DNA of 64,000 nt from an uncultured Bacillota bacterium (lineage in GTDB: Bacteria > Bacillota_I > Bacilli_A > RF39 > UBA660). The notes below the pieces were generated by a model. It was not told the origin of the DNA and ran no database searches. It saw nothing but the letters and a program-made list of their open reading frames with translations. Position numbers and translations under genes: made by a program. Every line of letters begins with the position of its first letter. The first letter of the stretch is position 1. Below are positions 1 through 64,000 of this stretch, piece by piece. The stretch spans positions 523,298 through 587,297 of the forward strand of contig OW818670.1 in NCBI GenBank assembly GCA_942493215.1, written 5' to 3'.

Positions 1-754
1 ATCAGGGACTTCAACTTTATATTTTCCCTCAAGTATATCAATACTAATAACTCTTCCTTCACCTTTTTCCGTCATTACCTTTTTACCAATACTTGGAATA
101 TTTTCACGACAGCTCTTATAACACTCATCTTCATATTTTAAACAGCATAAAAGTCGACCACAAGATCCGTTAATTTTAGATGGATTAAGGGAAATGTTTT
201 GATTTTTTGCCATATTGATAGAAACAGCATCAAATTCTTTTAAAAATCTACTACAACAAAGTTCACAACCACATACACCGAGTCCACCAATCTTTTTGGC
301 TTTATCACGAATACCAACTTGGCGTAATTCAATTCTCGTTTTATAGATAGTGGCTAATTCTTTAGCTAATTCACGAAAATCAACACGAGCACTAGAAACA
401 AAATGAAACATTAATTGTTCTCTATTAAAAGTAAAACTAGAATCTATTATTTGCATATCTAACTTGTATTTTTCAACTAATTTGCGACATACATCAATAG
501 CTTTTTTAGCATCATTAAGATTTTGTTCGTGTTTACTTATATCCCTATCATCAGCTTTCCTAATAACGCTTTTTAAATCCTCTTTAAAATTGCTATAATC
601 AATATCAACATTAGTTTTTACTACAAATCCTAATTGTGTACCACGTTCAGTATTAACAACAACCGCATCACCAAGGCTAACATCAAATTTACCACTAATA
701 AAATAATATACTTGACTACTCTCTTTGAAATTTATACCAACTATTCTTTCCATA
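1..754 (-). CDS. ricT: RicT/YaaT (PSP1 C-terminal domain, stage-0 sporulation-associated regulator); C-terminus runs off the window start
   Basis: Manual reverse translation from the ATG at 752-754 gives MERIVGINFKESSQVYYFISGKFD... with Cys-rich CGCELCC and CGRLLCC motifs typical of YaaT/PSP1. Sits immediately downstream of holB, as in Bacillus. Confidence 0.8.
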
Positions 755-1711
755 TTATTCACCCTCCTTCATATCTATTAATAAATTATCTAACAATAAA
801 TTAAAATTAGCATTAATTTTTAATTTTTCTTTAGCTTTTATAATTAAACCAATTCGTTCACATATTTTATTTATGGAAATTAAATTCTTTAGTTTTTCAA
901 TTTTATCATTATAATCAAAAAAATATTGAGCTTGACTACCACATTTAACATTTAAAACATCCTTATAAATCAATATTATTATATCAAAGAATAATTCATT
1001 ATCTTCTTTACCATCGTATACTTCTTCTAGTAATTGGGGCAGATGGGCTAATGTACTTATTCCTTTCTCTTCATAATATATAACAAAATTTATAAGCTTT
1101 AATATAATATCACATTTTTGTGGATTATTTGTAAAATTTTTTTCTTCGCGATTGTTAAATAATAGCTTGTCCAACATTTCAACAGTACTATTACATTTAA
1201 TACTATTATCTCTTTTTAAAGGAATAATCAAACATCTTGAAATAATCGTTTCTAATACTTGACTTATATTACCTGTTATTAATATAGCAACAATTCCCTC
1301 TTCTGGTTCTTCAAGAAATTTTAAAATGGAATTGGCTGATGATATATTTAGTTTTTCGACACCATTAATAATATAAATCTTTTTTTGACCAATAATAGCT
1401 TTTCTTGAAAATTCCTGCTGCAAATCCGTTATTTGGTCTTTTTTTATCCACAAACCATCAGCGTTAATTATTTTTATCTCAATTGCATTGCCATCATCAA
1501 TTGATTGACATATATGACAATTACCACATTGATCTTTGTTAGTCTTTCTCTCTGGACACAGCAAAGCTTTGGCAAAAGCCAAGGCCACATTCATTCCACT
1601 ATAGCTACCATTTGTTTCTATAAGATAAGCATGGGAATATTTATCATTTTTTATGGTATTGTAAATAATATTATAAGCAACACCCTGCTTATTTTTGTAA
1701 TCATCAAGCAT
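755..1711 (-). CDS. holB: DNA polymerase III delta-prime subunit
   Basis: 318 aa. AAA+ clamp-loader fold with the zinc module CPERKTNKDQCGNCHICQ, and an SRC-like motif. Conserved holB-ricT neighbourhood. Confidence 0.85.
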   Translation of the reverse strand: MLDDYKNKQGVAYNIIYNTIKNDKYSHAYLIETNGSYSGMNVALAFAKALLCPERKTNKDQCGNCHICQSIDDGNAIEIKIINADGLWIKKDQITDLQQEFSRKAIIGQKKIYIINGVEKLNISSANSILKFLEEPEEGIVAILITGNISQVLETIISRCLIIPLKRDNSIKCNSTVEMLDKLLFNNREEKNFTNNPQKCDIILKLINFVIYYEEKGISTLAHLPQLLEEVYDGKEDNELFFDIIILIYKDVLNVKCGSQAQYFFDYNDKIEKLKNLISINKICERIGLIIKAKEKLKINANFNLLLDNLLIDMKEGE

Positions 1712-1723
1712 AGAAACACCTCT

Positions 1724-1912
1724 TTAAAAAATAAATAAAGCTATAAATATTAAAGCTAGTAAAGCTGGGGCTCCTAAAAGGGTTATCAATAAAACCGTTA
1801 TAATATTAATAGGTATTATCATCGCTATGGGAGCAATAATTATATTATATCCATATAGCAAGCACACACTAAATACTATTCTTTTTATTATGTTAATCAG
1901 TTTCTTTAGCAT
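1724..1912 (-). CDS. Small two-TM membrane protein, BofA-like (pro-sigma-K processing inhibitor family) candidate
   Basis: 62 aa. The segment IPINIITVLLITLLGAPALLALIFI resembles BofA VPINLVTTAISGILGIPGIAALVVI. Position between recR and holB matches B. subtilis recR-yaaL-bofA. Confidence 0.4.
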   Translation of the reverse strand: MLKKLINIIKRIVFSVCLLYGYNIIIAPIAMIIPINIITVLLITLLGAPALLALIFIALFIF

Positions 1913-1951
1913 ATATCCACCTCAATATAATATTATGATGGACAATATTTT

Positions 1952-2557
1952 TTATGAAATAGTTGTTCGTCCCTGTAACGCTATTTCTAATGTTAATGGA
2001 TCAATGTAGTCCATATCTGTTCCTAAAGGAATACCATAAGCTATTTTAGTAATCTTAATATTAGCATTTTCAAGTTTCTTGGAGATATATAGCATTGTCG
2101 TTTCTCCTTCAACGCTTGGCGTTAAAGCTAAAATAATTTCTTTGGTATTATCATCTTTAATTCTCTTGAATAATCCTTTTAAATCAATATCTTCCGGCCC
2201 AATATCATCCAATGGTGATATAAGTCCTCCTAAAACATGATATGTTCCCATAAATGCTCCTGTTTTTTCGAAGGACGCAATATTTTTACAGTCTTCAACA
2301 ACACAAATAACATCGTTACTACGTAGTTTATCTTTACAAATATCACACAAAGTATCTTCTGAATAATTATTACACTTTTCGCAATATCGAATTTTCTCTT
2401 TAACATCATTTAAAGCTTGGGCAAATTGTTGCACCAAAGCTTTATCCATACTCATAGTTGCTAAAGCCAATCGCTCAGCACTTTTTTCTCCAATACCTGG
2501 AAGTTTCTTATAACTATCAATTAAATTTCTTAAAGACTTTGGATATCCATAATTCAT
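1952..2557 (-). CDS. recR: Recombination protein RecR
   Basis: 201 aa. HhH N-terminus, C4 zinc finger CEKCNNYSEDTLCDIC, Toprim domain. Confidence 0.9.
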   Translation of the reverse strand: MNYGYPKSLRNLIDSYKKLPGIGEKSAERLALATMSMDKALVQQFAQALNDVKEKIRYCEKCNNYSEDTLCDICKDKLRSNDVICVVEDCKNIASFEKTGAFMGTYHVLGGLISPLDDIGPEDIDLKGLFKRIKDDNTKEIILALTPSVEGETTMLYISKKLENANIKITKIAYGIPLGTDMDYIDPLTLEIALQGRTTIS

Positions 2558-2853
2558 TAGAATAATCCCGGCATTCCTTGGGTATATTTGCCTAATTTAC
2601 TTTCGTTATCTTTATCAATCTTTTTGATAGCTTCATTTATTGCAACAACTATAATATCCTGTAACATTTCGATATCTTCTTTATCCAAAGAATCACTATC
2701 AATTTTAATAGATATTACTTCTTTTGTTCCTTTTAATTTAACACTAACAAAAGAATTACTTGCCTCATAAATTGTACTATTAATTTCTTCTTTAGCTTTC
2801 ATAATTTCTTTTTGTAATTTTTGAGCTTGTTGCATCATAGCTTGAATATTCAT
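2557..2853 (-). CDS. ybaB: Nucleoid-associated protein YbaB/EbfC
   Basis: 98 aa, ends GMPGLF. Conserved dnaX-ybaB-recR order. Confidence 0.85.
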   Translation of the reverse strand: MNIQAMMQQAQKLQKEIMKAKEEINSTIYEASNSFVSVKLKGTKEVISIKIDSDSLDKEDIEMLQDIIVVAINEAIKKIDKDNESKLGKYTQGMPGLF

Positions 2854-2870
2854 ATTATTCCTTCTTTCTA

Positions 2871-4487
2871 TTATTCGTATGTTATAACCTCAGAAAATGT
2901 ATTTTCAATAGAATCTTGTTTTTCTGTTATTTCTTTTTTAAAAATTAATTCTAAATCAAATGTTTCTTCTGTGTATTGATATTTCTCTGTTTTAGTATTG
3001 AAGTTTTGTTTTATATTATCCCATTCTTCATCACACGTTGCAATAACTTTGTAGTTAACTTTCAAATATTCATTTATTGCTTTTTCGAGTGCCATAATTT
3101 TACAATTTAAAGCATCAGCCATACGATTATTGGAAAAGACAAAGATAATATATTCATCACTAGCAGCATTAATTTTAGCATCAAGAGCCAAAGAAACTGC
3201 CTCACTATATTCAGGATTAATAATTGCAGATCTTAGAAGATCAATATCTTTTCTAAATTCTAACATTTTCTGGCGATTGAATCGAGAAAGAGTATTATTG
3301 ATACGGCACTTTTTTACTTCTATAAATTCAGAAGGCAAATCTATCTTAGCTTGAATATCTTCAATCTTTTTTTCAGATATTTTTTCTTTCTTCTTTTCCT
3401 TTTCAGGCAAGATACTATTACTCTTACCACTTTCATTATTATTTAATAATTTAATTATAGTAAGTTCAAAGATTAATCTTTTATTACTAACATTATGCAT
3501 ATCCGAAGTGGCTTCAGTTAATTTTTCAATATATGAAATCAAATTTTCGGTACTAATTTTGTCAAAAGTATCATTAACAACTTTATTATCCTTTTTATCT
3601 ATTAATCTGTTAAAAATAATATTTTTTATAAAAGTAATTATTTCATCAATAACCTTAATAAAATTAATGCCATCATCATCGTATTTGTCTATTATAATTA
3701 GTATTTCGGTAATATTGTTATCAAAGATATTTAAAACAAATAATTTAACCTCTTCAGCAGATAGAGTTCCATTAATTTTATGAATATCAGAAATAGTTAA
3801 ATCGGGCGAATATGCTAGAGCTTGATCTAATAAACTAATTGCATCTCGCATACCACCATAAGACAATCTCGCTATTTCTTTTATAACCTCTTCTTCCATA
3901 GCAATCTTTTCACACTCTAATATTTTTTTTAGCTGAACAACTATTTCGCCATCACTAATCTTTTTAAAATCAAATCGTTGACATCTAGACAATATTGTTA
4001 AAGGTATTTTTTGTGGTTCCGTTGTAGCTAACACAAATACAATGTGTTTTGGTGGTTCTTCTAACGTTTTTAACAAGGCGTTAAAAGCCCCTTGTGTTAA
4101 CATATGAACTTCATCAATTATATATACTTTGTACTTGCTAATACTTGGAACAAGCGCAACTTTGCTTCTTAACTCTCTTATTTCATCAACACCATTATTA
4201 GATGCAGCATCTATTTCAATTATATCCGTATTCTGTTTGTCATTTGTTTGCAAACAGCTGATACAATGATCACAAGGTATTGCATCCACAGGATTGTCAC
4301 AGTTAATGGTTTTAGCAAGTATTTTTGCAACCGTTGTTTTTCCTGTTCCTCTTAATCCTGTAAATAAATATGCATGTGATATTTTATCATTTATAATCGC
4401 ATTTTTAAGTGTTTTAATTATTACATCTTGACCCATTACTTCATCAAAATTTCTAGGTCTATATTTTCGATACAATGCTTGATACAT
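2871..4487 (-). CDS. dnaX: DNA polymerase III subunit gamma/tau
   Basis: 538 aa. Walker A GLRGTGKTT, zinc module CDNPVDAIPCDHCISC, clamp-loader motifs. Confidence 0.9.
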   Translation of the reverse strand: MYQALYRKYRPRNFDEVMGQDVIIKTLKNAIINDKISHAYLFTGLRGTGKTTVAKILAKTINCDNPVDAIPCDHCISCLQTNDKQNTDIIEIDAASNNGVDEIRELRSKVALVPSISKYKVYIIDEVHMLTQGAFNALLKTLEEPPKHIVFVLATTEPQKIPLTILSRCQRFDFKKISDGEIVVQLKKILECEKIAMEEEVIKEIARLSYGGMRDAISLLDQALAYSPDLTISDIHKINGTLSAEEVKLFVLNIFDNNITEILIIIDKYDDDGINFIKVIDEIITFIKNIIFNRLIDKKDNKVVNDTFDKISTENLISYIEKLTEATSDMHNVSNKRLIFELTIIKLLNNNESGKSNSILPEKEKKKEKISEKKIEDIQAKIDLPSEFIEVKKCRINNTLSRFNRQKMLEFRKDIDLLRSAIINPEYSEAVSLALDAKINAASDEYIIFVFSNNRMADALNCKIMALEKAINEYLKVNYKVIATCDEEWDNIKQNFNTKTEKYQYTEETFDLELIFKKEITEKQDSIENTFSEVITYE

Positions 4488-4519
4488 TATTCATCACCTA
4501 ATTAATTATATCATTTTTT

Positions 4520-4550
4520 ATAACAAAAAAAGAGAGTATTATTCTCTTTT
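4520..4550 (-). terminator. Rho-independent terminator after tadA (minus strand)
   Basis: Palindrome AAAGAGA-gtattat-TCTCTTT followed by a T-run on the minus strand. Confidence 0.5.
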
Positions 4551-4985
4551 TAGTTCAAAAAAGTTTTTTAATAGTTTTGATGCTTCTTCTTGGCAAACTC
4601 CGCTTGTATAGTTAACGTGATGATTACTTTTTTTGTTATCAAAAATATTATCAATACTTTCTACGCCACCAAATTTCTCGTTTTTAGTTGCATATATTAC
4701 TTTTTTTATACGAGATTGCAATATTGCACCACAGCACATAATACATGGCTCTAATGTTACATACATCGTGCAGTCATTTAAATACCAGCTCTTCTTTTTT
4801 CGACATGCAGATTCAATAGCTATTATTTCAGCATGCTTTGTTGCCATCTTTTCTAATTCTTTTTTATTATAGCCTTTACTAATAATTTTGTTATTTTCAA
4901 CAATAATTGCTCCAACTGGAACGTCGCCATTAGCAAATGCTTTTTTTGCTTGTTTTATAGCCAGTAACATATATTTTTCATTCAT
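4539..4985 (-). CDS. tadA: tRNA-specific adenosine deaminase
   Basis: CDA fold with HAE and PCxxC (HAEIIAIE, PCIMCCGAI). The ORF extends to 5012, but the MNEKYMLL start at 4985 has a GGTGA RBS, so 4985 is used. Confidence 0.8.
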   Translation of the reverse strand: MNEKYMLLAIKQAKKAFANGDVPVGAIIVENNKIISKGYNKKELEKMATKHAEIIAIESACRKKKSWYLNDCTMYVTLEPCIMCCGAILQSRIKKVIYATKNEKFGGVESIDNIFDNKKSNHHVNYTSGVCQEEASKLLKNFFELKRE

Positions 4986-5120
4986 CTTATCACCATCTAA
5001 AATGACGCACATATTTAGAGGATTTTAAGGCTGCTATCTTCCGATCCTGACCTGTTTCAAACATAAACATTGCGTCTTTAATAATATAATATAATTAATA
5101 AGTTTATGCAACAAAATTTA

Positions 5121-5136
5121 TGTTTCACGTGAAACA
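5121..5136. promoter_or_regulatory. parS site 1 (TGTTTCACGTGAAACA, perfect Firmicute consensus)
   Basis: Exact match to the ParB/Spo0J binding consensus TGTTNCACGTGAAACA. Perfect 16-bp palindrome in an ORF-free spacer. Confidence 0.8.
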
Positions 5137-5226
5137 TTGTTCATAAATTATTTCCCGGGAAATAATTTTTATAATTATTTTCAGATTTACCATTTCTGTT
5201 ATTTCCCAACCAAAAAAAAGGAAATA
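5137..5226. repeat. Direct repeat copy A (about 85 bp) following parS site 1; contains the 18-bp palindrome TTATTTCCCGGGAAATAA
   Basis: About 85% identical to 5749-5838, including the shared tail CTGTTATTTCCCAACCAAAAAAAAGGAA. Confidence 0.7.
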
Positions 5227-5286
5227 CTAATTTTTACAATGTAGATTATTATAGTTATGTTTAATTATCATAAATATAACATTGTA

Positions 5287-5302
5287 TGTTCCACGTGGAA
5301 CA
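5287..5302. promoter_or_regulatory. parS site 2 (TGTTCCACGTGGAACA)
   Basis: Perfect palindrome, one-base variant per half-site of the parS consensus. Embedded in the 18-bp palindrome ATGTTCCACGTGGAACAT. Confidence 0.75.
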
Positions 5303-5452
5303 TTGAAAATTACTATATTATTTTTGCTAATTGAAATATTTAATTTAGTCATTATTATAAATATATTGAAACATTATTTAATTTTATAATTTGTATTGTA
5401 AAATATATATATACTTTTAAATTATTTTTAATTGTTTTGCTTTAACACTTAT

Positions 5453-5468
5453 GTTCCACGTGGAACAT
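5453..5468. promoter_or_regulatory. parS site 3 (TGTTCCACGTGGAACA)
   Basis: Embedded in the 24-bp perfect palindrome CTTATGTTCCACGTGGAACATAAG. Confidence 0.75.
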
Positions 5469-5578
5469 AAGTAACCAGTTTATATATTACTGTTTTAGTA
5501 TCAGTTGGTGCTACTTTCTAGTAAAAAGAGAACTAAAATACTAATTATATAGCAAATATATGTTATAAATTTATTTAA

Positions 5579-5594
5579 TGTTTCACGTGGAACA
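5579..5594. promoter_or_regulatory. parS site 4 (TGTTTCACGTGGAACA)
   Basis: Hybrid of the two half-site variants. Flanked by TAA/TTA extensions. Confidence 0.75.
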
Positions 5595-5732
5595 TTAGAT
5601 AATACTTAAAATAGTAATAAAATAAGACTTTTAAATAAAAGGTATTAAATAATAATATTAAAGATTAAATATTTTTATATTAAGGCATATAGAAAATTAA
5701 ATTCATAGAAATGCTTTTATATTAAATGATTA

Positions 5733-5748
5733 TGTTCCACGTGGAACA
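5733..5748. promoter_or_regulatory. parS site 5 (TGTTCCACGTGGAACA)
   Basis: Embedded in the 26-bp perfect palindrome GATTATGTTCCACGTGGAACATAATC. Confidence 0.75.
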
Positions 5749-5838
5749 TAATCTATAAAATATTTCCTGGGAAATAATTTTTCGTGTTTGATTACAGATT
5801 TGCCGTTTCTGTTATTTCCCAACCAAAAAAAAGGAAGT
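5749..5838. repeat. Direct repeat copy B (about 85 bp) following parS site 5 and abutting the gyrA stop
   Basis: TATTTCCTGGGAAATAATTTTT ... GCCGTTTCTGTTATTTCCCAACCAAAAAAAAGGAAG, aligns with copy A. Confidence 0.7.
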
Positions 5839-8264
5839 TAAATATCACAAACTTCCTTTTCATCAGCTTTAATTATAGCAACCGTGCTAACTTTTTGATT
5901 GTCTTTTAAATTGATTAATCTTACTCCTTGAGCTACTCGTCCTGTTGATGATACTTGACTCAAAGGTAATCTTATAATAATACCACTATCGGTAATAATC
6001 ATTAAATCTTCATCGCCATGAACAGATTTAAATGAAACAATATTCCCGTTTTTTTCAGTGATATTTAAAGCTTTAACTCCTTTGCTACCACGATGTGTAA
6101 TTCGATATTCATTAATATCCGTTTGTTTGCCATAACCATTCTCAGTTACAACTAGAACTTGTTGATCTGTTTCAGCAATTTCCATACCAACTGCGTAGCC
6201 TTCACCGACATCAATACCACGAACGCCAGAAGCACTACGACCCATAACTCTAATTTCTTTTTCATCAAACCTAATCATACGTCCGTTAGAAGAAGCAATT
6301 AGTATTTCATTTTCTCCCTCTGTCTTTTTAACGGAAATCAATTGATCGTTTTCATTTAATGAAATAGCAATCTTACCATTAGTTCTAATGTTACTAAACT
6401 CTGAAAGACTTGTTCTTTTAACCGTTCCATTTTGAGTACAGAAAACAATATATTTAGAACTATCATCAGCCAAAACCTTTAACATTACTTTAATTATCTC
6501 ATCTTTTTCAATCGGTAATAAGTTAACTATTGGTAAACCTTTAGATTGACGGCTAAATTCTGGAACCTCATAACCTTTAACACGATAAACTTTACCTTTA
6601 TTAGTAAAGAACATTAAATAATCATGTGTTGTCATCGAGATTAAACTTTCTACAAAATCTTCTTCATTCGTAGCCATACCCTTAATACCTACGCCACCGC
6701 GATTTTGAGTCTTATATGTTTCACATTGTATTCTCTTTATATAACCTTTATTAGTTAAAGTTATTACAATATCCTCTACAGGTATTAGTGATTCATCTTC
6801 AATGTAATCAGCAGATGTCATATCAATGTGAGTTCTTCTTTCATCAGCATATTTTCCTTTTATTTCTAACAACTCAGTACGAATTATTTCCAATACTCGT
6901 TGCTCGCTAGCTAGAATAGCTTTGTATTCTTCAATAGCTTTTAATAAATCTGCTAATTCAGACTCAATCTTGCCTCTTTCTAAACCCGTTAAACGACGCA
7001 ATTTCATTTCGAGAATAGCTTCTGTTTGGATATCAGTTAAACCAAAATTAGAAGTTAGTTTTGCCTTTGCATCGTCGTCACTTGAAGCCTCTTTAATAAT
7101 TTTAATTACTGCATCAATATTATCAAGAGCAATTTTTAATCCTTCAAGAATATGAACTCTCTTCTCGGCTTTAGTTAGATCATATCTTGTTCTTTTGATG
7201 ATTATTTCCTTTTGATAATCAATATATTTAGAAATAATTTGTTTAAGCCCAAGTGTCTTTGGAACACCATTATCAATCATTAATAAAATAATACCATATG
7301 TTGTCTGAAAAGATGTATGTTTATATAAGTTGTTAAGAACAACCTGTGGATTAGCATCCTTCTTCAATGTTATGGTAATTTTAATACCATTTTTCAAGTC
7401 ACTATGATAATCAGAAATTCCATCTATTATTTTATTGTGGACTAGTTCTGCAACTTTATTTTTTAATTCTAAAGTATTGACACCATAAGGAACCTCATCA
7501 ATAATAATATAACTTTTACCATCATTTTCCTCAATAGTAGCCTTACTACGAATAGTAATGGTACCACGTCCTGTTTCATAAGCTTTTTTTATCTCACTGT
7601 TACCAAGAATAATACCACCAGTTGGAAAATCTGGTCCCTTAATATAATTCATTAATCCTATAGTATCAATTTCAGGGTTATCAATATAGGCAACACATCC
7701 ATCAATTACTTCACCAAGATTATGAGGTGGAATATTAGTAGCCATACCAACAGCTATTCCCATTGTTCCATTAACTAGAATGTTAGGAAATCTTGATGGT
7801 AAAATAGTTGGTTCCTGTAATGATTCATCAAAGTTTGATCTAAACTCAACTATTTCTGGTCGAATATCTCTTAATAATTCCAAGGATATTTTTGAGAGCC
7901 TTGATTCGGTATAACGCATTGCCGCTGCTCCATAGCCATCGATATTTCCGAAGTTACCATGACCATCGACTAACATATAACGATAGCTAAAATCTTGAGC
8001 CATTCTTACCATTGCCTCATAAATACTAGAATCGCCGTGTGGATGATATTTTCCCATTACATCACCAACAATACGTGCTGATTTTTTATGTGGCTTATCT
8101 GGGAAATAGCTTGATTCATACATTGAATATAAGATTCGACGATGAACAGGCTTTAATCCATCTCTTAAATCTGGTAAAGCACGGGATACAATAACGCTCA
8201 TTGAATAATCCAAGAAAGAATCTTGAATTTCATTAACAATATTATTTTGTACTAATTTATCCAT
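5838..8264 (-). CDS. gyrA: DNA gyrase subunit A
   Basis: 808 aa. Active-site region AAMRYTE, QRDR-like [20 protein letters not shown]-terminal beta-pinwheel repeats. Confidence 0.95.
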
Positions 8265-8279
8265 TATTTAATCCCCCAT

Positions 8280-10211
8280 CTATATATCTAAATTATCAGC
8301 ATAAGTTGCATTTTCTTCAATGAAAGTACGGCGAGGTTCAACTTCCTCACCCATTAATTTATTGAAAACTTGATCTGCTAATATAGCATCTTCAACAGTT
8401 ATCTGCCGTAATATTCTCTTTTCTATATTCATTGTTGTTTCATCTAATTCGTCAGCATCCATTTCTCCCAAGCCTTTCATCCGCATAATCTCATATTTGG
8501 TATTTGGTGAAAGGGTTGATAAATATTCATCACGTTCTTTAGGATTTAAAACATATTTAATTGCTTTGTTATGTTTTATAACAAACAAAGGAGGTTGGGC
8601 TGCATAAACGTGTCCTGCTTCTACTAGCGGACGGAAAAAACGATAAAATAATGTAAGCAATAAAACCCTAATATGCTCACCATCAACATCAGCATCGGTC
8701 ATAATAATGATTTTTCCATACCTCAATTTATTTATATCAAATTCATCACCAATACCTGTACCAAAAGCCGTTATTATAGTTCTAATTTCCTCATTTGATA
8801 AGGCACGATCTAGACGAGCTTTCTCAACATTAAGAATTTTTCCTCTTAAAGGCAAAATAGCTTGGGTTAAGCTGTTACGTCCCTTTATTGCTGATCCACC
8901 GGCTGAATCTCCCTCGACTAAAAATATTTCGCATTCGGAAACATCTTTGCTTTTACAATCACTAAGTTTTCCATAGAAATTAGTAACATCTAAATCACCT
9001 TTGCGACGAGTAAGTTCACGTGCTTTTTTGGCAGCTACTCGTGCTCGTGCTGCAATCATTGTCTTTTCAATAATAATCTTAGCCTGATCAGGATTTTCTA
9101 ATAAAAATCTTTCAAATCCCTCACTAAAAATATTAGAAGCAATTTTTCTTACCTCACTATTACCCAATTTTGTTTTAGTTTGACCTTCAAATTGTGGTTC
9201 AGGAACTTTAGCTGATATTATCATTGTCATTCCTTCACGGACATCTTCACCAGTTAATGGTTCATCATTATCTTTCAATATCTTATTATTTTTACAATAA
9301 GTATTTATAATACGAGTAAGACTGTTTTTTACTCCATCCTCATGAGTGCCACCCTCAGGAGTAACAATGTTATTAACAAATGAATAAATGGAACTAGTGT
9401 AACCATCATTATATTGGAACGCTACTTCCATAGAAACATCTTCTTCGATACCTTCAACATAGACAATTGTTGGGTGAATAGCTATTTTATCATTATTTAA
9501 AAATTCAACATATTCCCTAATTCCGCCTTCATAAACAAAAATATCTTTTTTACCAGTTCTTTCATCACATAAGATTATTCTTAAGCCCTTATTTAAAAAA
9601 GCTAATTGACGAATACGATTATATAAAATTTGATAGTTAAATTCCGTTGTTTCTTTGAATATTTCTGAATCTGGCATAAATGTTACTGTGGTACCTGTTC
9701 TTTCGGCACTACATTCACCTATTACAGTTAATGGTTTAACTGTATGTCCACCACTTTCAAAACGAATGTTATAAATTTTTTCTTCTTTATAAACAGTTAC
9801 TTCAACCCATTTACTTAAAGCATTAACTACCGATGCACCTACACCATGTAATCCACCAGATACTTTATATCCGCCACCACCAAATTTTCCACCAGCATGC
9901 AGAACTGTATATACCGTTTCAACTGTGGATAAACCAGTTTTAGGATGAATTCCAACAGGAATACCACGTCCATCATCCTTTACAGTAACAGAGTTATCTT
10001 TATTAACAATAATCTCAATATCATCACAAAAACCAGCTAAGGCCTCATCAATACTGTTATCAATTATTTCCCACACCAAATGATGTAGCCCAACTTCACT
10101 AGTAGAGCCAATATACATACCTGGTCTTTTACGAACCGCTTCTAGCCCTTCTAATACTTGGATATCCGAAGCATCATAATGTGAAATATTATTAGTTTCA
10201 TTTCTTTCCAT
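8280..10211 (-). CDS. gyrB: DNA gyrase subunit B
   Basis: 643 aa. GHKL ATPase ([16 protein letters not shown]), Toprim [19 protein letters not shown]. Confidence 0.95.
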
Positions 10212-10213
10212 GT

Positions 10214-11329
10214 CTACTCACCTTTTCTTTTTACTTTCTTACCATTTTCAATCATAATTACTTTGGCTTTTTTCACAATTTTTGGATTAATACTCGCTAA
10301 ATCAGTGGCAGTTATAATAGTTTGGCAACTACCATCTATATATTTTAATAGACAGTTTTTCTTTTCCTCATCTAATTCACTAAAAACATCATCTAATAAT
10401 AGAATTGGTTTTGTTCTTTTATATTGAAGAAATATCTCTAATTCCGACAATTTTAAAGCTATAACGGCGCATCTTTGTTGCCCTTGCGAACCATAATTTC
10501 TCAAATTAATACTATCAGTAATAAATTCAAAGTCATCACGATGCGGACCCACAATAGTCATTCCAATTCGACTCTCCTGATCAAAGTTTTTTTTATAACT
10601 ATCCAATAACTCTCTTCTAATAGCATCATCACTAGATAAATCTTTAACTGATGAAAGATAATTAATCTTTAAATTCTTTATACCTGTTATATCAGAAAAG
10701 ATATTACTCACATATTTGTTTATTTTTTCAATATATTTAAGTCGCATTTTGTATATTAAAATAGCTTTATCAATTAAGTGATTTGTTAAAACTTCAAAAT
10801 AATTTTCGTCAAAAGATAAACTTTTAAATCTTTGCTTTAAGCAATCATTACGCATTCGAAGAAGTTTATTGTAATCACTTTGAACTTTTAAAAAACTAGG
10901 AAATAATTGACTTATTTCAATATTAAAGTAATTTCTTCTAAATATTGGTGAACCTTTTACTAATTCTAATTCTTCAGGATAAAAAATAATAATATTTAAT
11001 TTAGAAATATAATCTGAACTCTTCCTAATAACGTTATTATCTATTTCTAAAGTTTTAATGTTATTATTCAATAATACTTTATATTGGGTTTTAGTTTGAT
11101 TTTCTTCAATATGACCACTAACACTATAAAAATGACTGTTTTTTAGGATTAAATCACTATCTTGAATGGCCCGATGCGATTTTGTTAAGCCTAGCAAATA
11201 AATAGATTCCAAAATATTAGTTTTCCCCTGACCATTATTACCTATTATAATATTAATTTTTGACTTAAAGCTAAGAGATAATCTTTTATAATTTCGAAAA
11301 TTAATAAGTTTTAATTGACGTAAAATCAT
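10214..11329 (-). CDS. recF: DNA replication and repair protein RecF
   Basis: 371 aa. Walker [16 protein letters not shown]-like signature, DEL Walker B ([11 protein letters not shown]). Confidence 0.9.
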
Positions 11330-11450
11330 AAAAGCTGCCTCTTTCTATATTTATTTGCCATATAACAAATTAAAAAAATACAAATGTACTCCTATACGTA
11401 CAATAACATTATACCATATATTTTGATGAAAATAAAAAAAATAAGCTGTT

Positions 11451-11909
11451 TTAGCCTATTTTTCTCTGACGCATCATTGATTCCAACCTTGTTGCTCTTA
11501 AAATTTGATTTTCTAATGAAGAATAAGAAATTTTTAGTTCTAAATCCTGTCCGTTGCTTAAAATCAAAATACTACCACTAGAACTGTTTTCACTTTTTCG
11601 ATAATTAGAAATATGTTTCAATGATATCCAATAACAATCATCAATTCTTGGAGAACTAGTTGGAAAAAAAATAATTTCTGTTGATTCTTCTATTATTATT
11701 GGCGTTTTGTAATTGAAACCGATTAAGCTTTTTGTTCCTTCAAATCTCCCAGCATAAGAACTGCCAAAATATCTACAACTATCATCAATAATTTCTGTGG
11801 TAGTTTTATTAATAAAATATATGTTATCATCTTCTATTACTTTCGATACATTACTTTTTATAGGTATTATGGCAATTGTATGCTTATTAATCTCATAGCT
11901 GTCTAACAT
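11451..11909 (-). CDS. comK: ComK-family competence transcription factor (short, 152 aa)
   Basis: Aligns by eye to B. subtilis ComK. DSYEINKHTIAIIP matches ESYEVNGATIAVLP, DSCRYFGSSYAGRFEGT matches RSCRFFGSSYAGRKAGT, TPIIIEESTEIIFFPTSSP and SNGQDLELKISYSSLENQILRATRL are also shared. Confidence 0.7.
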   Translation of the reverse strand: MLDSYEINKHTIAIIPIKSNVSKVIEDDNIYFINKTTTEIIDDSCRYFGSSYAGRFEGTKSLIGFNYKTPIIIEESTEIIFFPTSSPRIDDCYWISLKHISNYRKSENSSSGSILILSNGQDLELKISYSSLENQILRATRLESMMRQRKIG

Positions 11910-12058
11910 TAATTCACCCCCTATCTAATTTTTTTGCAACGAACAAGCAATATTAATAGCACTACTAATTGTCGAATTTTGTTTAATTTTGTCGAAAAAA
12001 GGAAAAAAATAAAAAATGTAACATAAATTGCTACATTTTTATATATATTTACCAAATA

Positions 12059-13180
12059 TTAATATATCCTAATCGGTACAATTAACTGAATTAATTCGTC
12101 TGTTTCCGGATTTTTAATAATAAATGGTTTCAAATTACCATTGAATTGAATTTGTAATTCCATACAATTAAATGCTTTAATAGCATCCATCATATATTTT
12201 GAACTAAACGCTATTGATATTTCCTCGCTATTATCTTTTTCAACAGCTAATTTTTCGGTAACATTTCCAATTTCTGGAATATTTGAAGAAATTATAATTT
12301 GATCCTTTTTACTTTCTAATTTTATAGTATTTTTATCAAATTCATTCGTTAATAATGATGCTCGATCAATTGCTCCATAAAAATCATTAACATTTACTTT
12401 AATATTTAATAAAAATTCTTCAGGTATTAATTTTGAAATATCTGGATAAGTATCATTTATTAATCTTGACATAACAATTAAATTTTCAAATTTAAATATA
12501 ATCTTATTATTAAAAATGTGTAATTCAATATTATTATCATCATTCATGAGCATCCTTACTACTTCTAATAAATTTTTATTAGGAATAATAATATTTACTA
12601 TTTCATCATAGGCTTTAGCAAGAGTAACAGTTTTTTTAGCTAAACGATAAGAATCGGTTGCAACACATTCAAGTTTATCATTGCTTATTTTTAAATTTAT
12701 ACCTGTTAATGAAGGACGTGATTCTTGACTAGAAGTAGCAAATGATGTTTGATTTATTACATTCTTAAAAATCCTTTGAGATAAAATAATAGGATTTTTA
12801 TTTTCCTCTAGTGATATATTAGGAAACTCTGAAACGTTATTACAATTTAAGTTAAAATTAGAAGCATCAGTACTTATATATATCTTTGAAGATTCAACTT
12901 CTTCAATATTTATAATAGTATTAGGTAATTTTCTAATAATCTCATATATATATTTACCAGCTACAACAAATTCACCTAATTCAATTATTTCTTCAATTGA
13001 ACTTTTGGGAATAAACGCTTTAATAGCTAAATCATTATCTGTACTTAATAAATATAAACCATCACTTGTTAAGTCAAATTTTATACAGTTAAGAATTGGT
13101 ATTAAGTTTTTTGATGATACTCCTTTAATTACGTAATTTAATTGTTCCATCAATATTTTTTGATTGATTAATAATTTCAT
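12059..13180 (-). CDS. dnaN: DNA polymerase III beta sliding clamp
   Basis: 373 aa, three-domain beta clamp. Canonical dnaA-dnaN adjacency. Confidence 0.9.
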   Translation of the reverse strand: MKLLINQKILMEQLNYVIKGVSSKNLIPILNCIKFDLTSDGLYLLSTDNDLAIKAFIPKSSIEEIIELGEFVVAGKYIYEIIRKLPNTIINIEEVESSKIYISTDASNFNLNCNNVSEFPNISLEENKNPIILSQRIFKNVINQTSFATSSQESRPSLTGINLKISNDKLECVATDSYRLAKKTVTLAKAYDEIVNIIIPNKNLLEVVRMLMNDDNNIELHIFNNKIIFKFENLIVMSRLINDTYPDISKLIPEEFLLNIKVNVNDFYGAIDRASLLTNEFDKNTIKLESKKDQIIISSNIPEIGNVTEKLAVEKDNSEEISIAFSSKYMMDAIKAFNCMELQIQFNGNLKPFIIKNPETDELIQLIVPIRIY

Positions 13181-13297
13181 ATTTTTGTACCTTCTTTCTT
13201 TTTTATATATATTATTATTATTATAGATGTGGAAAAAGTTTAAAACTATCTTTTTTGTTATAATATAAGCAATTATTTAGGTTTTTGTTTTCCACAT
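13181..13297. promoter_or_regulatory. dnaA-dnaN intergenic part of oriC: DnaA boxes plus an AT-rich unwinding element
   Basis: TGTGGAAAA (13228-13236), TTTTCCACA (13288-13296), TGTTCCACA (13308-13316, inside the dnaA 3' end). The (TA/TTA)n tract at 13201-13226 is a candidate DNA unwinding element (DUE). Confidence 0.7.
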
Positions 13298-14659
13298 TTA
13301 CTTTATTTGTTCCACAATCTTATTTATTTCTTGTTCTAAATTACTATCTTTAACAATAGCTTTTTTAATTTTATCAACTGAATGCATAACGGTAGTGTGA
13401 TCTTTTCCACCAAATTCAAGTCCAATTTTAGGTAATGATTCTTTTAAAAAGATTCTACAAATGTACATCCCTATCTGTCTTGGAACAGAAATCGTCATCA
13501 TTCTCTTCTTACTTTTTAAATCTTCTACACTAATATTATAGTTATTAGCAATAATTTGTTGGACTTGATTAATTTTATTTTTTGAAATAAAGGTTTTACC
13601 AAAGTAGTCTTTTAAGGCTTCGACCGCTAATTCTAAAGTAATATCAGAACCATTCATAATGGTTGCATAAGCAAAAATTCTTGTAATAGCGCCCTCTAAT
13701 TTTCTTATATCACTTGTACAGTTACTAGCAATATAATCTTTTACATCATTTGGAAAATATGATGCTATCCCCTGTCCTTCAATTTTTTTGTCAATTATAT
13801 TTAACCTTAAAGGTAAATCTGGTGGTAATAAATCAACGGTAATTCCCCAATAAAATCTTGTTTTTAAACGATCTTCAAATTTCTTTAAATCATCTGGTGA
13901 TCTATCAGAACAAATTATGATCTGCTTATTTTTTTGATGTAATTCATTAAAAGTGTTGAAAAATTCTTGTTGCGTTTTACTAGCAATTTCAAGATATTGA
14001 ATATCATCAATCATTAAAACATCTAAATCTCGATATTTTCTTTTAAAATTTTCGATGGCTGAAAAATTATTCTCATCTTTATTTTTCCTATATAAATCTA
14101 AAAAGTCTTCGACAAATTTTTCACAAGTAATATAAAGTACCCTTTTATTTGTATTTTTTGATATATAATTACCAATTGCATGTATTAAATGCGTTTTTCC
14201 TAAGCCACTGTTGCCATATATAAATAAAGGATTATAAACATAACCTGGTTTTTCAGCTACCGCTAGTGCTGTAGCTTGAGCAAATTTGTTACTATTTCCA
14301 ACAATAAATGTATCAAAAGTATATTGTGGATTTAAATTAGTTTCAAAATTAATATTATTAGGTACGCCCATTTCATCAGTATTTACTTCAATATTCTTTT
14401 CTTGTTCTTCCTCAGTAATATACTCTATTTGAAAGTTTGATCCTGTAATATCAGTAAATATTTCTTCCACTATATCATTATAACTTTCTTTAATATGTTT
14501 TTTATGAATATGCATAGGAACTAGAACAATTGCTTTGTTATCTTTTATTTCAATTAGGGTTGTATCTTTGAACCAAGTATCGAAAGACATAGGTGCTAGT
14601 TGATCTTTTATTCTAGATAAACATGATTGCCAAATGTTTTCCACATCCATAAAACCCAC
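13298..14659 (-). CDS. dnaA: Chromosomal replication initiator DnaA
   Basis: 453 aa. AAA+ Walker A GNSGLGKTHL, and a C-terminal DnaA-box-binding helix-turn-helix. Confidence 0.95.
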   Translation of the reverse strand: MGFMDVENIWQSCLSRIKDQLAPMSFDTWFKDTTLIEIKDNKAIVLVPMHIHKKHIKESYNDIVEEIFTDITGSNFQIEYITEEEQEKNIEVNTDEMGVPNNINFETNLNPQYTFDTFIVGNSNKFAQATALAVAEKPGYVYNPLFIYGNSGLGKTHLIHAIGNYISKNTNKRVLYITCEKFVEDFLDLYRKNKDENNFSAIENFKRKYRDLDVLMIDDIQYLEIASKTQQEFFNTFNELHQKNKQIIICSDRSPDDLKKFEDRLKTRFYWGITVDLLPPDLPLRLNIIDKKIEGQGIASYFPNDVKDYIASNCTSDIRKLEGAITRIFAYATIMNGSDITLELAVEALKDYFGKTFISKNKINQVQQIIANNYNISVEDLKSKKRMMTISVPRQIGMYICRIFLKESLPKIGLEFGGKDHTTVMHSVDKIKKAIVKDSNLEQEINKIVEQIK

Positions 14660-14739
14660 CCACTCTCGCTAATTACCTATATCTTACAATAAAAATAAGA
14701 AAAAAGAAAGCAAAAAAAAACTTAAAAAAACAAATCACA

Positions 14740-14906
14740 TTTTTTTCCACCATAAAACACCTTTAAAAACAATAAATAATGTAGTTTTCCACACCTAAAA
14801 ATTATTTTTTCCACATATTAAAAATTCCACATTAATAACTTTTCCACATAGCTGTTGAAAAGTCCAAAATATAAAGTAAAATTATGAATACATTTATGTG
14901 GAAAAA
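14740..14906. promoter_or_regulatory. Upstream oriC DnaA-box cluster
   Basis: TTTTTCCACC at 14741, TTTTCCACA at 14785, 14807 and 14840, AATTCCACA at 14823, and inverted TGTGGAAAA at 14897. That is six boxes in about 170 bp upstream of dnaA. Confidence 0.75.
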
Positions 14907-14934
14907 TATGTTGAATGATATTTTAAGAATCTAT

Positions 14935-14963
14935 TTGACAATCATTACTTATTATAATATAAT
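14935..14963 (+). promoter_or_regulatory. sigma-A promoter of the rpmH-rnpA operon
   Basis: TTGACA (14935-14940), 17-bp spacer, TATAAT (14958-14963). RBS AGGAGGTG lies ahead of rpmH. Confidence 0.6.
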
Positions 14964-15005
14964 GTTCTAGACAGCGAATCAGTAGCACAGGAGGTGTGAG
15001 ATAAT

Positions 15006-15128
15006 ATGAAGAGAACTTATCAACCAAATAAGAGAAAAAAGAGTAAAGTAAACGGATTTTTAGCAAGAGTAAAGACTGGTATTGTAGCAAGAAGACGTAG
15101 AAAAGGCCGTAAAGTTTTAGCTCATTAA
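15006..15128 (+). CDS. rpmH: 50S ribosomal protein L34
   Basis: Manual translation gives [40 protein letters not shown]. Not in the ORF track because it is under 60 aa. Strong SD. Confidence 0.85.
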
Positions 15129-15134
15129 TAAATA

Positions 15135-15162
15135 CCACTGGATCTTCAGTGGTTTTATTTTT
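15135..15162 (+). terminator. Rho-independent terminator/attenuator after rpmH
   Basis: CCACTG-gatctt-CAGTGG followed by TTTTATTTTT. Confidence 0.6.
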
Positions 15163-15180
15163 AATTGATAGAGGTGGAAT

Positions 15181-15522
15181 ATGAAAAAAATTAATACTAT
15201 TAAGGAAAATAAAGAATATGATCGTATCATAAAAACTTATCGTCCTTATCGTACCCTAATAGCCAATATTTTTTTTGAAGAAGGAAACTATGACTATTAT
15301 CGTTTTGGTATTTCTGTTAGTAAAAAGATTGGACCGGCTGTTGTTAGAAATAAACTAAAACGGCAGATTAAGACGATTATTGATAAAAACATCTATCAAA
15401 AAAAGTTTAATTGTATTATAATATTGAAAAAAGAGATATTAGATAAAAATTATGATGAAATGGAAAAAACACTTAATAAAGCCTTTGAATCATTGAAAAT
15501 AAAAAAAGGAGCAAATGAATGA
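15181..15522 (+). CDS. rnpA: RNase P protein component
   Basis: 113 aa, basic, with an RNR-like motif (KLKRQIK). Conserved rpmH-rnpA-yidC order. Confidence 0.85.
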   Translation: MKKINTIKENKEYDRIIKTYRPYRTLIANIFFEEGNYDYYRFGISVSKKIGPAVVRNKLKRQIKTIIDKNIYQKKFNCIIILKKEILDKNYDEMEKTLNKAFESLKIKKGANE

Positions 15523-16442
15523 AAAAATTAAAAACAATAATAATTATCCTAATGCTGACATTAACCCTAACTGGTTGTACTCAACAATTAAAAGATAAGA
15601 ATGGTAAACTTGTTCAAAATCCTGAAACAGGTCAAACTTTAGCTTCTAACATTATTTGCCAACCGGAAGATAAAAAAACACTAGAGATATATGCTAAAAA
15701 CAAAATTGATATTAGTAAATTACCTAAATGTTCAGAATTTAAAGTTACATCTGGTGGTTATGAAGGTTTATGGACCAGTATTTTTGTTAAACCATTATCA
15801 TGGTTAATTATTGAAACCGCAAAATTTGTTAGTAATTATGGTATAGCTATTATTATTATAACCTTATTAATTAGAGCTATATTAATGCCTGTAACAAATA
15901 AAACCGTTTCTCAAACCGAGAAAATGAATAAAATTAAACCGGAATTAGAAAAATTAGAAAAAAAATATAGTAATAAAAATGATAAAGATGCAGCAATGCA
16001 AAAGAATCAAGAGATGATGCTAATATATAAGAAGAATGATATTAACCCAATGTCAGGTTGTATCTTTGCTTTTTTACAAATTCCTTTATTCTTTGCATTC
16101 TATGAAGCATTAAGCCGTATACCGGCCATCTATGAATCAAACTTTTTATTTTTCCAATTAGGAACTAGTCCGGCCGTAGCTGTTCAAAATGGTCAATGGT
16201 ATTATATTATATCTATTATTTTAATTTTTTTAGTTACTTTTTATTCCTTTAAATTAAATCCAACTGCATCAGTAAGTGTTGATCAAGAAAAGCAAATGAA
16301 GATATTTACTTATGTGTTTGTCGGTATAATTGTTGTAGCATCAATAACTATGCCAACTTGTATTGCTATATATTGGATAATAAATAATAGTTTCACAGTA
16401 ATTCAGAATCTATTAGTTAAAAGGAGGAAAAGAAATGTTTAA
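15519..16442 (+). CDS. yidC: Membrane protein insertase YidC/SpoIIIJ (lipoprotein)
   Basis: 307 aa. Lipobox LTLTGC, 60-kDa inner-membrane insertase core with multiple TMs. Confidence 0.9.
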   Translation: MKKLKTIIIILMLTLTLTGCTQQLKDKNGKLVQNPETGQTLASNIICQPEDKKTLEIYAKNKIDISKLPKCSEFKVTSGGYEGLWTSIFVKPLSWLIIETAKFVSNYGIAIIIITLLIRAILMPVTNKTVSQTEKMNKIKPELEKLEKKYSNKNDKDAAMQKNQEMMLIYKKNDINPMSGCIFAFLQIPLFFAFYEALSRIPAIYESNFLFFQLGTSPAVAVQNGQWYYIISIILIFLVTFYSFKLNPTASVSVDQEKQMKIFTYVFVGIIVVASITMPTCIAIYWIINNSFTVIQNLLVKRRKRNV

Positions 16443-17058
16443 AGTATACAAATATGAAGGAAAAGATCGTGATCAATTATTATCACAATGTCAAAATGAA
16501 ACGATGGTTGGTCTTGAACAATTGTATATTAACGAAAATGTTGTCGAAACAGGTTTATTTAAAAGTAAAAAGTATATAATTGAAGTAACAAAAAAGGAAG
16601 ACGTTATAGCTTATATCAAAGAATTTATTAAAAAGATCTGTTCTTTTATGGGAATAAATATTGATATGGAAGTGCATGAAAAAGAGGATATTATAAACGT
16701 GTCTTTAGTTTCTGATAATAATCCTGTCTTAATAGGGAAAGAGGGAAGAACTCTTAATTCTATGCAAGTTCTATTACGTCAAGCTATTAAAAACAACAAT
16801 AATTTTAATATCAAAGTTAATCTAGACGCATCAAATTATCGTTCTCGAAAAGAAGATCGGTTAGAACACAATGTTAAAGATATAGCTCGTGATGTGTTAA
16901 AAACAAAAGTAGCAGTGAATTTAGATCCAATGAATTCATATGAAAGAAGAATTGTTCATTCAGTTATTTCTGAATTTAAAGATTTAGAGACTATAAGTAA
17001 TGGTGAAGAACCTAATCGTTTTGTAACTATAAAATATAAGGATGAAGAAGAGCGTTAA
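16435..17058 (+). CDS. jag: Jag/KhpB RNA-binding protein (KH plus R3H)
   Basis: 207 aa with a C-terminal R3H-like domain. Conserved position after yidC. Confidence 0.8.
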   Translation: MFKVYKYEGKDRDQLLSQCQNETMVGLEQLYINENVVETGLFKSKKYIIEVTKKEDVIAYIKEFIKKICSFMGINIDMEVHEKEDIINVSLVSDNNPVLIGKEGRTLNSMQVLLRQAIKNNNNFNIKVNLDASNYRSRKEDRLEHNVKDIARDVLKTKVAVNLDPMNSYERRIVHSVISEFKDLETISNGEEPNRFVTIKYKDEEER

Positions 17059-17141
17059 AAACACTCTTTTTTCTTGACTATTAATACTAATAACTGTAAA
17101 ATTAATAAGATGAAACGAAGAAATATAAAAAAGGTGATATT

Positions 17142-18494
17142 ATGGAGGATACCATTGCAGCTATTTCAACATCGTTGGGAGTAGGGGCTATATCAATAAT
17201 AAGATTAAGTGGATCACAATCAATACCGATTGTAAATAGTATTTTTCATGGTAAAAACTTAAATAAAGTAGTAACTCATACTATTAACTATGGTTATATT
17301 GAAGATAACAATATTAAAATAGATGAAGTTCTAATATCCGTTATGCGTGCTCCTAAAACATTCACAAAAGAAGATGTGGTGGAAATTAATTGTCATGGTG
17401 GGATCGCCACCACGAAACGAGTTTTAGAATTACTGCTTGAACATGGCTGTCGTTTAGCTCAACCCGGAGAATTTACTAAAAGAGCTTTTTTAAATGGTCG
17501 AATAGATTTAGTTGAGGCAGAAGGAATTATGAATTTAATAGAAGCTAAAACTGAACAATCACGTGGTTTAGCTTTAAAACAAATGGGTGGTCAAACTTCT
17601 AATATGATTAAGGAGTTAAAAGCCCAGATATTAAAAATTATGGCATCGATTGAAGTAAATATTGATTATCCTGAATATGAAGATATTGAGAAAGTTACTT
17701 TTGATCAAATTAGTTCTTTTATAATTGATATTAAAATTAAATTAGAAAAATTATTACTTGCATGTCAAAACAGTCGTTTAATTAAGGAAGGAATAGAAAC
17801 AATAATTATTGGTCGACCTAATGTTGGTAAGAGCAGTATTTTAAATACTTTAATAGATGAGGAAAAAGCTATTGTAACTGACATTGCGGGAACTACTAGA
17901 GATATTGTTGAAGGTCAGATTAATATTGATGGTTTTATTCTAAATATTATGGACACAGCCGGTATAAGAGCAACAAGCAATCAAGTAGAGGCTATTGGTG
18001 TAAAAAAAAGTTTATCTTTAATGGAATCGGCTGATCTAATTCTTTTTATTCTTAATAATAATGAGGAACTAACAGAAGAAGATTTAACAATATTAGATAA
18101 AATAAAGAATAAAAACTATATTATTGTTATAAATAAAATAGATTTAAATAAAAAGATTAATACTGAATTATTAAAAGGACCAATAGTATACTTAAGTGCT
18201 ATAGAAAATATTGGTTTTGAGGATTTGAAAAAAGAAATTAAAAGTATTTTAAATTTAGATAAAATTGATTTGCAAGACTTAACTTATTTAACTAATGCGG
18301 AAAGTATATCACTAATTAGGAATAGTTTAAAGACATTGACATCAATTGAAGAGGCTATAAAAAACAATGTCTCATTAGATTTAATTGAAATGGATATCCG
18401 CAGTATTTATGATGATTTATCAAAGATATTAGGCGAAACTTATGACGAGGATATTATTGATGCTTTGTTTAAAAATTTCTGTTTAGGAAAATAA
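17142..18494 (+). CDS. mnmE: tRNA modification GTPase MnmE
   Basis: 450 aa. G1 GRPNVGKSS, G3 DTAG, C-terminal CxGK (FCLGK). Confidence 0.9.
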   Translation: MEDTIAAISTSLGVGAISIIRLSGSQSIPIVNSIFHGKNLNKVVTHTINYGYIEDNNIKIDEVLISVMRAPKTFTKEDVVEINCHGGIATTKRVLELLLEHGCRLAQPGEFTKRAFLNGRIDLVEAEGIMNLIEAKTEQSRGLALKQMGGQTSNMIKELKAQILKIMASIEVNIDYPEYEDIEKVTFDQISSFIIDIKIKLEKLLLACQNSRLIKEGIETIIIGRPNVGKSSILNTLIDEEKAIVTDIAGTTRDIVEGQINIDGFILNIMDTAGIRATSNQVEAIGVKKSLSLMESADLILFILNNNEELTEEDLTILDKIKNKNYIIVINKIDLNKKINTELLKGPIVYLSAIENIGFEDLKKEIKSILNLDKIDLQDLTYLTNAESISLIRNSLKTLTSIEEAIKNNVSLDLIEMDIRSIYDDLSKILGETYDEDIIDALFKNFCLGK

Positions 18495-18512
18495 AAAGAA
18501 AGGAGGATTTAT

Positions 18513-20396
18513 ATGGATTATGAAATAATTGTCGTTGGTGGTGGACATGCTGGCTGTGAGGCTGCTTTGGCTTGCGCTAGAAAAAGACATCGTACTTTAC
18601 TTATAACAAGTAATATTAAAAATATAGCTGATATGCCATGTAATCCTTCGATTGGTGGTAGTGCTAAAGGTATAGTTGTAAGAGAAATTGATGCTTTAGG
18701 CGGTGAAATGGGTGGGAATGCTGATAAGGCGCAATTACAAATGAAAATGTTAAATGATAAGAAGGGTCCTGCTATTCAATCCTTAAGAGCCCAAGCTGAT
18801 AAAATAACCTATCCCCAAGAGATGTTAAAAACACTCCAAAATCAAGAATGTTTAACAATTAAAGAAGCCATGGTTGAAGATTTGTTGGTTGAAGAAAACA
18901 TAATAAAAGGTATTATGTTGGAAGATAGCACTAAAATTATTTCCCAAGCTGTTATTATAACAACAGGAACCTATTTACGTGCTGATATAATGGTGGGAAA
19001 TACTAGGACTAGTGAGGGTCCACATGGTGAACGACCAAGTAAATTTTTAAGTAATAATCTAGCGAAACTAGGTTTTAAAATAATACGTTTAAAAACAGGT
19101 ACACCTCAGCGAATAGCGAAATCTAGTATTGATTTTAGTAAAACGAAAGAGGAAAAGGGTAGTGATGAGCTATTAACATTCAGTTTTGATAATGAACCAA
19201 ACTATAATATTGATGATCAATTACCTTGTCATTTGATATATACGACCGAAGAAACTCATAATATAATTCGTAAAAATCTTCATAAAGCTAGTATGTATGG
19301 TGGTTTAAGTGATATTACAGGAGTTGGTCCTAGATATTGTCCTTCCATAGAAGATAAAGTTGTACGTTTTAGTGATAAAGAAAGGCATCAATTATTTTTA
19401 GAACCAGAAAGTCGTTATTATGATGATATATATGTTCAGGGTTTTTCTACCAGTATGCCTCATAATATTCAAGAAGAAATGGTTCACAGTTTACCAGGTT
19501 TGGAACATGCTAAAATATTAAAATATGCCTACGCTATTGAATATGATGCTATATATCCTACGCAATTAAAGCAAAATTTAGAAACAAAATTAATTGAAAA
19601 CCTTTATACAGCTGGTCAAATTAATGGAACAAGTGGTTATGAAGAAGCTGCCTGTCAAGGATTAATGGCTGGTATTAATGCCTCTTTAAAATTAGAGGGA
19701 AAAGAACCGTTTATATTAAAAAGAAGTGACGCCTATATTGGTGTTTTAATTGATGATTTAGTTACAAAAGGGATAAGGGATCCTTATCGTTTATTAACAT
19801 CAAGGGCTGAATATCGTCTTTTATTACGCCATGATAATGCTGATTTAAGATTAAGAGAGATGGGTTATCAAATAGGATTAATTTCCGAAGAGCAACATCA
19901 AAAATTATTAAATAAGATAGACTTAATTAATGAATTAATAAATAAATTAAAAGGAAATAAGATTATTCCTAATAAAGAAACAAATGACTATCTAACAAAT
20001 AATAATTCAGCCATTATAAAAGATGGATTAAGTTTATATAATTTATTAAAAAGACCAGAAATTACTATGACAAATATTGAGCATTTTTATCCGATCGAAT
20101 ATAATAAAGCTATAGTTGAACAAGTAGAAATAATGATTAAGTACGAAGGTTATATTGATAAAGCAATTAAAGAAGCCAATAAAATGATTAATATGGAAAA
20201 TAAATTAATACCTTTAGATATTGATTATGATAAAGTTAAGAATTTAGCCAGTGAAGCTCGTCAGAAATTAAAAGAAATACGACCAACATCTTTAGGACAA
20301 GCATTACGAATTAGTGGCGTTAATCCTGCTGATATATCAATTCTAATGGTTTACTTAAAAAAGGAGTTTAATCATGACCGAAACACAGTTTGTTAA
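18513..20396 (+). CDS. mnmG: tRNA uridine 5-carboxymethylaminomethyl modification enzyme MnmG
   Basis: 627 aa. FAD-binding VVGGGHAGCEAA. Confidence 0.95.
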   Translation: MDYEIIVVGGGHAGCEAALACARKRHRTLLITSNIKNIADMPCNPSIGGSAKGIVVREIDALGGEMGGNADKAQLQMKMLNDKKGPAIQSLRAQADKITYPQEMLKTLQNQECLTIKEAMVEDLLVEENIIKGIMLEDSTKIISQAVIITTGTYLRADIMVGNTRTSEGPHGERPSKFLSNNLAKLGFKIIRLKTGTPQRIAKSSIDFSKTKEEKGSDELLTFSFDNEPNYNIDDQLPCHLIYTTEETHNIIRKNLHKASMYGGLSDITGVGPRYCPSIEDKVVRFSDKERHQLFLEPESRYYDDIYVQGFSTSMPHNIQEEMVHSLPGLEHAKILKYAYAIEYDAIYPTQLKQNLETKLIENLYTAGQINGTSGYEEAACQGLMAGINASLKLEGKEPFILKRSDAYIGVLIDDLVTKGIRDPYRLLTSRAEYRLLLRHDNADLRLREMGYQIGLISEEQHQKLLNKIDLINELINKLKGNKIIPNKETNDYLTNNNSAIIKDGLSLYNLLKRPEITMTNIEHFYPIEYNKAIVEQVEIMIKYEGYIDKAIKEANKMINMENKLIPLDIDYDKVKNLASEARQKLKEIRPTSLGQALRISGVNPADISILMVYLKKEFNHDRNTVC

Positions 20397-21078
20397 TGAA
20401 TTACTTAAAGATAATCTTACTATTACATCAACGCAATTAGAGCAATTAGGGCAATATTATCAATTATTGATTACTTGGAATGAAAAAATAAATTTAACAA
20501 CTATTGTTGAAAAAGATAGTGTTTATTTAAAACACTTTTATGATAGTTTAATGCTTATTAAGATTATTGATTTAAATAATATAACAACTCTATGTGATGT
20601 TGGAACAGGAGCGGGATTTCCTGGGCTAGTTTTAAAAATATTATTTCCTCATCTGCATATAACTCTTGTTGATTCTATGCAAAAAAGAACGTTATTTCTT
20701 AATGATGTCATTAATAAGTTAGGATTAAAAGATGTTAAATTAGAAAATATAAGAGCTGAAGATTTTGCAAAAACAACAAGAGAACAATATGATGTAGTAA
20801 CTGCTAGAGCGGTTGCTAAGTTAAACATTTTATTAGAATATTGTACGCCTTTAGTTAAGGTAGAAGGTTGTTTTATTCCTTTAAAGGGTAATGTTGATGA
20901 AGAAATAAAAGACATTGTTTATCCTTTAAAAGAATTATCACTTAAAATGGAAGATGTCATTAAATTTCATCTCCCATATGAGAATAGTGAGAGGACCCTA
21001 ATTAGATTTAGAAAAGAACAAATAACTAATAAAAAATATCCTCGTAGTTATAAGGATATGCTAAAAAAGCCATTATAG
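20374..21078 (+). CDS. rsmG: 16S rRNA (guanine527-N7)-methyltransferase
   Basis: 234 aa. SAM motif DVGTGAGFPG. Overlaps the mnmG 3' end by 23 nt and has AAGGAG ahead of its ATG. Confidence 0.9.
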   Translation: MTETQFVNELLKDNLTITSTQLEQLGQYYQLLITWNEKINLTTIVEKDSVYLKHFYDSLMLIKIIDLNNITTLCDVGTGAGFPGLVLKILFPHLHITLVDSMQKRTLFLNDVINKLGLKDVKLENIRAEDFAKTTREQYDVVTARAVAKLNILLEYCTPLVKVEGCFIPLKGNVDEEIKDIVYPLKELSLKMEDVIKFHLPYENSERTLIRFRKEQITNKKYPRSYKDMLKKPL

Positions 21079-21087
21079 GAGGTTAAA

Positions 21088-21921
21088 ATGGAATATTCAC
21101 CAACTAAAATTCAGCATCTTTTAGAACAACATAATTTTAATATTAAAAAGAAATTTGGTCAGAATTTTATTGTTGATGAAAATATCATTAATAATATTAT
21201 TAGTAAGGCCAATATTGATAATAATACTTTAGTTATTGAAATTGGTCCAGGGATTGGATCATTAACTAATAAATTGGCCCTAAAAGCTAAAAAAGTACTA
21301 TGTTATGAGATAGATACAACCTTAAAACCATTTCTTGATGATATTGTTAATGAATATAGTAATGTTGAAATAATATATGATGATTTTTTAAAGGTGGATA
21401 TTAACCGAGATATTGATCAAAACCAATGCGAGAAAATATATGTGGTTGCTAATTTACCATATTATATAACTACACCCATATTAGTTAAATTAATTGAAAG
21501 TAATATACCAATTAATAAAATAATTATAATGGTACAAAAAGAAGTAGGAGATCGTTTTAAAGCTGAACCTGGTAGTAAAGATTATAGTTCTTTATCAGTC
21601 TTTTTAAGTTATTATTATGATATTAAAAAGATTATTGATGTCAGTCGTAATGTCTTCTTACCTAAACCCAATGTTGATAGTATTGTTTTAGAGTTCACTA
21701 AAAAAGAACATTTAATTAATCTAAAGAATAAAGAATTATTTTTTAAATTAGTTAGAGATAGCTTTAAACATAAACGTAAAAATATTAGAAATAATCTAAT
21801 GGATTATGATCTAAAGGCTGTTGAAATAGTCTTAAAAGAACATCATTTTGATTTGACAGTGAGAGCTGAACAATTATCCCTTGCTATTTTTATTGCTATA
21901 GCTAATACTTTAGAAAAATAA
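21088..21921 (+). CDS. rsmA: 16S rRNA (adenine1518/1519-N6)-dimethyltransferase
   Basis: 277 aa. FGQNF, EIGPGIG, NLPYYITTPIL. Confidence 0.9.
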   Translation: MEYSPTKIQHLLEQHNFNIKKKFGQNFIVDENIINNIISKANIDNNTLVIEIGPGIGSLTNKLALKAKKVLCYEIDTTLKPFLDDIVNEYSNVEIIYDDFLKVDINRDIDQNQCEKIYVVANLPYYITTPILVKLIESNIPINKIIIMVQKEVGDRFKAEPGSKDYSSLSVFLSYYYDIKKIIDVSRNVFLPKPNVDSIVLEFTKKEHLINLKNKELFFKLVRDSFKHKRKNIRNNLMDYDLKAVEIVLKEHHFDLTVRAEQLSLAIFIAIANTLEK

Positions 21922-21985
21922 CAATTTGTAATTTTTAATAAATTGTGCTAGAATATTTGCTACTTTAAGCAAAGGGGTAATATAA

Positions 21986-23281
21986 ATGAATACTAAAAAG
22001 ATAATTATTATTACATTTGGGGTTATTTTATTTATTGTAGCCATGTTTTTAACGGTCAAAAAGGATCAGAAAAATGTAAGCAGTAATAATAGTAATAATT
22101 ATGGTAACAGCAATAACAATAATTATGATAGTAGTATACCAGTAATGGGTCTAAATATTGGTTTAGATGTGTTGGAAATGAATATTGGTCAAACGACTAA
22201 ACTAAATTATAAAATGGATCCTATTAATGCTAGTAATCCTTCTTTAGAATGGAAAAGTAGTAATATCAATATTGTTAAAGTTGATAATAATGGTAATATT
22301 ACAGCCATTTCAGCCGGTGATGCTATTATAACAATTACATCTTTATTATCAAAAGTAAGTGATAATTGTCATATAACAGTCATAGATTATAAAATTACAG
22401 GTATATCTTTATCAGTAACAAATTTAACGTTAAAAAAAGGTGATAAATACCAAATTAATCCTATTTTAACACCGGTAAAAGCCAATAAAGATTATTTAGT
22501 ATATACTTCTAATAATAGTACCATTGTATCAGTTACAAAAACAGGAGAAATAACAGCACTTAATTATGGAACAGCTATCATTAATGTTCAATCAGGTAAT
22601 ATAGTTAAGAGTATAAATGTAAATATACCTATTACTAATCTTAATCCTAGTTGTCCCAATAATTCTTACTATTTATCTGCTGATAATACTTTATGTATTC
22701 AATCAACTAAACAACCAAGTTGTTCAACGGGATATCGCTATGATGATAGATTAAAATCTTGTATTCAAGTAGCTAATCCGGTTTGTCCAACCGGTACGAT
22801 CTATTCTGGTGATGGTATTTGTAAACAAACAAAAACAGTTAATCCCGTATGTAATCAGGGTTCGTATAATAGTAAAACAAAAAAATGTCTTATTAAGACA
22901 ACACCACACTGCACTAAAGGTGTATTTAATTCAAAAAAGAATAAATGTGTTGATGGTAATACTTTAACAAGTATAAAATGCTATACTGGAACATATAATT
23001 CAGCAACTAAAACGTGTAATAAATATGTAAGTTTTTCTTGTCCAAGCGGCTATAGTATTAATAAGAAAAAAGGAACATGTGAAATAACAATCAAGAAAAA
23101 TGCTTGTCCAATTGGAATGAGTTATGATAAAAATTTAACTAAATGTGTTCAAAAAATTACTCCAAAATGTGCTCAGGGATCTAATTTAGAAACGAATGGT
23201 TATTGTACAGGTATTAGTACTGTTAATGCAACTTGTCCAAGCGGTTATAGTTTGGTTAAAGGAAGCTGTTTAATAAATTAA
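21986..23281 (+). CDS. Membrane-anchored surface protein: N/S-rich linker, two Big_2 Ig-like domains, ten tandem Cys2 repeats of about 20 aa
   Basis: 431 aa. N-terminal signal anchor. Big_2-like blocks (VKVDNNGNITAISAGDAIITI and ITALNYGTAIINVQ). C-terminal repeats follow the pattern C-x2-G-x-Y-x6-C-x7. Confidence 0.6.
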   Translation: MNTKKIIIITFGVILFIVAMFLTVKKDQKNVSSNNSNNYGNSNNNNYDSSIPVMGLNIGLDVLEMNIGQTTKLNYKMDPINASNPSLEWKSSNINIVKVDNNGNITAISAGDAIITITSLLSKVSDNCHITVIDYKITGISLSVTNLTLKKGDKYQINPILTPVKANKDYLVYTSNNSTIVSVTKTGEITALNYGTAIINVQSGNIVKSINVNIPITNLNPSCPNNSYYLSADNTLCIQSTKQPSCSTGYRYDDRLKSCIQVANPVCPTGTIYSGDGICKQTKTVNPVCNQGSYNSKTKKCLIKTTPHCTKGVFNSKKNKCVDGNTLTSIKCYTGTYNSATKTCNKYVSFSCPSGYSINKKKGTCEITIKKNACPIGMSYDKNLTKCVQKITPKCAQGSNLETNGYCTGISTVNATCPSGYSLVKGSCLIN

Positions 23282-23310
23282 AGAGTGTTGTAAAAACATT
23301 CTTTTCTTTT
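23282..23310 (+). terminator. Terminator after the Cys-repeat protein gene
   Basis: AGAGTGTT-gtaaa-AACATTCT followed by TTTCTTTT. Confidence 0.5.
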
Positions 23311-23333
23311 GTCAAAGGAGGAATAATAATATT

Positions 23334-24599
23334 TTGCAAATTATTGGTATTGTTGAAGTATTTATTATTTTAATAACAGGATTATACTTTACTTTTAGAT
23401 TAAATTTTTTACAATTTAATTTCTACAAATTATTAAAAAAAAATAATCATCAAAAAAACATATCCAATTATTCCCCTGTATCTATATTATTAATGGTTTT
23501 AGGAGGAAGAATAGGGGTTGGAAGTATTGCAGGTGTTGCGCTTGCTATCTATTTAGGAGGACCAGGTAGCATATTTTGGCTCCTATTTTCAGCTCTTATT
23601 ACCGCCATTTTATCTTATGTTGAAACTATTATGGGTCATCTTTATAAAGAAAAAGAAAATGATCTTTATTATGGTGGCCCTAGTTATTATTTAGAAAAGG
23701 GATTAAATAAAAGAATATTAGGTATTGTATACTCTATATTAGTTATTATTTGTTATGTTTGGGGCTTTGTTAGTATTCAGGCTAATACAATCGTGAAGTC
23801 AATTAAAGAAATAATAAATGTTGATACATTAACCATCGCGATTATTCTAGGACTAATTACTTTTTATATCATTTATGGTGGTTTAAAAAAGATAATTAAA
23901 GTAACTAACATTTTAGTTATTGTTATGATGTTTTTATATTTTGGTTTAACTATTAATGTAATAATTACTCATGTTAAAGAAATACCTTCTCTTTTTTCTT
24001 TAATAATTAATTCGGCTTTTAATAGTAAGGCAATAATAAGTGGCATCATATCATCAATGATAATTGGTATTCAAAGAGGAATTTTTGCTAACGAAGCTGG
24101 ACTTGGAACCGGAAGTATCGCTACGTCAATTATTGATTCTAGTAATATGGAAAGGCAAGGATATTTACAAATAATCGGAGTCTATATTACAACTTTTATG
24201 GTCTGTCTAGCTACCGCCCTAATTATTCTTACTTCAAATTACAACTATCTTGTTTTTAAAGATCTAAACGGTATTGAAATAGTTCAATATGCTTATTTAT
24301 ATCATTTTGGTAATGGAGGAAATATTATTCTTTTCTTGTTTGTCTTCCTTTTTGCTTTTTCAACCATTATAACTTGTTATTATTATGGCGAAGCAAGTTT
24401 ACGCTATATTTTAGGAAAAACTAATAAAAGATTAAACTTTATATTAAAAATTATAACTAGTTTGCTTGTTATATTAGGGTGTCTGGTATCGGCTGATGTC
24501 TTGTGGAAAACAGTCGATTTATTTACCTGTACCCTTGTCTTAATAAATATTTATGCTTTAATTAAACTACGGACCAAATTATTATCTCATTTTAACTAA
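23334..24599 (+). CDS. Alanine/glycine:cation symporter (AGCS family) transporter
   Basis: 421 aa polytopic protein with the GGPGSIFWL motif, matching the AGCS GGPGAxFWMW signature. TTG start. A putative AGGAGG RBS lies 12 nt upstream. Confidence 0.65.
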   Translation: MQIIGIVEVFIILITGLYFTFRLNFLQFNFYKLLKKNNHQKNISNYSPVSILLMVLGGRIGVGSIAGVALAIYLGGPGSIFWLLFSALITAILSYVETIMGHLYKEKENDLYYGGPSYYLEKGLNKRILGIVYSILVIICYVWGFVSIQANTIVKSIKEIINVDTLTIAIILGLITFYIIYGGLKKIIKVTNILVIVMMFLYFGLTINVIITHVKEIPSLFSLIINSAFNSKAIISGIISSMIIGIQRGIFANEAGLGTGSIATSIIDSSNMERQGYLQIIGVYITTFMVCLATALIILTSNYNYLVFKDLNGIEIVQYAYLYHFGNGGNIILFLFVFLFAFSTIITCYYYGEASLRYILGKTNKRLNFILKIITSLLVILGCLVSADVLWKTVDLFTCTLVLINIYALIKLRTKLLSHFN

Positions 24600-24634
24600 A
24601 AATATGATAAAATAATTAAAAGAAGAGTGAGATA

Positions 24635-25285
24635 ATGATAAACAAAAAGTGGGACATAATATTAGATGAAGAATTTGACAAAGAATATTTTAAAAAGTTA
24701 GGTATATTTGTCAAATCACAATATCAATCAAGAACTGTTTATCCCCAATATAAAGATATCTTTAATGCATTGAGATATACTGATTATGATGAAGTAAAAG
24801 TAGTTATTTTAGGGCAAGACCCTTATCATGGTGAAGGGGAAGCACAAGGCTTATCATTCTCTGTTCCAGAAGGGATAAGCTGGCCACCTTCTTTACAAAA
24901 TATTTTTAAAGAACTAAAAAGTGATTTAAATATTGAAAAAAAAGAAAGTGATTTGTCTGGGTGGGCTAAACAAGGAGTATTGCTGTTAAATGCCATTATG
25001 ACGGTTGAAAAAGATAAGCCTTTATCTCATAAAGATAAGGGTTGGGAAATATTTACTGATAATATTATTAAAAAATTAAGTGAGCGAAAAGAACCAATGG
25101 TTTTTATATTATGGGGTAATTATGCCCGTAGTAAAAAAGAACTAATTGATATTAAAAAACATTTTGTTATTGAAAGTGTTCACCCATCACCATTATCAGC
25201 TAGCCGTGGCTTCTTTGGCAGTAAACCATTCTCACAAACAAACAAATATTTAGAGCAATTAGGATATGAAAAAATAAATTGGTAA
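24635..25285 (+). CDS. ung: Uracil-DNA glycosylase (family 1)
   Basis: 216 aa. GQDPYHG water-activating loop and HPSPLS motif. Confidence 0.9.
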   Translation: MINKKWDIILDEEFDKEYFKKLGIFVKSQYQSRTVYPQYKDIFNALRYTDYDEVKVVILGQDPYHGEGEAQGLSFSVPEGISWPPSLQNIFKELKSDLNIEKKESDLSGWAKQGVLLLNAIMTVEKDKPLSHKDKGWEIFTDNIIKKLSERKEPMVFILWGNYARSKKELIDIKKHFVIESVHPSPLSASRGFFGSKPFSQTNKYLEQLGYEKINW

Positions 25286-25297
25286 AGAGGGATTATA

Positions 25298-26623
25298 ATG
25301 GAAAATGTTTATGAATATTTAACAAAAGAATTAAATATTAAATATGGTGATAGCATTGTTGTAGGTGTGTCTGGTGGACCAGATTCTATGTGCTTATTGC
25401 ATCTCCTAATTCGTTTAAAGAAAGTTTTAGATATCGAAGTAATATGCGCTCATGTTAATCATAATGTGCGGCCAGAAAGTGTTGACGAGAGAGTTTTTGT
25501 CCACAATTTTTGTTTAGCTAATAATATTATTTTTGAATCAATGGTTATTGAAGATTATGGTGATGATAATTTTCATAATGAAGCGAGAACCAAACGATAT
25601 AATTATTTTTCTACTATTGTTAAAAAATACCACGCTAAATACTTATTAACAGCGCATCATGCTGATGATTTAATGGAAACAATTTTAATGCGTATTGTTA
25701 GAGGGTCAACCTTAAGGGGATACAGTGGATTTTCTAAAGTGGTTGATATGGGGGATTATCAAATTATTCGTCCCCTTATTAATGTTACTAAAGATGATAT
25801 TATGAAATATAATAAAGAGAATAATATATCGTTTGTAGAAGATAAATCTAATTATAAGGATGTCTATACTCGTAATCGGTTTCGTAAATACATTGTTCCT
25901 GAATTTAGAAAAGAAGATCCCAGTGTTTATCAAAAATTCTATAAATTTAGTTTAACTTTATTAGAATACAATAATTATATGGATCAACAAGTTAAGAAGA
26001 TTATTAAACGTATTTATCCCCAAGGAGTATTAAACATTGAGTTGTTTCTTAAAGAAGATCACTTAATTCAAATGAAAATAATATATTATATTTTAGAATA
26101 TATTTATCAAGATGATTTAATGTTAGTTACCGATACTCATGCCCAATTAATATATAATCTTATTTTATCTAAAAAAGCTAATGTTAAATTATTCTTACCT
26201 AATAATGTTAAAGCTATAAAAGCCTATAATACTTTAACTTTAGTCAAAGATAATCAAAATAGTGATGAATATGAAATTCAAATAACGGACTTTGTTAACT
26301 TACCTAATGGTAAAAATATTCAGACGATTAAAAGAAGTGCCGATGACAGTAACAATATTTGTCGTTTAGATAGTAGAGAGGTAAAACTTCCTCTTCATGT
26401 TCGAAATCGCCAAAATGGTGATAAAATGACCATTAAAGGAATGATTGGTAATCGCAAAATTAATGACATATTCATTGATGATAAAATTCCACTTGAAGAA
26501 AGAAAAGCCTGGCCTATCGTTATGGACTCTAATGGAATAATTGTTTGGCTACCAGGTTTAAAAAAATCAAAATTTAGTAAAACAAAATCTGAAAAGTATG
26601 ATATAATACTAAAGTATTATTAA
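25298..26623 (+). CDS. tilS: tRNA(Ile)-lysidine synthetase
   Basis: 441 aa. PP-loop SGGPDS. Conserved tilS-ftsH linkage. Confidence 0.85.
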   Translation: MENVYEYLTKELNIKYGDSIVVGVSGGPDSMCLLHLLIRLKKVLDIEVICAHVNHNVRPESVDERVFVHNFCLANNIIFESMVIEDYGDDNFHNEARTKRYNYFSTIVKKYHAKYLLTAHHADDLMETILMRIVRGSTLRGYSGFSKVVDMGDYQIIRPLINVTKDDIMKYNKENNISFVEDKSNYKDVYTRNRFRKYIVPEFRKEDPSVYQKFYKFSLTLLEYNNYMDQQVKKIIKRIYPQGVLNIELFLKEDHLIQMKIIYYILEYIYQDDLMLVTDTHAQLIYNLILSKKANVKLFLPNNVKAIKAYNTLTLVKDNQNSDEYEIQITDFVNLPNGKNIQTIKRSADDSNNICRLDSREVKLPLHVRNRQNGDKMTIKGMIGNRKINDIFIDDKIPLEERKAWPIVMDSNGIIVWLPGLKKSKFSKTKSEKYDIILKYY

Positions 26624-26634
26624 GGAGGAATGCC

Positions 26635-28491
26635 ATGAATAAGAAAAATATGAGAAAAGGAGTCGTACCTTATATATTTTTATTCGTATTTATAATCGCA
26701 ATTGTTTTTCTTTTTGAAACATTAAATCAAAAAGTAAATGTTTTAAATTATAATCAATTTATTAAAATGCTTGATAACGAGGAAATCACTGAATTAATGA
26801 TTACTCCTAATCAAAATGCAGGAACATTTGAAATGACTGGTCGTATTAAAAGTTATAATGAAAATGAAAGCTTTTTTGTTAAAATACCTGATTCTGATCA
26901 GTTAATAAATAGTATTTTAATTAAAGTAGATACGCAAGATATCAAGGTATTAACTAAAAATGACCCATCATCAAGTAGTTTAGTCTTCTTGTTAAATATG
27001 TTACCAACTCTATTATTAATTGGAGCTGCTTTCTATTTTTTAACTAAACAATTATCTGGTGGAGCAGCTAAATCAATGGATTTTGGTAAGAGTAGAGCTC
27101 AACTAAATGTTACTAATAAAAAGATTACTTTTGATCAAGTAGCAGGATTACCTGAAGAAAAAGAAGAGGTTCAAGAGTTAATTGATTTCTTAAAGAATCC
27201 TAAAAAATTTCAAAAAATGGGAGCTAGAATACCTAAAGGTGTATTATTAGTAGGTCCTCCAGGAACAGGTAAAACTTTATTAGCGCGAGCTGTAGCAGGT
27301 GAAGCTAATGTTCCATTCTATTTTATTAGTGGATCAGACTTTGTTGAGTTATTTGTTGGTGTTGGTGCTAGCCGTGTCAGAGACATGTTTAAGCAAGCTA
27401 AAGGTAATGCTCCATGTTTAATATTTATTGATGAAATAGATGCAGTAGGTCGTCAACGTGGTGCTGGTTTAGGTGGTGGACACGATGAACGTGAACAAAC
27501 TTTAAATCAATTATTAACCGAGATGGATGGCTTTGGTGCTAATGAAGGAATTATTATTATCGCTGCTACTAACCGTCCTGATGTATTGGATCCGGCTTTA
27601 TTAAGACCGGGCCGATTTGATCGACAAATTACGGTTAATTTACCAGATATTAATGCCAGAGAAGAGATATTATTAGTTCATGCTAAGGGTAAAACATTCG
27701 ATAATAGTGTTAATCTTAAAAATATAGCTAGAAGAACAGTTGGCTTTAGTGGAGCTGATTTAGAGAACCTATTAAATGAAGCCGCTTTATTAACAGTAAG
27801 ACGCAATAAACCAGCTATTACGATGTCAGAAATAGATGAAGCTCATGATCGTGTCCTTATGGGACCAGCTAAAAAATCTAAAAGGTATACCGATACGGAA
27901 AAAAGATTAGTAGCATATCATGAAGCTGGACACGCTGTTGTTGGTATTAAATTAGATGGTGCTAATGATGTTCAAAAAATAACTATTATTCCACGTGGTA
28001 ATACTGGTGGTTATAACTTAATGTTACCTAAAGAAGAAACCTTCTTATCAACTAAAAAAGAATTATTAGAATCAATTAGTGGACTACTTGGTGGTCGGGT
28101 TGCTGAAGAAATTGAATTTAATGAAGTAACAACCGGAGCTCATAATGATTTTGAGCATGCTACTAAAATAGCCCGGGCTATGGTAACAGAATATGGTATG
28201 AGTAAATTAGGACCTATTCAGTTAGAACATCAAGAATCAAGTGTTTTCTTAGGACGTGATTATAATAAGAGTCGCAATTTCTCCAGTCAAGTAGCTTATG
28301 AAATTGATGTTGAAATACGTGATATTATTGACAAACAATATAAGATAGCACAAAAAATAATTAAAGAAAATCGTGATTTATTAGATTTAATTGCTAAAAC
28401 GTTAATTGAATATGAAACGCTTACTAAAGAGCAAATAGATTATTTATCTGAACATGGTGAGTTACCAGAAGAGATTAAAAGTAGCAATTAA
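26635..28491 (+). CDS. ftsH: ATP-dependent zinc metalloprotease FtsH
   Basis: 618 aa. Two N-terminal TMs, AAA Walker [17 protein letters not shown] zinc site. Confidence 0.95.
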
Positions 28492-28667
28492 ATAGTAAGG
28501 CATTATTTTAATAAAAATATTTAGAAAAGACACCTAGATATACCTTAAAATGTTAGAGGTAAATATTGGGTGTCTTTTAAATTGATAAAACAACATAAAA
28601 ATTTAGATTGAAAAAAAATAAAATTTGTGGTAATATTGCATTAGAAATAGGAGTGTGTGTGTTTTGT

Positions 28668-31600
28668 ATGCAGGAAAAATACTTTAAAACTAGTCACTTA
28701 TTAATAATAACAATTGTCATCATGGTTATTACAGGAGTAGTTTGGTTTTTCTTATCCAATAGTCAAAAGGTACAAGAAATTGAAGTATCAAATGCTAATA
28801 TAGCGTTAAGTCCTGGGGAAATATTTGTTTTAAGGACAAATACCCAGCCTATTAGTAGTACGGATCTTGAATACGAATCATCTAATCCTAATATTGCAAG
28901 TATAAATGATTCAGGAATAATAACTGCTAATACGGCAGGAACAGTACAAATTACTGTTACATCTAGGCAAACAGGTGTATCAACCACTTGTGATTTAACC
29001 GTCTCTAATGATGTTTTAAAAGCTACGAGTGTGTCGTTTTCTAATAGTACATTATCTGTAGACAAAAACAGTAAACATCTATTAAAAATAGTAGTTAGTC
29101 CAACCGGAGCTAAGGTGCCTACTTTAACTTTTAGAAGTAGTGATTACAATATTGTAAGTGTTGATAGTTATGGATATATAACTGCCAATAATTATGGTCA
29201 AGCTACTATATATGCCGAAGGTGAAGTAAATGGTGTTCAAATTGTTACAACAACACAAGTAACAGTCACTAATAATGTAGATAGTCCTAATAATATAGTG
29301 CAAACTTTATCGTTAAGTGAAACATCTTTAACAATAAAAACAGGTGATAATCATCAATTATTTGCTAATAATAATCAACAAGTCAATTGGACTAGTAGTG
29401 ACAATAGTGTTGCTACGGTCGATAGTGCCGGAATTATTACAGCAATAAAACAAGGAAATATTAAAATAACCGCAACTACCACTGATAACAAATTAAGTGC
29501 TAGTTGTAATTTAAATGTTATAAATAATACTGTAAGTGTTACCGGTATAACATTAAATAGAACTGATGCTCAACTATATGTTGGTAATAGAATTACCTTA
29601 CAAGCTTCTGTAGCACCAAATAATGCTACAGAAAAAGGTATTAAATGGGAAAGTAGTGACAATAGTATTGCTACCGTTGATAGCTATGGCGTTGTTACGG
29701 GAATAAGCGAAGGAAATGTCGTTATTACTGTTATTACAGCCAGTGGTAATAAAACAGCTGTAAGTAATATAACTGTTAAACAAGCTCCACAAGCAGTAGC
29801 TAGTGTAAATGTAAACGGAATTTCTTTAGATAAAACTAATATTGAACTTGGTATAAACGGCACTTTAACTTTAGTAGCAACTATCAATCCTGCTAATGCT
29901 ACTAATAAAGATGTGACTTGGTCGAGTGGTAATACAGGTATTGCTACCGTTAATAATAACGGTTTAGTAACAGGCATAAAAGAAGGAACTACAACCATTA
30001 CTGTTACAACCAGAGATGGTGGTAAGACAGCAACTTGTACAGTTATAATTAAAAAATCACAAAGTACGGTTATAAGTCCTAGTAGTGTAACCTTAGATCA
30101 AAACAATGTAATAATTAGAGTTAACGAAATTTTAACTTTAAAACCAACCATAACACCAAATAATGCTAGTAATTTAGGTGTAACTTGGAAAAGTAGTAAT
30201 GGTGATGTTGCTTCAGTTGATAGTAGTGGTACTATAAAGGGAAATAAAGTTGGAACTGCAACTATTACGGTTACAACTAAAGATGGTGGCAAAAGCACTA
30301 CATGTAAGGTAACAGTTAAGAGTAGACTAGATACATCTATTGATGTAAGTCGTATAACTCTTGATAAAACTAATATTGAGTTAAATGTAAAAGGAAAAAT
30401 TAAATTAACTGCAACTATTAAGCCTGATAATGCTACTAATAAAGGTGTAAAATGGAGTAGTAGTGATAGTAAGGTAGCCAGTGTGGATAGTAATGGTAAT
30501 GTTACAGGTAAAAAAGCTGGTAAAGCAACTATTACTGTTATAACTAAAGATGGTGGTAAAAAGGCCACATGTGTAGTGGTTGTTAAAAAACAACAAAATC
30601 CTACTATAAATGTGAGTAGTGTAAGTTTAAATAAAACTAATATGCAAATTAACATTGGTCAAACTGGTACATTAGTTGCAACGACAATACCAAATAATGC
30701 AACCAATCAATCAGTAACATGGAAAAGTAGTAATGTTAAAGTCGCAACCGTTAATAAATATGGTTTTGTTACAGCCATAAAAGCCGGAACAACTGTTATT
30801 ACAGTTAAGACCAAAGATGGTGGCAAAACAGCGATTTGTACGGTAGTGGTTAAGGATCCAGCTAGTGAAATTGTAAAAGTAAAGAGCGTATCACTAGATA
30901 AAACAGAAGTTGGACTTTTACCAAATCAAACAATAACTTTAGTAGCAACTATTAATCCAAGTACAGCTACTAATAAAAATATAACATGGACAAGTAGTGA
31001 TAAAGATATTGCCTCAGTAGATAGTAGTGGTACAGTAAAAGGAAATAGAGTTGGAACAGCGACTATTACCGTTACAACCAAAGATGGTAAAAAGACGGCC
31101 AAATGTAAGATAACCGTTAAAAAATATGAAAATGGTAATATTAGTGTTAGTAGTATATCGTTAAATAAAGAAAAGATAACCATTGATACAGGAAAAACCT
31201 ATACTTTAAAACCAACTATTAAACCAGATAATGCTACAATTAAAGATGTAATATGGAGTAGTAATAACACAAGTGTTGCAACGGTTAATGAAAAAGGTGT
31301 TGTTACGGGTATAAAAGCCGGTAACGCAACTATTACCGCTACAACTAAAGATAGTGGTAAAAAAGATACTTGCAAAGTTGAGGTAAAAACAGCAATTGTA
31401 GCTGTTAGTGATGTAAGTTTAAATAAAACTAATATGCAAATAAACATTGGTGAGACAGCTACATTAGTAGCAGAAGTAATACCAACCAGTGCTACCAATC
31501 AATCGGTAACATGGACAAGTGATAATAGTAAAGTTGCCTCAGTTAATAAGTATGGTGTTGTTAAAGGTGTAAAAGCTGGAACAGCAACTATTACTGTTAA

Positions 31601-33740
31601 GACTAAAGATGGTGGTAAAACCGAAATTTGTACTGTTACCGTAAAAGACCCCAGCAATACCGTGGTAAAAGTAAAGAGCGTATCATTAGATAAGTCAAAT
31701 GTTGGACTTTTACCAAATCAAACAATAACTTTAGTAGCAACTATTAATCCAAGCACAGCTACTAATAAAAATATAACATGGACAAGTAGTGATAAAGATA
31801 TTGCCTCAGTAGATAGTAGTGGTACAGTAAAAGGAAATAGAGTTGGAACAGCGACTATTACCGTTACAACCAAAGATGGTAAAAAAACGGCTAAATGTAA
31901 GATAACCGTTAAAAAATATGAAAATGGTAATATTAGTGTTAGTAGTATATCATTAGATAAAGAAAAGATAACCATTGATACAGGAAAAACCTATACTTTA
32001 AAACCAACTATTAAACCAGATAATGCTACAATTAAAGATGTAATATGGAGTAGTAATAGCACAAGTGTTGCAACAGTTAATGAAAAAGGTGTTGTTACAG
32101 CCTTAAAAGCCGGTAAAGCAACTATTACCGCTACAACTAAAGATGGTGGTAAAAAGGCTACATGTACTGTTGAGGTAAAAACAGCAATTGTAGCTGTCAG
32201 TGGAGTAGTCTTAAATAAAACTAATATGGAGATTAATCTTGGTGAGACAGCTACATTAGTTGCTAACGTAGTACCAAGTACTGCCACCAACCAATCAGTA
32301 ACATGGAAGAGTGGTAATATTAAAGTTGCATCAGTTAACAAAAACGGTATTATTAAAGGCTTAAAAATAGGAACAGCAACTATTACTGTTACAACCAAAG
32401 ATGGCAGTAAAACAGCCACATGTACTGTTACCGTAAAAGATCCAACAGTATTTGTTAATAGCGTAAGCTTAAATAAAAAAGAATTAGAGATAAATATTGG
32501 TGAAGCTACAACTTTAGTAGCAACTATTAATCCAAGTACTGCCACTAATAAAGCAGTTGTATGGGGAAGCAGTGATTCTAAAGTAGCTAAAGTTGATAAA
32601 AATGGTTCTGTCACAGCCTTAAAGGTTGGATCAGCAGTTATCACAGTTAAAACTAGAGATGGTAGTAAAACAGCACAATGCAAAGTAACAGTAAAAGATC
32701 CAAATATATATGTAGATGCGGTGACTTTAGATAAAACAGACATTGGACTGAATGCAGGCAGCTCATTAAATTTGGCTGCGACTGTAAGTCCAAGTAATGC
32801 TACCAATAGAGCAGTTATATGGGGAAGCAGTGATGATAAAGTAGCCAAAGTTGATGGCAATGGTTTAGTAAAAGGCTTAAAGACAGGCACAGCAACCATT
32901 ACTGTTAAGACTAAAGATGGTGGCAAAATAGCCAAATGCCGTGTCGAAGTTAAAAAATATACAAATGGTGTTGTTAGTGTTAGAGAAATATCTTTAGACA
33001 AAGAAAAAATGATTATTTATTCTGGTGCATCTTATAAACTGATTCCAACCATAAAACCAGATAATGCAGCCGTTAAAGATATAACATGGACAAGTAATAA
33101 TCCAAGTGTTGCTACAGTTGATAAGAACGGTGTTGTTAGAGGTATAAAAGTTGGAACTGCGACTATTACAGCCAAAACTACTAGTGGTGGTAAAACCGTT
33201 ACTTGTAAGGTAGAAGTAAGAAAAGCTGTATTAGGAGTAGTATTAAGCAAAACAAGTATGACAGTTTATACTAGTCAAACTGCAACTTTAGTAGCAGTTG
33301 TTAATCCAAGTGATGCTACGGATAGAACTATAACATGGTCAAGTAGTAATCCAACCGTTGCTTCGGTTGACAAAAATGGTATGGTAAGAGGTATAAGTGT
33401 TGGATCAGCAGTTATCACCGTTAAAACTAATGATGGTGGTAAAACTGCAACCTGTAATGTTACAGTTGCATTATTGCCCAACACACCTATAAAAGTAACT
33501 GGTGTATCCTTTAGTCAAAAGAGTTATAGTATTGGCAAAAATAAAACGATAACATTAAGTCCAATAATAACACCAAGCAATGCTACTAATAAGGCTGTTA
33601 CTTGGAAAAGCAGTAATAGTAAAGTTGCTTCAGTAGATAGCAGTGGTCTTGTTAAAGGCAACAGCGCTGGAACTATTACCATAACGGTTACAACCCAAGA
33701 TGGTAAGAAAACAGCAACCTGTAAGATAGTAGTTAAATAA
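28668..33740 (+). CDS. Giant cell-surface protein with about 20 tandem Big_2 (bacterial Ig-like group 2) domains and an N-terminal signal anchor
   Basis: The ORF runs 28608..33740. Start moved to ATG 28668 because it has GGAGTG upstream, whereas the TTG at 28608 lies upstream of the TGTGGTAATAT extended -10. Each repeated domain of about 80-90 aa carries ...ATN..V.W.SS...VA.VD..G.V.G.K.GTATITV.T.DG.K.A.C.V.VK. No LPXTG motif or C-terminal anchor. Confidence 0.8.
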   Translation: MQEKYFKTSHLLIITIVIMVITGVVWFFLSNSQKVQEIEVSNANIALSPGEIFVLRTNTQPISSTDLEYESSNPNIASINDSGIITANTAGTVQITVTSRQTGVSTTCDLTVSNDVLKATSVSFSNSTLSVDKNSKHLLKIVVSPTGAKVPTLTFRSSDYNIVSVDSYGYITANNYGQATIYAEGEVNGVQIVTTTQVTVTNNVDSPNNIVQTLSLSETSLTIKTGDNHQLFANNNQQVNWTSSDNSVATVDSAGIITAIKQGNIKITATTTDNKLSASCNLNVINNTVSVTGITLNRTDAQLYVGNRITLQASVAPNNATEKGIKWESSDNSIATVDSYGVVTGISEGNVVITVITASGNKTAVSNITVKQAPQAVASVNVNGISLDKTNIELGINGTLTLVATINPANATNKDVTWSSGNTGIATVNNNGLVTGIKEGTTTITVTTRDGGKTATCTVIIKKSQSTVISPSSVTLDQNNVIIRVNEILTLKPTITPNNASNLGVTWKSSNGDVASVDSSGTIKGNKVGTATITVTTKDGGKSTTCKVTVKSRLDTSIDVSRITLDKTNIELNVKGKIKLTATIKPDNATNKGVKWSSSDSKVASVDSNGNVTGKKAGKATITVITKDGGKKATCVVVVKKQQNPTINVSSVSLNKTNMQINIGQTGTLVATTIPNNATNQSVTWKSSNVKVATVNKYGFVTAIKAGTTVITVKTKDGGKTAICTVVVKDPASEIVKVKSVSLDKTEVGLLPNQTITLVATINPSTATNKNITWTSSDKDIASVDSSGTVKGNRVGTATITVTTKDGKKTAKCKITVKKYENGNISVSSISLNKEKITIDTGKTYTLKPTIKPDNATIKDVIWSSNNTSVATVNEKGVVTGIKAGNATITATTKDSGKKDTCKVEVKTAIVAVSDVSLNKTNMQINIGETATLVAEVIPTSATNQSVTWTSDNSKVASVNKYGVVKGVKAGTATITVKTKDGGKTEICTVTVKDPSNTVVKVKSVSLDKSNVGLLPNQTITLVATINPSTATNKNITWTSSDKDIASVDSSGTVKGNRVGTATITVTTKDGKKTAKCKITVKKYENGNISVSSISLDKEKITIDTGKTYTLKPTIKPDNATIKDVIWSSNSTSVATVNEKGVVTALKAGKATITATTKDGGKKATCTVEVKTAIVAVSGVVLNKTNMEINLGETATLVANVVPSTATNQSVTWKSGNIKVASVNKNGIIKGLKIGTATITVTTKDGSKTATCTVTVKDPTVFVNSVSLNKKELEINIGEATTLVATINPSTATNKAVVWGSSDSKVAKVDKNGSVTALKVGSAVITVKTRDGSKTAQCKVTVKDPNIYVDAVTLDKTDIGLNAGSSLNLAATVSPSNATNRAVIWGSSDDKVAKVDGNGLVKGLKTGTATITVKTKDGGKIAKCRVEVKKYTNGVVSVREISLDKEKMIIYSGASYKLIPTIKPDNAAVKDITWTSNNPSVATVDKNGVVRGIKVGTATITAKTTSGGKTVTCKVEVRKAVLGVVLSKTSMTVYTSQTATLVAVVNPSDATDRTITWSSSNPTVASVDKNGMVRGISVGSAVITVKTNDGGKTATCNVTVALLPNTPIKVTGVSFSQKSYSIGKNKTITLSPIITPSNATNKAVTWKSSNSKVASVDSSGLVKGNSAGTITITVTTQDGKKTATCKIVVK
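30586..32460. repeat. Intragenic tandem array of 792-bp units (three Big_2 domains per unit) with near-identical cores
   Basis: 30873-31312 and 31665-32104 are about 97% identical. The track shows identical 85-aa antisense ORFs 30926..31183 and 31718..31975, exactly 792 bp apart. Flanking C-type domains at 30586, 31380 and 32170 are more diverged. Confidence 0.85.
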
Positions 33741-33765
33741 AAATATTTATTAAATAAAGCCTTGG

Positions 33766-33800
33766 AAGAAGTAGCTATATTCTACTTCTTTTTTATTATT
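33766..33800 (+). terminator. Terminator after the giant Big_2 gene
   Basis: GAAGAAGTAG-ctatat-CTACTTCTT followed by TTTTTATT. Confidence 0.65.
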
Positions 33801-33954
33801 AAAATAACTTTGACAGTTATTACATAAATAATGATAAAAAACATTATACAAAAAAGTTATTTTGTGCTAATATATTGTAATCAATGAAAAATAATAATGA
33901 AATTGAAAAAAATCTTAAAATGTGCTAATATCTTTAGAAGGGGAAGTGTGTTTT

Positions 33955-35865
33955 ATGGAAAGTAATGATAGAAATCCAATTTTTACCAAAAGAAATATTA
34001 TAATTGGTGGTGCTGTTTTACTATTATTAATAATAGCAATATTTTTTCTAGTGGCCTGCAATCGGAAGACAAAGGTTGAAAAAATTGAAGTTTCCCAAAC
34101 TAATCTTAGTATTGCTCCTGGAGAAACTTTCCTTTTAAAATCTAATGTTTATCCATCTAATGCTAGTAATAAGGATTTACAATATACATCAACTGATCCT
34201 AGTGTCGCTACGGTCGATGATAAAGGTATGATTACTGCTTTAAAGGCGGGGAAAACACAGATTGTTATAAAGTCACCAGATACTGATTTTGTAGCCGCAT
34301 GTGATATTGTAATATCTAATAATCCTGATACAGCCACAGCTATAAATTTTGATAATTCGGATATAACAATTAATAGGGGAATGAAGCAATTATTAACAAC
34401 AAGAATTACCCCAGATACAGCTAAAGTACCAACCTTAATGTTTGCTAGTAGTAATTCTAATATTGTAAGCGTTGATAAAGATGGTTACATAGTTGGTAAT
34501 GCCATAGGAACGGCTATCATAACAGTAACAGGAAATAGTGGCACAAGTAATAACCTAACAACAACTACTAAAGTGACGGTTGTAGAATCTAGTCAAAATA
34601 ATAATCCTGATAATAATGTTGGCGTAACAGGGATAACTTTAAATAAAACTAGTCTTTCTTTAGACGAAGGCAAAGAGTATCAGCTAGTAGCAGATCTGAC
34701 AGCGACAGGTGGTATACCAACAGTGACTTGGAATAGTAGTAATCCTAATGCTGCAATAGTTGATAAAACAGGACGTGTAACAGCTGTAAAAGCCGGAACT
34801 GCCACAATAACTGCAACCGCCGGTGGTAAAACAGTCACAACAACGGTAACGGTAGTTAGCCCATCTACTAGCAATAATACTACTGATAATACCAATCCAA
34901 ATAATACTAATAGTGATAACAGTGGTTCTAATAACAACAATACTAATACTAATACTGATAATTCCAATACCAACACTAACACTAACACAAATACCAATCC
35001 TAGTCCAAGTGATACTAGTACACCTAGCATTAGTTTCAAAGTAACGGGAACACAAGGTAATAGTGGATGGTATAAATCAGTTGTTACTTTAGGTGTAACA
35101 ATAGGTAATTCAACTAATGTTACTGCTAAATATTGCGTTGTTAGTGCGGGATCTACTTGTACACCATCTAAAACAATTCCTACTAATGGAATTACCATTG
35201 GTAATGGTAAATGGGTATTATATTTTAATGCTACAAATAATGTTAACAAAAAAATAACTACAACAAGTAAACAAATTAATGTTGATTTTAGTGCTCCAAT
35301 ATGCAAATATGATGTAAGCGATGAATGGGAAGATAACAAAAAAGTTACTTTTTCAGCTGTCGATTATATAAGTGATGTTAGGGGAATAAGATATAATGGT
35401 TATATGTTTCTTGTTACTTCTAAATATATCATTGAACCAGATGGAACATATTCTATGACTTGTGAGGATATAGCGGGGAATACTGCAACCGCAACCGTTA
35501 GAATTATTTCCCAAACAGAATATGCTTATCGTACTTGTAAATCTTGTACTATTACATCGTATAATGCCTGGATAAAGAAAAGTCAAAGTTGTTATACAAT
35601 TAATAAGACACCAAGTAAATATAATGCTGAAAAGGACGGAATGCTTGAATATTATGAGTGTACCCTACAATCAGGTACAGGCAATGGCTGTACCAAAGGA
35701 CAATATTATTGCCGTTATTATACAAGAACAGTAGTAAGAAATTGTTTAACAGGTTGTGTAACTTGGAGTCCATGGAGTGATTACTCAACAATTATTCAAA
35801 ATGCCCTTAGAACAAAATATCAATATAAAGAGATAAAAAAACGTACAACATATAATGTTGGATAA
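33955..35865 (+). CDS. Paralogous Big_2 surface protein with N/T-rich low-complexity linker and novel Cys-rich C-terminal domain
   Basis: ORF from 33922. Start taken at ATG 33955 (MESNDRNPIF), preceded by AGAAGGGGAAG. N-terminal anchor and first Big_2 domains are paralogous to the 28668 gene. Linker NTNTNTDNSNTNTNTNTNTNPSPS. C-terminal region of about 280 aa has 11 Cys. Confidence 0.75.
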   Translation: MESNDRNPIFTKRNIIIGGAVLLLLIIAIFFLVACNRKTKVEKIEVSQTNLSIAPGETFLLKSNVYPSNASNKDLQYTSTDPSVATVDDKGMITALKAGKTQIVIKSPDTDFVAACDIVISNNPDTATAINFDNSDITINRGMKQLLTTRITPDTAKVPTLMFASSNSNIVSVDKDGYIVGNAIGTAIITVTGNSGTSNNLTTTTKVTVVESSQNNNPDNNVGVTGITLNKTSLSLDEGKEYQLVADLTATGGIPTVTWNSSNPNAAIVDKTGRVTAVKAGTATITATAGGKTVTTTVTVVSPSTSNNTTDNTNPNNTNSDNSGSNNNNTNTNTDNSNTNTNTNTNTNPSPSDTSTPSISFKVTGTQGNSGWYKSVVTLGVTIGNSTNVTAKYCVVSAGSTCTPSKTIPTNGITIGNGKWVLYFNATNNVNKKITTTSKQINVDFSAPICKYDVSDEWEDNKKVTFSAVDYISDVRGIRYNGYMFLVTSKYIIEPDGTYSMTCEDIAGNTATATVRIISQTEYAYRTCKSCTITSYNAWIKKSQSCYTINKTPSKYNAEKDGMLEYYECTLQSGTGNGCTKGQYYCRYYTRTVVRNCLTGCVTWSPWSDYSTIIQNALRTKYQYKEIKKRTTYNVG

Positions 35866-35933
35866 TATTTATCTCTTTTTTCTTGAAAAAATAACAATCA
35901 TAATATATAATTAAGAAAGATAGGAGTGGTAAT

Positions 35934-36599
35934 GTGCGAAATTCTGGTTTTACTCTAGTAGAGGTATTAACGGTTACTATTATTTTAGGAGCCATTGCGC
36001 TTATTACTATCCCAACCATTGATCGTTTGATGAAAAATTCTAATCAAAAAACCTATGAAGCTCAAGTTGATAACATAAAAGATGCTGCTAAACAGTGGTC
36101 AACCAATAACCCTGAACACTTACCAAATGATATTGGGAGTACAACTGTTGTTGAGCTTAGAACTCTTAAACAAACGGGATATATTAATATGAAAATATTA
36201 AATCCCTTAACCAAGGCTTATTTTTATGATAATACTTATGTTGTTATAACTAAACGATATAATAATTATACCTATGATGTTACTGTCACTGATACACCAG
36301 ATGAAAATGATCAGGTCTATAGTGCTTCATATGAACTTTTACCAGTAATATCTTTAAACGGTGTCTTACCAACCACAACTATAGAGAGAAGTAGTAGTTA
36401 TACTATTGCTCAAAGTGATATAACAGCTACAGCTACAGGCACAAAAACAATTGATCATATCGATATTGATATAAGTAAAAATGGATTAAAAGTTACTTCT
36501 ATTGATACCTCATCTGAAGCAACATATATTGTTACTTATAAAGCTTATGATAGCGACAATTTAAGTGCCATAATACAAAGAATAATAATAGTAAGTTAA
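35934..36599 (+). CDS. Type IV pilin-like / pseudopilin-like protein (prepilin N-terminal cleavage/methylation motif)
   Basis: GTG start 7 nt after AGGAG. N-terminus (M)RNSG|FTLVEVLTVTIILGAIALI is the class-III signal: G-1, F+1, E+5, hydrophobic helix. 221 aa. Confidence 0.65.
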   Translation: MRNSGFTLVEVLTVTIILGAIALITIPTIDRLMKNSNQKTYEAQVDNIKDAAKQWSTNNPEHLPNDIGSTTVVELRTLKQTGYINMKILNPLTKAYFYDNTYVVITKRYNNYTYDVTVTDTPDENDQVYSASYELLPVISLNGVLPTTTIERSSSYTIAQSDITATATGTKTIDHIDIDISKNGLKVTSIDTSSEATYIVTYKAYDSDNLSAIIQRIIIVS

Positions 36600-36602
36600 A
36601 AT

Positions 36603-36630
36603 AAAAGAGGTTACCTCTTTTATTTATTTT
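36603..36630 (+). terminator. Terminator after the pilin-like gene
   Basis: AAAAGAGG-tta-CCTCTTTT followed by ATTTATTTT. Confidence 0.7.
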
Positions 36631-36709
36631 GACCTTAAAAAAAGATAGCTTTATATTGTTAATTATGGTAAAATATTAATTGGATATAAATTAGAAATTT
36701 GGTGATGAT

Positions 36710-37495
36710 ATGGGAAAAATTATAGCACTTGTAAACCAAAAAGGTGGTGTTGGTAAAACAACATCAAGTATAAATTTAGCTGCCTCTTTAGGTTTTCTTA
36801 AGAAAAAGGTTTTACTAGTTGATCTAGATCCCCAAGGTAACACAACAACGGGAATTGGTGTAAATAAAGCCGATATTTCTAAAAGCATATATGATTTATT
36901 AATAGATCAAGCAGAATTAAAAGATGTTATAGTTAAAAGTAATTTTAAAAATTTATATATTCTTCCAGCTACGATAAATTTAGCTGGTGCGGATATTGAA
37001 TTAATGGATAAAAGTCGAACTGAACCAGGTTTTGCTAAAGGCGGACAATTGAAAAAATATCTTGATGCAACAAGAGAATATTTTGATTACATAATTATTG
37101 ATTGTCCACCTTCTTTAGGTATTTTAACAACTAATGCTTTAACAGCAGCTGATTCTGTTATTATACCAGTTCAATGTGAATTCTTTGCTTTAGAAGGTAT
37201 TATGCAATTATTAAATACTATTATGTTAGCTCAAAAGAATTTAAATCCTAAACTCGATATTGAAGGTGTATTATTAACAATGTTAGATAATCGAACTAAT
37301 TTAGGATTAGAAGTAGTTGAAGATATTAAAGGATATTTTAAAGAACGAGTATATGATACGATTATTCCTCGTTTAGTTCGTCTATCAGAAGCTCCAAGTC
37401 ATGGTAAACCAATTATTGCTTATGATCCTCAAAGCAGAGGAACAGAAGCTTATTTAAATTTAGCTAAGGAAGTGATTGCACGAAATGGAAAATAA
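36710..37495 (+). CDS. parA: Chromosome partitioning ATPase ParA/Soj
   Basis: 261 aa. Deviant Walker A KGGVGKTT. Confidence 0.9.
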   Translation: MGKIIALVNQKGGVGKTTSSINLAASLGFLKKKVLLVDLDPQGNTTTGIGVNKADISKSIYDLLIDQAELKDVIVKSNFKNLYILPATINLAGADIELMDKSRTEPGFAKGGQLKKYLDATREYFDYIIIDCPPSLGILTTNALTAADSVIIPVQCEFFALEGIMQLLNTIMLAQKNLNPKLDIEGVLLTMLDNRTNLGLEVVEDIKGYFKERVYDTIIPRLVRLSEAPSHGKPIIAYDPQSRGTEAYLNLAKEVIARNGK

Positions 37496-38363
37496 AAAAA
37501 GAGCCCTTGGTCGAGGTCTAGAGCAATTATTTAATAGTGAAAACCTTGATGTTGAAAGTATTGAAAGACAAATATATGAAACAAGTAGTGCAGAAGAGAT
37601 TATTGATGTTAATCTTGATGAATTAAGACCTAATCCTTATCAGCCACGTAAAACTTTTAACGAAGAAAGTTTACAGGAATTATCAGATTCGATAAAAGAA
37701 CATGGTGTTTTTCAACCAATTATTATTAAAAAAAGTATTAAAGGCTATGAAATTATTGCTGGTGAAAGACGAGTAAGAGCTAGTCGTATGGCTGGTTTGA
37801 CAAAGATACCAGCCATTGTTAGACCATTTACTGATACACAAATGATGGAAATAGCTTTATTAGAAAATCTTCAACGGGAAAATTTAAATGCCATTGAAGA
37901 AGCTAATGCTTACAAAGCTATGCTTGATAATCTAAATTTGACACAGGAAGATCTAGCTCGTAAGGTAGGCAAAAGTCGTAGTCATTTAACTAATGTATTA
38001 GGATTATTAAGACTACCAAAATCAGTTCAAGAACTAGTTATGAATAATAAGATATCAATGGGTCATGCTCGTGTTTTAAGCAAATTAGAAGACGATGAAA
38101 CGATAATCTTATTGGCTAACAAAGTTGTTAATGAAGATTTAGCAGTTCGTGATATTGAAAAAATGGCTAGTGATCCTCATTTTGAACGTAAAAATAAGGT
38201 TATACGCCAAAAACTTGTCAATCAAGAACTAAAACACGTTGAAGATATGATGCGAGAAAAACTAGATACTAAAGTAAGAATAAAAGATCGGAAGATTGAA
38301 ATATCATATACTAATATAGCAGATTTAAATCGCATACTGGAAATTATTGATATAAGGGAATGA
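37485..38363 (+). CDS. parB: Chromosome partitioning protein ParB/Spo0J
   Basis: ORF from TTG 37476. ATG 37485 (MENKKRALGRGLEQLF) matches Spo0J N-termini. Arginine patch GERRVRAS and HTH. No parS-like CACGTG core inside the gene. Confidence 0.85.
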   Translation: MENKKRALGRGLEQLFNSENLDVESIERQIYETSSAEEIIDVNLDELRPNPYQPRKTFNEESLQELSDSIKEHGVFQPIIIKKSIKGYEIIAGERRVRASRMAGLTKIPAIVRPFTDTQMMEIALLENLQRENLNAIEEANAYKAMLDNLNLTQEDLARKVGKSRSHLTNVLGLLRLPKSVQELVMNNKISMGHARVLSKLEDDETIILLANKVVNEDLAVRDIEKMASDPHFERKNKVIRQKLVNQELKHVEDMMREKLDTKVRIKDRKIEISYTNIADLNRILEIIDIRE

Positions 38364-38367
38364 TAAT

Positions 38368-38553
38368 GTGGATAAAGAATATCAATTAGGTAGCATTGTT
38401 ACTATGAAAAAGGGCCATCCTTGTGGTAGTAATGAATGGGAAATAATTAGAACAGGCGCAGATATTAAAATTAAATGTCGTCAGTGTCAACATGTGGTTA
38501 TGCTACCAAGAATTGAATTTAACAAAAAACTTAAGAAAGTAATTAATAAGTAG
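38368..38553 (+). CDS. DUF951 family small protein (YyzM-like)
   Basis: 61 aa. HPCGSNEW and CRQC motifs. Conserved location right after parB in Firmicutes. GTG start. Confidence 0.65.
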   Translation: MDKEYQLGSIVTMKKGHPCGSNEWEIIRTGADIKIKCRQCQHVVMLPRIEFNKKLKKVINK

Positions 38554-38561
38554 GTGAAAAT

Positions 38562-40094
38562 ATGGCAAGAAAAAAACATAGTATCTTTTTAGGCCCTATT
38601 TTGGTTATTTTAATTATGATTATTATTGTTGCACTATGCAGTCTAATATTTTCATTAATAGGTATAAGTGGGCAACAAACTATTATTAATGGTGAAGAGA
38701 TAAAAACAACATTGGTATCGGTTAATAATTTAATTTCTAAACAAGGAATAAAGTTTATATTCTCTAATGTTGTTATTAATCTTCAATTGTTTGAGCCGTT
38801 GTTTTTGTTAATTATATCATTAATAGGTATTAGCATTGGTGAGGCAAGTGGTTTATTTAAAAACCTTTTTATGCCTTTTCATCGTGTTAAAATATCAATT
38901 ATTATAATGATAACTTTGATTGTTGGAATAATTAGTAATATATTAGGTCCTGCTGCTTATGCTTTATTGCTACCATTAGCGGGAATATTTTATAAAGATA
39001 TTGGTCGTAATCCAATGCTTGGGATTATAACTATGTTTATAGCACTTACCATTGGCCAAGGCGCAGGTTTAGTGTTTAACGCTGATGAATATGCTTTAGG
39101 ACAATTAACGCAAACAGCTGCCCAATTATCGGTCGACAAAACATTCACATATAATATACTTTCTAATATTTATATTATTATTAGTGCCTTCTTTGTTCTT
39201 GTCTTTATTGGCCACTTTGTTGTTGAAAAATACATTGTTCCTAAAATGTCAAAATGGGAAATGTCAGAAGAAGAAAAGGTAGAAAAAGATCTTCAAAATA
39301 CATCAAAAAAAGCTCTGTATCGGTCTCTTTTGGCATTTATATTAATTATACTTGTAGTCATTTATATGATTATTCCTAATTTACCAGGTAGTGGGATTCT
39401 TCTAGCTAGTGAAGGAACATCATATTTAGATCGTTTATTTGGTGCTGATGCAACATTCACTTCTTCATTATCATTCATAATAGCTTTTACGCTAATGATT
39501 TGTGGTGGGGTATATGGCTTTGTATCACAGAATATTAAAAACATTTACGAATATAATAATTCATTAGAAAAAAGCTTTAAAAGTATATCTTTTGCTTTAG
39601 TTCTTTTCTTTTTCATTGCCCAGTTGATAGGAATACTTAATTACACAAATTTAAATACTATTCTAGCAACAAAATTAATTGATCTAATAAGTTCATTATC
39701 GATGACGGGTTTGCCACTTATTATTTCCTTTTTCATAATAGCCATTATCATAACAATTTTAATTCCAGCTATTACTACGAAATGGATAATAATGTCACCA
39801 ATTGTTGTACCACTTATGATGCGAGCTAATATAACTCCTAATTTGGCTCAATATACTTTTATTGTAGCTGATGGCATTGGAAAGTGTTTAACACCAATAT
39901 TTGGTTATTTTATTTTAATGATTGCATTATTACAAAAGTATAATCAGAATTTTGATAACAAAATAACAATTTTTGGAACATTAAGAAAAATATGGCCAGC
40001 TATAGTCTTATTTATTGTTATTTGGTTATTGGTTATTAGTGGTTGGTATGTAATAGGTATTCCTTTAGGAATTAACACTTTACCAACTTTATAA
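38562..40094 (+). CDS. AbgT-family (p-aminobenzoyl-glutamate/MtrF-like) transporter, candidate
   Basis: 510 aa polytopic. The N-terminal block VSVNNLISKQGIKFIFSNVVINLQLFEPLFLLIISLIGISIGEASGLF resembles the AbgT signature region. Confidence 0.5.
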   Translation: MARKKHSIFLGPILVILIMIIIVALCSLIFSLIGISGQQTIINGEEIKTTLVSVNNLISKQGIKFIFSNVVINLQLFEPLFLLIISLIGISIGEASGLFKNLFMPFHRVKISIIIMITLIVGIISNILGPAAYALLLPLAGIFYKDIGRNPMLGIITMFIALTIGQGAGLVFNADEYALGQLTQTAAQLSVDKTFTYNILSNIYIIISAFFVLVFIGHFVVEKYIVPKMSKWEMSEEEKVEKDLQNTSKKALYRSLLAFILIILVVIYMIIPNLPGSGILLASEGTSYLDRLFGADATFTSSLSFIIAFTLMICGGVYGFVSQNIKNIYEYNNSLEKSFKSISFALVLFFFIAQLIGILNYTNLNTILATKLIDLISSLSMTGLPLIISFFIIAIIITILIPAITTKWIIMSPIVVPLMMRANITPNLAQYTFIVADGIGKCLTPIFGYFILMIALLQKYNQNFDNKITIFGTLRKIWPAIVLFIVIWLLVISGWYVIGIPLGINTLPTL

Positions 40095-40111
40095 GATGAG
40101 GGGGAATTTTA

Positions 40112-41212
40112 ATGGGATTAACAGCCGGTATCGTAGGCTTACCAAATGTTGGTAAATCAACATTATTTAACGCGATCACTAAACAAAATGTTTTAGCTGC
40201 CAACTATCCGTTTGCAACTATTGATCCTAATGTTGGTACAGTAACAGTACCAGATGAGCGAATGACATATTTATATGATTTATATTTACCAAAAAGCTTT
40301 GTGCCTACAACCTTCGAATTTATTGATATCGCAGGTTTAGTTAAAGGGGCTTCTTTAGGCGAGGGATTAGGCAATAAATTTCTATCTCATATTCGGGAAG
40401 TTGATGCGATATGTGAGGTTGTTCGTTGTTTTGAAGATCCAAACGTAATCCATGTTGATGGAACAATTGATCCTGTAAGGGATATTGAAACTATCGAATT
40501 AGAGTTAATGTTATCGGATTTAGAAGTTTTAGATAATCGTCTTAATCGAATTGGTAAGAAAGCATCTATGTCTAAAGATAAAGATGCAACTATGGAAGTT
40601 GAATTATTAAATAAAATTCGTTCAAATTTAACGGAAAATATTCCAATAAGAGATCTTGATTTGAGTGAGGAAGAAAGAAAAGCTATTAAATCATACAGTT
40701 TTTTAACTTCTAAACCAGTTATTTATGTTGCTAATGTCAGTGAGATGGATTTAGCAATCGGTACCAATATGCATCTTAAAAAACTAATAGATTATGCTAC
40801 AAGTAAAAAGATAAGTGTGGTACCATTATGTGCTAAAATTGAATCAGAATTAAGTGAGTTAACATCTGACGAAAAGAAAGAATTCCTAAAAGAATTGGGT
40901 TTACCAGAGAGTGGACTAGATACACTTATTAAAATAACCTATAAGATTTTAGGCCTAGAAACCTTCTTTACGGCCGGTTCAGATGAAGTGAAGGCATGGA
41001 CCTATAAGCAAGGTACAAAGGCTCCAGAATGTGCTGGTCTTATCCACAATGATATTATGCGAGGATTCATTAGAGCTGAAATTATATCATTTGATGATTT
41101 AAAGAAATATGGTACCGAAAAAGCGGCCAAAGAAGGCGGTAAGCTGCGCATTGAGGGTAAAGAATACTTAATGCAAGATGGAGATATTGTCTATTTTAGG
41201 TTTAATGTCTAA
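40112..41212 (+). CDS. ychF: Ribosome-binding ATPase YchF
   Basis: 366 aa. GLPNVGKST, TGS C-terminal domain. Conserved ychF-rpsF-ssb-rpsR block. Confidence 0.9.
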   Translation: MGLTAGIVGLPNVGKSTLFNAITKQNVLAANYPFATIDPNVGTVTVPDERMTYLYDLYLPKSFVPTTFEFIDIAGLVKGASLGEGLGNKFLSHIREVDAICEVVRCFEDPNVIHVDGTIDPVRDIETIELELMLSDLEVLDNRLNRIGKKASMSKDKDATMEVELLNKIRSNLTENIPIRDLDLSEEERKAIKSYSFLTSKPVIYVANVSEMDLAIGTNMHLKKLIDYATSKKISVVPLCAKIESELSELTSDEKKEFLKELGLPESGLDTLIKITYKILGLETFFTAGSDEVKAWTYKQGTKAPECAGLIHNDIMRGFIRAEIISFDDLKKYGTEKAAKEGGKLRIEGKEYLMQDGDIVYFRFNV

Positions 41213-41272
41213 AAACGCTTATAAAATAATGCTTATTTTATGTATAATAAGCATAATATGATAAAAAAAGGT

Positions 41273-41301
41273 TTACAATAATTACTAAATTTGTTATAAT
41301 C
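41273..41301 (+). promoter_or_regulatory. Promoter of the rpsF-ssb-rpsR operon
   Basis: TTTACA, 17-bp spacer, TATAAT. Confidence 0.5.
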
Positions 41302-41367
41302 ATTGCGAGTATTAATTTACTCCTTGCTTCTTTTTAAAGAAGCCAAAGACCATAAGGAGGTGTAAAA

Positions 41368-41658
41368 ATGAGAAAATACGAAATAATGTATATCGTAAGA
41401 CCTACACTAAGTGAAGAAGAAATTAAAGGAGTTACTGAAAACTTCAAAAAGATTTTAACTTCTAATGGCGCTAATATTACCAATGTTAGCGAAATGGGTC
41501 AAAGAGAATTAGCTTATGAAATTAAAGATTTCAAATCAGGCTATTACTACGTATATATTGTTGAAGCTAAAGATGATAAAGCTATTAGTGAATTCAATCG
41601 TTTAGCTAAAAACAGTAATGACATCATTCGTCATTTAATAACTAAATTAGAAGCATAA
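41368..41658 (+). CDS. rpsF: 30S ribosomal protein S6
   Basis: 96 aa, MRKYEIMYIVRP. Confidence 0.9.
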   Translation: MRKYEIMYIVRPTLSEEEIKGVTENFKKILTSNGANITNVSEMGQRELAYEIKDFKSGYYYVYIVEAKDDKAISEFNRLAKNSNDIIRHLITKLEA

Positions 41659-41675
41659 GAAAAGAGGTAGTTATT

Positions 41676-42164
41676 TTGAATAGAGCAATGTTAATTGGTC
41701 GTTTAACGGCCAAACCAGAGTTACGTTATACAAGCTCAAACTTACCTTATTCGCGTTTTACAATTGCTATAAATAGAAGTTATAGTAATCAACAAGGACA
41801 AAGAGAAACCGATTTTATTAATGTTGCCGTATGGCGTAAACAAGCTGAAAACGTTTGTAATTTTTTAGATAAGGGTAGTCTTGTTTCTGTTGAAGGAAGA
41901 ATTCAAAGTGGAAGTTATGATGACAAAGATGGTAACAAAAGATATACGATGGAAATAGTTGCTGATTCTGTACAATTTTTAGAGAGTAAGCAACAATCAA
42001 GAAATCGCGGACAAAGCGGCCCTAATGATGTAAACCCTTATGATTATCAAGATGATAGTCAAGGAGGCTCACAAGGGGGATCAAAAGCAAATATTAATGT
42101 TGATAACGATCCTTTTGCTGACTTTGGTGATAGTGTATCCATTGATGACAACTTCCTAGATTAA
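41676..42164 (+). CDS. ssb: Single-stranded DNA-binding protein
   Basis: 162 aa. OB fold, Gly/Gln-rich linker, acidic tail. Confidence 0.9.
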   Translation: MNRAMLIGRLTAKPELRYTSSNLPYSRFTIAINRSYSNQQGQRETDFINVAVWRKQAENVCNFLDKGSLVSVEGRIQSGSYDDKDGNKRYTMEIVADSVQFLESKQQSRNRGQSGPNDVNPYDYQDDSQGGSQGGSKANINVDNDPFADFGDSVSIDDNFLD

Positions 42165-42179
42165 AGGAGGAAAATAAAA

Positions 42180-42398
42180 ATGGCAGAGTTTTATAAAAAG
42201 AAGAAAAAAATATGTCAAATGTGCGCTGGTAAATCAGTTGATTATAAAGATGTTGAAATAATCAAAAAGTATATTAGTGGTGATAAAGGAAAAATTTTAC
42301 CACGTCGTATAACTGGTGCATGTTCTAAACATCAACGTCATATTGCTGACGAAGTAAAAAAAGCTCGTTTTATGGCTTTAGTACCTTTTACTAAATAA
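42180..42398 (+). CDS. rpsR: 30S ribosomal protein S18
   Basis: 72 aa. Confidence 0.9.
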   Translation: MAEFYKKKKKICQMCAGKSVDYKDVEIIKKYISGDKGKILPRRITGACSKHQRHIADEVKKARFMALVPFTK

Positions 42399-42404
42399 TA
42401 AATA

Positions 42405-42433
42405 AGCATTCACTAAATGTGAATGTTTTTTTG
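42405..42433 (+). terminator. Terminator after rpsR
   Basis: CATTCAC-taaat-GTGAATG followed by TTTTTTT. Confidence 0.7.
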
Positions 42434-42520
42434 TGATAATTATTGCATATCATATCAACTTGTGGTAACATTTAATATATAACAAAATATAACAAATAGC
42501 TAACTAAAGAGGTGATAGCA

Positions 42521-43222
42521 TTGGTTAATTTTATTATCTGTGATGACAACAAAGAAATGGTAAAAAAAGTTGAAGATATTATTGATAAGATAATGTTTAA
42601 AAATAAAATAGGTTATCGAAAACATATTTTTTATGATTATGATAGTAAATTTGTTAAAGAAATTGATAATCGTCTTCCATCTAAAATATATATTTTAGAT
42701 ATTGAAACACCTAGCGGATCGGGTATTGATATAGCAAGAAAAATTCGAAATAATGATATGAATAGCATAATTATTTTTATGACTATTCACGAGGAACTTG
42801 GTTATGTTATTTTGAGAAATGAGTTTATGTTCTTATCCTTCATTAATAAATATGATGATTTTGAAACTAAGATGTCATCATCATTAAAAAAAGCTATTGA
42901 AACATTAGGTAAGAAAATAGCCTTAAAAATAGAAGATGGTGGTATTATCTATAAAATACCATTAAAGGATATATTATATATAACTCGTGATAGTGTTGAA
43001 AGAAAAGCAATAATAAAAACGGATTACACAGAATTTAAAATTAATCGCACTATAACTGAATTACAAGAATTATTAGATGATCGTTTTAAATTATCACATC
43101 GTGCTTGTATAGTAAATGTTGAAAGGATAAGAATAGCCGACTTTAAAAAAAGTCTTATTATTTTCGATAATAATGAACGCATTAACTTAATAACAAAGGC
43201 CTTTAAGAAAGAAGTGAAGTAG
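42521..43222 (+). CDS. LytTR-family response regulator (AgrA-like)
   Basis: ORF from 42512. TTG 42521 chosen, 8 nt after AAAGAGG, giving (M)VNFIICDDN. Receiver domain plus C-terminal LytTR DNA-binding domain. Confidence 0.8.
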   Translation: MVNFIICDDNKEMVKKVEDIIDKIMFKNKIGYRKHIFYDYDSKFVKEIDNRLPSKIYILDIETPSGSGIDIARKIRNNDMNSIIIFMTIHEELGYVILRNEFMFLSFINKYDDFETKMSSSLKKAIETLGKKIALKIEDGGIIYKIPLKDILYITRDSVERKAIIKTDYTEFKINRTITELQELLDDRFKLSHRACIVNVERIRIADFKKSLIIFDNNERINLITKAFKKEVK

Positions 43223-43224
43223 TA

Positions 43225-44532
43225 GTGGATTTAGGATTAATATTATTAGCAATAAATTCAGCCATATTTTCTAATTTTGCTTTGTTATACATTGTATCTA
43301 AACTTGTAGATAAAAATTTATTTGCTAATATCAAACATTTTATCCTTTGTTATCTTTTTTTGATAATTTTTTCGTCGGGAATGTATCTTGTTACTAATAA
43401 TTTATTACGAATATTATTATATTATTTAATACTGATACCAGTTTGTAAAATAATGTTTTCAGAAAAATTATATAAAATAATTTGTTCTACATTTTTAGCC
43501 TATGTATTAATGGCAGCTTCTGAAATGTTAACAGCAATAATATTAATCTTTTTTCAAAATGGAGATCAATATATTTTCCATTCTTATACATTAAACGTAT
43601 TTGTAAACATTATAATATTTACCTTTGGAATATTAATGGCCGAAAACAAAAAGTTAATAGATGTATTAAAGAGGATAATTAGTTTATTAGATAACGTTAT
43701 GATGACAAAAGTATTAGTTGCGTCTGTTATTGGGATTTTTTTAGTATTTTTTATTCTTTTTTGCAGTTATTTTCGTTTATCAACAATCTACCTATTGGTA
43801 ACCGACTTTTTATTTTTATGCTGCTATATTTACATAATATATATATACTTTAAAGAAATAAATTTAAACGTTGTTATAAAAAAAGAATATGATGATCTTT
43901 TAGTAAACGTTAATGAATATGAGAGGATATATAATATTCAAAAAATGATTGCTCATGAACATAAAAATCAATTATTAACCATTAAAAGCTTAGTTAATAA
44001 AAAAGACAAAAAACTTATGTCTTATGTTGATGGCATTATTTCTAGTGATTTATTAGATGACAATGAATGGTTTAATAAGTTAAACTTTATTCCTAATGGT
44101 GGCATACGTGGGATTTTATATTATAAAATACTTGAAATGAAAGAAAAGAAAATCAATGTTGATTTTATAATAAGTAAAAACATAAATGCAAAGATTATGG
44201 CGGATATATCTCTAAACACAAATATTAATTTGTGTAAAATATTAGGTGTTATTTTAGATAATGCTATTGAGGCCTTAAAGAACGAAAAAGAAAAAAATAT
44301 ATCCATTGAATTTTATTGCAATGAAAATAAAGTTGTTATAGCTATTTCAAATAATTATTCAGGAAATGTTGAGTTTTCTAAAATGGGTATAAAACAGTTT
44401 TCAACTAAAGGTGAGAATCACGGCTATGGTTTGCGGCTTGTTAAATATTTAGTTAATCAAGATGATAATCTTGAAAATCAAAAAGAAATAAATGGCAACA
44501 TTTTTACCCAACTAATAAAAATAAGAGCATAG
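43225..44532 (+). CDS. AgrC/ComD-type membrane histidine kinase (HPK10)
   Basis: 435 aa. Six or seven N-terminal TMs, H-box around MIAHEHKNQL, GHKL ATPase N-box ILDNAIEA and GYGL. GTG start coupled to the regulator gene's stop. Confidence 0.8.
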   Translation: MDLGLILLAINSAIFSNFALLYIVSKLVDKNLFANIKHFILCYLFLIIFSSGMYLVTNNLLRILLYYLILIPVCKIMFSEKLYKIICSTFLAYVLMAASEMLTAIILIFFQNGDQYIFHSYTLNVFVNIIIFTFGILMAENKKLIDVLKRIISLLDNVMMTKVLVASVIGIFLVFFILFCSYFRLSTIYLLVTDFLFLCCYIYIIYIYFKEINLNVVIKKEYDDLLVNVNEYERIYNIQKMIAHEHKNQLLTIKSLVNKKDKKLMSYVDGIISSDLLDDNEWFNKLNFIPNGGIRGILYYKILEMKEKKINVDFIISKNINAKIMADISLNTNINLCKILGVILDNAIEALKNEKEKNISIEFYCNENKVVIAISNNYSGNVEFSKMGIKQFSTKGENHGYGLRLVKYLVNQDDNLENQKEINGNIFTQLIKIRA

Positions 44533-44548
44533 CTCTTATTTTTTAATA
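44521..44548. terminator. Bidirectional terminator between the kinase gene and the AgrD-like gene
   Basis: ATAAGAGC-ata-GCTCTTAT with T-runs on both strands. Confidence 0.65.
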
Positions 44549-44551
44549 AAA

Positions 44552-44674
44552 CTAATTAATTAGGTTTTCAGGTATTTCTGGTTCATCAAGCCATATAATA
44601 ACGCAGGCATTACTTCCTAATTTAGCAAATAATTCGCCAACACTTGCTAAAGAAGCTGCTAAAAATCCAAACAT
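44552..44674 (-). CDS. AgrD-like autoinducing-peptide precursor (40 aa)
   Basis: ATG at 44674 preceded by AAAGGAGGTGAAATT. The peptide is MFGFLAASLASVGELFAKLGSNACVIIWLDEPEIPENLIN. It has an amphipathic N-terminus, a single Cys five residues before an acidic DEPEIPE tail, and sits immediately downstream of agrB. Confidence 0.6.
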   Translation of the reverse strand: MFGFLAASLASVGELFAKLGSNACVIIWLDEPEIPENLIN

Positions 44675-44699
44675 AATTTCACCTCCTTTAATTCTATTT

Positions 44700-45308
44700 T
44701 TAAAAATAAAATTTAATACAATTACGTTGGTAATTGTAAGGCTGATCAAAAACTTTATATGATAAAGGTGAGATTATAAAACATTGTAATAATAATGCCA
44801 AGATGAGATTACTACTTACATAAGAATCTTTAATTAGAAGTGACAAAACAACATATAAAATAGAAATTAAAACAGATACATATTTCAAAAATATTCGTCT
44901 TTTTTTACTAATAATCGGTCTTTTAATTGTATCAGCAGGTGCATAAATGAACATTAGAATAAGTGATAAAATCCCTAATAAACTTTTTGTCATTAAATTC
45001 ATATAAATAGCTTTTCCTAAAAAAGGTAATCCAATAAATAAAATCAATGAAATAGCAAGACAAATCCAACTTTTTCCAGCATGAACACCAAAAGAGAACA
45101 ATCTTACAAAATTGTAGAATAGTAAAAAAACTACCAATTCATTTATTATATTTAATAAAAAGGCAACCATTAAAATAACAATACTTTTAGTAATTAGAAT
45201 ATAGATTGATTCTAGGCCATATTTTATTTCTGGAATCTTATTGTTATCATATTTTGGATAATATTTTTTTATAAAACTTAGTGTTTTTTTTACAACAAAT
45301 TCTCTCAA
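44700..45308 (-). CDS. AgrB-family membrane cysteine peptidase (AIP processing/export)
   Basis: 202 aa, polytopic. Conserved FSFGVHAGKSWICLAIS (catalytic His/Cys pair, GxHA...C). Confidence 0.75.
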   Translation of the reverse strand: MREFVVKKTLSFIKKYYPKYDNNKIPEIKYGLESIYILITKSIVILMVAFLLNIINELVVFLLFYNFVRLFSFGVHAGKSWICLAISLILFIGLPFLGKAIYMNLMTKSLLGILSLILMFIYAPADTIKRPIISKKRRIFLKYVSVLISILYVVLSLLIKDSYVSSNLILALLLQCFIISPLSYKVFDQPYNYQRNCIKFYF

Positions 45309-45613
45309 AGCAATAACCCCTTAATTTAATTAGATTTTAGCATTTACCATACTCTTGGTTTTAAAATATGTCTTAAATTGTCGAATTTATGCTTGAATAT
45401 TGAAAAGTTACTTAAAAATTAAGCGAAAAACCATTTCAAGCCTAAAATCAACTATTTCAAACGTTAAGCTATAAAACAATTGCTACACCATGCTATGATT
45501 AACAGCGGTTGCAGTAATACATATATTGTCGTTTTTTGTCTTTTACAATTTCTTGAAACGGACAGTATAGGAGTGTATATTTAATATTGTAAGAGGTAAT
45601 AGGAGGGAGATTA

Positions 45614-45829
45614 ATGATGAGAGGTAAGGTAAAGTGGTTTAACAACGAAAAGGGATTCGGCTTTATCGAATATAAGGAGAATGAAGATATTTTTGTCCAT
45701 TATTCGGCTATCTTAACAGAAGGCTATAAAACATTGGTCGAAGGGCAATATGTTGAATTTGATTTAGTTCAAACAGATAAAGGATTACAAGCAAAAAATG
45801 TCATTGAAATTAAAACTGCCTTAGTTTAG
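45614..45829 (+). CDS. csp: Cold-shock protein (CspA family)
   Basis: [20 protein letters not shown]-1 motif. Confidence 0.9.
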
Positions 45830-45850
45830 CAGTTTTTTTATTTTTTTTAA
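45813..45850 (+). terminator. Terminator after csp
   Basis: AAACTGC-cttagttta-GCAGTTT followed by a T15 run. Confidence 0.7.
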
Positions 45851-45903
45851 CCATTCTATCACAAATGTTATGGTATAATATAATAAGAAAGGATGGATGA
45901 TAA

Positions 45904-46431
45904 ATGAATTTTAATATTCGAGGCGACAAAGTAAAAGTTACAGAAGCAATTAAAAATTATGCTGAAGAAAAGATTAGTCGTATCAACAAATATTTTCATG
46001 ATCATGAAACTATGACTGCTAATGTTTTAATTAGAGTAAAAGGGATTGATCAAACGGTTGAGGTCACAATTAATAATGATAAAATGTTGTTACGGGCTGA
46101 AGAGTCTCATCGTGATTTATATGCGGCTATTGATTTAGTGGTAGATAAACTTGAACGTCAAATTCGTAAAAACAAGACGCGAATGACTAAAAAAAGTGTT
46201 AAAGATAATTATTATGAGTTTAATACTAGTTCTATTGATGCATTAAAAGAAGAAAATAAAATTGTTAAACGTAAAAAAGTTGAAATGAAACCTATGAGTG
46301 AAGATGAGGCCATTCTTCAAATGAATTTAACAGATCATGAGTTTTTTGTTTATAAGAATATAGAAACAGATAAAATATGTGTTTTATATCGTCGTAAAGA
46401 CAGCAATTACGGAGTTATTGAAACTAATTAG
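45904..46431 (+). CDS. hpf: Ribosome hibernation promoting factor (long HPF)
   Basis: 175 aa, YfiA N-domain plus C-terminal dimerisation domain. Conserved hpf-secA order. Confidence 0.9.
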   Translation: MNFNIRGDKVKVTEAIKNYAEEKISRINKYFHDHETMTANVLIRVKGIDQTVEVTINNDKMLLRAEESHRDLYAAIDLVVDKLERQIRKNKTRMTKKSVKDNYYEFNTSSIDALKEENKIVKRKKVEMKPMSEDEAILQMNLTDHEFFVYKNIETDKICVLYRRKDSNYGVIETN

Positions 46432-46455
46432 TAATAAACATTTTATATACATGAT

Positions 46456-46493
46456 GAAAGAAAGAGTAATACGCAATAATCTCTTTCTTTTTA
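46456..46493 (+). terminator. Terminator after hpf
   Basis: GAAAGAAAGAG with a 14-nt loop, then CTCTTTCTTT TT. Confidence 0.6.
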
Positions 46494-46555
46494 ATGAAAA
46501 GACTATTCTTTTTAACAAATATTTGGTAAAATAATATCTATGGAGGATTGAAATT

Positions 46556-49051
46556 ATGAGTTTTTTTAAAAAAGTATTTGATCACGAATATAAGCAATTA
46601 GAAAAATTCAAAGCCATAGCTGACGAGGTTATGAAACTAGAAGAAAAAATGGCTCATCTTAGTGATGATGAATTAAAAGCTAAGACCCAAGAGTTTAAAA
46701 ATCGTTTAAAAAACGGAGAAACTCTTGAAGATATAAAAGTAGAGGCTTTTGCTGTAGTTAGAGAAGCTGCTTACCGTGTAACTGGCGAGAAACCATTCTA
46801 TGTACAAATAGTTGGTGGTTTAGCCATTCATGACGGTAATATTGCTGAGATGAAAACCGGAGAAGGTAAAACACTTGTGGCAACTATGCCAGCTTATTTA
46901 AATGCTTTATCTGGTGAGAGTGTTCATATTATAACAGTAAATGAATTTCTAGCGTCTCGTGATGCTGGTCATTATGTAGGAGATGTTTATCGTTTCTTAG
47001 GACTAACAGTTGGTATTAATTTAAGAGAAATGACTACGAGTGAAAAACAAGCCGCTTATAATTGTGATGTTTTATATACAACTAATAACGAATTAGGATT
47101 TGATTATCTTCGCGATAACATGGTTATTAAATCTGAAAACAGGGTTCAAAGACCACTTAGTTTTGCTATTGTTGATGAAGTTGACTCAGTTTTAATTGAT
47201 GAAGCTAGAACACCACTTATTATTTCTGGTGGTAGTATGCAATCAGCTAATTTATATATTCAAGCTGATCGTTTTGCTAAAACTTTAAAAGAAAATAATG
47301 GTTATATCTATGATGAAAAAATTAAGGCCGTAGCATTAGATGAACAAGGTATTAATGCAGCAGAAAAAGCTTTTGGTTTAGACAATTTATATGATATTAA
47401 AAATACCACAATTGTTCACCACATTAATCAAGCTTTACGTGCTAACTTCGGTATGAAAAAAGATTTTGATTATGTTGTAACCGAAGATAAAGTTCTCATT
47501 GTTGATCAATTTACAGGACGTTTAATGCCAGGTCGGCAATTTAGTGAGGGATTACATCAAGCTATCGAGGCTAAAGAAGGTGTAACAATCAATGAAGAGA
47601 CTAAAACTTTAGCAACTATTACTTTTCAAAATCTATTCCGTTTATATAAGAAACTATCAGGTATGACTGGTACGGCTAAAACCGAAGAAGAAGAATTCCG
47701 TGACATATATAATATGTATGTTATATGTATCCCTACTAATAGACCAGTTATTCGTGAAGATTTTGCTGATTTATTGTTTGCTACTAAAGATGGTAAATAT
47801 AAGGCCATTGTTAATGAGATAAAAGAAAGACATAAAAAAGGACAACCATTACTAGTCGGTACTATTGCTGTTGAGACTAGTGAATTGTTAAGTAATATGC
47901 TTAAGAAAGAACATATTCCTCATGAAGTATTGAATGCTAAGAACAATGCTCGTGAAGCTGAAATAGTTGCTAAAGCAGGTCAAAAAGGGTCTGTAACGAT
48001 TGCTACTAATATGGCAGGTCGTGGAACTGATATTAAAATAGATGATGAAGTTAAATCATTAGGTGGCTTATTTGTTTTAGGAACAGAACGCCATGAATCG
48101 CGTCGTATTGATAATCAGTTGCGTGGTCGTTGTGGTCGTCAAGGTGATCCAGGAGCAACACAATTTTGTGTATCATTTGAAGATGAATTGATGGTTCGCT
48201 TTGGAACAGATCGAGCTAAACAAATGCTTCAAAATATTGGTTTCAATGATGATATGTCTATTCGAAATAAGTTCTTCTCTAATACCATTGAATCAGCTCA
48301 AAGACGAGTTGAAGGAAATAACTTCGATATTCGTAAGAGTGTTCTTGAATATGATGATGTTATTAATCAACAACGTGAGATTATATATGAGAAACGTAAT
48401 GAGATACTAGATAGTGAATCAATTCATGAGAAAGTATTAGAAGCCTTTAAAAACTACGCTAATGATTTAGTTAGAAGTCACTTAGCTGCTGAAGGAAAAA
48501 TTACTAGTAACGATATTAGTGAAATAGTTGAAGCTATTAGTGAAACTCTACAATTTAAAGATGTTAATATTAGCGATTTAGATGGCAAATCACCAGAAGA
48601 GATGATTGATACTATATACGATATAATAACTAATACATATGGCAAAAAAATGGATGAAGTACCACGTTCAATGGTTGATGATTTTGAAAAAGCCATTGCC
48701 CTTCGTGTTCTTGATACCCATTGGATGGAACACATTAATACGATGTCTTTATTAATGGAGGGTATTAAGTTACGTAGTTATGGTCAAGATAACCCATTAC
48801 GAGCTTATACCTCTGAAGGATTTGCGTTATTTGACCAACTATTAAATACTGTTGATCGGGAAATAACTATTTATCTTTTAAGAGCTGAAGTAAGACAAAA
48901 TACGGAACGTAAACAAGTAGCCAAAGGTGAAGCCGTCGTTGATGCTACAAAAGTAAAGAAAGCAACACCCAAAAAAGTTAGTAAAATAGGTCGTAATGAT
49001 CAATGTCCTTGTGGCTCAGGTAAAAAGTATAAACAATGTTGTGGAAAGTAA
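46556..49051 (+). CDS. secA: Preprotein translocase ATPase SecA
   Basis: 831 aa. DEAD motor (MKTGEGKTL), C-terminal zinc finger CPCGSGKKYKQCCG. Confidence 0.95.
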   Translation: MSFFKKVFDHEYKQLEKFKAIADEVMKLEEKMAHLSDDELKAKTQEFKNRLKNGETLEDIKVEAFAVVREAAYRVTGEKPFYVQIVGGLAIHDGNIAEMKTGEGKTLVATMPAYLNALSGESVHIITVNEFLASRDAGHYVGDVYRFLGLTVGINLREMTTSEKQAAYNCDVLYTTNNELGFDYLRDNMVIKSENRVQRPLSFAIVDEVDSVLIDEARTPLIISGGSMQSANLYIQADRFAKTLKENNGYIYDEKIKAVALDEQGINAAEKAFGLDNLYDIKNTTIVHHINQALRANFGMKKDFDYVVTEDKVLIVDQFTGRLMPGRQFSEGLHQAIEAKEGVTINEETKTLATITFQNLFRLYKKLSGMTGTAKTEEEEFRDIYNMYVICIPTNRPVIREDFADLLFATKDGKYKAIVNEIKERHKKGQPLLVGTIAVETSELLSNMLKKEHIPHEVLNAKNNAREAEIVAKAGQKGSVTIATNMAGRGTDIKIDDEVKSLGGLFVLGTERHESRRIDNQLRGRCGRQGDPGATQFCVSFEDELMVRFGTDRAKQMLQNIGFNDDMSIRNKFFSNTIESAQRRVEGNNFDIRKSVLEYDDVINQQREIIYEKRNEILDSESIHEKVLEAFKNYANDLVRSHLAAEGKITSNDISEIVEAISETLQFKDVNISDLDGKSPEEMIDTIYDIITNTYGKKMDEVPRSMVDDFEKAIALRVLDTHWMEHINTMSLLMEGIKLRSYGQDNPLRAYTSEGFALFDQLLNTVDREITIYLLRAEVRQNTERKQVAKGEAVVDATKVKKATPKKVSKIGRNDQCPCGSGKKYKQCCGK

Positions 49052-49073
49052 TAACCATAAGGGAGAATAGTTT

Positions 49074-49739
49074 ATGACTGATAGGTTTGAAGATGATATT
49101 AAGGAATACTACACGGTCTTACATAAACAAGATAATGATTTTGATATAGAGAATGTCGAATCAGTAAAACTTCCTCATAAAATAATAAAAGTTCCGTTAA
49201 TTAGACAGGCCCATGACTTTACTTGTGGAGTTGCTTGTACTGAATCGATAATTAGATATATGGGATATAGTTTTGATGCCGGAGAAGACAGGCTAATAAA
49301 GAAACTAAAAACTTCAATAATTAGTGGTACAGATAATAGTTATATTGCAAAATTTTTAAATTCAATAACTATTAATGATGGAGAGGCAAGCCCATTAAAG
49401 GCAACTCCTAAAGCAAACCTTTCAATAAGTGAATTAACAGAATATTTAGACAATGATCAGCCAGTTATTTGTATTATTCAAGCTTGGGGTGGAGAAAACA
49501 AAGACTGGTATACAAAAAATGATAATGGTCACTATGTGATAGCGATTGGTTATGATGAACAGAATATTTATTTTATGGATCCTCTAACTAGTAATGCCTA
49601 TACATATATTAGTAAAGAAGATTTTGACATAAGATGGCACGATATTGATGAAAATGAGTTGTTAGTTCATTATGGAATTATTATTGAATATGAATCATCC
49701 ATTAAAAATGAAACAAATGTTGCATATCCATTAAAATAA
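49074..49739 (+). CDS. C39-like (YvpB-like) papain-fold cysteine peptidase domain protein, cytoplasmic
   Basis: 221 aa. Q/C/H pattern QAHDFTCGVAC ... GHYVIAIGYDE ... FMDP. No signal peptide. Begins 23 nt after secA. Confidence 0.55.
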   Translation: MTDRFEDDIKEYYTVLHKQDNDFDIENVESVKLPHKIIKVPLIRQAHDFTCGVACTESIIRYMGYSFDAGEDRLIKKLKTSIISGTDNSYIAKFLNSITINDGEASPLKATPKANLSISELTEYLDNDQPVICIIQAWGGENKDWYTKNDNGHYVIAIGYDEQNIYFMDPLTSNAYTYISKEDFDIRWHDIDENELLVHYGIIIEYESSIKNETNVAYPLK

Positions 49740-49769
49740 AAAAGTTTAATTGTTAAAAAATAAGAAAAA

Positions 49770-50603
49770 ATGTTTTGGAAGGCAGAGGTAAGGAATATGA
49801 ATGAAAAGAAAAAAGTAATGATTTTATTAGCTATTGTTTTCGTAATAGTAGCTATAATTGTATCCTCAATAATAGTAGATAATATTAAGAGTAATGGTGT
49901 TTATAAAGAATTTGAAAATAGTCTAAAAGGTAATACTAATGAAATAGTTTATCTAGGTAGTAAAACAAGTGGATATAGTACTGCTGTAGAACCAATTCTA
50001 AATGGTTATGCTGATAAGTATAAATTTAGTTACTCATATATCAATACTGATAATTTAAGTACTGGTAGTTTGAATGTCATTTTAGGTAAAGCTAATATTG
50101 ACGATAGTAGCTTTGTTCCTGCTTATATTGTTGTAGGTAAGGATGGTAAAATAGTAGATAAAATAAATGCCAGTACTTCTGAAGAAAAAGCTATTTTTGA
50201 ATTTTTGCAAAAATATGGTTTTATTACAACCGGTACTGAATATACTAGCAGTAGTAATTTAACATATGTAACGGCTTCTAAGTTTGTTGATTTAGTAAAA
50301 GGAACTGAACGTTCAGTTATTGTTATTGGTCAAACAACTTGTAGTCATTGTATTGCTGTTCGCCCAACATTAAGTGCAATTGCAAGCGAAGAAAAGATTG
50401 CTGTTTATTATATTGATTATAATACTTTATCTGAAGATGATCAAAATTTAGTATTAAATTCATTAGATTATCTAAAAAATAATGAGTGGGGAACACCTTT
50501 AATGCTAGTTGTTGAAAATAATAAACTTATTAATTCACTTCCTGGTGAAACAACTAAAGCTAACTATGTTAATTTCCTAAAAGAAAATGGAGTATTAAAA
50601 TAA
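49770..50603 (+). CDS. Membrane-anchored double thioredoxin-like protein (one CxxC = CSHC)
   Basis: 277 aa. N-terminal TM, two Trx-like halves. The second half has GQTTCSHCIAVRP and a cis-Pro-like GTPLMLV. Confidence 0.5.
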   Translation: MFWKAEVRNMNEKKKVMILLAIVFVIVAIIVSSIIVDNIKSNGVYKEFENSLKGNTNEIVYLGSKTSGYSTAVEPILNGYADKYKFSYSYINTDNLSTGSLNVILGKANIDDSSFVPAYIVVGKDGKIVDKINASTSEEKAIFEFLQKYGFITTGTEYTSSSNLTYVTASKFVDLVKGTERSVIVIGQTTCSHCIAVRPTLSAIASEEKIAVYYIDYNTLSEDDQNLVLNSLDYLKNNEWGTPLMLVVENNKLINSLPGETTKANYVNFLKENGVLK

Positions 50604-50604
50604 T

Positions 50605-51063
50605 ATGGTGAATATTGTTTACCAAAAAGTTCGTGAATTTAAAAGAAAGTATCCTTGGACTATTGCTTGGCGGTTGCGCGCTAATAGTTCAGTTATTAAT
50701 ATGCATTTAAATCCCGGTGAAGAAGTATTATATGCTTTTGCAGCCCAAAAAGGCGAAAGTATGAATCTTATTAATACTTTTGCTGTCGCACTTACTAATA
50801 AACGTATTCTTTTAGGCCAAAAGAGACTACTATTTGGATATTTCTATACAGCGGTTACACCTGATATGTTTAATGATTTAAAGGTAAGTTCAGGACTAAT
50901 ATGGGGTAAAGTTTATATTGATACAATTAAAGAATTCATAACTCTATCAACTATTCAAAATGCTGCTCTAATTGATATTGAAACAGCTATTACGGAATAT
51001 ATGATGGAAGAAAAAAGAAAATATATGCAACGGGATCATAACTGTCAAAAAGATGGAAAATAA
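50605..51063 (+). CDS. Hypothetical protein, bacterial PH-domain-like
   Basis: 152 aa. Predicted beta-sandwich. Weak resemblance to YdbS/YokE-type bPH domains. Confidence 0.3.
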   Translation: MVNIVYQKVREFKRKYPWTIAWRLRANSSVINMHLNPGEEVLYAFAAQKGESMNLINTFAVALTNKRILLGQKRLLFGYFYTAVTPDMFNDLKVSSGLIWGKVYIDTIKEFITLSTIQNAALIDIETAITEYMMEEKRKYMQRDHNCQKDGK

Positions 51064-51155
51064 AATGTTTTTCATCTTTTTATATGGGAAAATAGAGATA
51101 AGCTTGAAAAAAGTTATAACTTTATATATAATTAGATTAATACTAGGAGGGGAAA

Positions 51156-52421
51156 ATGAAACAATTACTTAAAGTTCTACTGTCTCTATTTGCAGTTTTC
51201 TATATTGTGCAAATATTGTTTCTTTTTTTTGGACCAGGATATGAGACTAATTATCGTCTAAATGATAATGGAAGTGTTTTTACTATTGATGAAAAATACC
51301 AAAAAAATAGCTTATATCAACTATCTAATTACTATATAACAATCAGTTTAAATAATCAGAGTTTTGACTACCAATTAGTTAAGACTAAAAATATGGGAAC
51401 AAGAATTATTAATTCCATTAAATATTATAGTGATAGTAGTTATACTTGTATTTGGCCAATATTTAAGAATAGTGATGTTAAATATGACATAACTTGTTTA
51501 AATAATGGGAATTTATTTTACTATCATGATATAAAGAATAAGGATAGTAATTTAGATCTTTTTGTTAATAATTTAAAAGAATATGATATAAATAATTTTG
51601 TTAATGATGAAGGCCAATATAATCAAACCGATAATATCTTTTTATACCAAAATAATACTATCAAAGATTATAATTTATCATTATTAAGTGATCGAGTAGT
51701 CTATTGCGCTAGTTATAATTATAACTTTTTTAATAAAATAAATGTTTTTAATGATAACACTTTAAGATTAGACACTAATTCTATATATACATATATTAAT
51801 AATTATCTTGTTATAGCGGATGGTACTACATCCAACAACTTTACAAAAATAATTTTAATTAATCAAGATGCCAGTAGTCACCAGACTATTGATACCTCAG
51901 ATATTTCATCTAATTCTTATATTGAGGGCGTAGTTGGTAATAGTGTCTACTTAATAGATCGAAACACTAAAAAACAATATGAAATAAATGCTGATAATAA
52001 AACCTCTTTAATAATAGGAACAGAAAAATCAGGTATTAAATATTACAACAATGGTCAGTGGGAAAATAGGAGTTTTGAAGATGCCTTAAAAAACAATTTG
52101 ATTTTTACACAAATAGTAAATGATGTTACGAACGATTTTACTGGGTATGATAGAGTTATAAAATATGGTGATAACAACATTGGTTATTACTATTACTTTA
52201 AAATTAATAATGGTAAATATGATGTTTATTCTTCATCAATTAAGAATCCCCATCAATTAACTTATCTTTTTACTTCTAGTATGGACAAGATAAAATATGA
52301 TGGTGACTATATATATTTTATTGATAACGGCTTATTAAAATATTATCATCACAGTAAAGGACTACGAACTTTAGTAAATATGCATAGTAGTATTATTGAT
52401 TATAATATTTATTATAATTAA
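51156..52421 (+). CDS. Hypothetical membrane-anchored/secreted Asn-Tyr-rich protein
   Basis: 421 aa. N-terminal hydrophobic anchor, about 25% N+Y, no recognisable domain. Confidence 0.4.
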   Translation: MKQLLKVLLSLFAVFYIVQILFLFFGPGYETNYRLNDNGSVFTIDEKYQKNSLYQLSNYYITISLNNQSFDYQLVKTKNMGTRIINSIKYYSDSSYTCIWPIFKNSDVKYDITCLNNGNLFYYHDIKNKDSNLDLFVNNLKEYDINNFVNDEGQYNQTDNIFLYQNNTIKDYNLSLLSDRVVYCASYNYNFFNKINVFNDNTLRLDTNSIYTYINNYLVIADGTTSNNFTKIILINQDASSHQTIDTSDISSNSYIEGVVGNSVYLIDRNTKKQYEINADNKTSLIIGTEKSGIKYYNNGQWENRSFEDALKNNLIFTQIVNDVTNDFTGYDRVIKYGDNNIGYYYYFKINNGKYDVYSSSIKNPHQLTYLFTSSMDKIKYDGDYIYFIDNGLLKYYHHSKGLRTLVNMHSSIIDYNIYYN

Positions 52422-52441
52422 CATTAGTAAGGGGAAAAAGA

Positions 52442-52954
52442 ATGAAATATAAAGAAATGACTTTATTGTTCCTACTACAAGATAATAAAATATTACTAGC
52501 CTTAAAAAAAAGAGGTTTTGGAGAAGGTAATTATAATGGTGTAGGGGGTAAGTTAGAACCAAATGAGATACCTGAAGGGGCTATGTTAAGAGAAACTAAA
52601 GAGGAAATAGATGTTGTTCCAACGGAATATTTTAAAGTAGGAACAATATCATTTATAGAATTTTATAAAGGTAATAAAGAACATAATTTAATGCATGTAT
52701 ATGTAGCGACTAAATGGGCTGGTATTCCTACTGAAAGTGAGGAAGTAAAGCCCATTTGGTTTAATACAAATGAAATACCATATGATAAAATGTTTGAAGA
52801 TGATAAACATTGGTTACCAAGAGTTTTAGATGGTAAAATAATTAATGACTTTTTTGAGTTTGATGAAAAGTGGACTATATTAGTACATCAACCAAAAGAT
52901 GAAGGATGGTGGAATACAGATGCTATTATCAGAGATAAATCACACCTTAACTAA
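52442..52954 (+). CDS. NUDIX hydrolase (MutT-like)
   Basis: Nudix box GGKLEPNEIPEGAMLRETKEEIDV. Confidence 0.75.
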   Translation: MKYKEMTLLFLLQDNKILLALKKRGFGEGNYNGVGGKLEPNEIPEGAMLRETKEEIDVVPTEYFKVGTISFIEFYKGNKEHNLMHVYVATKWAGIPTESEEVKPIWFNTNEIPYDKMFEDDKHWLPRVLDGKIINDFFEFDEKWTILVHQPKDEGWWNTDAIIRDKSHLN

Positions 52955-53543
52955 CCAACAAATTAATAGACTGCTGTTCTCCATAGTTGATGATCAATTA
53001 AATGGCGATTGTATTCTTGTCTTTGGTAGTATGCGTTACTTTAAATCGCGAGTTGAAAAAGCTGTTGAATTGTATTTTCAAAAGAGAGCTCCTAAAATAT
53101 TGTTTTCAGGACTAAACAATGGTGAAGAAGATAATAATTATATTGAAGCATTAGAAATGCAAAAGTATGCCCTCGAGTTAGGCGTCAAAGAAGAAGATAT
53201 ATTAATAGATGATCAGTCAACTAATACCACCGAAAACATATTGTGTTCCTTAATTGTTTTAGAACGAGCTTTTAAATTAAAAAATATTAAACGTTTAATA
53301 ATTGTTACTACTGATGGACATATGACAAGAGTATCATTAACTTTAAAACATTATATGCCTAAATGGATTGAGTATAGCTATGCTGGGTCAGTTGGTAATG
53401 GTGTAAATGTGGATAACTGGTCTAGTAGTGAAATTGGTTGTAAGAAAGTATATGAAGAGGTAAATGCTTTAATTAAATATGCTAAAGATAATACTGTTGA
53501 TGATATGAATATAGATTTTATATTTGAGGATAAGATTAGCTAA
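52920..53543 (+). CDS. DUF218/YdcF (ElyC-like) family protein
   Basis: ORF from 52899, overlapping the nudix 3' end. Core ILVFGS...ILFSGLNNGE...DDQSTNTTENI typical of YdcF/SanA. Confidence 0.55.
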   Translation: MLLSEINHTLTNQQINRLLFSIVDDQLNGDCILVFGSMRYFKSRVEKAVELYFQKRAPKILFSGLNNGEEDNNYIEALEMQKYALELGVKEEDILIDDQSTNTTENILCSLIVLERAFKLKNIKRLIIVTTDGHMTRVSLTLKHYMPKWIEYSYAGSVGNGVNVDNWSSSEIGCKKVYEEVNALIKYAKDNTVDDMNIDFIFEDKIS

Positions 53544-53562
53544 AGAATATGTGAGGTAAAAT

Positions 53563-53922
53563 ATGGATAGATGGATGTTTGGCGACAAGCCAGATGAGTT
53601 ATTAGAAAAAGTTTTATTAGGAATTAAAACAGCAACCTGCGCTTTATATGACAACGAAATTCCAGAACCTAATGAAAAAAATATTATAATGAATTCAAAA
53701 GGCAAAGATGCTTGCATGATAGAAATATATGATTATAGAATTTTAAAATATAAAGAAATGACTGAAGAAATGGCAGTGGCCGAAGGTGAAGGCGACTTAA
53801 AAGAGTGGCAAGAGATACATAAGAGGTTCTTTTCAAATGAATTGGGTATTGAGGAAAAAGAATTTGATGAGAACACTTTAATAATTTATTATTTATTTAG
53901 ATTAATTGAAAGATATAGTTGA
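53563..53922 (+). CDS. ASCH (PUA-like) domain protein
   Basis: 119 aa. KTATCALY ... EGEGDL ... H..FF pattern. Confidence 0.45.
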   Translation: MDRWMFGDKPDELLEKVLLGIKTATCALYDNEIPEPNEKNIIMNSKGKDACMIEIYDYRILKYKEMTEEMAVAEGEGDLKEWQEIHKRFFSNELGIEEKEFDENTLIIYYLFRLIERYS

Positions 53923-54032
53923 TAAGAAAGAACATAAATATTGAAATATATGGTATAATTGTTGTAGGTGATATTATGCAAAATAAACGATGGTGCCTAA
54001 AATAATAGTAAAAAAATTTTAGGAGGAAGAAA

Positions 54033-55061
54033 ATGAATAATAAAAAAAATATCTTAACGGGTGATCGTCCCACCGGACGATTACACCTAGGTCATTATTT
54101 TGGCTCTTTAAAAAAAAGGGTTGAATTGCAAGATGAATATAATACCTATATTATTATTGCTGATGTACAAGCTTTAACGGACAACTTTAATGATCCAGAA
54201 AAAGTTAGAAAAAATGTTTATGAGGTAGCAATGGATAATTTAGCTGTAGGAATAGATCCTAAAAAATCAGTTATTTTTATTCAGTCAATGATTCCCCAAA
54301 TTGCCGAATTAACTGTTTTTTATTCTAATATGGTAACTATTTCAAGGTTGGAACGTAATCCCACTGTTAAAAGCGAAATAGCTCAGAAAAAGCAATTATT
54401 TGGTGCTGATGGCGAAAGTGTTACCTATGGCTTTCTAGGATATCCGGTTAGTCAAGCGGCTGATATAACCGCCTTTGATGGGGCTGTAGTACCAGTTGGC
54501 GATGATCAATTGCCGGTTCTTGAACAAACTAGAGAGATTGTTCGAAAATTTAATAGTATATATGGTGATACTTTAATTGAACCAGTTCCAGCCTTAAGTT
54601 CTAATACCCGCATTAAAGGATTAGATGGTAATGAAAAAATGAGTAAGAGTTTAGGAAATGCTATATATTTAGCTGATTCTTATGAAGAAGTTCAGAAAAA
54701 GATTATGGCAGCTGTTACTGACCCCGATAAAATAAAGAAAGATGATCCAGCTAATCCGGAAGTATGTATGGTTTATTATTATCATAAACTAATTAGTAGT
54801 CCGGATTTAGAAAAAATCGAGCACGAGTGTCGACATGGTGAACGTGGATGTGTTGGATGTAAGAAAGAACTTATCAGTAATATGATGGATTTCTTAAAAC
54901 CAATTCAAGAAAAACGGAAATATTATGAGGACCATCCTGAAGAAGTTGAACAGATTTTAAAAGATGGTACAGCGAAGGCACAGACCAAAGCAGCGCAGGT
55001 TGTTAAGCGGGTCAAAGAAAATATGCGTATCAATTATTTTAAAGATGAAGAAAACCACTAA
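54033..55061 (+). CDS. trpS: Tryptophan--tRNA ligase
   Basis: 342 aa. HIGH = TGRLHLGH, KMSKS present. Confidence 0.9.
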   Translation: MNNKKNILTGDRPTGRLHLGHYFGSLKKRVELQDEYNTYIIIADVQALTDNFNDPEKVRKNVYEVAMDNLAVGIDPKKSVIFIQSMIPQIAELTVFYSNMVTISRLERNPTVKSEIAQKKQLFGADGESVTYGFLGYPVSQAADITAFDGAVVPVGDDQLPVLEQTREIVRKFNSIYGDTLIEPVPALSSNTRIKGLDGNEKMSKSLGNAIYLADSYEEVQKKIMAAVTDPDKIKKDDPANPEVCMVYYYHKLISSPDLEKIEHECRHGERGCVGCKKELISNMMDFLKPIQEKRKYYEDHPEEVEQILKDGTAKAQTKAAQVVKRVKENMRINYFKDEENH

Positions 55062-55122
55062 TAGTGGCTTTTTTTATTGATAAATAAGGTGAAATATACT
55101 ATAATTATATTAGGGTGGTAAT

Positions 55123-55935
55123 ATGGCAAGTATTATTAAAATTCGTAAATTAAGCTTCGCTTACAACGAAAAAAAAATATTTGATAATTTATCCCTTGAT
55201 ATCGAAGAAGGAAGCTGGACTACTATTCTAGGTCAAAATGGTAGTGGCAAAACCACACTCGGTAAACTTATGCTAGGTCTTCTTCCTACTAACGACTATA
55301 TAGTAATTAATAATATGTTATTAAATAAACAAAACATTAAAGAAATAAGAAGAGAAGTAAGTTTAATATTCCCTGATCCCGATAAACAATTTATCGCGGA
55401 AACAGTTAGTGAAGATATTATAGATACACTTGAAAATTATGGCTATTCGGAAGAACAAATAAAAAGTAAAATAGTTCAGGCTAAAACCTTATATGGTGGA
55501 AATACTGATATATTTAGTATGGATTTTATGTCTATTAGTAATAGTGACAAACAAATATTAGGACTAATTACAGCCTTAATTCTTAATCTAAAAATAATAA
55601 TTTTAGATGAAGGATTTACAATGATGGATGCCGAAACTAAAGAAAAAGCTATTGTCTTATTAAAAGAGTTTCAGCAAAAAGATCATTTAACGGTTATAAA
55701 TATTACACATAATCCGGATGAGTGCTTATTAGGAACAGAAGTTACCGTTTTGAGTGATGGTAAGGTTATATGTTCGGAAGAAACAACCAAAATATTAAAA
55801 GATATCAACTTGTTTACTAAACTGGGGTTGGAACCATCATTTATGGTGGAATTATCCAGTAAGTTACAAGCATATGACTTAATTAATACAATATATTTGA
55901 ATGAAGGGGAGTTGATTGAGGCATTATGGAAATAA
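55123..55935 (+). CDS. ecfA: Energy-coupling-factor transporter ATPase (EcfA1-like, degenerate signature)
   Basis: 270 aa. Walker A GQNGSGKTT, Walker B IILDEGF. The ABC signature is degenerate (SNSDKQ). Precedes ecfA2-ecfT-truA as in Firmicutes. Confidence 0.7.
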   Translation: MASIIKIRKLSFAYNEKKIFDNLSLDIEEGSWTTILGQNGSGKTTLGKLMLGLLPTNDYIVINNMLLNKQNIKEIRREVSLIFPDPDKQFIAETVSEDIIDTLENYGYSEEQIKSKIVQAKTLYGGNTDIFSMDFMSISNSDKQILGLITALILNLKIIILDEGFTMMDAETKEKAIVLLKEFQQKDHLTVINITHNPDECLLGTEVTVLSDGKVICSEETTKILKDINLFTKLGLEPSFMVELSSKLQAYDLINTIYLNEGELIEALWK

Positions 55936-56747
55936 AATTTAATAATGTTAGTTATCAGACTATTCTTCAAGATATTAATATTAACTTAAAGAGTAATAAA
56001 ATAAATGGTATTATGGGACATAGTGGTAGTGGTAAGACGACTTTAATAGAATTAATAAATGCTTTAAGATTACCAACTATTGGTGAGATTACGGTCGATG
56101 AAACAACAATAAATAGTAAGTTTAAACCTAAAGATATAAATAAATTTCGTGTTAATATTGGATTAGTATATGAGTTTCCAGAACAACAATTCTTTAATAA
56201 TACGGTTGAAGAAGAATTAGAATTTAGTTTGAAATATTTCAATATTCCCACTTCTGAAATTAAAAAGAATATTACTAAAGCTTTAAATAGTGTCGATTTA
56301 GATTCTTCTTATTTAAATCGTGATCCTTTTACTCTAAGTCATGGCGAAAAAAGAAAAGTTGCTCTCGCATCTATTTTAGCTTTTAATCCTAAAATATTGA
56401 TATTAGACGAACCAACCCTGGGATTAGATGGTAAAAGTCAAAAACAAATAATCAATTTAATTAAAACATTACAAGTAAAAGAAAAAAAGACCATTATTAT
56501 TGTTAGTAAGAATCCGGAATTAATATATAATCTATGTAATTATGTCTACCTAATTGATAAAGGAAAAATTGTTTTAGAAGATGAAAAATATACCTTCTTT
56601 AATAATGAAGAAATAAAAAAATATGGTGTAATACCCCCAAAGATTGTTAATTTTATTAATTTAGTTAAACAAAAGAAAAGTATTAATTTACCAATGCGGG
56701 ATGATATTGATGATTTAATAAAGGATATTTATCGATATGCTAAATAA
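55926..56747 (+). CDS. ecfA2: ECF transporter ATPase EcfA2
   Basis: 273 aa. GHSGSGKTT, LSHGEKRKV, ILILDEPTLGLD. Confidence 0.8.
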   Translation: MEIKFNNVSYQTILQDININLKSNKINGIMGHSGSGKTTLIELINALRLPTIGEITVDETTINSKFKPKDINKFRVNIGLVYEFPEQQFFNNTVEEELEFSLKYFNIPTSEIKKNITKALNSVDLDSSYLNRDPFTLSHGEKRKVALASILAFNPKILILDEPTLGLDGKSQKQIINLIKTLQVKEKKTIIIVSKNPELIYNLCNYVYLIDKGKIVLEDEKYTFFNNEEIKKYGVIPPKIVNFINLVKQKKSINLPMRDDIDDLIKDIYRYAK

Positions 56748-57489
56748 TATAAAAATTACTAAATATTATAATACTAAATCGATAATTCATACTATGCATC
56801 CCTTGGCTAAATTAATTTGTTTAATACTTTTCACGGTAGCAACCTTTTTAATCAATGATATAATGCCATTAACAATCTTATTATCTATATCAATAATAAT
56901 TTTGATGTTATCAAATGTTCCATGGCATTACTATTTTAAACAATTATGGCTAATGAAAATATTAATAATCTTTATTATTATCATTAATCTTATTATAAGA
57001 GTACCCATTAATAATAGTTTGTATATGATATTTAAAATAATATTAATTGTTATTTATTCAAGTATCTATATATTTACAACCACACCTAAAGAAACAACTT
57101 ATGCTTTACAAACATTTTTAAGCCCTTTAAAGATTTTTAAAATTAATAGCAATAGAATAGCTTTTACTATTAGTTTAGCCTTACGTTTTATTCCTATTAT
57201 TTTTGAACAAGGTAATAAAATATTGAAAGCTCAAGCTAGTCGGGGTATAGATTTTAATAACTCTAAATTAAAAGATAAGTTTTTAGCCATTAAATCAATG
57301 TTATTACCAATGTTTATATTAAGTTTTAAAAAAGCCGATGAAATATCCGAATTAATGGAATTACGATTATATGATGCTAATGATAATCATAATAAAAGTA
57401 TAAAATATTCATGGGATTATTTTTCTATTTATATGCCATTACTACATTTATTTATTTTATTAGCGTTAATAGTAAAAGAGGTTATATAA
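56737..57489 (+). CDS. ecfT: ECF transporter transmembrane component EcfT
   Basis: 250 aa, 5-6 TMs, conserved ARG motif region. Position. Confidence 0.8.
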   Translation: MLNNIKITKYYNTKSIIHTMHPLAKLICLILFTVATFLINDIMPLTILLSISIIILMLSNVPWHYYFKQLWLMKILIIFIIIINLIIRVPINNSLYMIFKIILIVIYSSIYIFTTTPKETTYALQTFLSPLKIFKINSNRIAFTISLALRFIPIIFEQGNKILKAQASRGIDFNNSKLKDKFLAIKSMLLPMFILSFKKADEISELMELRLYDANDNHNKSIKYSWDYFSIYMPLLHLFILLALIVKEVI

Positions 57490-58232
57490 TGATACGTTAT
57501 TTAATGACGATAGCTTATGATGGATCAAAGTATAGTGGTTATCAAAAACAGAATGGTAAAAGAACCATTCAAGGCACTATTGAAGAAACATTAACTATGA
57601 TAAACAGTAATAATGCTGTTAAAGTAGTTGCAAGTGGAAGAACAGATGCCGGAGTTCATGCTTTAAATCAAAAAGCTCATTTTGAGTTAAAGAAGAAGAT
57701 AAGTACTACAATATTACAAAAATCTTTAAATAAACTTTTACCTGATGATATTTATATTAAAGATATAAAAGTAGTTAATAGTAAATTTCATGCCCGTTTT
57801 AATGTCACCAAAAAAGAATATATATATAAAATAAATATTGGTGAATATAATCCCCTAGAGAAGAATTATATATATCAATATAATCAACCATTGGATATTG
57901 ATAAAATGTCTAAAACCCTTAAAGTAATAGAAGGAACACATAACTTTAGATCTTTTACCAAAGTAGAAGAAGAAAAAGATTTTGTTCGTACTATTTATAA
58001 TACCTCTATTAATATAGATAATAATATTATTACAATAAATCTTATAGGTAATGGTTTTTTACGTTATATGGTACGCAATATTGTGGGATTGTTAATAGAC
58101 ATTGGTAGTGGTAAAAGAGATCCCGAAGAAATGCCTATTATTCTTGAAAATCAAGATCGTAAACAGGCAGGTGTTATCGCTCCTCCCCAAGGTTTGTATC
58201 TAAAAGATGTAATATATGAGGAAAAAATGTAA
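57489..58232 (+). CDS. truA: tRNA pseudouridine(38-40) synthase
   Basis: Start at ATG 57489 (MIRYLMTIAYDGSKYSGYQ) with AAAGAGG RBS. Catalytic GRTDAGVHA. Confidence 0.85.
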   Translation: MIRYLMTIAYDGSKYSGYQKQNGKRTIQGTIEETLTMINSNNAVKVVASGRTDAGVHALNQKAHFELKKKISTTILQKSLNKLLPDDIYIKDIKVVNSKFHARFNVTKKEYIYKINIGEYNPLEKNYIYQYNQPLDIDKMSKTLKVIEGTHNFRSFTKVEEEKDFVRTIYNTSINIDNNIITINLIGNGFLRYMVRNIVGLLIDIGSGKRDPEEMPIILENQDRKQAGVIAPPQGLYLKDVIYEEKM

Positions 58233-58269
58233 AAAAACACTAAAAACTTATGAAAAACAAGGTTTGTTA

Positions 58270-58380
58270 TTGACTTTTAATATATTATCTAGTACAATTT
58301 ATGCTGGTACATTTTAAATCCCCAAAAGCGGATTCTGGGACAATTCGCTTAAAAACTTAATAAGTGGAAGGGAAGAATTT
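58270..58380 (+). promoter_or_regulatory. rplM promoter plus structured leader (candidate L13 leader)
   Basis: TTGACT, 17-bp spacer, TACAAT (58270-58298). Followed by the hairpin AAGCGGATTCTGGGACAATTCGCTT. Confidence 0.5.
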
Positions 58381-58815
58381 ATGAAAAATTCATACATGCA
58401 AAAAAAAGAAGAAATAGTTCGTACGTGGTATGTGCTTGATGCTGAAGGCAAAAATTTAGGCCGTTTAGCTACTAAAGCTGCACATATTTTACGTGGTAAG
58501 CATAAGACAACATTTACTCCACACGTTGATTGTGGTGATTTTGTTATTATTATTAATGCTTCCAAAGTTAATCTAACAGGGAACAAGTTAGATGATAAGA
58601 TTTATTATAATCATAGCCGTTATACAGGTGGTCTACGTGAAAGAACAGCTCGTACAATGCGTGATAATTATCCAGTTGAAATGGTCGAAAGAGCCGTTGA
58701 AGGAATGCTTCCAAATGGTAGATTGGGCCGTCAGTTATATAGAAAATTATTTGTATATGCTGGTCCAGAACATCCACATATGGCACAAAAACCAGTTGAA
58801 ATGAAGCAGGACTAA
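58381..58815 (+). CDS. rplM: 50S ribosomal protein L13
   Basis: 144 aa. Confidence 0.9.
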
Positions 58816-58829
58816 GGAGGGTTTTAAAA

Positions 58830-59249
58830 ATGGCAGAAAAAAAACTATATATTGGTGTTGGTAGAAGAAAATCTTCTATCGCTCAAGTAAAAATGGTACC
58901 TGGTAAAGGCAAAATTACTGTTAATGGTAAAGATGCTAATGAGTTTTTTCCATATGAAACAAATATTATGGATTTAAAACAACCATTAGTCTTAACTAAT
59001 ACCGATGGTCAATTTGATATTGAGGTTAAAGTAAATGGTGGTGGCTTTACTGGTCAAACAGGAGCTATTCGTTTAGGTATAACAAGAGCATTATTAGAAT
59101 ATGATGCAGCTAGTGATCCTACAAGTGAATCAAGCTATCGTAAGATCTTAAAAGTATCTGGTATGGTAACACGTGATCCACGTTCTAAAGAACGTAAAAA
59201 ACCAGGTCTTAAAGCAGCACGTCGTGCTCCACAATTCTCTAAGAGATAA
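58830..59249 (+). CDS. rpsI: 30S ribosomal protein S9
   Basis: 139 aa, [11 protein letters not shown]-terminal RR. Confidence 0.9.
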
Positions 59250-59257
59250 TAATATTA

Positions 59258-59292
59258 AACCCAATAAACTCAATGTTTATGGGTTTTTTAAT
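59258..59292 (+). terminator. Terminator after rpsI
   Basis: AAACCCA with a 16-nt loop, then TGGGTTT TTT. Confidence 0.65.
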
Positions 59293-59355
59293 ACATTGGA
59301 TTTGTTTTTACGATGATTATATAGTATAATTTTAATATTAATTAGGGGTGATATT

Positions 59356-60060
59356 ATGATAGAACAAATTAAAAATCAAGTATTTGAATTGTTAAGTAAT
59401 GATAATTCTGGTCATGGTAAGGACCATATAGCTAGAGTTTTAGCGTTATCATTAAGATTTGCTCAACAAGAACAAGCCAATATAGAACTAGTAACCTTAA
59501 TTGCCTTATTACACGATGTTGATGACTATAAGTTATTTGGCTATGAAAATGCCGAAAACTTACCTAATGCGAGAAGAATAATGGATAATGCCCATATTAG
59601 TGGTAATATTAAAGATCAGGTTTTAGAAGCTCTTAAAACGATTGGTTATAGTAAAAGATTACATGGGATTGTACCACAAACAATTGAAGCGAAAGTTGTT
59701 TCTGATGCTGATATGTGTGATGCGATAGGTGCAAACGGAATTCTTCGTACATATGCTTATAGTATGAAAAATGGTAGACCATTCTTTGGTAAGGACATTT
59801 TTCCAATTGAAGATATGTCATCAGATAAATACACCAGAAAATCCTCTGATAGCTGTGTATGTCATATATTTGAAAAATTACTAAAGCTTAAAGATTTAAT
59901 GCTAACAACATCTGGTGGAAGGGAAGCTATAGCTAGACATCAGATAATTGTTGAGTTTTTATATCATTTATTTGAAGAGGAAAACGCTAATGATTGGAAA
60001 ATATATTTAGATAATTATTTAGAGGGACAAAAGACTTCTGGATGTATTAGAAAGGCTTAA
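59356..60060 (+). CDS. HD-domain phosphohydrolase
   Basis: 234 aa. H..HGKDH and HDVDD metal-binding motifs. Confidence 0.75.
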   Translation: MIEQIKNQVFELLSNDNSGHGKDHIARVLALSLRFAQQEQANIELVTLIALLHDVDDYKLFGYENAENLPNARRIMDNAHISGNIKDQVLEALKTIGYSKRLHGIVPQTIEAKVVSDADMCDAIGANGILRTYAYSMKNGRPFFGKDIFPIEDMSSDKYTRKSSDSCVCHIFEKLLKLKDLMLTTSGGREAIARHQIIVEFLYHLFEEENANDWKIYLDNYLEGQKTSGCIRKA

Positions 60061-60363
60061 CAAGCATTATCAATATTTTAACTAAACTTATAAGTTGAGT
60101 TTTTATGACATTGAAACGGTCATATGCATTCAATATTAATAATATATAATGTAAGTAGAATAAAAAAATCTTTTATCTATATTACCTTAACTCATTTGGC
60201 AAGATAAAATATATTAAAAGCAATGTTAACCTTATCGAATGGCAAGCCACGACATTAAGCCATAACTAGTGATATTATTAATATCCCCTATGGTAATAGT
60301 ATCACAATATTGTTACTAAAACAGTAACCGTTAATATAAAATCTTATCAATTAGTTATGTTTA

Positions 60364-60392
60364 GAAAACAGAATATATTTCTGTTTTCTTTT
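60364..60392 (+). terminator. Terminator-like hairpin inside the 354-bp non-coding spacer
   Basis: GAAAACAGA-atatat-TCTGTTTTC followed by TTTTAC. Confidence 0.4.
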
Positions 60393-60414
60393 ACTTATTA
60401 ATGATATAATATTA

Positions 60415-61308
60415 ATGTTATGGAGTGATATAATGATCAAGATAAGTAATGAATGGCAAGATTATGAATGCATTGATGCCGGTAATGGTGAAAAACTAGA
60501 GCGTTGGGGTAAAGTTGTTTTGAGAAGACCAGATCCTCAAGCTATATGGCAAAATGATTTAAGTAATAATTTATGGAATAAACCAGATGGTTACTATCAT
60601 CGTAGTAGTAAGGGTGGTGGTAATTGGGATTTTAATAAACAATTACCTGATTATTGGACTGTTTCTTATAAAAATTTAACATTTAAAGTAAGTCCTACTA
60701 ACTTTAAGCATACCGGTTTATTTCCTGAGCAAGCAGTTAACTGGGATTATATGATGGATAAAATAAGTAATGCCAATAGGCCAATTAAAGTTCTAAATCT
60801 TTTTGCTTATACAGGAGGGGCTACGGTTGCTTGTCTTAAAGCCGGTGCGGAAGTTGTTCATGTTGATGCTGCTAAGGGTATGACCGGGTGGGCAAAAGAG
60901 AATATTAATTTATCTCATTTAGATAATAGTAAAGTACGCTTTATTGTTGATGATTGCCTTAAATTTGTGGAACGGGAATACCGCCGTGGTAACAAGTATG
61001 ATGCTATTATTATGGATCCACCAAGTTTTGGACGTGGTCCAAATGGTGAAATATGGAAATTTGAGCAAAATATTGATTACCTAATTAAAGCTTGTATAAA
61101 AATATTAAGTGACAAGCCTTTATTCTTTTTGATTAATGCTTATACGACGGGTATATCACATACTGTTTTGAATAACATATTAAGAATATCTTTATTATCA
61201 TTATACCCAAATTACAAGATTGAAACAGGGGAAATTGGTTTACCAATTACAACTAATAATTTAGTCTTACCTTGTGGTATCTATGGAAGATTTGAAAGTA
61301 ATGATTAA
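60415..61308 (+). CDS. Class I SAM-dependent methyltransferase (RlmI/YbaJ-like)
   Basis: 297 aa. LFAYTGGATVA, IIMDPPSFGRG. Confidence 0.7.
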   Translation: MLWSDIMIKISNEWQDYECIDAGNGEKLERWGKVVLRRPDPQAIWQNDLSNNLWNKPDGYYHRSSKGGGNWDFNKQLPDYWTVSYKNLTFKVSPTNFKHTGLFPEQAVNWDYMMDKISNANRPIKVLNLFAYTGGATVACLKAGAEVVHVDAAKGMTGWAKENINLSHLDNSKVRFIVDDCLKFVEREYRRGNKYDAIIMDPPSFGRGPNGEIWKFEQNIDYLIKACIKILSDKPLFFLINAYTTGISHTVLNNILRISLLSLYPNYKIETGEIGLPITTNNLVLPCGIYGRFESND

Positions 61309-61951
61309 TATCTTATATGAAGATAATCATTTATTAGTAGTTGAAAAGCCAATTAATATTCCTGTTCAAGCAGATGATAGCAAAGATGAAGATTTGTTAA
61401 CCATTTTAAAGCGATATCTAAAAGATAAATATCATAAGCCAGGTAATGTCTATTTAGGTCTTGTACACCGTTTAGATCGCCCTGTAGGAGGTATTATGGT
61501 GTTTGCTAAGACATCTAAATCAGCTAGCCGCTTAAGCGAACAAATAAGAAATAAACAGTTTCAAAAAAAATATCAAGCTATTGTCTTAAATGATATTAGT
61601 GCTGACGGAGTATTAAAAGATAGACTTTTAAAGGATGAAAAAAATAATATTGTTAAAATAGATCCTAAAGGAAAAGAAGCCATTTTAAATTATCATAAAA
61701 TAGCTTTTAAAGATAATATGTCATTAGTTGATATTAATTTAGAAACAGGACGTAGTCATCAAATAAGGGTCCAATTCTCTAATCATGGTAATCCATTATA
61801 TGGTGATCAAAAGTATAATTTAAAAGCTATAGTTGGTGAACAAATAGCTCTATTTGCTTACAGTCTAACCTTTAAACATCCGACAACCAATGATAACATA
61901 AGTTTTACACTGCCTTTACCTTCTACTTATCCGTGGTCAAACTTTAAATAA
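61274..61951 (+). CDS. RluA-family pseudouridine synthase
   Basis: HRLDRPVGGIMVFAKT catalytic Asp motif. True start probably at an internal Met (about 61301). Confidence 0.75.
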   Translation: MVSMEDLKVMINILYEDNHLLVVEKPINIPVQADDSKDEDLLTILKRYLKDKYHKPGNVYLGLVHRLDRPVGGIMVFAKTSKSASRLSEQIRNKQFQKKYQAIVLNDISADGVLKDRLLKDEKNNIVKIDPKGKEAILNYHKIAFKDNMSLVDINLETGRSHQIRVQFSNHGNPLYGDQKYNLKAIVGEQIALFAYSLTFKHPTTNDNISFTLPLPSTYPWSNFK

Positions 61952-62084
61952 AAAAGAGTAATTTCTAGCAAAAAATTGTTATTTTCTATTTATTCAAATT
62001 GCGATATAAAGAGAATAAAAGTAATATTTTTGTGAAATATAGAGTAAATAGTTAGAAATGTAAAACATTTTACTAAAAATTTAT

Positions 62085-62110
62085 ACACGTAATAAATACG
62101 TGTTTTTTAT
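62085..62110 (+). terminator. Terminator downstream of the RluA-family gene
   Basis: ACACGTA-ataaa-TACGTGT followed by TTTTTTATT. Confidence 0.6.
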
Positions 62111-62143
62111 TGCCCATTAACATATATTTTATTAGGTGATATT

Positions 62144-62806
62144 GTGTTTAAGTATAAATTACTTTTATTATTTCTTTTTGTTTTTAGTCTTTATAGTGTA
62201 GAAATTGTATCGGCATTGACAAGTGGTCCTTTGGCGGGTAAAACTATTTACATTGATCCTGGTCATGGTGGGGTTGATCCGGGTGCTATATACAAAAATA
62301 TTCATGAAGAAACCATTAATCTTGAACTAAGTTTTAAACTGGCATCCGTTTTAGAAGATGCCGGGGCTACGGTTTTATTAACAAGATATGGCGATTATGA
62401 CTTATCATCTAATTATGCCCAGAATCGAAAACGTAGTGACTTATATCAACGAGTAAGAATGCTTAATGCTTCCAATTGTGATTTATACTTGTCAATCCAT
62501 TTAAATGCCGATACTTCTAGTACTTGGTCAGGAGCTCAAGTCTTTTATGATGATATTAATCCTGAAAATATCAAGATTGCTAAAATATTCCAAGATGAAT
62601 TAAAGAAGAATTTACGGACTAAAAGAAAAATAACGGAAATGACGAATATGTATTTACATCGTCGTGTTGAAAGACCAGGCGTATTAGTAGAGGTAGGATT
62701 CTTAACTAATCCAAATGATCGTTATCTTTTAAGACAAAAAACATATCAAGAGAAAGTCGCACAAACACTTTTAACGGCTATAAAAAAATATTTTGTAAGC
62801 AATTAA
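62144..62806 (+). CDS. cwlD: N-acetylmuramoyl-L-alanine amidase (Amidase_3), CwlD-like
   Basis: 220 aa. Signal/anchor, IYIDPGHGGVDPGA, SIHLNA, GFLTN. GTG start after AGGTGAT. Position mirrors B. subtilis rpsI-ybaJ-ybaK-cwlD. Confidence 0.75.
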   Translation: MFKYKLLLLFLFVFSLYSVEIVSALTSGPLAGKTIYIDPGHGGVDPGAIYKNIHEETINLELSFKLASVLEDAGATVLLTRYGDYDLSSNYAQNRKRSDLYQRVRMLNASNCDLYLSIHLNADTSSTWSGAQVFYDDINPENIKIAKIFQDELKKNLRTKRKITEMTNMYLHRRVERPGVLVEVGFLTNPNDRYLLRQKTYQEKVAQTLLTAIKKYFVSN

Positions 62807-62834
62807 ATTATGTTATAATAAAATAGGTGGTAAA

Positions 62835-63767
62835 ATGCGAGAGAAGATATTTAAAACATTAGATGAACAAATTGAAATATTAAAAGAAAAAGGATTAACA
62901 ATAAATGATATAGATAAAACTAAAAGTATTTTGTTTCGTGAAAATTACTTTTTTATTAGTGGTTATCGACAATTATTTATGAGGTCTTTTAAAGATCGAA
63001 AATTTGTTGAAGGAACAACTTTTGAAGAATTATATGCTATGTTTGTTTTTGATCGACGGATTCGTAATATTATGTTCAAAAACATTTTAATTGTGGAAAA
63101 CAATATTAAATCAATTATTAGTTATCAAATGTCAAGAAAATATGGTATTAAAGAGAGTGAATATCTCGATCCTAGAAATTTTAATCAAAGTCCAGATCGT
63201 TTAAGACAAGTAAATGATATTTTAAATAAAATGCGTCGTCAAATAAGAGTTAACGGCAGACAACATACAGCGACAATGCATTATCTTTGCAATTATGGTT
63301 ATATCCCCTTATGGATATTAGTTAAAGTGCTATCGTTTGGTATAATATCAGAATTATATACCATTTTAAAGGTAGAAGACCAAAAAGCTATTGCGGCGGA
63401 ATATAGAATTGATCCTGAATCATTAAGTATTTATTTGGCGTTATTATCTAATTTTAGGAACTTATGTGCTCATGAGGATATTTTATACACACATCGTACC
63501 CAAAGAAACATTCCAAATAATAAATATCATAACGTCCTAAATATTCAAAAACTAGAAGAAGAGTATATTTATGGGAAAAATGACTTATTTGCCTTAATAA
63601 TCATATTGAAAGAAATGCTTAGTTCAAGTGAATTTAATGATTTAATTAATGAAATAAGTTATGAAATAGATGTTTTGGATAGTAAAGTTGATGTCATTCC
63701 ATTAAATCAAATTTTAAATAAAATTGGTTTTCCTGATAATTGGAAAGAAATAAAAGGAATTAATTAA
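62835..63767 (+). CDS. Abi_2-family abortive-infection protein (AbiD/AbiF-like)
   Basis: 310 aa. The N-terminus KIFKTLDEQIEILKEKGLTINDIDKTKSILFRENYFFISGY matches the Abi_2 family signature. Confidence 0.6.
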   Translation: MREKIFKTLDEQIEILKEKGLTINDIDKTKSILFRENYFFISGYRQLFMRSFKDRKFVEGTTFEELYAMFVFDRRIRNIMFKNILIVENNIKSIISYQMSRKYGIKESEYLDPRNFNQSPDRLRQVNDILNKMRRQIRVNGRQHTATMHYLCNYGYIPLWILVKVLSFGIISELYTILKVEDQKAIAAEYRIDPESLSIYLALLSNFRNLCAHEDILYTHRTQRNIPNNKYHNVLNIQKLEEEYIYGKNDLFALIIILKEMLSSSEFNDLINEISYEIDVLDSKVDVIPLNQILNKIGFPDNWKEIKGIN

Positions 63768-63857
63768 TTTTTCACCAAAACAACATATTTTTGACATTTT
63801 GTCATCATAATATTTGTGTTATAATAAACAACGTAATAACTAATGGGAGGAATATTT

Positions 63858-64000
63858 ATGAAAGATATGAAAGAAAAAATAATTTATATTGCTACAATTA
63901 TATTATGTATTTTTATTGGAGTGTCAGGAACAATAATTGTCACTAAATACTTTCCATTGGATGCTAAAGCGGTTGCCGATGGAACAGTAAAGAATGTTAA
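63858..64000 (+). CDS. Partial ORF (N-terminus of a membrane-anchored protein), truncated by the window end
   Basis: ATG after GGGAGG, then MKDMKEKIIYIATIILCIFIGVSGTIIV... Confidence 0.3.
   Translation, partial: MKDMKEKIIYIATIILCIFIGVSGTIIVTKYFPLDAKAVADGTVKNV

Follow-up and report, generated by a model that had tools for sequence, protein, structure and literature searches.

The 751-bp spacer between gyrA and ffs (positions 5087-5837 of the window, as the whole 64-kb stretch of DNA analysed here is called) is predicted to be the centromere-like locus of its chromosome, where ParB would load at five clustered parS sites and a Noc-like paralogue would load beside it at Noc-binding sites (NBS); judged from sequence comparison, this reading has a probability of about 0.8. 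Comparison supports reading the five sites as an oriC-proximal cluster of parS centromere sites at which the chromosomal ParB acts, and they are the only ones within the origin-proximal 64 kb of the ~1.49-Mb genome, where parS sites further off are possible. The position of the array is shared throughout a clade of uncultured gut Bacilli with small genomes, of which more than 100 keep such a cluster at this junction, often together with NBS. Dense chromosomal parS clusters are already known, and the array alone is a new case of them; the novel part is the pairing of parS with NBS, and a literature search for combined parS/NBS arrays found no relevant report.

The genes and signals around the array are as follows.

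4539 to 4985, minus strand: tadA, encoding tRNA adenosine deaminase, with its most likely start at 4985
4988 to 5086, minus strand: ffs, the bacterial small SRP RNA gene (Rfam, 61.3 bits), directly after the array
5825 to 5861, minus strand: gyrA intrinsic terminator, whose 12-bp stem surrounds the stop codon and leads into a U8 run
5838 to 8264, minus strand: gyrA (NF004043, 1152.6 bits), just past whose stop codon the array begins
14637 to 14905, unstranded: five DnaA boxes (TTTTCCACA) upstream of dnaA, at the GC-skew switch, marking oriC

A sequence-only reading of this DNA had described an ORF-free, AT-rich spacer of 825 bp between tadA and gyrA. The stretch is indeed without ORFs, and its GC content is 20.5% (16.6% after removal of the sites) against 29% for the window, but it also holds ffs, the gyrA terminator and two NBS; the true intergenic stretch is that between gyrA and ffs. 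The gene ffs has a putative promoter (TTGCAT-17 nt-TATATT) that is kept in a sister species, and Rfam identified no other structured RNA in the whole window. The array is origin-proximal: oriC, placed at 14.6-14.9 kb by the DnaA boxes and the GC-skew switch, lies ~9 kb away, and the parAB genes (36710-38363) ~31 kb away, both distances agreeing with the sequence-only reading. A second origin within the spacer was considered and rejected, as no DnaA boxes with at most one mismatch occur at 5087-5837, those of the window being at 13.2 and 14.6-14.9 kb.

Exact matches to TGTTYCACGTGRAACA in the 64-kb window number five, starting at 5121, 5287, 5452, 5579 and 5733 and packed into 628 bp; these predicted parS sites, all unstranded, are listed here.

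5121 to 5136: parS1, TGTTTCACGTGAAACA, the exact Firmicute consensus, in an 18-bp perfect palindrome ~10 bp upstream of the putative ffs -35 element; its module is kept in the sister species
5287 to 5302: parS2, TGTTCCACGTGGAACA, in an 18-bp perfect palindrome; the sole parS type of two relatives (L050 and L057)
5452 to 5467: parS3, TGTTCCACGTGGAACA, in a 26-bp perfect palindrome (5447-5472)
5579 to 5594: parS4, TGTTTCACGTGGAACA, an imperfect palindrome of two unlike half-sites (T5 versus G12)
5733 to 5748: parS5, TGTTCCACGTGGAACA, in a 26-bp perfect palindrome (5728-5753) that resembles a terminator when read in the gyrA sense

All five are judged to match TGTTNCACGTGAAACA, the inverted repeat of Firmicute-type chromosomal parS; T or C at position 5 belongs to this published consensus, and the G found at position 12 in four sites mirrors the C allowed at position 5. 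Exact matches to TGTTNCACGTGNAACA were five, compared with 0.00 expected from 100 dinucleotide shuffles. No further parS with at most two mismatches was found in the whole 64 kb, and eight parS-like matches with three mismatches occur elsewhere in it (chance expectation ~2). Comparison with the sequence-only reading bears out its placement of the five sites, its identification of site 1 as the exact Firmicute consensus, and its assignment of sites 2, 3 and 5 to one variant and site 4 to another. Its spacings of 166, 166, 126 and 154 bp are corrected to 166, 165, 127 and 154 bp from start to start, and its claim that every site lies within a perfect palindrome of 18-26 bp holds for parS1, parS2, parS3 and parS5 but not for parS4. 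Its description of the sites as a plasmid-like tandem array does not apply to the window, where they are irregularly spaced in unrelated AT-rich DNA and TRF detects no tandem repeat, only a two-copy 110-nt module being present; it does fit some relatives, with periods of 37-117 bp. Interpretation of the array as an intrinsic terminator or REP-like element was also rejected: the motif has no copies outside the spacer, parS5 alone among the parS of the window passes a terminator scan, and gyrA has a separate terminator.

A ParB protein with parS-type recognition residues and its ParA partner are both encoded in the window.

36710 to 37495, plus strand: parA, encoding a soj-type ATPase
37476 to 38363, plus strand: parB, spo0J-type, the only ParB-family ORF in the window

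The recognition stretch of ParB (GKSRSHLTNVLGLLRLP...SMGHAR) reads R-V-R-G, the parS type, and the protein carries R173 and G201, which are invariant in parS-binding ParBs (PMC7383237, the source of the residue rule). It also has the GERRxRA and ENLQRE CTP-binding motifs and an N-terminal LGRGL peptide, and its best match in the PDB is Spo0J of B. subtilis (6sdk, 209.5 bits). There is no parS inside the parB gene of the window.

Conservation of the array, a check proposed in the sequence-only reading, was assessed in 80 related species (given L numbers here), of which 66 loci had enough sequence to be informative, and the outcome was positive. All but one of these (65/66) have 2-12 parS at the same gyrA-ffs-tadA junction, with at least three in 60/66 and at least five in 26/66. 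Within 2.5 kb after gyrA the 80 species have 350 parS with at most one mismatch, versus none in 1.275 Mb of other flanking sequence, a degree of conservation that exceeds neutral expectation. The sites are intact rather than decaying, as 314 are exact, 36 have one mismatch and only six have two. Position 5 is only Y and position 12 only R throughout the clade, so that the C/G variant belongs to the clade consensus, and both half-site types alternate freely inside the arrays of relatives. The ffs gene is 3' of the array in most relatives, the last parS being usually 60-100 bp upstream of it; in some, parS sites occur after ffs or after tadA. Array spacing ranges from 37 to 300 bp and architecture from irregular to strictly tandem, the regular head-to-tail arrays being those of L003/L005 (~37-39 bp, 7 copies), L017 (53-54 bp, 11 copies), L040 (64 bp, ~8 copies), L078 (75 bp, ~9 copies) and L072 (117 bp). 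The sister species, whose DnaA is 94% identical and whose locus was assembled independently from two samples, has seven parS and two NBS in the same layout as the window, but only the sites and two end modules can be aligned, the DNA between the sites being no longer alignable.

The end modules contain the two NBS, which the sequence-only reading had overlooked, each 12 bp from a parS site.

5118 to 5225, unstranded: module copy A (parS, NBS, tail, T8), a direct repeat ~80% identical to copy B
5149 to 5164, unstranded: NBS1, TATTTCCCGGGAAATA, the exact 16-bp Noc-binding core, 12 bp from parS1; exact also in the sister species
5182 to 5207, minus strand: tail A, an NBS half-site with a short hairpin (GGGAAATAACAGAAAnnnnAAATCTG), preceding NBS1 along the gyrA strand
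5730 to 5838, unstranded: module copy B (parS, NBS, tail, T8), a direct repeat abutting the gyrA stop codon
5761 to 5776, unstranded: NBS2, TATTTCCTGGGAAATA, with one central mismatch, 12 bp from parS5; the identical variant occurs at the orthologous gyrA-proximal position of the sister species
5795 to 5820, minus strand: tail B, the same half-NBS and hairpin motif, preceding NBS2 along the gyrA strand

With the 16-bp NBS core taken from the literature (PMC8429893), the window has two matches to this palindrome versus 0.00 expected, at start-to-start distances of 28 and 28 bp from the nearest parS; there is no other NBS in the 64-kb window, nor in a further 12 kb from the sister genome. The tail was rejected as a clade-wide element, being present only in the window and the sister species. 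Pairs of parS and NBS recur across the clade, sometimes as strict tandem units of 64-117 bp. The arrays of relatives contain 100 NBS versus 44 in 1.275 Mb of flanks, an 18-fold higher density, and start-to-start distances to the nearest parS peak at 24-28 and 32-36 bp. When metagenomes were scanned without bias for parS-N6-36-NBS, 120 contigs were retrieved, of which 111 have the pair at gyrA/ffs/tadA. In the closest GTDB relatives (L001-L011) the arrays lack NBS, which counts against the proposed explanation.

The protein that would occupy the NBS is a Noc-like ParB paralogue, which relatives (L050, L081 and L083 among them) encode at the canonical position of noc after rsmG. Noc itself is marked by Q173, K179/K184 and R201; the recognition residues of the paralogue are Q-K-N-R (with Q173, K179 and R201), a Q-K-x-R pattern being found in 114 of 120 homologues, and it is closest to the crystal structures of Noc (7NG0/7NFU, 209 bits). 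The Noc-like proteins score 278-288, under the NCBIfam cut-off of 315 for Noc, and align to Noc only from chain residue 26-27 onward: those of the clade begin at the main N-terminal domain, without the ~20-25 residues that include the membrane-targeting amphipathic helix of Noc. The start codon of the noc-like gene of L081 is confirmed by a ribosome-binding site directly after the rsmG terminator, and the PNRFQPR motif starts at residue 15-20 in 117 of 120 homologues. In the window and the sister species the slot after rsmG holds rsmA. A phmmer search of all ORFs in the window matched only its ParB and found no Noc-type gene, and the same search in relatives found only one within 10 kb of gyrA, the Noc-like gene of L050. 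With no Noc-type gene in the window and rsmA in the slot, the NBS part of the model is without its protein here. An NBS inside rsmI was rejected as a proxy for Noc in the lineage of the window, as rsmI is missing from that position in the sister species.

By analogy with established ParB biochemistry, ParB dimers would nucleate at each parS, bind CTP, close as clamps and slide onto the DNA on either side. With five loaders in 628 bp, the spacer would be one high-flux source of ParB and would give rise to a single dense partition complex immediately left of oriC, on which ParA (Soj) would act and which would probably load SMC. The array may expand and contract as modules that carry sites are duplicated (five sites here, seven in the sister species and 2-12 in relatives), with the 16-mers preserved while the intervening DNA drifts. 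Both NBS would be part of the locus, each with a parS 12 bp away and an additional NBS half-site before it, and the Noc-like paralogue, encoded outside the window, would load at them beside ParB.

A single parS suffices for segregation in other species, for example P. aeruginosa (PMC4368675), so that five may be unnecessary, which counts against this explanation. The parS could be genuine and their multiplicity functionless, having arisen neutrally when palindromic modules slipped or recombined unequally, with one site doing the work; the differences in copy number among relatives and between the sister species, the 110-nt duplicated module, and several relatives' arrays that are young tandem repeats with units 90-92% identical all point this way. 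We consider it unlikely, since decayed copies are rare (six two-mismatch sites to 314 exact), at least three sites are kept in nearly all informative species, and the sites of the window and the sister species are perfect within unrelated, fast-drifting DNA, which argues for selection on each site and not recent copying. That the palindromes act mainly as RNA or DNA hairpins, terminating or insulating transcription between the highly expressed gyrBA operon and ffs rather than binding protein, is hardly credible. The 26-bp palindrome of parS5 is terminator-like and the gyrA 3' flank (5720-5870, minus strand) folds strongly (z = -5.9), but gyrA already has its own, GC-richer terminator at 5825-5861, and a T-run is missing after most sites. 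Complementarity alone would suffice for a hairpin, yet relatives with GyrA only 70-81% identical to that of the window keep the exact 16-mer, with no compensatory variation, and this 16-mer is the consensus for a protein that the genome encodes. Palindromes after genes can double as terminators, and in several relatives (L018-L021, L027, L033 and L043) the first parS, with a T-run, is the stem of the gyrA terminator; this too counts against the centromere-like reading.

An operator function, in which ParB at the array chiefly tunes ffs-tadA-dnaX transcription or gyrBA read-through and segregation is secondary, is very unlikely. It would account for parS1 ending ~10 bp before the putative -35 element of ffs, for the parS1-promoter block being conserved better in the sister species than any other part of the spacer, and for the usual position of the last parS of relatives upstream of ffs; however, one site would suffice for an operator, not 2-12, and some relatives have sites beyond ffs or tadA. 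In model species, ParB spreading from chromosomal parS barely affects transcription. The two NBS alone might be inherited relics, or bound by nothing, if Noc had been lost in the lineage. No Noc-type ORF occurs in the 64 kb and rsmA follows rsmG in both the window and its sister, no extra NBS occurs in either sequence, the L001-L011 arrays are without NBS, and the NBS inside rsmI has decayed in L002, L006, L007, L009 and L010, the members of that group with enough downstream sequence. Nonetheless both NBS, with the identical one-nucleotide variant and the half-site tails, are kept between two species whose spacer is unalignable, and an exact 16-mer is unlikely to persist unselected in drifting 17%-GC DNA; loss of function at the NBS is rather doubtful.

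Returning to the centromere-like locus, a further and more tentative possibility is that gyrA-ffs is a composite centromere, at which ParB and a helix-less, NBS-specific, Noc-like CTP-switch clamp would be loaded side by side from paired 16-bp sites. The Noc lineage would then act at the centromere in this clade and not as a scattered, membrane-tethered nucleoid-occlusion factor; the Noc-like protein might set limits to ParB spreading or insulate against it, help to organise the origin region, or affect initiation. For the window, a composite centromere requires a Noc-like gene elsewhere in the genome.

Of known systems, the array resembles parS-Spo0J of B. subtilis and other Firmicutes in having the same 16-bp palindrome (parS1 being the exact consensus) near the origin, a ParB most similar to Spo0J, with R173 and G201, and a Soj-type ParA. 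In B. subtilis about ten parS are spread as single sites across hundreds of kb, including one within spo0J, whereas those seen in the 64-kb window are all in one spacer, at a position fixed in the clade. The 16-bp core TATTTCCCGGGAAATA is identical to the NBS of B. subtilis Noc, but NBS in B. subtilis are scattered around the chromosome, unpaired with parS, and its Noc, unlike the clade's Noc-like proteins, has the membrane-targeting helix; in the window they are 12 bp from parS and nowhere else in 64 kb. Clustering as such is not the rarity that the sequence-only reading made of it, tight origin-proximal parS clusters being documented (PMC3778016, PMC10197239, PMC7333895), including clustered parS in gut Firmicutes (PMC10197239) and 24 parS directly upstream of parAB in Myxococcus xanthus (PMC3778016). 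Dense clusters are also known in Corynebacterium glutamicum (10), Caulobacter, Pseudomonas (4) and Streptomyces (20-23) (PMC7083940, PMC5815017, PMC4368675, PMC7333895). These clusters likewise consist of many near-consensus sites near oriC, thought to form one partition complex. Unlike that of M. xanthus, the array of the window is confined to one spacer and not beside parAB, and unlike all of them, it belongs to a series with fast turnover of copy number between species and is combined with NBS, which are absent from those other phyla because Noc is confined to Firmicutes (PMC7383237). In the sopC centromere of the F plasmid a 43-bp unit is present in 12 direct copies, and SopB binds the 16-bp inverted repeat that each unit contains (PMC3177203). 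This design, one 16-bp ParB site per head-to-tail unit, is shared by L003/L005, L017, L040, L078 and L072, although the clade arrays are chromosomal and many units have a second, different 16-mer (NBS); a constant repeat period like that of sopC is found in L040 and L078 but not in the irregularly spaced array of the window.

The reasons for the clustering of parS, and for the variation in their number though one is enough, have been posed as open questions (PMC7333895). The locus is a natural series bearing on both, its junction fixed in more than 100 related genomes that differ in number of sites (2-12), in spacing (37-300 bp) and in architecture. In practical terms, the array causes breaks at a foreseeable point in metagenome-assembled genomes and serves to locate the origin region in genomes of the clade. 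In the recurring parS-NBS pair, the two best-studied CTP-dependent DNA clamps have their sites 8-20 bp from each other, a proximity that makes clamp collision, roadblocking and co-assembly directly testable. The helix-less Noc-like family bears on the divergence of Noc from ParB, of which the composite centromere could represent an early or alternative state.

Five 16-bp ParB sites (parS1-parS5) form an array at the gyrA-ffs-tadA junction and are accompanied by two Noc-binding sites (NBS1 and NBS2). The features of the junction, together with the partition genes, are listed by window position.

4988-5086, minus strand: ffs, bacterial small SRP RNA gene (Rfam)
5118-5225 and 5730-5838: ~110-nt module, a direct repeat in two copies, ~80% identical
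5121: parS1, TGTTTCACGTGAAACA
5149: NBS1, exact 16-bp core TATTTCCCGGGAAATA
5287, 5452 and 5733: parS2, parS3 and parS5, TGTTCCACGTGGAACA each
5579: parS4, TGTTTCACGTGGAACA
5761: NBS2, one mismatch to the core
5825-5861: gyrA intrinsic terminator, strong hairpin and U8 run
36710-37495: parA, 31 kb from the array
37476-38363: parB, the sole ParB-family ORF in the window

The positions and sequences of the five 16-mers in the sequence-only reading are right (five matches in the window versus none in 100 shuffles), and a scan that allowed up to three mismatches found no other parS with two or fewer mismatches in the 64 kb, parB included. The spacings, put there at 166, 166, 126 and 154 bp, measure 166, 165, 127 and 154 bp, and the perfect palindromes of 18-26 bp ascribed to every site are found at sites 1, 2 (18 bp), 3 and 5 (26 bp), but site 4 is imperfect. 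The spacer, described as ORF-free, indeed has no ORFs, but it contains ffs. The longest tadA ORF (4539-5012) overlaps the 3' part of ffs by 25 nt, and homology begins at the ATG at 4985, the most likely start; mechanical ORF calling therefore makes tadA too long, and the true intergenic stretch is 5087-5837. DNA between the sites is 16.6% GC, versus 29% for the whole window, and a DnaA box is absent from the spacer.

Each ~110-nt module reads, on the plus strand, parS, 12-bp gap, NBS, a 'tail' (short hairpin and an extra NBS half-site) and a T8 run, and parS2-4 are positioned between the two copies. The two matches to the 16-bp NBS core (PMC8429893), both missed by the sequence-only reading, compare with 0.00 expected, and each lies 12 bp from a parS. 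The next relative, a sister species (DnaA 94% and HolB 83% identical) assembled independently from two runs with the same layout in both, has the order gyrA terminator, tail, variant NBS (with the 1-nt change seen in window NBS2), seven parS, tail, exact NBS, 11 bp, parS and ffs promoter. When the two spacers are aligned, conservation is limited to the pair of end modules, the parS 16-18-mers and the putative ffs promoter (TTGCAT in the window and TTGCAA in the sister species, 17 nt, TATATT); the array interior has drifted and the number of parS differs. This pattern is direct evidence of selection on the parS sites and NBS modules. The tail motif is confined to these two species.

The array is kept at the tadA-gyrA junction well beyond the sister species. 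Among 80 species of uncultured gut Bacilli retrieved from GTDB genomes through GyrA (70-81% identical), whose MAGs are labelled Bacilli, Tenericutes, Mollicutes or Erysipelotrichaceae and whose named genera are 'Bacilli incertae sedis', nearly every one has gyrA, array, ffs and tadA in that order. With up to one mismatch allowed, 350 parS lie within 2.5 kb after gyrA versus none in the other 1.275 Mb fetched. At the 66 informative loci, those with at least 700 bp downstream, there are at least two parS in 65, at least three in 60 and at least five in 26 (median 4, maximum 12). The great majority of the sites are intact: 314 match exactly, 36 differ at one position and 6 at two. Position 5 is always Y and position 12 always R, so the C/G variant of the window, which is the only type in two relatives (loci L050 and L057), falls within the clade consensus. 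The array had been called plasmid-like and tandem; that of the window is not a tandem repeat, but some relatives do have regular ones, of 64 bp in 7.8 copies (L040) and 75 bp in 8.8 copies (L078).

Several relatives depart from the simple layout. In L018, L019, L020, L021, L027, L033 and L043, the first parS, within 100 nt after gyrA, is lengthened to a longer palindrome with a T-run, so that this ParB site also forms the stem of the intrinsic terminator of gyrA. A second small cluster occurs ~2.0 kb after gyrA in L029 and L030, and extra groups occur past ffs or tadA in L018-L021, L043, L055 and L079; thus the centromere region can span ~2 kb, across genes. Many MAG contigs end within the array (L001, L003, L005, L011, L015, L060, L061, L066), which indicates that short-read assembly fails at this junction because of the repeats; the array lengths of such MAGs are lower bounds.

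NBS accompany parS in the relatives as well. The arrays contain 100 NBS in 161 kb and the flanks 44 in 1,275 kb, an 18-fold difference in density, and one or more NBS are present in the arrays of half of the informative loci. Measured from start to start, an NBS most often lies 24-28 or 32-36 bp from its nearest parS (both NBS of the window lie at 28 bp), and L040, L044, L072 and L078 have one parS and one NBS per tandem unit. When metagenome contigs were scanned for the pattern parS-N6-36-NBS regardless of context, at least 120 matched; among the 120 matches listed, the gyrA 3' end and/or ffs/tadA adjoin in 111, 8 contigs are without those genes adjoining and 1 adjoins a parB-family gene, so that among these matches the composite is essentially specific to this junction in this clade. 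The sole cluster adjoining a ParB-family gene rather than gyrA (metagenome contig L172, 1553-3322; the gene scores parB 184 versus noc 162) may represent a different arrangement or a different replicon.

Exact NBS also occur inside the rsmI coding sequence ~7 kb after gyrA (L013:19379, L014:19518, L020:19125, L037:18863 and others). The peptide I-S-R-E-I is written ATT-TCC-CGG-GAA-ATA, an exact NBS, in 10 relatives (15 with up to one mismatch), in codons that in our judgement look rare for a 29%-GC genome, and in other relatives AT-rich codons spell out the same peptide. This provides a separate line of evidence that selection acts on the NBS as a DNA sequence. Species that carry the rsmI NBS for the most part have none in the array, and vice versa.

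A candidate partner for the NBS is a noc-like gene between rsmG and dnaA in L050 (1730-3148), preceded ~150 nt upstream of its start codon by an exact NBS (1576-1591), which suggests autoregulation. At its C terminus the L050 protein is extended by ~270 low-complexity residues, in which N, S and D abound. Bacilli MAGs encode a large family of its homologues, ~315 residues long, from the position after rsmG that noc canonically occupies; their best structural matches are Noc crystal structures (209 bits, versus 172-175 for the best ParB/Spo0J), and the specificity positions read Q-K-(N/S/G/T)-R in 114 of 120. They score under the NCBIfam Noc cut-off and start at the main N-terminal domain, without the 20-25 residues that form the membrane-targeting helix of Noc (PMC8429893).

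The noc-like gene is absent from the 64-kb window, and none follows rsmG in the window or the sister species; in the window, rsmA/ksgA rather than noc-soj-spo0J comes after rsmG (20374-21921, 21986-38363), and parAB lie another 15 kb on, past genes for an alanine symporter, udg, tilS, ftsH and Big_2-rich surface proteins, among them a 1710-residue ORF with 18 Big_2 repeats (28608-33740). The window ParB matches B. subtilis Spo0J best (6sdk, 209.5 bits, versus 161.8 for Noc), has the GERRxRA and ENLQRE motifs, and reads R-V-R-G at the four parS/NBS specificity positions; R173 and G201 do not vary among ParBs that bind parS (PMC7383237). The GC skew changes sign at 14-15 kb and five DnaA boxes (TTTTCCACA) lie upstream of dnaA, which places oriC ~9 kb from the array. 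A ComK competence-regulator gene between dnaN and recF (11451-11909, minus strand; Pfam ComK, 157.7 bits) interrupts the otherwise canonical dnaA-dnaN-recF-gyrB-gyrA block, in the same place in the sister species.

Sequence and comparison show five intact parS, maintained by selection, at a junction near the origin whose position is fixed; the window also encodes the cognate ParB and a ParA and contains two NBS modules that are conserved. Neutral multiplication of parS through slippage fits the turnover in copy number, but does not explain why so few sites have decayed or why perfect ones persist in drifted DNA. A role purely as hairpins or terminators conflicts with the unchanging exact 16-mers, the lack of T-runs and the separate gyrA terminator, and a role as ffs operator is possible for parS1 only. 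The window NBS could be relics if the lineage has lost Noc; against that reading, they are conserved between two species, but the 64 kb encode no Noc-type protein.

Established ParB and Noc biochemistry (PMC7333895, PMC8429893) suggests that ParB dimers would nucleate at each parS, bind CTP, close and slide away. With five loading sites in 628 bp, the array would behave as a single source of high flux and build one partition complex ~9 kb left of oriC, serving both ParA-driven segregation and SMC loading. More speculatively, a Noc-like clamp might load 12 bp from parS1 and parS5, where it might form a boundary or roadblock or take part in co-assembly.

The rarity of such an array had been overstated. 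Dense origin-proximal clusters are established, for example in Myxococcus xanthus (24 parS), Corynebacterium glutamicum (10 parS) and gut Firmicutes, whose sites are clustered (PMC3778016, PMC7083940, PMC10197239); the regular arrays of some relatives, unlike the non-tandem one of the window, share the design of F sopC, a regular array of 16-bp ParB sites (PMC3177203). The array of the window alone is thus of a known kind. The literature searched yielded neither a centromere fixed at one intergenic junction across a clade with such rapid turnover of site number, nor a systematic pairing of parS with Noc-binding sites alongside a Noc-like family without the membrane helix. The parS-NBS pairing is the chief new element, above the fixed junction with its turnover, and is the part most worth pursuing.

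Follow-up and report, generated by a model that had tools for sequence, protein, structure and literature searches.

The closest described counterparts of the protein reported here, which we call Big2L, are the periscope proteins, including SasG/Aap, Rib/alpha C, Sgo_0707, CdrA and BapA (PMC8201768; review PMC9704523). Like Big2L, these proteins consist of tandem folded domains, mostly Ig-like (E-set), with high DNA identity between units, and recombination has been proposed to change them in frame by steps of whole domains. The periscope survey screened for repeats longer than 50 aa with at least 80% amino-acid identity and then demanded an observed variation of repeat number between strains; variation was greatest among the repeats of highest identity, and Big_2 occurs in its Dataset S1 solely in the role of an accessory domain, within lyase clusters, and is not the unit that repeats (PMC8201768). 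The two units of Big2L are 86.7% identical over 264 aa, which lies within that sequence screen, and the two-domain G5-E unit of SasG is the closest architectural precedent for its multi-domain unit. Whereas the periscope proteins have many units near 100% identity, Big2L has about two, which share 89% of their sequence overall and 95% within the core; its topology is reversed, since the presumed membrane anchor sits at the N-terminus and the C-terminus is free; and it is without a non-repeat functional head, LPXTG or an outer-membrane anchor. Judged from sequence, Big2L might function as a variable stalk of the periscope type, and we treat it as a periscope-like candidate instead of filing it as a member of the class.

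When compared with the LPXTG repeat proteins (Rib/alpha C, SasG/Aap, Esp), Big2L lacks both the LPXTG motif and the hydrophobic tail, and its repeats are Big_2 domains. Another comparison is given by Mycoplasma, a reduced-genome Bacilli lineage related to that of the source organism, in which the N-terminally anchored surface lipoproteins Vlp and Vsa change their length via in-frame tandem repeats; these repeats are short, near-identical stretches of tens of residues without structure, and expression is often phase-variable. None of these traits is seen in Big2L: neither short unstructured repeats, nor a lipoprotein nature, nor phase-variable expression. The Lig proteins of Leptospira are spirochaete lipoproteins with Ig-like stalks and defined adhesive tips. 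The inverse autotransporters (intimin/invasin family), for which a review cites 2–47 BIg repeats, likewise share Ig-like stalk domains with Big2L, and in both families the repeat number differs widely between homologues; being Gram-negative outer-membrane proteins with adhesive tips, they resemble it in Ig-like domain class.

The window, by which we mean the whole 64,000-nucleotide stretch of DNA analysed, spans a replication origin region, with dnaA at 13298–14659 on the minus strand and a GC-skew switch near 14–15 kb, and also holds yidC-jag-mnmE-mnmG-rsmG, tilS, ftsH, parA, parB, ychF, ssb and secA. The order tilS-ftsH-parA-parB-abgT was found in about 40 of 69 related loci, where the gap between ftsH and parA is usually 0.1–1 kb and at most 3.9 kb; here it is 8.2 kb and contains three genes, which encode Big2L, a 647-aa paralogue and a 221-aa pilin-like protein carrying an N_methyl motif (Pfam). 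The paralogue shares with Big2L a transmembrane segment and an N-terminal module of three Big_2 domains (36% identity over 272 aa, E=4e-46). A homologue of the pilin-like gene lies between ftsH and parA in only two relatives (L063 and L064), and the sole Big_2 match was a weak one in L063 (34% over 272 aa), to a protein encoded elsewhere, upstream of tilS. A tilS-anchored scan with 10-kb flanks gave no Big2L orthologue in the closest genomes, whose TilS proteins are at most 72% identical. Because the 8.2-kb block is absent from nearly all relatives, we regard Big2L as an accessory gene that is specific to its lineage and occupies a variable site.

The terminator-like hairpin that follows the stop codon makes Big2L look like its own transcription unit. 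Promoter-like matches upstream were no commoner than in shuffled sequences. We also searched the upstream region for an invertible promoter and found just short, AT-rich inverted repeats, on which ground an inverton or phase-variable promoter was ruled out. As to simple-sequence tracts, TRF gave just the domain-scale repeats within Big2L and an upstream AT-rich repeat with two copies of 26 bp. A step of 792 bp preserves the frame and so cannot turn expression on or off. Two antisense ORFs, at 31991–33001 (336 aa) and 30098–30655 (185 aa), are without a Pfam match, and we take them to result from the repetitive nature of the sense frame.

The ORF at 28608–33740 on the plus strand is the longest in its part of the window. 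Starting at ATG 28668 it encodes 1,690 aa, the length given in the original prediction, and starting at GTG 28659, 5 nt after a GGAG sequence (28650–28653), it encodes 1,693 aa. The sole database match, P0001, is 100% identical and 1,693 aa long, which equals the product of the GTG start, and it is a singleton in a cluster look-up. The Pfam profile Big_2 (PF02368) matches with E=1.7e-280 and 906 bits (gathering cutoff 22.8), reporting 18 matched stretches; when the count is anchored on the conserved W-x-S-S-N motif, the gene has 19 Big_2 domains. The linkers between domains, visible in the sequence, have about 5–9 residues, and no other type of domain was found anywhere in the protein either by Pfam or in the translation. 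The hydrophobic segment near the N-terminus, about 22 residues long and without a lipobox Cys as read from the translation, is presumed to serve either as a membrane anchor or as a signal anchor that is not cleaved. At the other end, the protein terminates in TATCKIVVK with the stop codon directly after domain 19, and no LPXTG motif, hydrophobic tail or other C-terminal anchor was found in the translation. Among sequences of solved structure, those nearest to Big2L belong to Ig-like proteins of phages and surfaces and are informative as to fold class only. By analogy with other Ig-like arrays, the protein would form a rod-like stalk. A location at the cell surface is presumed.

Within this array, the profile of identity at an offset of 792 bp pairs the region from about 30606 to about 31652 with that at about 31398–32444, and domains 8–14 thus read as a three-domain unit repeated 2.33 times, in the order A-B-C, A-B-C, A (Table 1). 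The repeat is in frame since 792 is three times 264, its boundaries are those of whole domains, and the reading frame is intact through all copies, so that the tandem 792-bp unit of three Big_2 domains that had been predicted was found as such.

Table 1. Coordinates of Big2L, its repeat units and neighbouring features in the window
Feature	Position	Strand	Basis or remark
Big_2 array gene (Big2L)	28659..33740	+	ORF list, translation, Pfam, GGAG site, P0001 match
N-terminal hydrophobic segment SHLLIITIVIMVITGVVWFFLS	28692..28757	+	Read from translation; follows K-rich start
Super-repeat unit 1: A1 (D08), B1 (D09), C1 (D10); 792 bp = 264 codons	30606..31397	+	Offset-792 profile, domain matrix, blastn
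High-identity tract, copy 1 (B1+C1); innermost part 30909–31266	30873..31405	+	24 mismatches in 533 nt
Super-repeat unit 2: A2 (D11), B2 (D12), C2 (D13)	31398..32189	+	Offset-792 profile, domain matrix, blastn
High-identity tract, copy 2 (B2+C2); innermost part 31701–32058	31665..32197	+	blastn 95.5% over 533 nt
Partial unit 3: A3 (D14)	32190..32444	+	About 80–81% nt identity to A2, 74% to A1
Terminator-like hairpin with T-run	33764..33792	+	Just past stop codon; consensus scan, pattern match

The identity between the two units is distributed very unevenly. As a whole they are 89.2% identical at the nucleotide level (blastn, 788 nt), and the high identity is concentrated in a B-C tract of 533 bp, which is graded from 98.6% in the inner 358 bp (5 mismatches) to about 86–90% at the edges. 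Domain by domain, B1/B2 are 97% and C1/C2 93% identical in nucleotides, with 97% and 90%, respectively, at the protein level over 78 aa, while A1/A2 reach 76.6–79% and A2/A3 80–81%. The original prediction described near-identical 792-bp repeats, which holds for the 533 bp of B-C, two-thirds of the unit, at 95.5% and is overstated for the unit as a whole, because its A part is merely 76.6–80.1% identical. Similarly, the 440-bp cores (30873–31312 and 31665–32104), predicted to be about 97% identical, differ at 16 sites and measure 96.4%, close to that value, and the tract of high identity really extends to 533 bp. The other Big_2 domains are much more diverged, as had been proposed: the remaining pairs among D04–D19 have a median identity of 64%, the next-best ones being at 73–81%. 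A weaker period-3 signal, at about 68%, reaches D05–D07 and D15–D17. Adjacent domains are 42–55% identical in amino acids, whereas pairs three positions apart reach 97%, and no further copy of the 792-bp repeat above 72% identity was found elsewhere in the window.

The longest exact runs between the unit copies are 131, 102, 59 and 53 bp. When the positions of mismatches were permuted (n=5000), the longest identical run did not exceed 85 bp, as against the observed 131, and every 358-nt window retained at least 25 mismatches, as against the observed 5; chance is therefore excluded as the origin of the high-identity tract. The mismatch density also differs between the core and its flanks (Fisher p=9e-19) and, within the core, between the inner 358 bp and the 3' 139 bp (Fisher p=3e-5).

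Exact runs as long as 131 bp can tangle short-read assembly graphs, and we considered the view that assembly created the repeat, whether by joining or duplicating a segment wrongly or by collapsing an array that really has more copies; the original prediction had cautioned against such a collapse. The copies can, however, be told apart, since 24 of the 533 core sites differ and the flanking A domains show 20–25% divergence, which makes a collapse of these two copies unlikely, although additional identical copies could still be hidden; in addition, the frame is open throughout, and the source contig of 1,494,278 bp suggests an assembly of high contiguity. We thus judge an artefact to be very improbable.

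In order to characterise the unevenness at silent sites, dS and dN/dS were estimated for each segment by the Nei-Gojobori method. The dS value is 0.087 for B1/B2 and 0.154 for C1/C2, compared with 0.75 for A1/A2, 0.64 for A2/A3 and 0.75 for A1/A3; the B-C tract overall has a dS of 0.12 with a dN/dS of 0.24, and dN/dS lies at 0.17–0.31 across every segment, showing that all segments are under purifying selection. Since the contrast sits at synonymous sites, it comes neither from a stronger constraint on the B-C protein sequence nor from diversifying selection on A. This point bears on the view that B and C have been under a much stronger functional constraint than A ever since one shared duplication. 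The coincidence of the high-identity tract with domain boundaries would suit such a history, but protein constraint predicts something other than a dS of 0.12 against 0.64–0.75 at a similar dN/dS, and we rejected this explanation as hardly conceivable.

The simplest route to a tandem repeat is a single recent duplication by unequal crossover followed by point mutation alone, without gene conversion, and the period of exactly one three-domain unit would be natural for it. This history predicts, however, that divergence is even over the 792 bp and that the A domain at the junction is nearly identical to A1 and/or A3. Neither was found: silent-site divergence varies about sixfold between segments (p=9e-19 for the underlying mismatch contrast), and A2 is about equidistant from A1 and A3, its sites being interspersed as 26 A1-like, 33 A3-like and 19 private ones, an arrangement which indicates that A2 is not the chimeric junction of a single recent unequal crossover. 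The segment-wise dS and the non-chimeric A2 led us to rule out a single recent duplication, to which we would grant only an extremely small probability.

The mosaic of divergence shows that, in this lineage, the two units have exchanged sequence by homologous recombination. We consider it likely, from the pattern of substitutions, that Big2L contains an old super-repeat whose B-C part was partly homogenised by intragenic gene conversion, and not the result of one recent duplication; gene conversion as the mechanism of homogenisation is our interpretation of the same pattern. An A-B-C super-repeat would have arisen long ago in the stalk formed by the 19 Big_2 domains, and the A domains have since reached a dS of about 0.7; the hydrophobic segment at the N-terminus presumably holds the protein at the membrane. 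One or more later non-reciprocal exchanges would then have overwritten about 0.53 kb, exactly B and C, in one unit from the other, and the graded identity suggests that conversion tracts were nested or repeated. Since the conversion, the B-C copies would have gained a dS of about 0.05–0.15 under purifying selection. A multi-step history, in which the A copies were replaced after the 792-bp duplication, is a conceivable alternative to this order of events. The edges of the presumed conversion tract (30873 and about 31405) match domain boundaries, which is unexpected from random conversion endpoints, and we may guess that selection acted against chimeric domains.

The exact runs listed above are longer than the minimum stretch of homology that RecA-dependent exchange is usually said to need. 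Unequal exchange of the RecA type could thus delete or duplicate 792 bp in frame, i.e. 264 aa or three domains at a time, and the products would stay in frame, with B/C domains that are either whole or hybrid, making repeat-number variation of Big2L plausible. The original prediction went further in regarding the repeats as near-perfect substrates for RecA-dependent expansion or contraction: they are indeed long and in frame, with runs of up to 131 bp and traces of past exchange, but at a dS of 0.05–0.15 the copies fall short of near-perfect. The accompanying proposal of an adhesin with antigenic variation found no support, the protein being without a ligand-binding tip domain or a wall anchor and having just the N-terminal hydrophobic segment.

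The idea of length variation in the original prediction corresponds to an active periscope-type stalk, in which units of 264 aa are often added and removed within populations by RecA acting on 0.53 kb of homology, so that the protein projects more or less far from the cell. Its repeats are within the sequence screen of the survey (86.7% over 264 aa), the in-frame unit consists of whole Ig-like domains, exact runs extend to 131 bp, and recombination between the units has evidently occurred in the past. Against this stand the small number of copies, merely 2.33, and the 4.5% divergence of the core with a dS of 0.05–0.15, because frequent unequal exchange would hold the copies near-identical and the survey saw most variation at the highest identity (PMC8201768). 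The values of dS further mean that the copies have coexisted for a long time without loss or renewed homogenisation, which argues against a fast-switching locus. There is also no distal functional domain or wall anchor, and a second allele is absent from all collections searched: no further allele of Big2L was found among 185,579 species genomes, 5.8 billion proteins and 241 million records from metagenomes. A protein search with the full length returned Big2L itself followed by generic giant Big_2 proteins at 35–43% identity, a search with the N-terminal 296-aa module gave at most 35%, and a metagenome scan with the same module gave at most 29%. On balance, we think an actively varying stalk unlikely. 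What the sequence documents is homogenisation, attributed to gene conversion, and not a change of copy number, and loss or gain of 792 bp is probably an occasional evolutionary event instead of a dedicated system of high-frequency variation.

A related question is whether the three-domain super-repeat was selected or is incidental. Inter-domain misfolding, which penalises identical neighbours, has been discussed for periscope proteins, and the three-domain unit, whose neighbours are just 42–55% identical in amino acids, would sidestep this problem. The spacing may therefore be a design feature, which avoids misfolding while gene conversion keeps a 0.5-kb recombination substrate in place, so that Big2L would be a variable stalk anchored at the N-terminus and without a tip; as a reading of the sequence this is, in our estimation, rather improbable. 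We know of no variable-length stalk of such an N-anchored, tip-less kind described in a gut Bacilli lineage that, like this one, is uncultured and has a reduced genome.

The giant Big_2 proteins of gut Clostridia (Ruminococcus/Acutalibacteraceae MAGs; P0002–P0120) allow us to see how common such repeats are. These proteins, 2,000–2,950 aa long, have long runs of Big_2 domains and are 35–43% identical to Big2L over the whole length; their repeat offset is usually two domains (162–170 aa), in contrast to three in Big2L, and they are not its orthologues. In an ungapped offset scan, internal 80-aa windows with at least 80% identity were found in 10 of the 119 other giant proteins (80–98%), mostly at two-domain offsets, indicating that homogenised multi-domain repeats are recurrent and ordinary in such arrays. 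The repeat of Big2L is thus real and well-defined, yet ordinary for genes of this type.

The practical value of this analysis is that a 1.9-kb stretch is flagged for long-read verification, and no major question is opened or settled by it. If length variation were true, the periscope idea would extend to Big_2 arrays, would reach an uncultured, Mycoplasma-related gut lineage and would gain an N-terminally anchored topology. For now, Big2L serves as a small and clear-cut case of concerted evolution within a domain array.

Of the 69 related MAG loci compared around tilS, about 40 have parA-parB after ftsH, usually across a gap of 0.1–1 kb; in the window an 8.2-kb block lies in this interval. A few relatives (loci L020, L063 and L064) carry other pilin-like or Big_2 genes at the ftsH-parA site instead; at this same position, L063 and L064 have homologues of the 221-aa pilin-like protein. 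Genes diverge around dnaA and the GC skew switches sign at about 14–15 kb; the large Big_2 gene is located about 14–19 kb from the origin, co-oriented with the positive-skew arm. The ftsH-parA site, near the origin, looks like a variable surface-protein site.

Features in and around the block between ftsH and parA
Feature	Position	Strand	Content
Replication origin region	1-16000		dnaA, diverging genes, GC skew sign change
dnaA	13298-14659	-	
Third Big_2 protein, 431 aa	21986-23281	+	two Big_2 domains
8.2-kb block	28492-36709		19-domain Big_2 gene, 647-aa Big_2 paralogue and 221-aa pilin-like gene; ftsH-parA interval
Antisense ORF, 185 aa	30098-30655	-	inside Big_2 gene
Antisense ORF, 336 aa	31991-33001	-	inside Big_2 gene
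647-aa Big_2 paralogue	33922-35865	+	N-terminal module common with Big_2 gene
221-aa pilin-like protein	35934-36599	+	prepilin N-terminal methylation motif
421-aa ORF	51156-52421	+	

The 647-aa paralogue and the large Big_2 gene have in common a TM segment and an N-terminal module of three Big_2 domains (36% over 272 aa). In the paralogue, a lipobox-like LVAC is followed downstream by a low-complexity linker rich in N and T, which an imperfect array of AATACT hexamers (34939-35002) encodes; the C-terminal part, about 254 aa long and rich in Cys, has no Pfam match. The N_methyl motif of the 221-aa protein scores just under the Pfam cutoff, and this protein also shows a weak match to an Ig-like surface domain. 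The domains of the 431-aa protein are similar to domains 1–2 of the large gene (37% over 134 aa), and the 421-aa ORF gave no Pfam match at E<=1e-5.

Within 28525-28623, 3' of the ftsH stop, there is a perfect 10-bp hairpin stem (AAAAGACACC / GGTGTCTTTT) with a 34-nt loop, followed by Ts. A 26-bp AT-rich sequence also occurs there twice in tandem (84%), overlapping what looks like the promoter of the Big_2 gene. Neither of the two antisense ORFs has a Pfam match, and both probably arise as a side effect of the sense frame being repetitive and A-rich.

The 119 other giant Big_2 proteins found by protein search, which belong to gut Clostridia, have lengths that fall into discrete classes (about 2275, 2453–2463, 2616–2620, 2781–2786, 2827–2847 and 2945–2952 aa). 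Most steps between classes are about 160–190 aa, i.e., about two domains, and several of these proteins have internal repeats 91–98% identical at offsets of 162–170 aa. Such sequence patterns hint that this Clostridia family may vary in length in two-domain steps.

Follow-up and report, generated by a model that had tools for sequence, protein, structure and literature searches.

The agr systems closest to the locus examined here are those of Staphylococcus aureus and Clostridium acetobutylicum. In S. aureus, the AgrA sites are 9-bp repeats, 12-13 bp apart, that lie upstream of the -35 elements of the divergent promoters P2 and P3 (PMC5600425, PMC4227749). In Clostridium acetobutylicum, the signal CVLVTL was confirmed by mass spectrometry to be a six-membered, tail-less ring (PMC8251862; table in PMC12312760), and this clostridial tail-less peptide rearranges to an all-amide ring (PMC8251862). 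The clostridial agrBDCA cluster is followed by CA_C0082, a gene for a LanM-like effector (PMC10301443). In C. difficile an 'agrACDB' locus was described as probably a single transcript and therefore provides no precedent for convergence (PMC3754575). No accessible paper on a convergent agrBD/agrCA layout was found, and a literature search linking agrBD, a cold-shock protein and LytTR gave nothing relevant.

Here, an agr locus of an uncultured Bacillota bacterium is compared with 88 related loci, 89 sequences altogether. The genes, their motifs, their conservation and the promoter geometry are read directly from these sequences. A further-reaching reading of them has two parts: in uncultured gut Bacilli with small genomes, which form a large clade, csp would be a conserved agr output, directly activated by AgrA and placed at the P3/RNAIII position, and the six-residue, probably tail-less rings of this clade would have diversified into dozens of signal types. 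Taken jointly, we give the two parts a probability of roughly 0.45, a little short of even.

Results

Gene content and layout of the locus

An earlier note on this DNA had proposed an agr-type locus with AgrB, AgrD, AgrC and AgrA. This is confirmed for the window (the whole stretch of 64,000 nucleotides that was analysed), in which all four genes lie at the coordinates given in Table 1 and all four proteins are matched by Pfam and NCBIfam models. On the plus strand agrA and agrC converge on agrD and agrB, which lie on the minus strand. Beside agrA stands rpsF-ssb-rpsR, with rpsR adjoining, and beside agrB stands csp-hpf-secA, with csp adjoining.

Table 1. Features of the agr locus and of the adjoining csp region, with positions counted from the first letter of the window.
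Feature	Position	Strand	Basis
Candidate constitutive agrA-agrC promoter (TTGCAT, 17 nt, TGg-TAACAT)	42443..42471	+	read from sequence
agrA, REC + LytTR response regulator, 233 aa, TTG start	42521..43222	+	Pfam; NCBI-derived set
agrC, sensor histidine kinase, 435 aa, multi-pass membrane N-terminal half and HPK10-type kinase module	43225..44532	+	Pfam HATPase_c_5
Two-way intrinsic terminator hairpin between agrC and agrD, over the agrC stop codon (predicted)	44517..44543	.	folding
agrD, 40-aa autoinducing-peptide precursor MFGFLAASLASVGELFAKLGSNACVIIWLDEPEIPENLIN	44552..44674	-	TIGR04223; homologue conservation
agrD Shine-Dalgarno AAAGGAGGTGA, 4 nt upstream of ATG	44679..44689	-	read from sequence
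agrB, membrane peptidase/cyclase, 202 aa, TTG start, His76 and Cys83	44700..45308	-	Pfam AgrB
Extended -10 (TGcTAAAAT), predicted agrBD promoter	45334..45342	-	conserved spacing to proximal box
Box pair B, two LytTR-type direct repeats (45367-45382, 45388-45403), 21-bp period, predicted agrBD promoter	45367..45403	-	matrix score, position
Box pair A, two LytTR-type direct repeats (45429-45444, 45450-45465), 21-bp period, predicted csp-ward promoter	45429..45465	+	repeat search, conservation
Extended -10 (TGcTATGAT), predicted box-dependent csp-ward promoter; start ~45506, leader ~107 nt	45491..45499	+	
Proximal second csp promoter, sigma-A-type (TTGAAA, 17 nt, TATATT)	45553..45581	+	conserved in most relatives
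csp, cold-shock-domain protein, 71 aa, predicted second AgrA target	45614..45829	+	Pfam CSD 93.5 bits

The related loci were found by a genome scan with an AgrB alignment; the same scan with the single AgrB protein gave none, and an exact-sequence look-up of AgrB on contigs gave no match. The order csp<- ->agrB agrD <-agrC agrA was found in all 88 related loci, wherever the genes were present on the contig. A single agrBDCA operon is absent from the window and from all related loci, agrBD and agrCA being on opposite strands. The convergent layout described by the earlier note is real and does differ from the staphylococcal operon; however, it is not peculiar to one genome, as it is fixed in the whole clade. 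The locus is complete, ordinary and already annotated, and it is common to a large group of uncultured gut bacteria. NCBI taxonomy places the named relatives as 'incertae sedis'; their genera presumably belong to the GTDB orders RF39/RFN20, and a literature search on RF39 together with agr or quorum sensing found no report. Decay is seen in some relatives: agrC is split in one locus (L007) and agrBD has been lost from four (L128, L141, L144 and L158).

AgrA is present in its 233-aa form in the NCBI-derived protein set, from which a 236-aa form starting at GTG 42512 is absent. Its LytTR domain scored 45.1 bits with Pfam and its REC domain (Response_reg) 29.5 bits, slightly below the gathering score of 30.2. 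Among solved structures, those closest to it by sequence are ComE (4cbv, E=4e-7) and the LytTR domain of AgrA (3bs1, E=3e-4). With 40.9 bits the protein falls far below the NCBIfam AgrA equivalog cut-off of 400, which indicates that it is no close orthologue of staphylococcal AgrA. AgrC has about 6-7 hydrophobic segments in residues 1-205, followed by a kinase module that scored 54.8 bits with HATPase_c_5 and whose best solved match is the kinase module of S. aureus AgrC (6e52, E=3.6e-12). In this alignment, which includes the phospho-acceptor His, the first His of AHEHKNQL pairs with the His of FRHDYVN. The NCBIfam AgrC equivalog cut-off of 500 was not reached (59.6). AgrC would sense the peptide and then phosphorylate AgrA.

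AgrB matched its Pfam family (PF04647) with 112.8 bits (E=1.6e-32, gathering score 23), and its exact sequence is present in the NCBI-derived protein set. His76 and Cys83 (H-x6-C) are invariant among 18 homologues. They are equated, by motif spacing, with the catalytic pair His77/Cys84 of S. aureus AgrB. Neither AgrB nor AgrD has sequence relatives among solved structures.

Transcription of agrA and agrC is probably constitutive, from a promoter of their own, and a scan for a box pair with a -10 element gave no LytTR boxes near the candidate promoter at 42443..42471. From the opposite side agrB and agrD would be transcribed toward agrCA, and one two-way hairpin would end both transcripts. The bidirectional terminator that the earlier note had proposed is indeed recognizable as a hairpin with a 12-bp stem, flanked by A-runs and T-runs (z=-3.3 on the plus strand, -4.5 on the minus strand), and an equivalent two-way hairpin is kept in 56 of the 57 related loci in which agrD and agrC lie a short distance apart. 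Folding detected it, whereas a simple terminator scan missed it because the stem is AU-rich with few G-C pairs. This single hairpin could be the terminator for both sides.

Predicted promoters in the agrB-csp spacer

The spacer between agrB and csp is predicted to contain two back-to-back LytTR-type promoters, new here, one directed toward agrBD and the other toward csp. The earlier note had suggested a search for LytTR direct repeats upstream of agrB and cspA, and two pairs were found in the spacer. The four boxes form two facing pairs with a 21-bp period and the consensus T-W-T-G-Y-Y-T-R-A-A-W-K. Pair A is kept with its 21-bp spacing in 69 of the 82 loci. Pair B lies at a fixed 25-27 nt from it in most loci and is the weaker of the two in many. 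On the csp side, 58 of 62 loci have a -10 element that begins 27-28 nt beyond the proximal box, and on the agrB side a TAnnnT element begins at this same distance in 37 of 38. This geometry agrees with that of the AgrA sites in S. aureus. Pair A had at first been read as activating agrB from ~150 nt upstream. This was rejected because pair A lies 27-28 nt from a -10 that faces csp, and because the opposite second pair keeps 27-28 nt to the -10 that faces agrB.

In a scan for a box pair with a -10 element, the two sites scored 19.3 and 19.1, with 11.6 for the next best in the 64-kb window, using a matrix to which the pair A boxes of the window had contributed; the comparison of pairs A and B across loci used this matrix too. 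When the window was left out of the matrix, the scores were 19.0 (pair B) and 15.4. The best pair in simulated 64-kb sequences averaged 17.3 +/- 1.9, so that the sites of the window are not genome-wide significant on score alone. The case for both predicted sites is made by position, spacing and conservation. Compared with the S. aureus AgrA consensus, the half-site has T or A in place of G and an extra conserved CA; resemblance to this consensus alone gave no assignable box orientation. Boxes A and B of one locus resemble each other more closely than those of different loci do (z=5.7; 0 of 5000 permutations), as is expected of one co-evolving regulator.

We infer that AgrA binds these boxes. 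Once phosphorylated it would occupy both direct-repeat pairs and switch on the two back-to-back promoters. The promoter on the agrBD side would give positive feedback, and the feature for such self-induction is predicted upstream of agrBD in the form of the pair B repeats with a -10 at the conserved distance. The promoter on the csp side would drive a long csp transcript, with csp placed where S. aureus has RNAIII.

Relation between agr and csp

In 84 of the 89 sequences the csp gene is the neighbour of agrB and points away from it. As judged from sequence, agr appears to switch on this neighbouring gene as well as itself. We consider it somewhat unlikely that agr regulates only itself, with the csp-facing boxes serving as a distal, enhancer-like site for agrBD or as the site of another factor, and with the adjacency of csp reflecting inherited gene order. 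It could indeed be inherited, csp, hpf and secA being housekeeping genes with a conserved sigma-A promoter of their own, and a good csp-side site is missing in 6 of the 23 agr-positive control loci. Self-regulation alone is, however, difficult to reconcile with the geometry of the spacer, in which the distance from box to -10 is identical on both sides and conservation is stronger for the csp-side pair. Moreover, the spacer is short in seven loci, and there the box promoter takes up the only promoter space ahead of csp. The boxes are also lost where agrB is absent, since they were found upstream of csp in 17 of the 23 loci with a divergent agrB versus 1 of the 10 without (Fisher p=0.0015), and boxes A and B co-vary within loci. 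These observations argue for csp as an AgrA target. The AgrA input may be modulatory only, given the sigma-A promoter that csp has in most loci. Rfam matched nothing but SRP RNA in the 64-kb window at gathering scores, and nothing credible in 45250-45950, which covers the csp leader and the spacer.

The AgrD precursor

The agrD ORF begins 25 nt past the agrB stop codon. Its product has the three hallmarks that the earlier note had pointed out, a leader, a Cys (exactly one in the peptide) and an acidic Pro-containing tail; the amphipathicity of the leader is moderate (hydrophobic moment 0.29-0.38). The note had thought this peptide likely to be unannotated, which is not the case: the exact 40-aa sequence is in the NCBI-derived protein set, it passes the NCBIfam AgrD family model TIGR04223 (26.2 bits, cut-off 19, E=6.6e-6), and the gene calls of related contigs contain 39-40-aa ORFs in every locus examined. 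A 65-aa version (44552-44749) is, as had been supposed, over-extended: it simply runs on to a TTG that lies further upstream, within agrB, and it does not occur in the NCBI-derived set. The search with PF05931 that had been suggested gave 13.8 bits, short of the gathering score of 22.7; this model is staphylococcal and was ill-chosen, whereas the broader TIGR04223 matches.

A homologue of 36-42 aa with a like architecture follows agrB in 85 related loci, which amount to 82 distinct sequences with the pattern G-S-x-A-C, five variable residues and D-E-P-x-x-P-x-x-L. Because of the TIGR04223 match and of these homologues, the predicted agrD ORF is far beyond chance. That the ORF arose by chance, or that the locus is a decayed, non-signalling remnant, is very improbable and largely refuted by conservation: the Pfam AgrD model stays below threshold and some relatives have decayed, but in the window the four agr genes are intact and have good ribosome-binding sites, AgrB keeps its catalytic His and Cys, the kinase its His and AgrD its motifs, and the AgrD architecture is kept throughout the distinct homologues. 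Scarcely conceivable is a Com/Blp/Pln-type linear-peptide pheromone system with a LytTR regulator, which the match of the regulator to ComE might suggest but which the gene content refutes, as AgrB and an AgrD-family peptide are present, the best solved match of the kinase is AgrC, and neither a double-glycine leader peptide nor a peptidase-domain ABC transporter lies in or beside the locus. It is quite likely that the locus is a working agr-type autoinducing-peptide circuit of clade-specific design.

Size of the predicted ring

The ring probably has six residues (CVIIWL) rather than five (CVIIW, as the earlier note had predicted). The precursor is predicted to consist of a leader (residues 1-23), a ring (Cys24-Leu29) and a tail (Asp30-Asn40). 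In the 82 distinct AgrDs the Cys (in one case Ser) always stands 6 residues ahead of an invariant D/E-E, and the five residues in between are highly variable (2.5-3.2 bits each), with conserved flanks on both sides; the 82 peptides have 77 different hexamers. A profile of these AgrDs aligns without gaps to the AgrDs of C. acetobutylicum (sequence taken from the supplement of PMC10301443) and C. felsineum. For every five-ring AgrD tested, the same profile needed a one-residue deletion. CVIIWL is the better prediction because the spacing from Cys to tail is that of six-membered-ring AgrDs, on the assumption that the AgrB cut position relative to E-P-x-x-P is as in characterised systems.

If this were a standard agr locus, the product would instead be a thiolactone of five residues, CVIIW, that carries a short exocyclic tail (xxNACVIIW), and the tail cleaved off would begin with the Leu. 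We regard this as unlikely. Most characterised autoinducing peptides are five-membered (table in PMC12312760), and only hydrophobic residues (I, L, F, V, W) occupy the last variable position ahead of D-E, as could in principle be the case for a conserved recognition residue. Yet this position is as variable as those of the ring (2.48 bits), and the spacing by itself differs from that of a five-residue ring, the Cys standing 6 and not 5 residues before D-E. The gap-free alignment of D-E-P-x-x-P with six-ring AgrDs likewise speaks against five residues. Moreover, G-S-x-A before the Cys is conserved across species with differing rings, which is easier to reconcile with a processing site than with a tail that confers specificity.

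For the six-residue ring, AgrB, by means of His76 and Cys83, would cut the 11-residue tail DEPEIPENLIN off the 40-aa AgrD and would then link Cys24 to the carboxyl of Leu29 to give the thiolactone. The 23-residue leader would be removed next, the likely site being the conserved junction between G-S-x-A and the Cys, which would leave a tail-less ring. We infer both the ring size and this site of leader cleavage. A tail-less thiolactone, if this is so, could rearrange spontaneously to an all-amide ring.

Discussion

The comparative picture is more useful than the locus itself. It provides a sequence-defined AgrD family that comprises at least 82 distinct precursors encoded in metagenome-assembled genomes from the gut, with exact predicted ring boundaries, so that the peptides are synthesisable, and it would extend six-membered-ring peptides beyond Clostridium. 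The diversification of the rings, if true, implies widespread signal interference among gut strains. It also provides a concrete predicted regulon, agrBD and csp, which could explain what quorum sensing controls in uncultured organisms. If csp is a direct output, rewiring can change what the divergent promoters of agr drive, an RNA-binding protein taking the place of a regulatory RNA, and a protein acting on RNA would replace the regulatory RNA as the quorum-sensing effector.

Comparison with known systems

With the agr system of S. aureus the locus shares the four protein families, the H-x6-C catalytic pair of AgrB, and the leader, Cys and acidic D-E-x-x-x-P tail of AgrD. In both, one spacer contains two LytTR repeat pairs, which in S. 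aureus serve, and here are predicted to serve, two divergent promoters including that of agrBD (PMC4227749, PMC5600425); the two start sites predicted here, near 45328 (minus strand) and 45506 (plus strand), are ~178 bp apart. In contrast to the single agrBDCA operon of S. aureus, agrCA forms a separate, convergent unit, and six ring residues are predicted instead of five. The divergent promoter faces RNAIII in S. aureus and a cold-shock-domain gene here, the box sequence differs, and the staphylococcal Pfam AgrD model and the NCBIfam AgrA and AgrC equivalogs remain below their cut-offs.

The predicted promoters also resemble those of the ComE, BlpR and PlnC/D type, which have two direct repeats with a period of ~21 bp just upstream of a promoter whose -35 is weak and whose -10 is good or extended. 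Those systems, however, use linear peptides exported via ABC transporters, unlike the AgrB and AgrD found here.

From the agr system of C. acetobutylicum the locus differs in that no LanM-like gene is among its immediate neighbours, and in its AgrD leader of 23 residues compared with ~32; the host lineage is also different. The clostridial units are read as co-directional, which is not explicit in PMC10301443, whereas here they converge. As in the present locus, agrBD and agrCA form two transcription units there (PMC10301443, PMC12312760). The likeness is closest in the peptide: the register Cys-x5-(Y/D)-E-P-x-x-P is the same in a gap-free profile alignment, the ring is hydrophobic in both (CVLVTL there, CVIIWL predicted here), and the conversion of the tail-less clostridial peptide to an all-amide ring (PMC8251862) is plausible here too.

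Identity of the locus and of its agrD

The four genes that the earlier note had assigned to an agr-type locus, a regulator, a kinase, a 40-aa ORF and AgrB, were all recovered at the positions listed in the table; all four canonical agr parts are present. In AgrB, His76 and Cys83 (H-x6-C) were invariant among 18 homologues. Among solved structures the kinase matched 6e52, the kinase module of S. aureus AgrC (E=3.6e-12), in an alignment that places the first His of AHEHKNQL on the His of FRHDYVN; residues 1-205 of the kinase contain about six to seven hydrophobic segments. ComE (E=4e-7) was the closest solved relative of the regulator, followed by the LytTR domain of AgrA (E=3e-4). For staphylococcal AgrA and AgrC, the NCBIfam equivalog cut-offs were reached by none of the proteins. 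The comparisons indicate family members, not close orthologues of the staphylococcal proteins. The start of agrA was placed at the TTG at 42521 (233 aa), which is preceded by AGAGGTGA and gives a length in agreement with the homologues; this form was found in the NCBI-derived protein set. The GTG at 42512 (236 aa) from the mechanical ORF list had no entry in that set and was rejected.

The 40-aa ORF has a single Cys, as the earlier note had read, and AAAGGAGGTGA lies 4 nt ahead of its ATG. The 65-aa ORF, regarded there as an over-extended version, is indeed the same frame run back to a TTG inside agrB, and was absent from the NCBI-derived collection. With PF05931, the staphylococcal Pfam model named in that note, the 40-aa ORF remained below the threshold (13.8 against 22.7 bits), but it passed TIGR04223, the broader NCBIfam AgrD model (curated cut-off 19; E=6.6e-6). 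The supposition that agrD was likely unannotated was wrong, because the exact peptide is already on record in the protein collection (source NCBI, on a 1,494,278-bp contig) and the stored gene calls of related contigs place an ORF of 39-40 aa behind agrB in every locus examined. That this AgrD belongs to a functional agr circuit is considered highly probable (about 0.9).

Features of the agr locus and of the agrB-csp spacer
Feature	Position	Strand	Support
agrA, REC+LytTR regulator	42521-43222	+	LytTR Pfam, 45.1 bits
agrC, AgrC-like kinase	43225-44532	+	HATPase_c_5 Pfam, 54.8 bits
Two-way hairpin, 12-bp stem	44517-44543	both	folding z=-3.3 (+), -4.5 (-)
agrD, 40-aa ORF	44552-44674	-	TIGR04223, 26.2 bits
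agrB	44700-45308	-	Pfam AgrB, 112.8 bits
Predicted -10 element TGcTAAAAT, agrB side	45334-45342	-	27-28 nt spacing
Pair B (toward agrB)	45367-45403	-	LytTR-type direct repeats
Pair A (toward csp)	45429-45465	+	LytTR-type direct repeats
Predicted -10 element TGcTATGAT, csp side	45491-45499	+	27-28 nt spacing
Proximal sigma-A csp promoter, TTGAAA-17 nt-TATATT	45553-45581	+	conserved in most loci

Convergent layout

Homologues of AgrB numbered 167 at E<=1e-5, and 88 related loci were fetched for comparison. The source assemblies, of gut and rumen origin, bear the labels Bacilli, Tenericutes, Mollicutes or Erysipelotrichaceae; Candidatus Coprosoma, Faecisoma, Scybalousia and Clostridium sp. CAG:594 are among them. 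The order csp<- ->agrB agrD <-agrC agrA was found in every locus where the contig extends far enough. Therefore, the convergent BD-versus-AC layout described for the window is a fixed trait shared by the whole clade. Divergent from agrB and adjoining it, csp was present in 84 of 89 sequences (the 88 loci and the window), usually with hpf and secA next, and the neighbours on the agrA side differ between loci. The shared bidirectional terminator proposed previously was likewise borne out: the hairpin between agrD and agrC has negative z on both strands, and an equivalent flanked by A-runs and T-runs occurs in 56 of the 57 loci with a short gap.

Some fetched loci deviated. The agrD-agrC gap, with a median near 31 nt, widens to 463 nt in L004 and L005 (6772-7234), and in L007 (6764-8039) agrC appears as two ORFs (243 and 165 aa), probably through pseudogenization or misassembly. 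This Bacilli-type locus was also met in assemblies labelled Muribaculaceae or Bacteroidaceae (L011, L013, L026, L035, L047, L061 and others), labels that probably reflect mislabelling or mis-binning of public records.

The predicted autoinducing peptide

From the loci 85 AgrD peptides were recovered, of which 82 are distinct. Anchored on their tails, these follow the pattern A-x-x-x-G-S-x-A-C, five variable residues, D-E-P-x-x-P-K-S-L-I-K, with the D conserved in 80, the E in 82 and the P in 72 of the 82. The five residues after the Cys are hydrophobic and highly variable (entropy 2.5-3.2 bits each), and 77 different hexamers occur among the 82 peptides. The Cys lies six residues before the tail D in all AgrDs, save for a Ser in the fetched locus L079 (GSEASLVVIFDEEETP), which would give a lactone instead of a thiolactone. 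In 47/82 AgrDs the tail that is cleaved off holds a further Cys at +4 from the invariant D (DEPECPKSLIK), where the AgrD of the window has Ile (DEPEIP).

A five-residue ring, CVIIW, had been proposed. The AgrD-family profile aligned with the AgrDs of C. acetobutylicum and C. felsineum (supplement of PMC10301443) gap-free from the Cys through the tail, whereas every five-ring AgrD tested required a one-residue deletion inside the ring segment; the ring sequences of these five-ring references agree with the table of PMC12312760. Together with the Cys-to-tail spacing this makes CVIIW unlikely and suggests that the ring is probably the six-residue CVIIWL (Cys24-Leu29). Six-membered rings are the rarer type (PMC10301443); that of the C. 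acetobutylicum peptide [CVLVTL], which is without an N-terminal tail, was established by mass spectrometry (PMC8251862; PMC12312760). The G-S-x-A directly before the Cys is conserved across species with different rings, has small residues at -3 and -1 and looks like a processing site. This suggests a tail-less mature peptide, for which the chances seem even. Such a peptide could rearrange from the thiolactone to an all-amide ring, as was shown for clostridia (PMC8251862).

Predicted promoters in the agrB-csp spacer

The 305-bp spacer of the window contains a direct repeat with 21-bp spacing, and repeats of LytTR type, for which the earlier note had proposed to look upstream of agrB and csp, were found there as two pairs. 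The box consensus T-W-T-G-Y-Y-T-R-A-A-W-K was obtained by iterative matrix refinement on 82 non-identical spacers. In 69 of 82 loci two boxes recur at exactly 21-bp spacing, and these pairs cluster at 150-168 nt from the start of agrB. Scanning of both strands revealed a second pair, in opposite orientation, whose distance to the first is constant at 25-27 nt in most loci. On the csp side a TAnnnT -10 element (often TGnTAAAAT) begins 27-28 nt past the box of pair A in 58/62 loci; pair B has a -10 element at equal distance toward agrB in 37/38. The pairs are read as two predicted back-to-back activator-dependent promoters with starts about 178 bp apart. That pair B serves an AgrA-dependent agrBD promoter is likely; for an AgrA-dependent csp promoter at pair A the balance is only slightly favourable.

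When the 64-kb window was scanned for a box pair with a correctly spaced -10 element, the two spacer sites scored 19.3 and 19.1 and the next best 11.6. Taken alone, the score is not significant genome-wide, since in simulated sequences of 64 kb the top-scoring pair reaches 17.3 +/- 1.9 on average; the promoter argument rests on position, spacing and conservation. The A and B boxes were more alike within a locus than between loci (8.33/16 against 7.52/16 matches; z=5.7; 0/5000 permutations), as would follow from recognition of both by a single co-evolving regulator. An independent control set comprised 80 metagenome loci recovered via Hpf; here 17 of the 23 loci that have a divergent agrB carry the csp-side pair with an in-register -10, against 1 of 10 csp loci without agrB (Fisher p=0.0015). 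Several agrB-less loci have kept agrA or agrC beside csp and lost agrBD and the boxes. In the metagenome loci L128, L141, L144 and L158, agrA and/or agrC immediately precede csp in the same orientation, agrB and agrD are absent and boxes mostly absent; these look like remnants after agrBD loss.

As the proximal sigma-A csp promoter is conserved in most loci, the AgrA input may add to a basal csp level. Seven loci have a spacer of 218 bp, in which the box promoter occupies the sole promoter space before csp. When started at the csp-side box promoter of the window, the csp mRNA would have a leader of about 107 nt, in which no small ORF was seen and no known RNA family matched. RNAIII is regarded as peculiar to staphylococci, and none has been described in clostridial systems (PMC8748961). 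The literature searches gave no report of a link between agr and a csp gene transcribed divergently from it. The only Rfam family at gathering score in the 64-kb window was the bacterial small SRP RNA (RF00169; 4988-5086, minus strand; 61.3 bits). A conserved motif, TTGTCG(A/T)nTTTTG (45527-45539, plus strand, in the window), precedes the proximal csp -35 by about 10-15 nt in most loci and may be an UP element or the site of a regulator. Short GC-rich palindromes (CCGG, CCGCGG, GTCGGCGCCGAC) were seen in related loci just past the csp-side -10, around positions +10 to +25 of the long transcript predicted for csp, in otherwise very AT-rich genomes (e.g. L034, L056, L013, L029, L042, L018 and L021); no clear one stands at the corresponding position in the window.

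Proposed circuit

In the circuit proposed here agrCA would be expressed constitutively from its own promoter (candidate at 42443-42471), near which the scan of the window found no LytTR boxes. AgrB would cut AgrD after Leu29 to form the Cys24-Leu29 thiolactone, and the leader would be removed at Ala23|Cys24. The hexapeptide would activate AgrC and thereby the phosphorylation of AgrA, which would switch on agrBD as feedback and csp as output, the two-way terminator separating the converging transcripts.

Since all canonical parts are present and agrD was already annotated, the finding as first described is modest. Its interest is raised by the clade-wide fixed convergent layout, the predicted six-residue rings outside Clostridium, the extreme ring diversification across the clade and a P3-like promoter that is predicted to face the gene of a cold-shock-domain protein. 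The two predicted promoters of the spacer are arranged like P2 and P3 of S. aureus, a divergent pair where dimers of AgrA occupy direct repeats of 9 bp, spaced by 12-13 bp and located upstream of the -35 (PMC5600425; PMC4227749).
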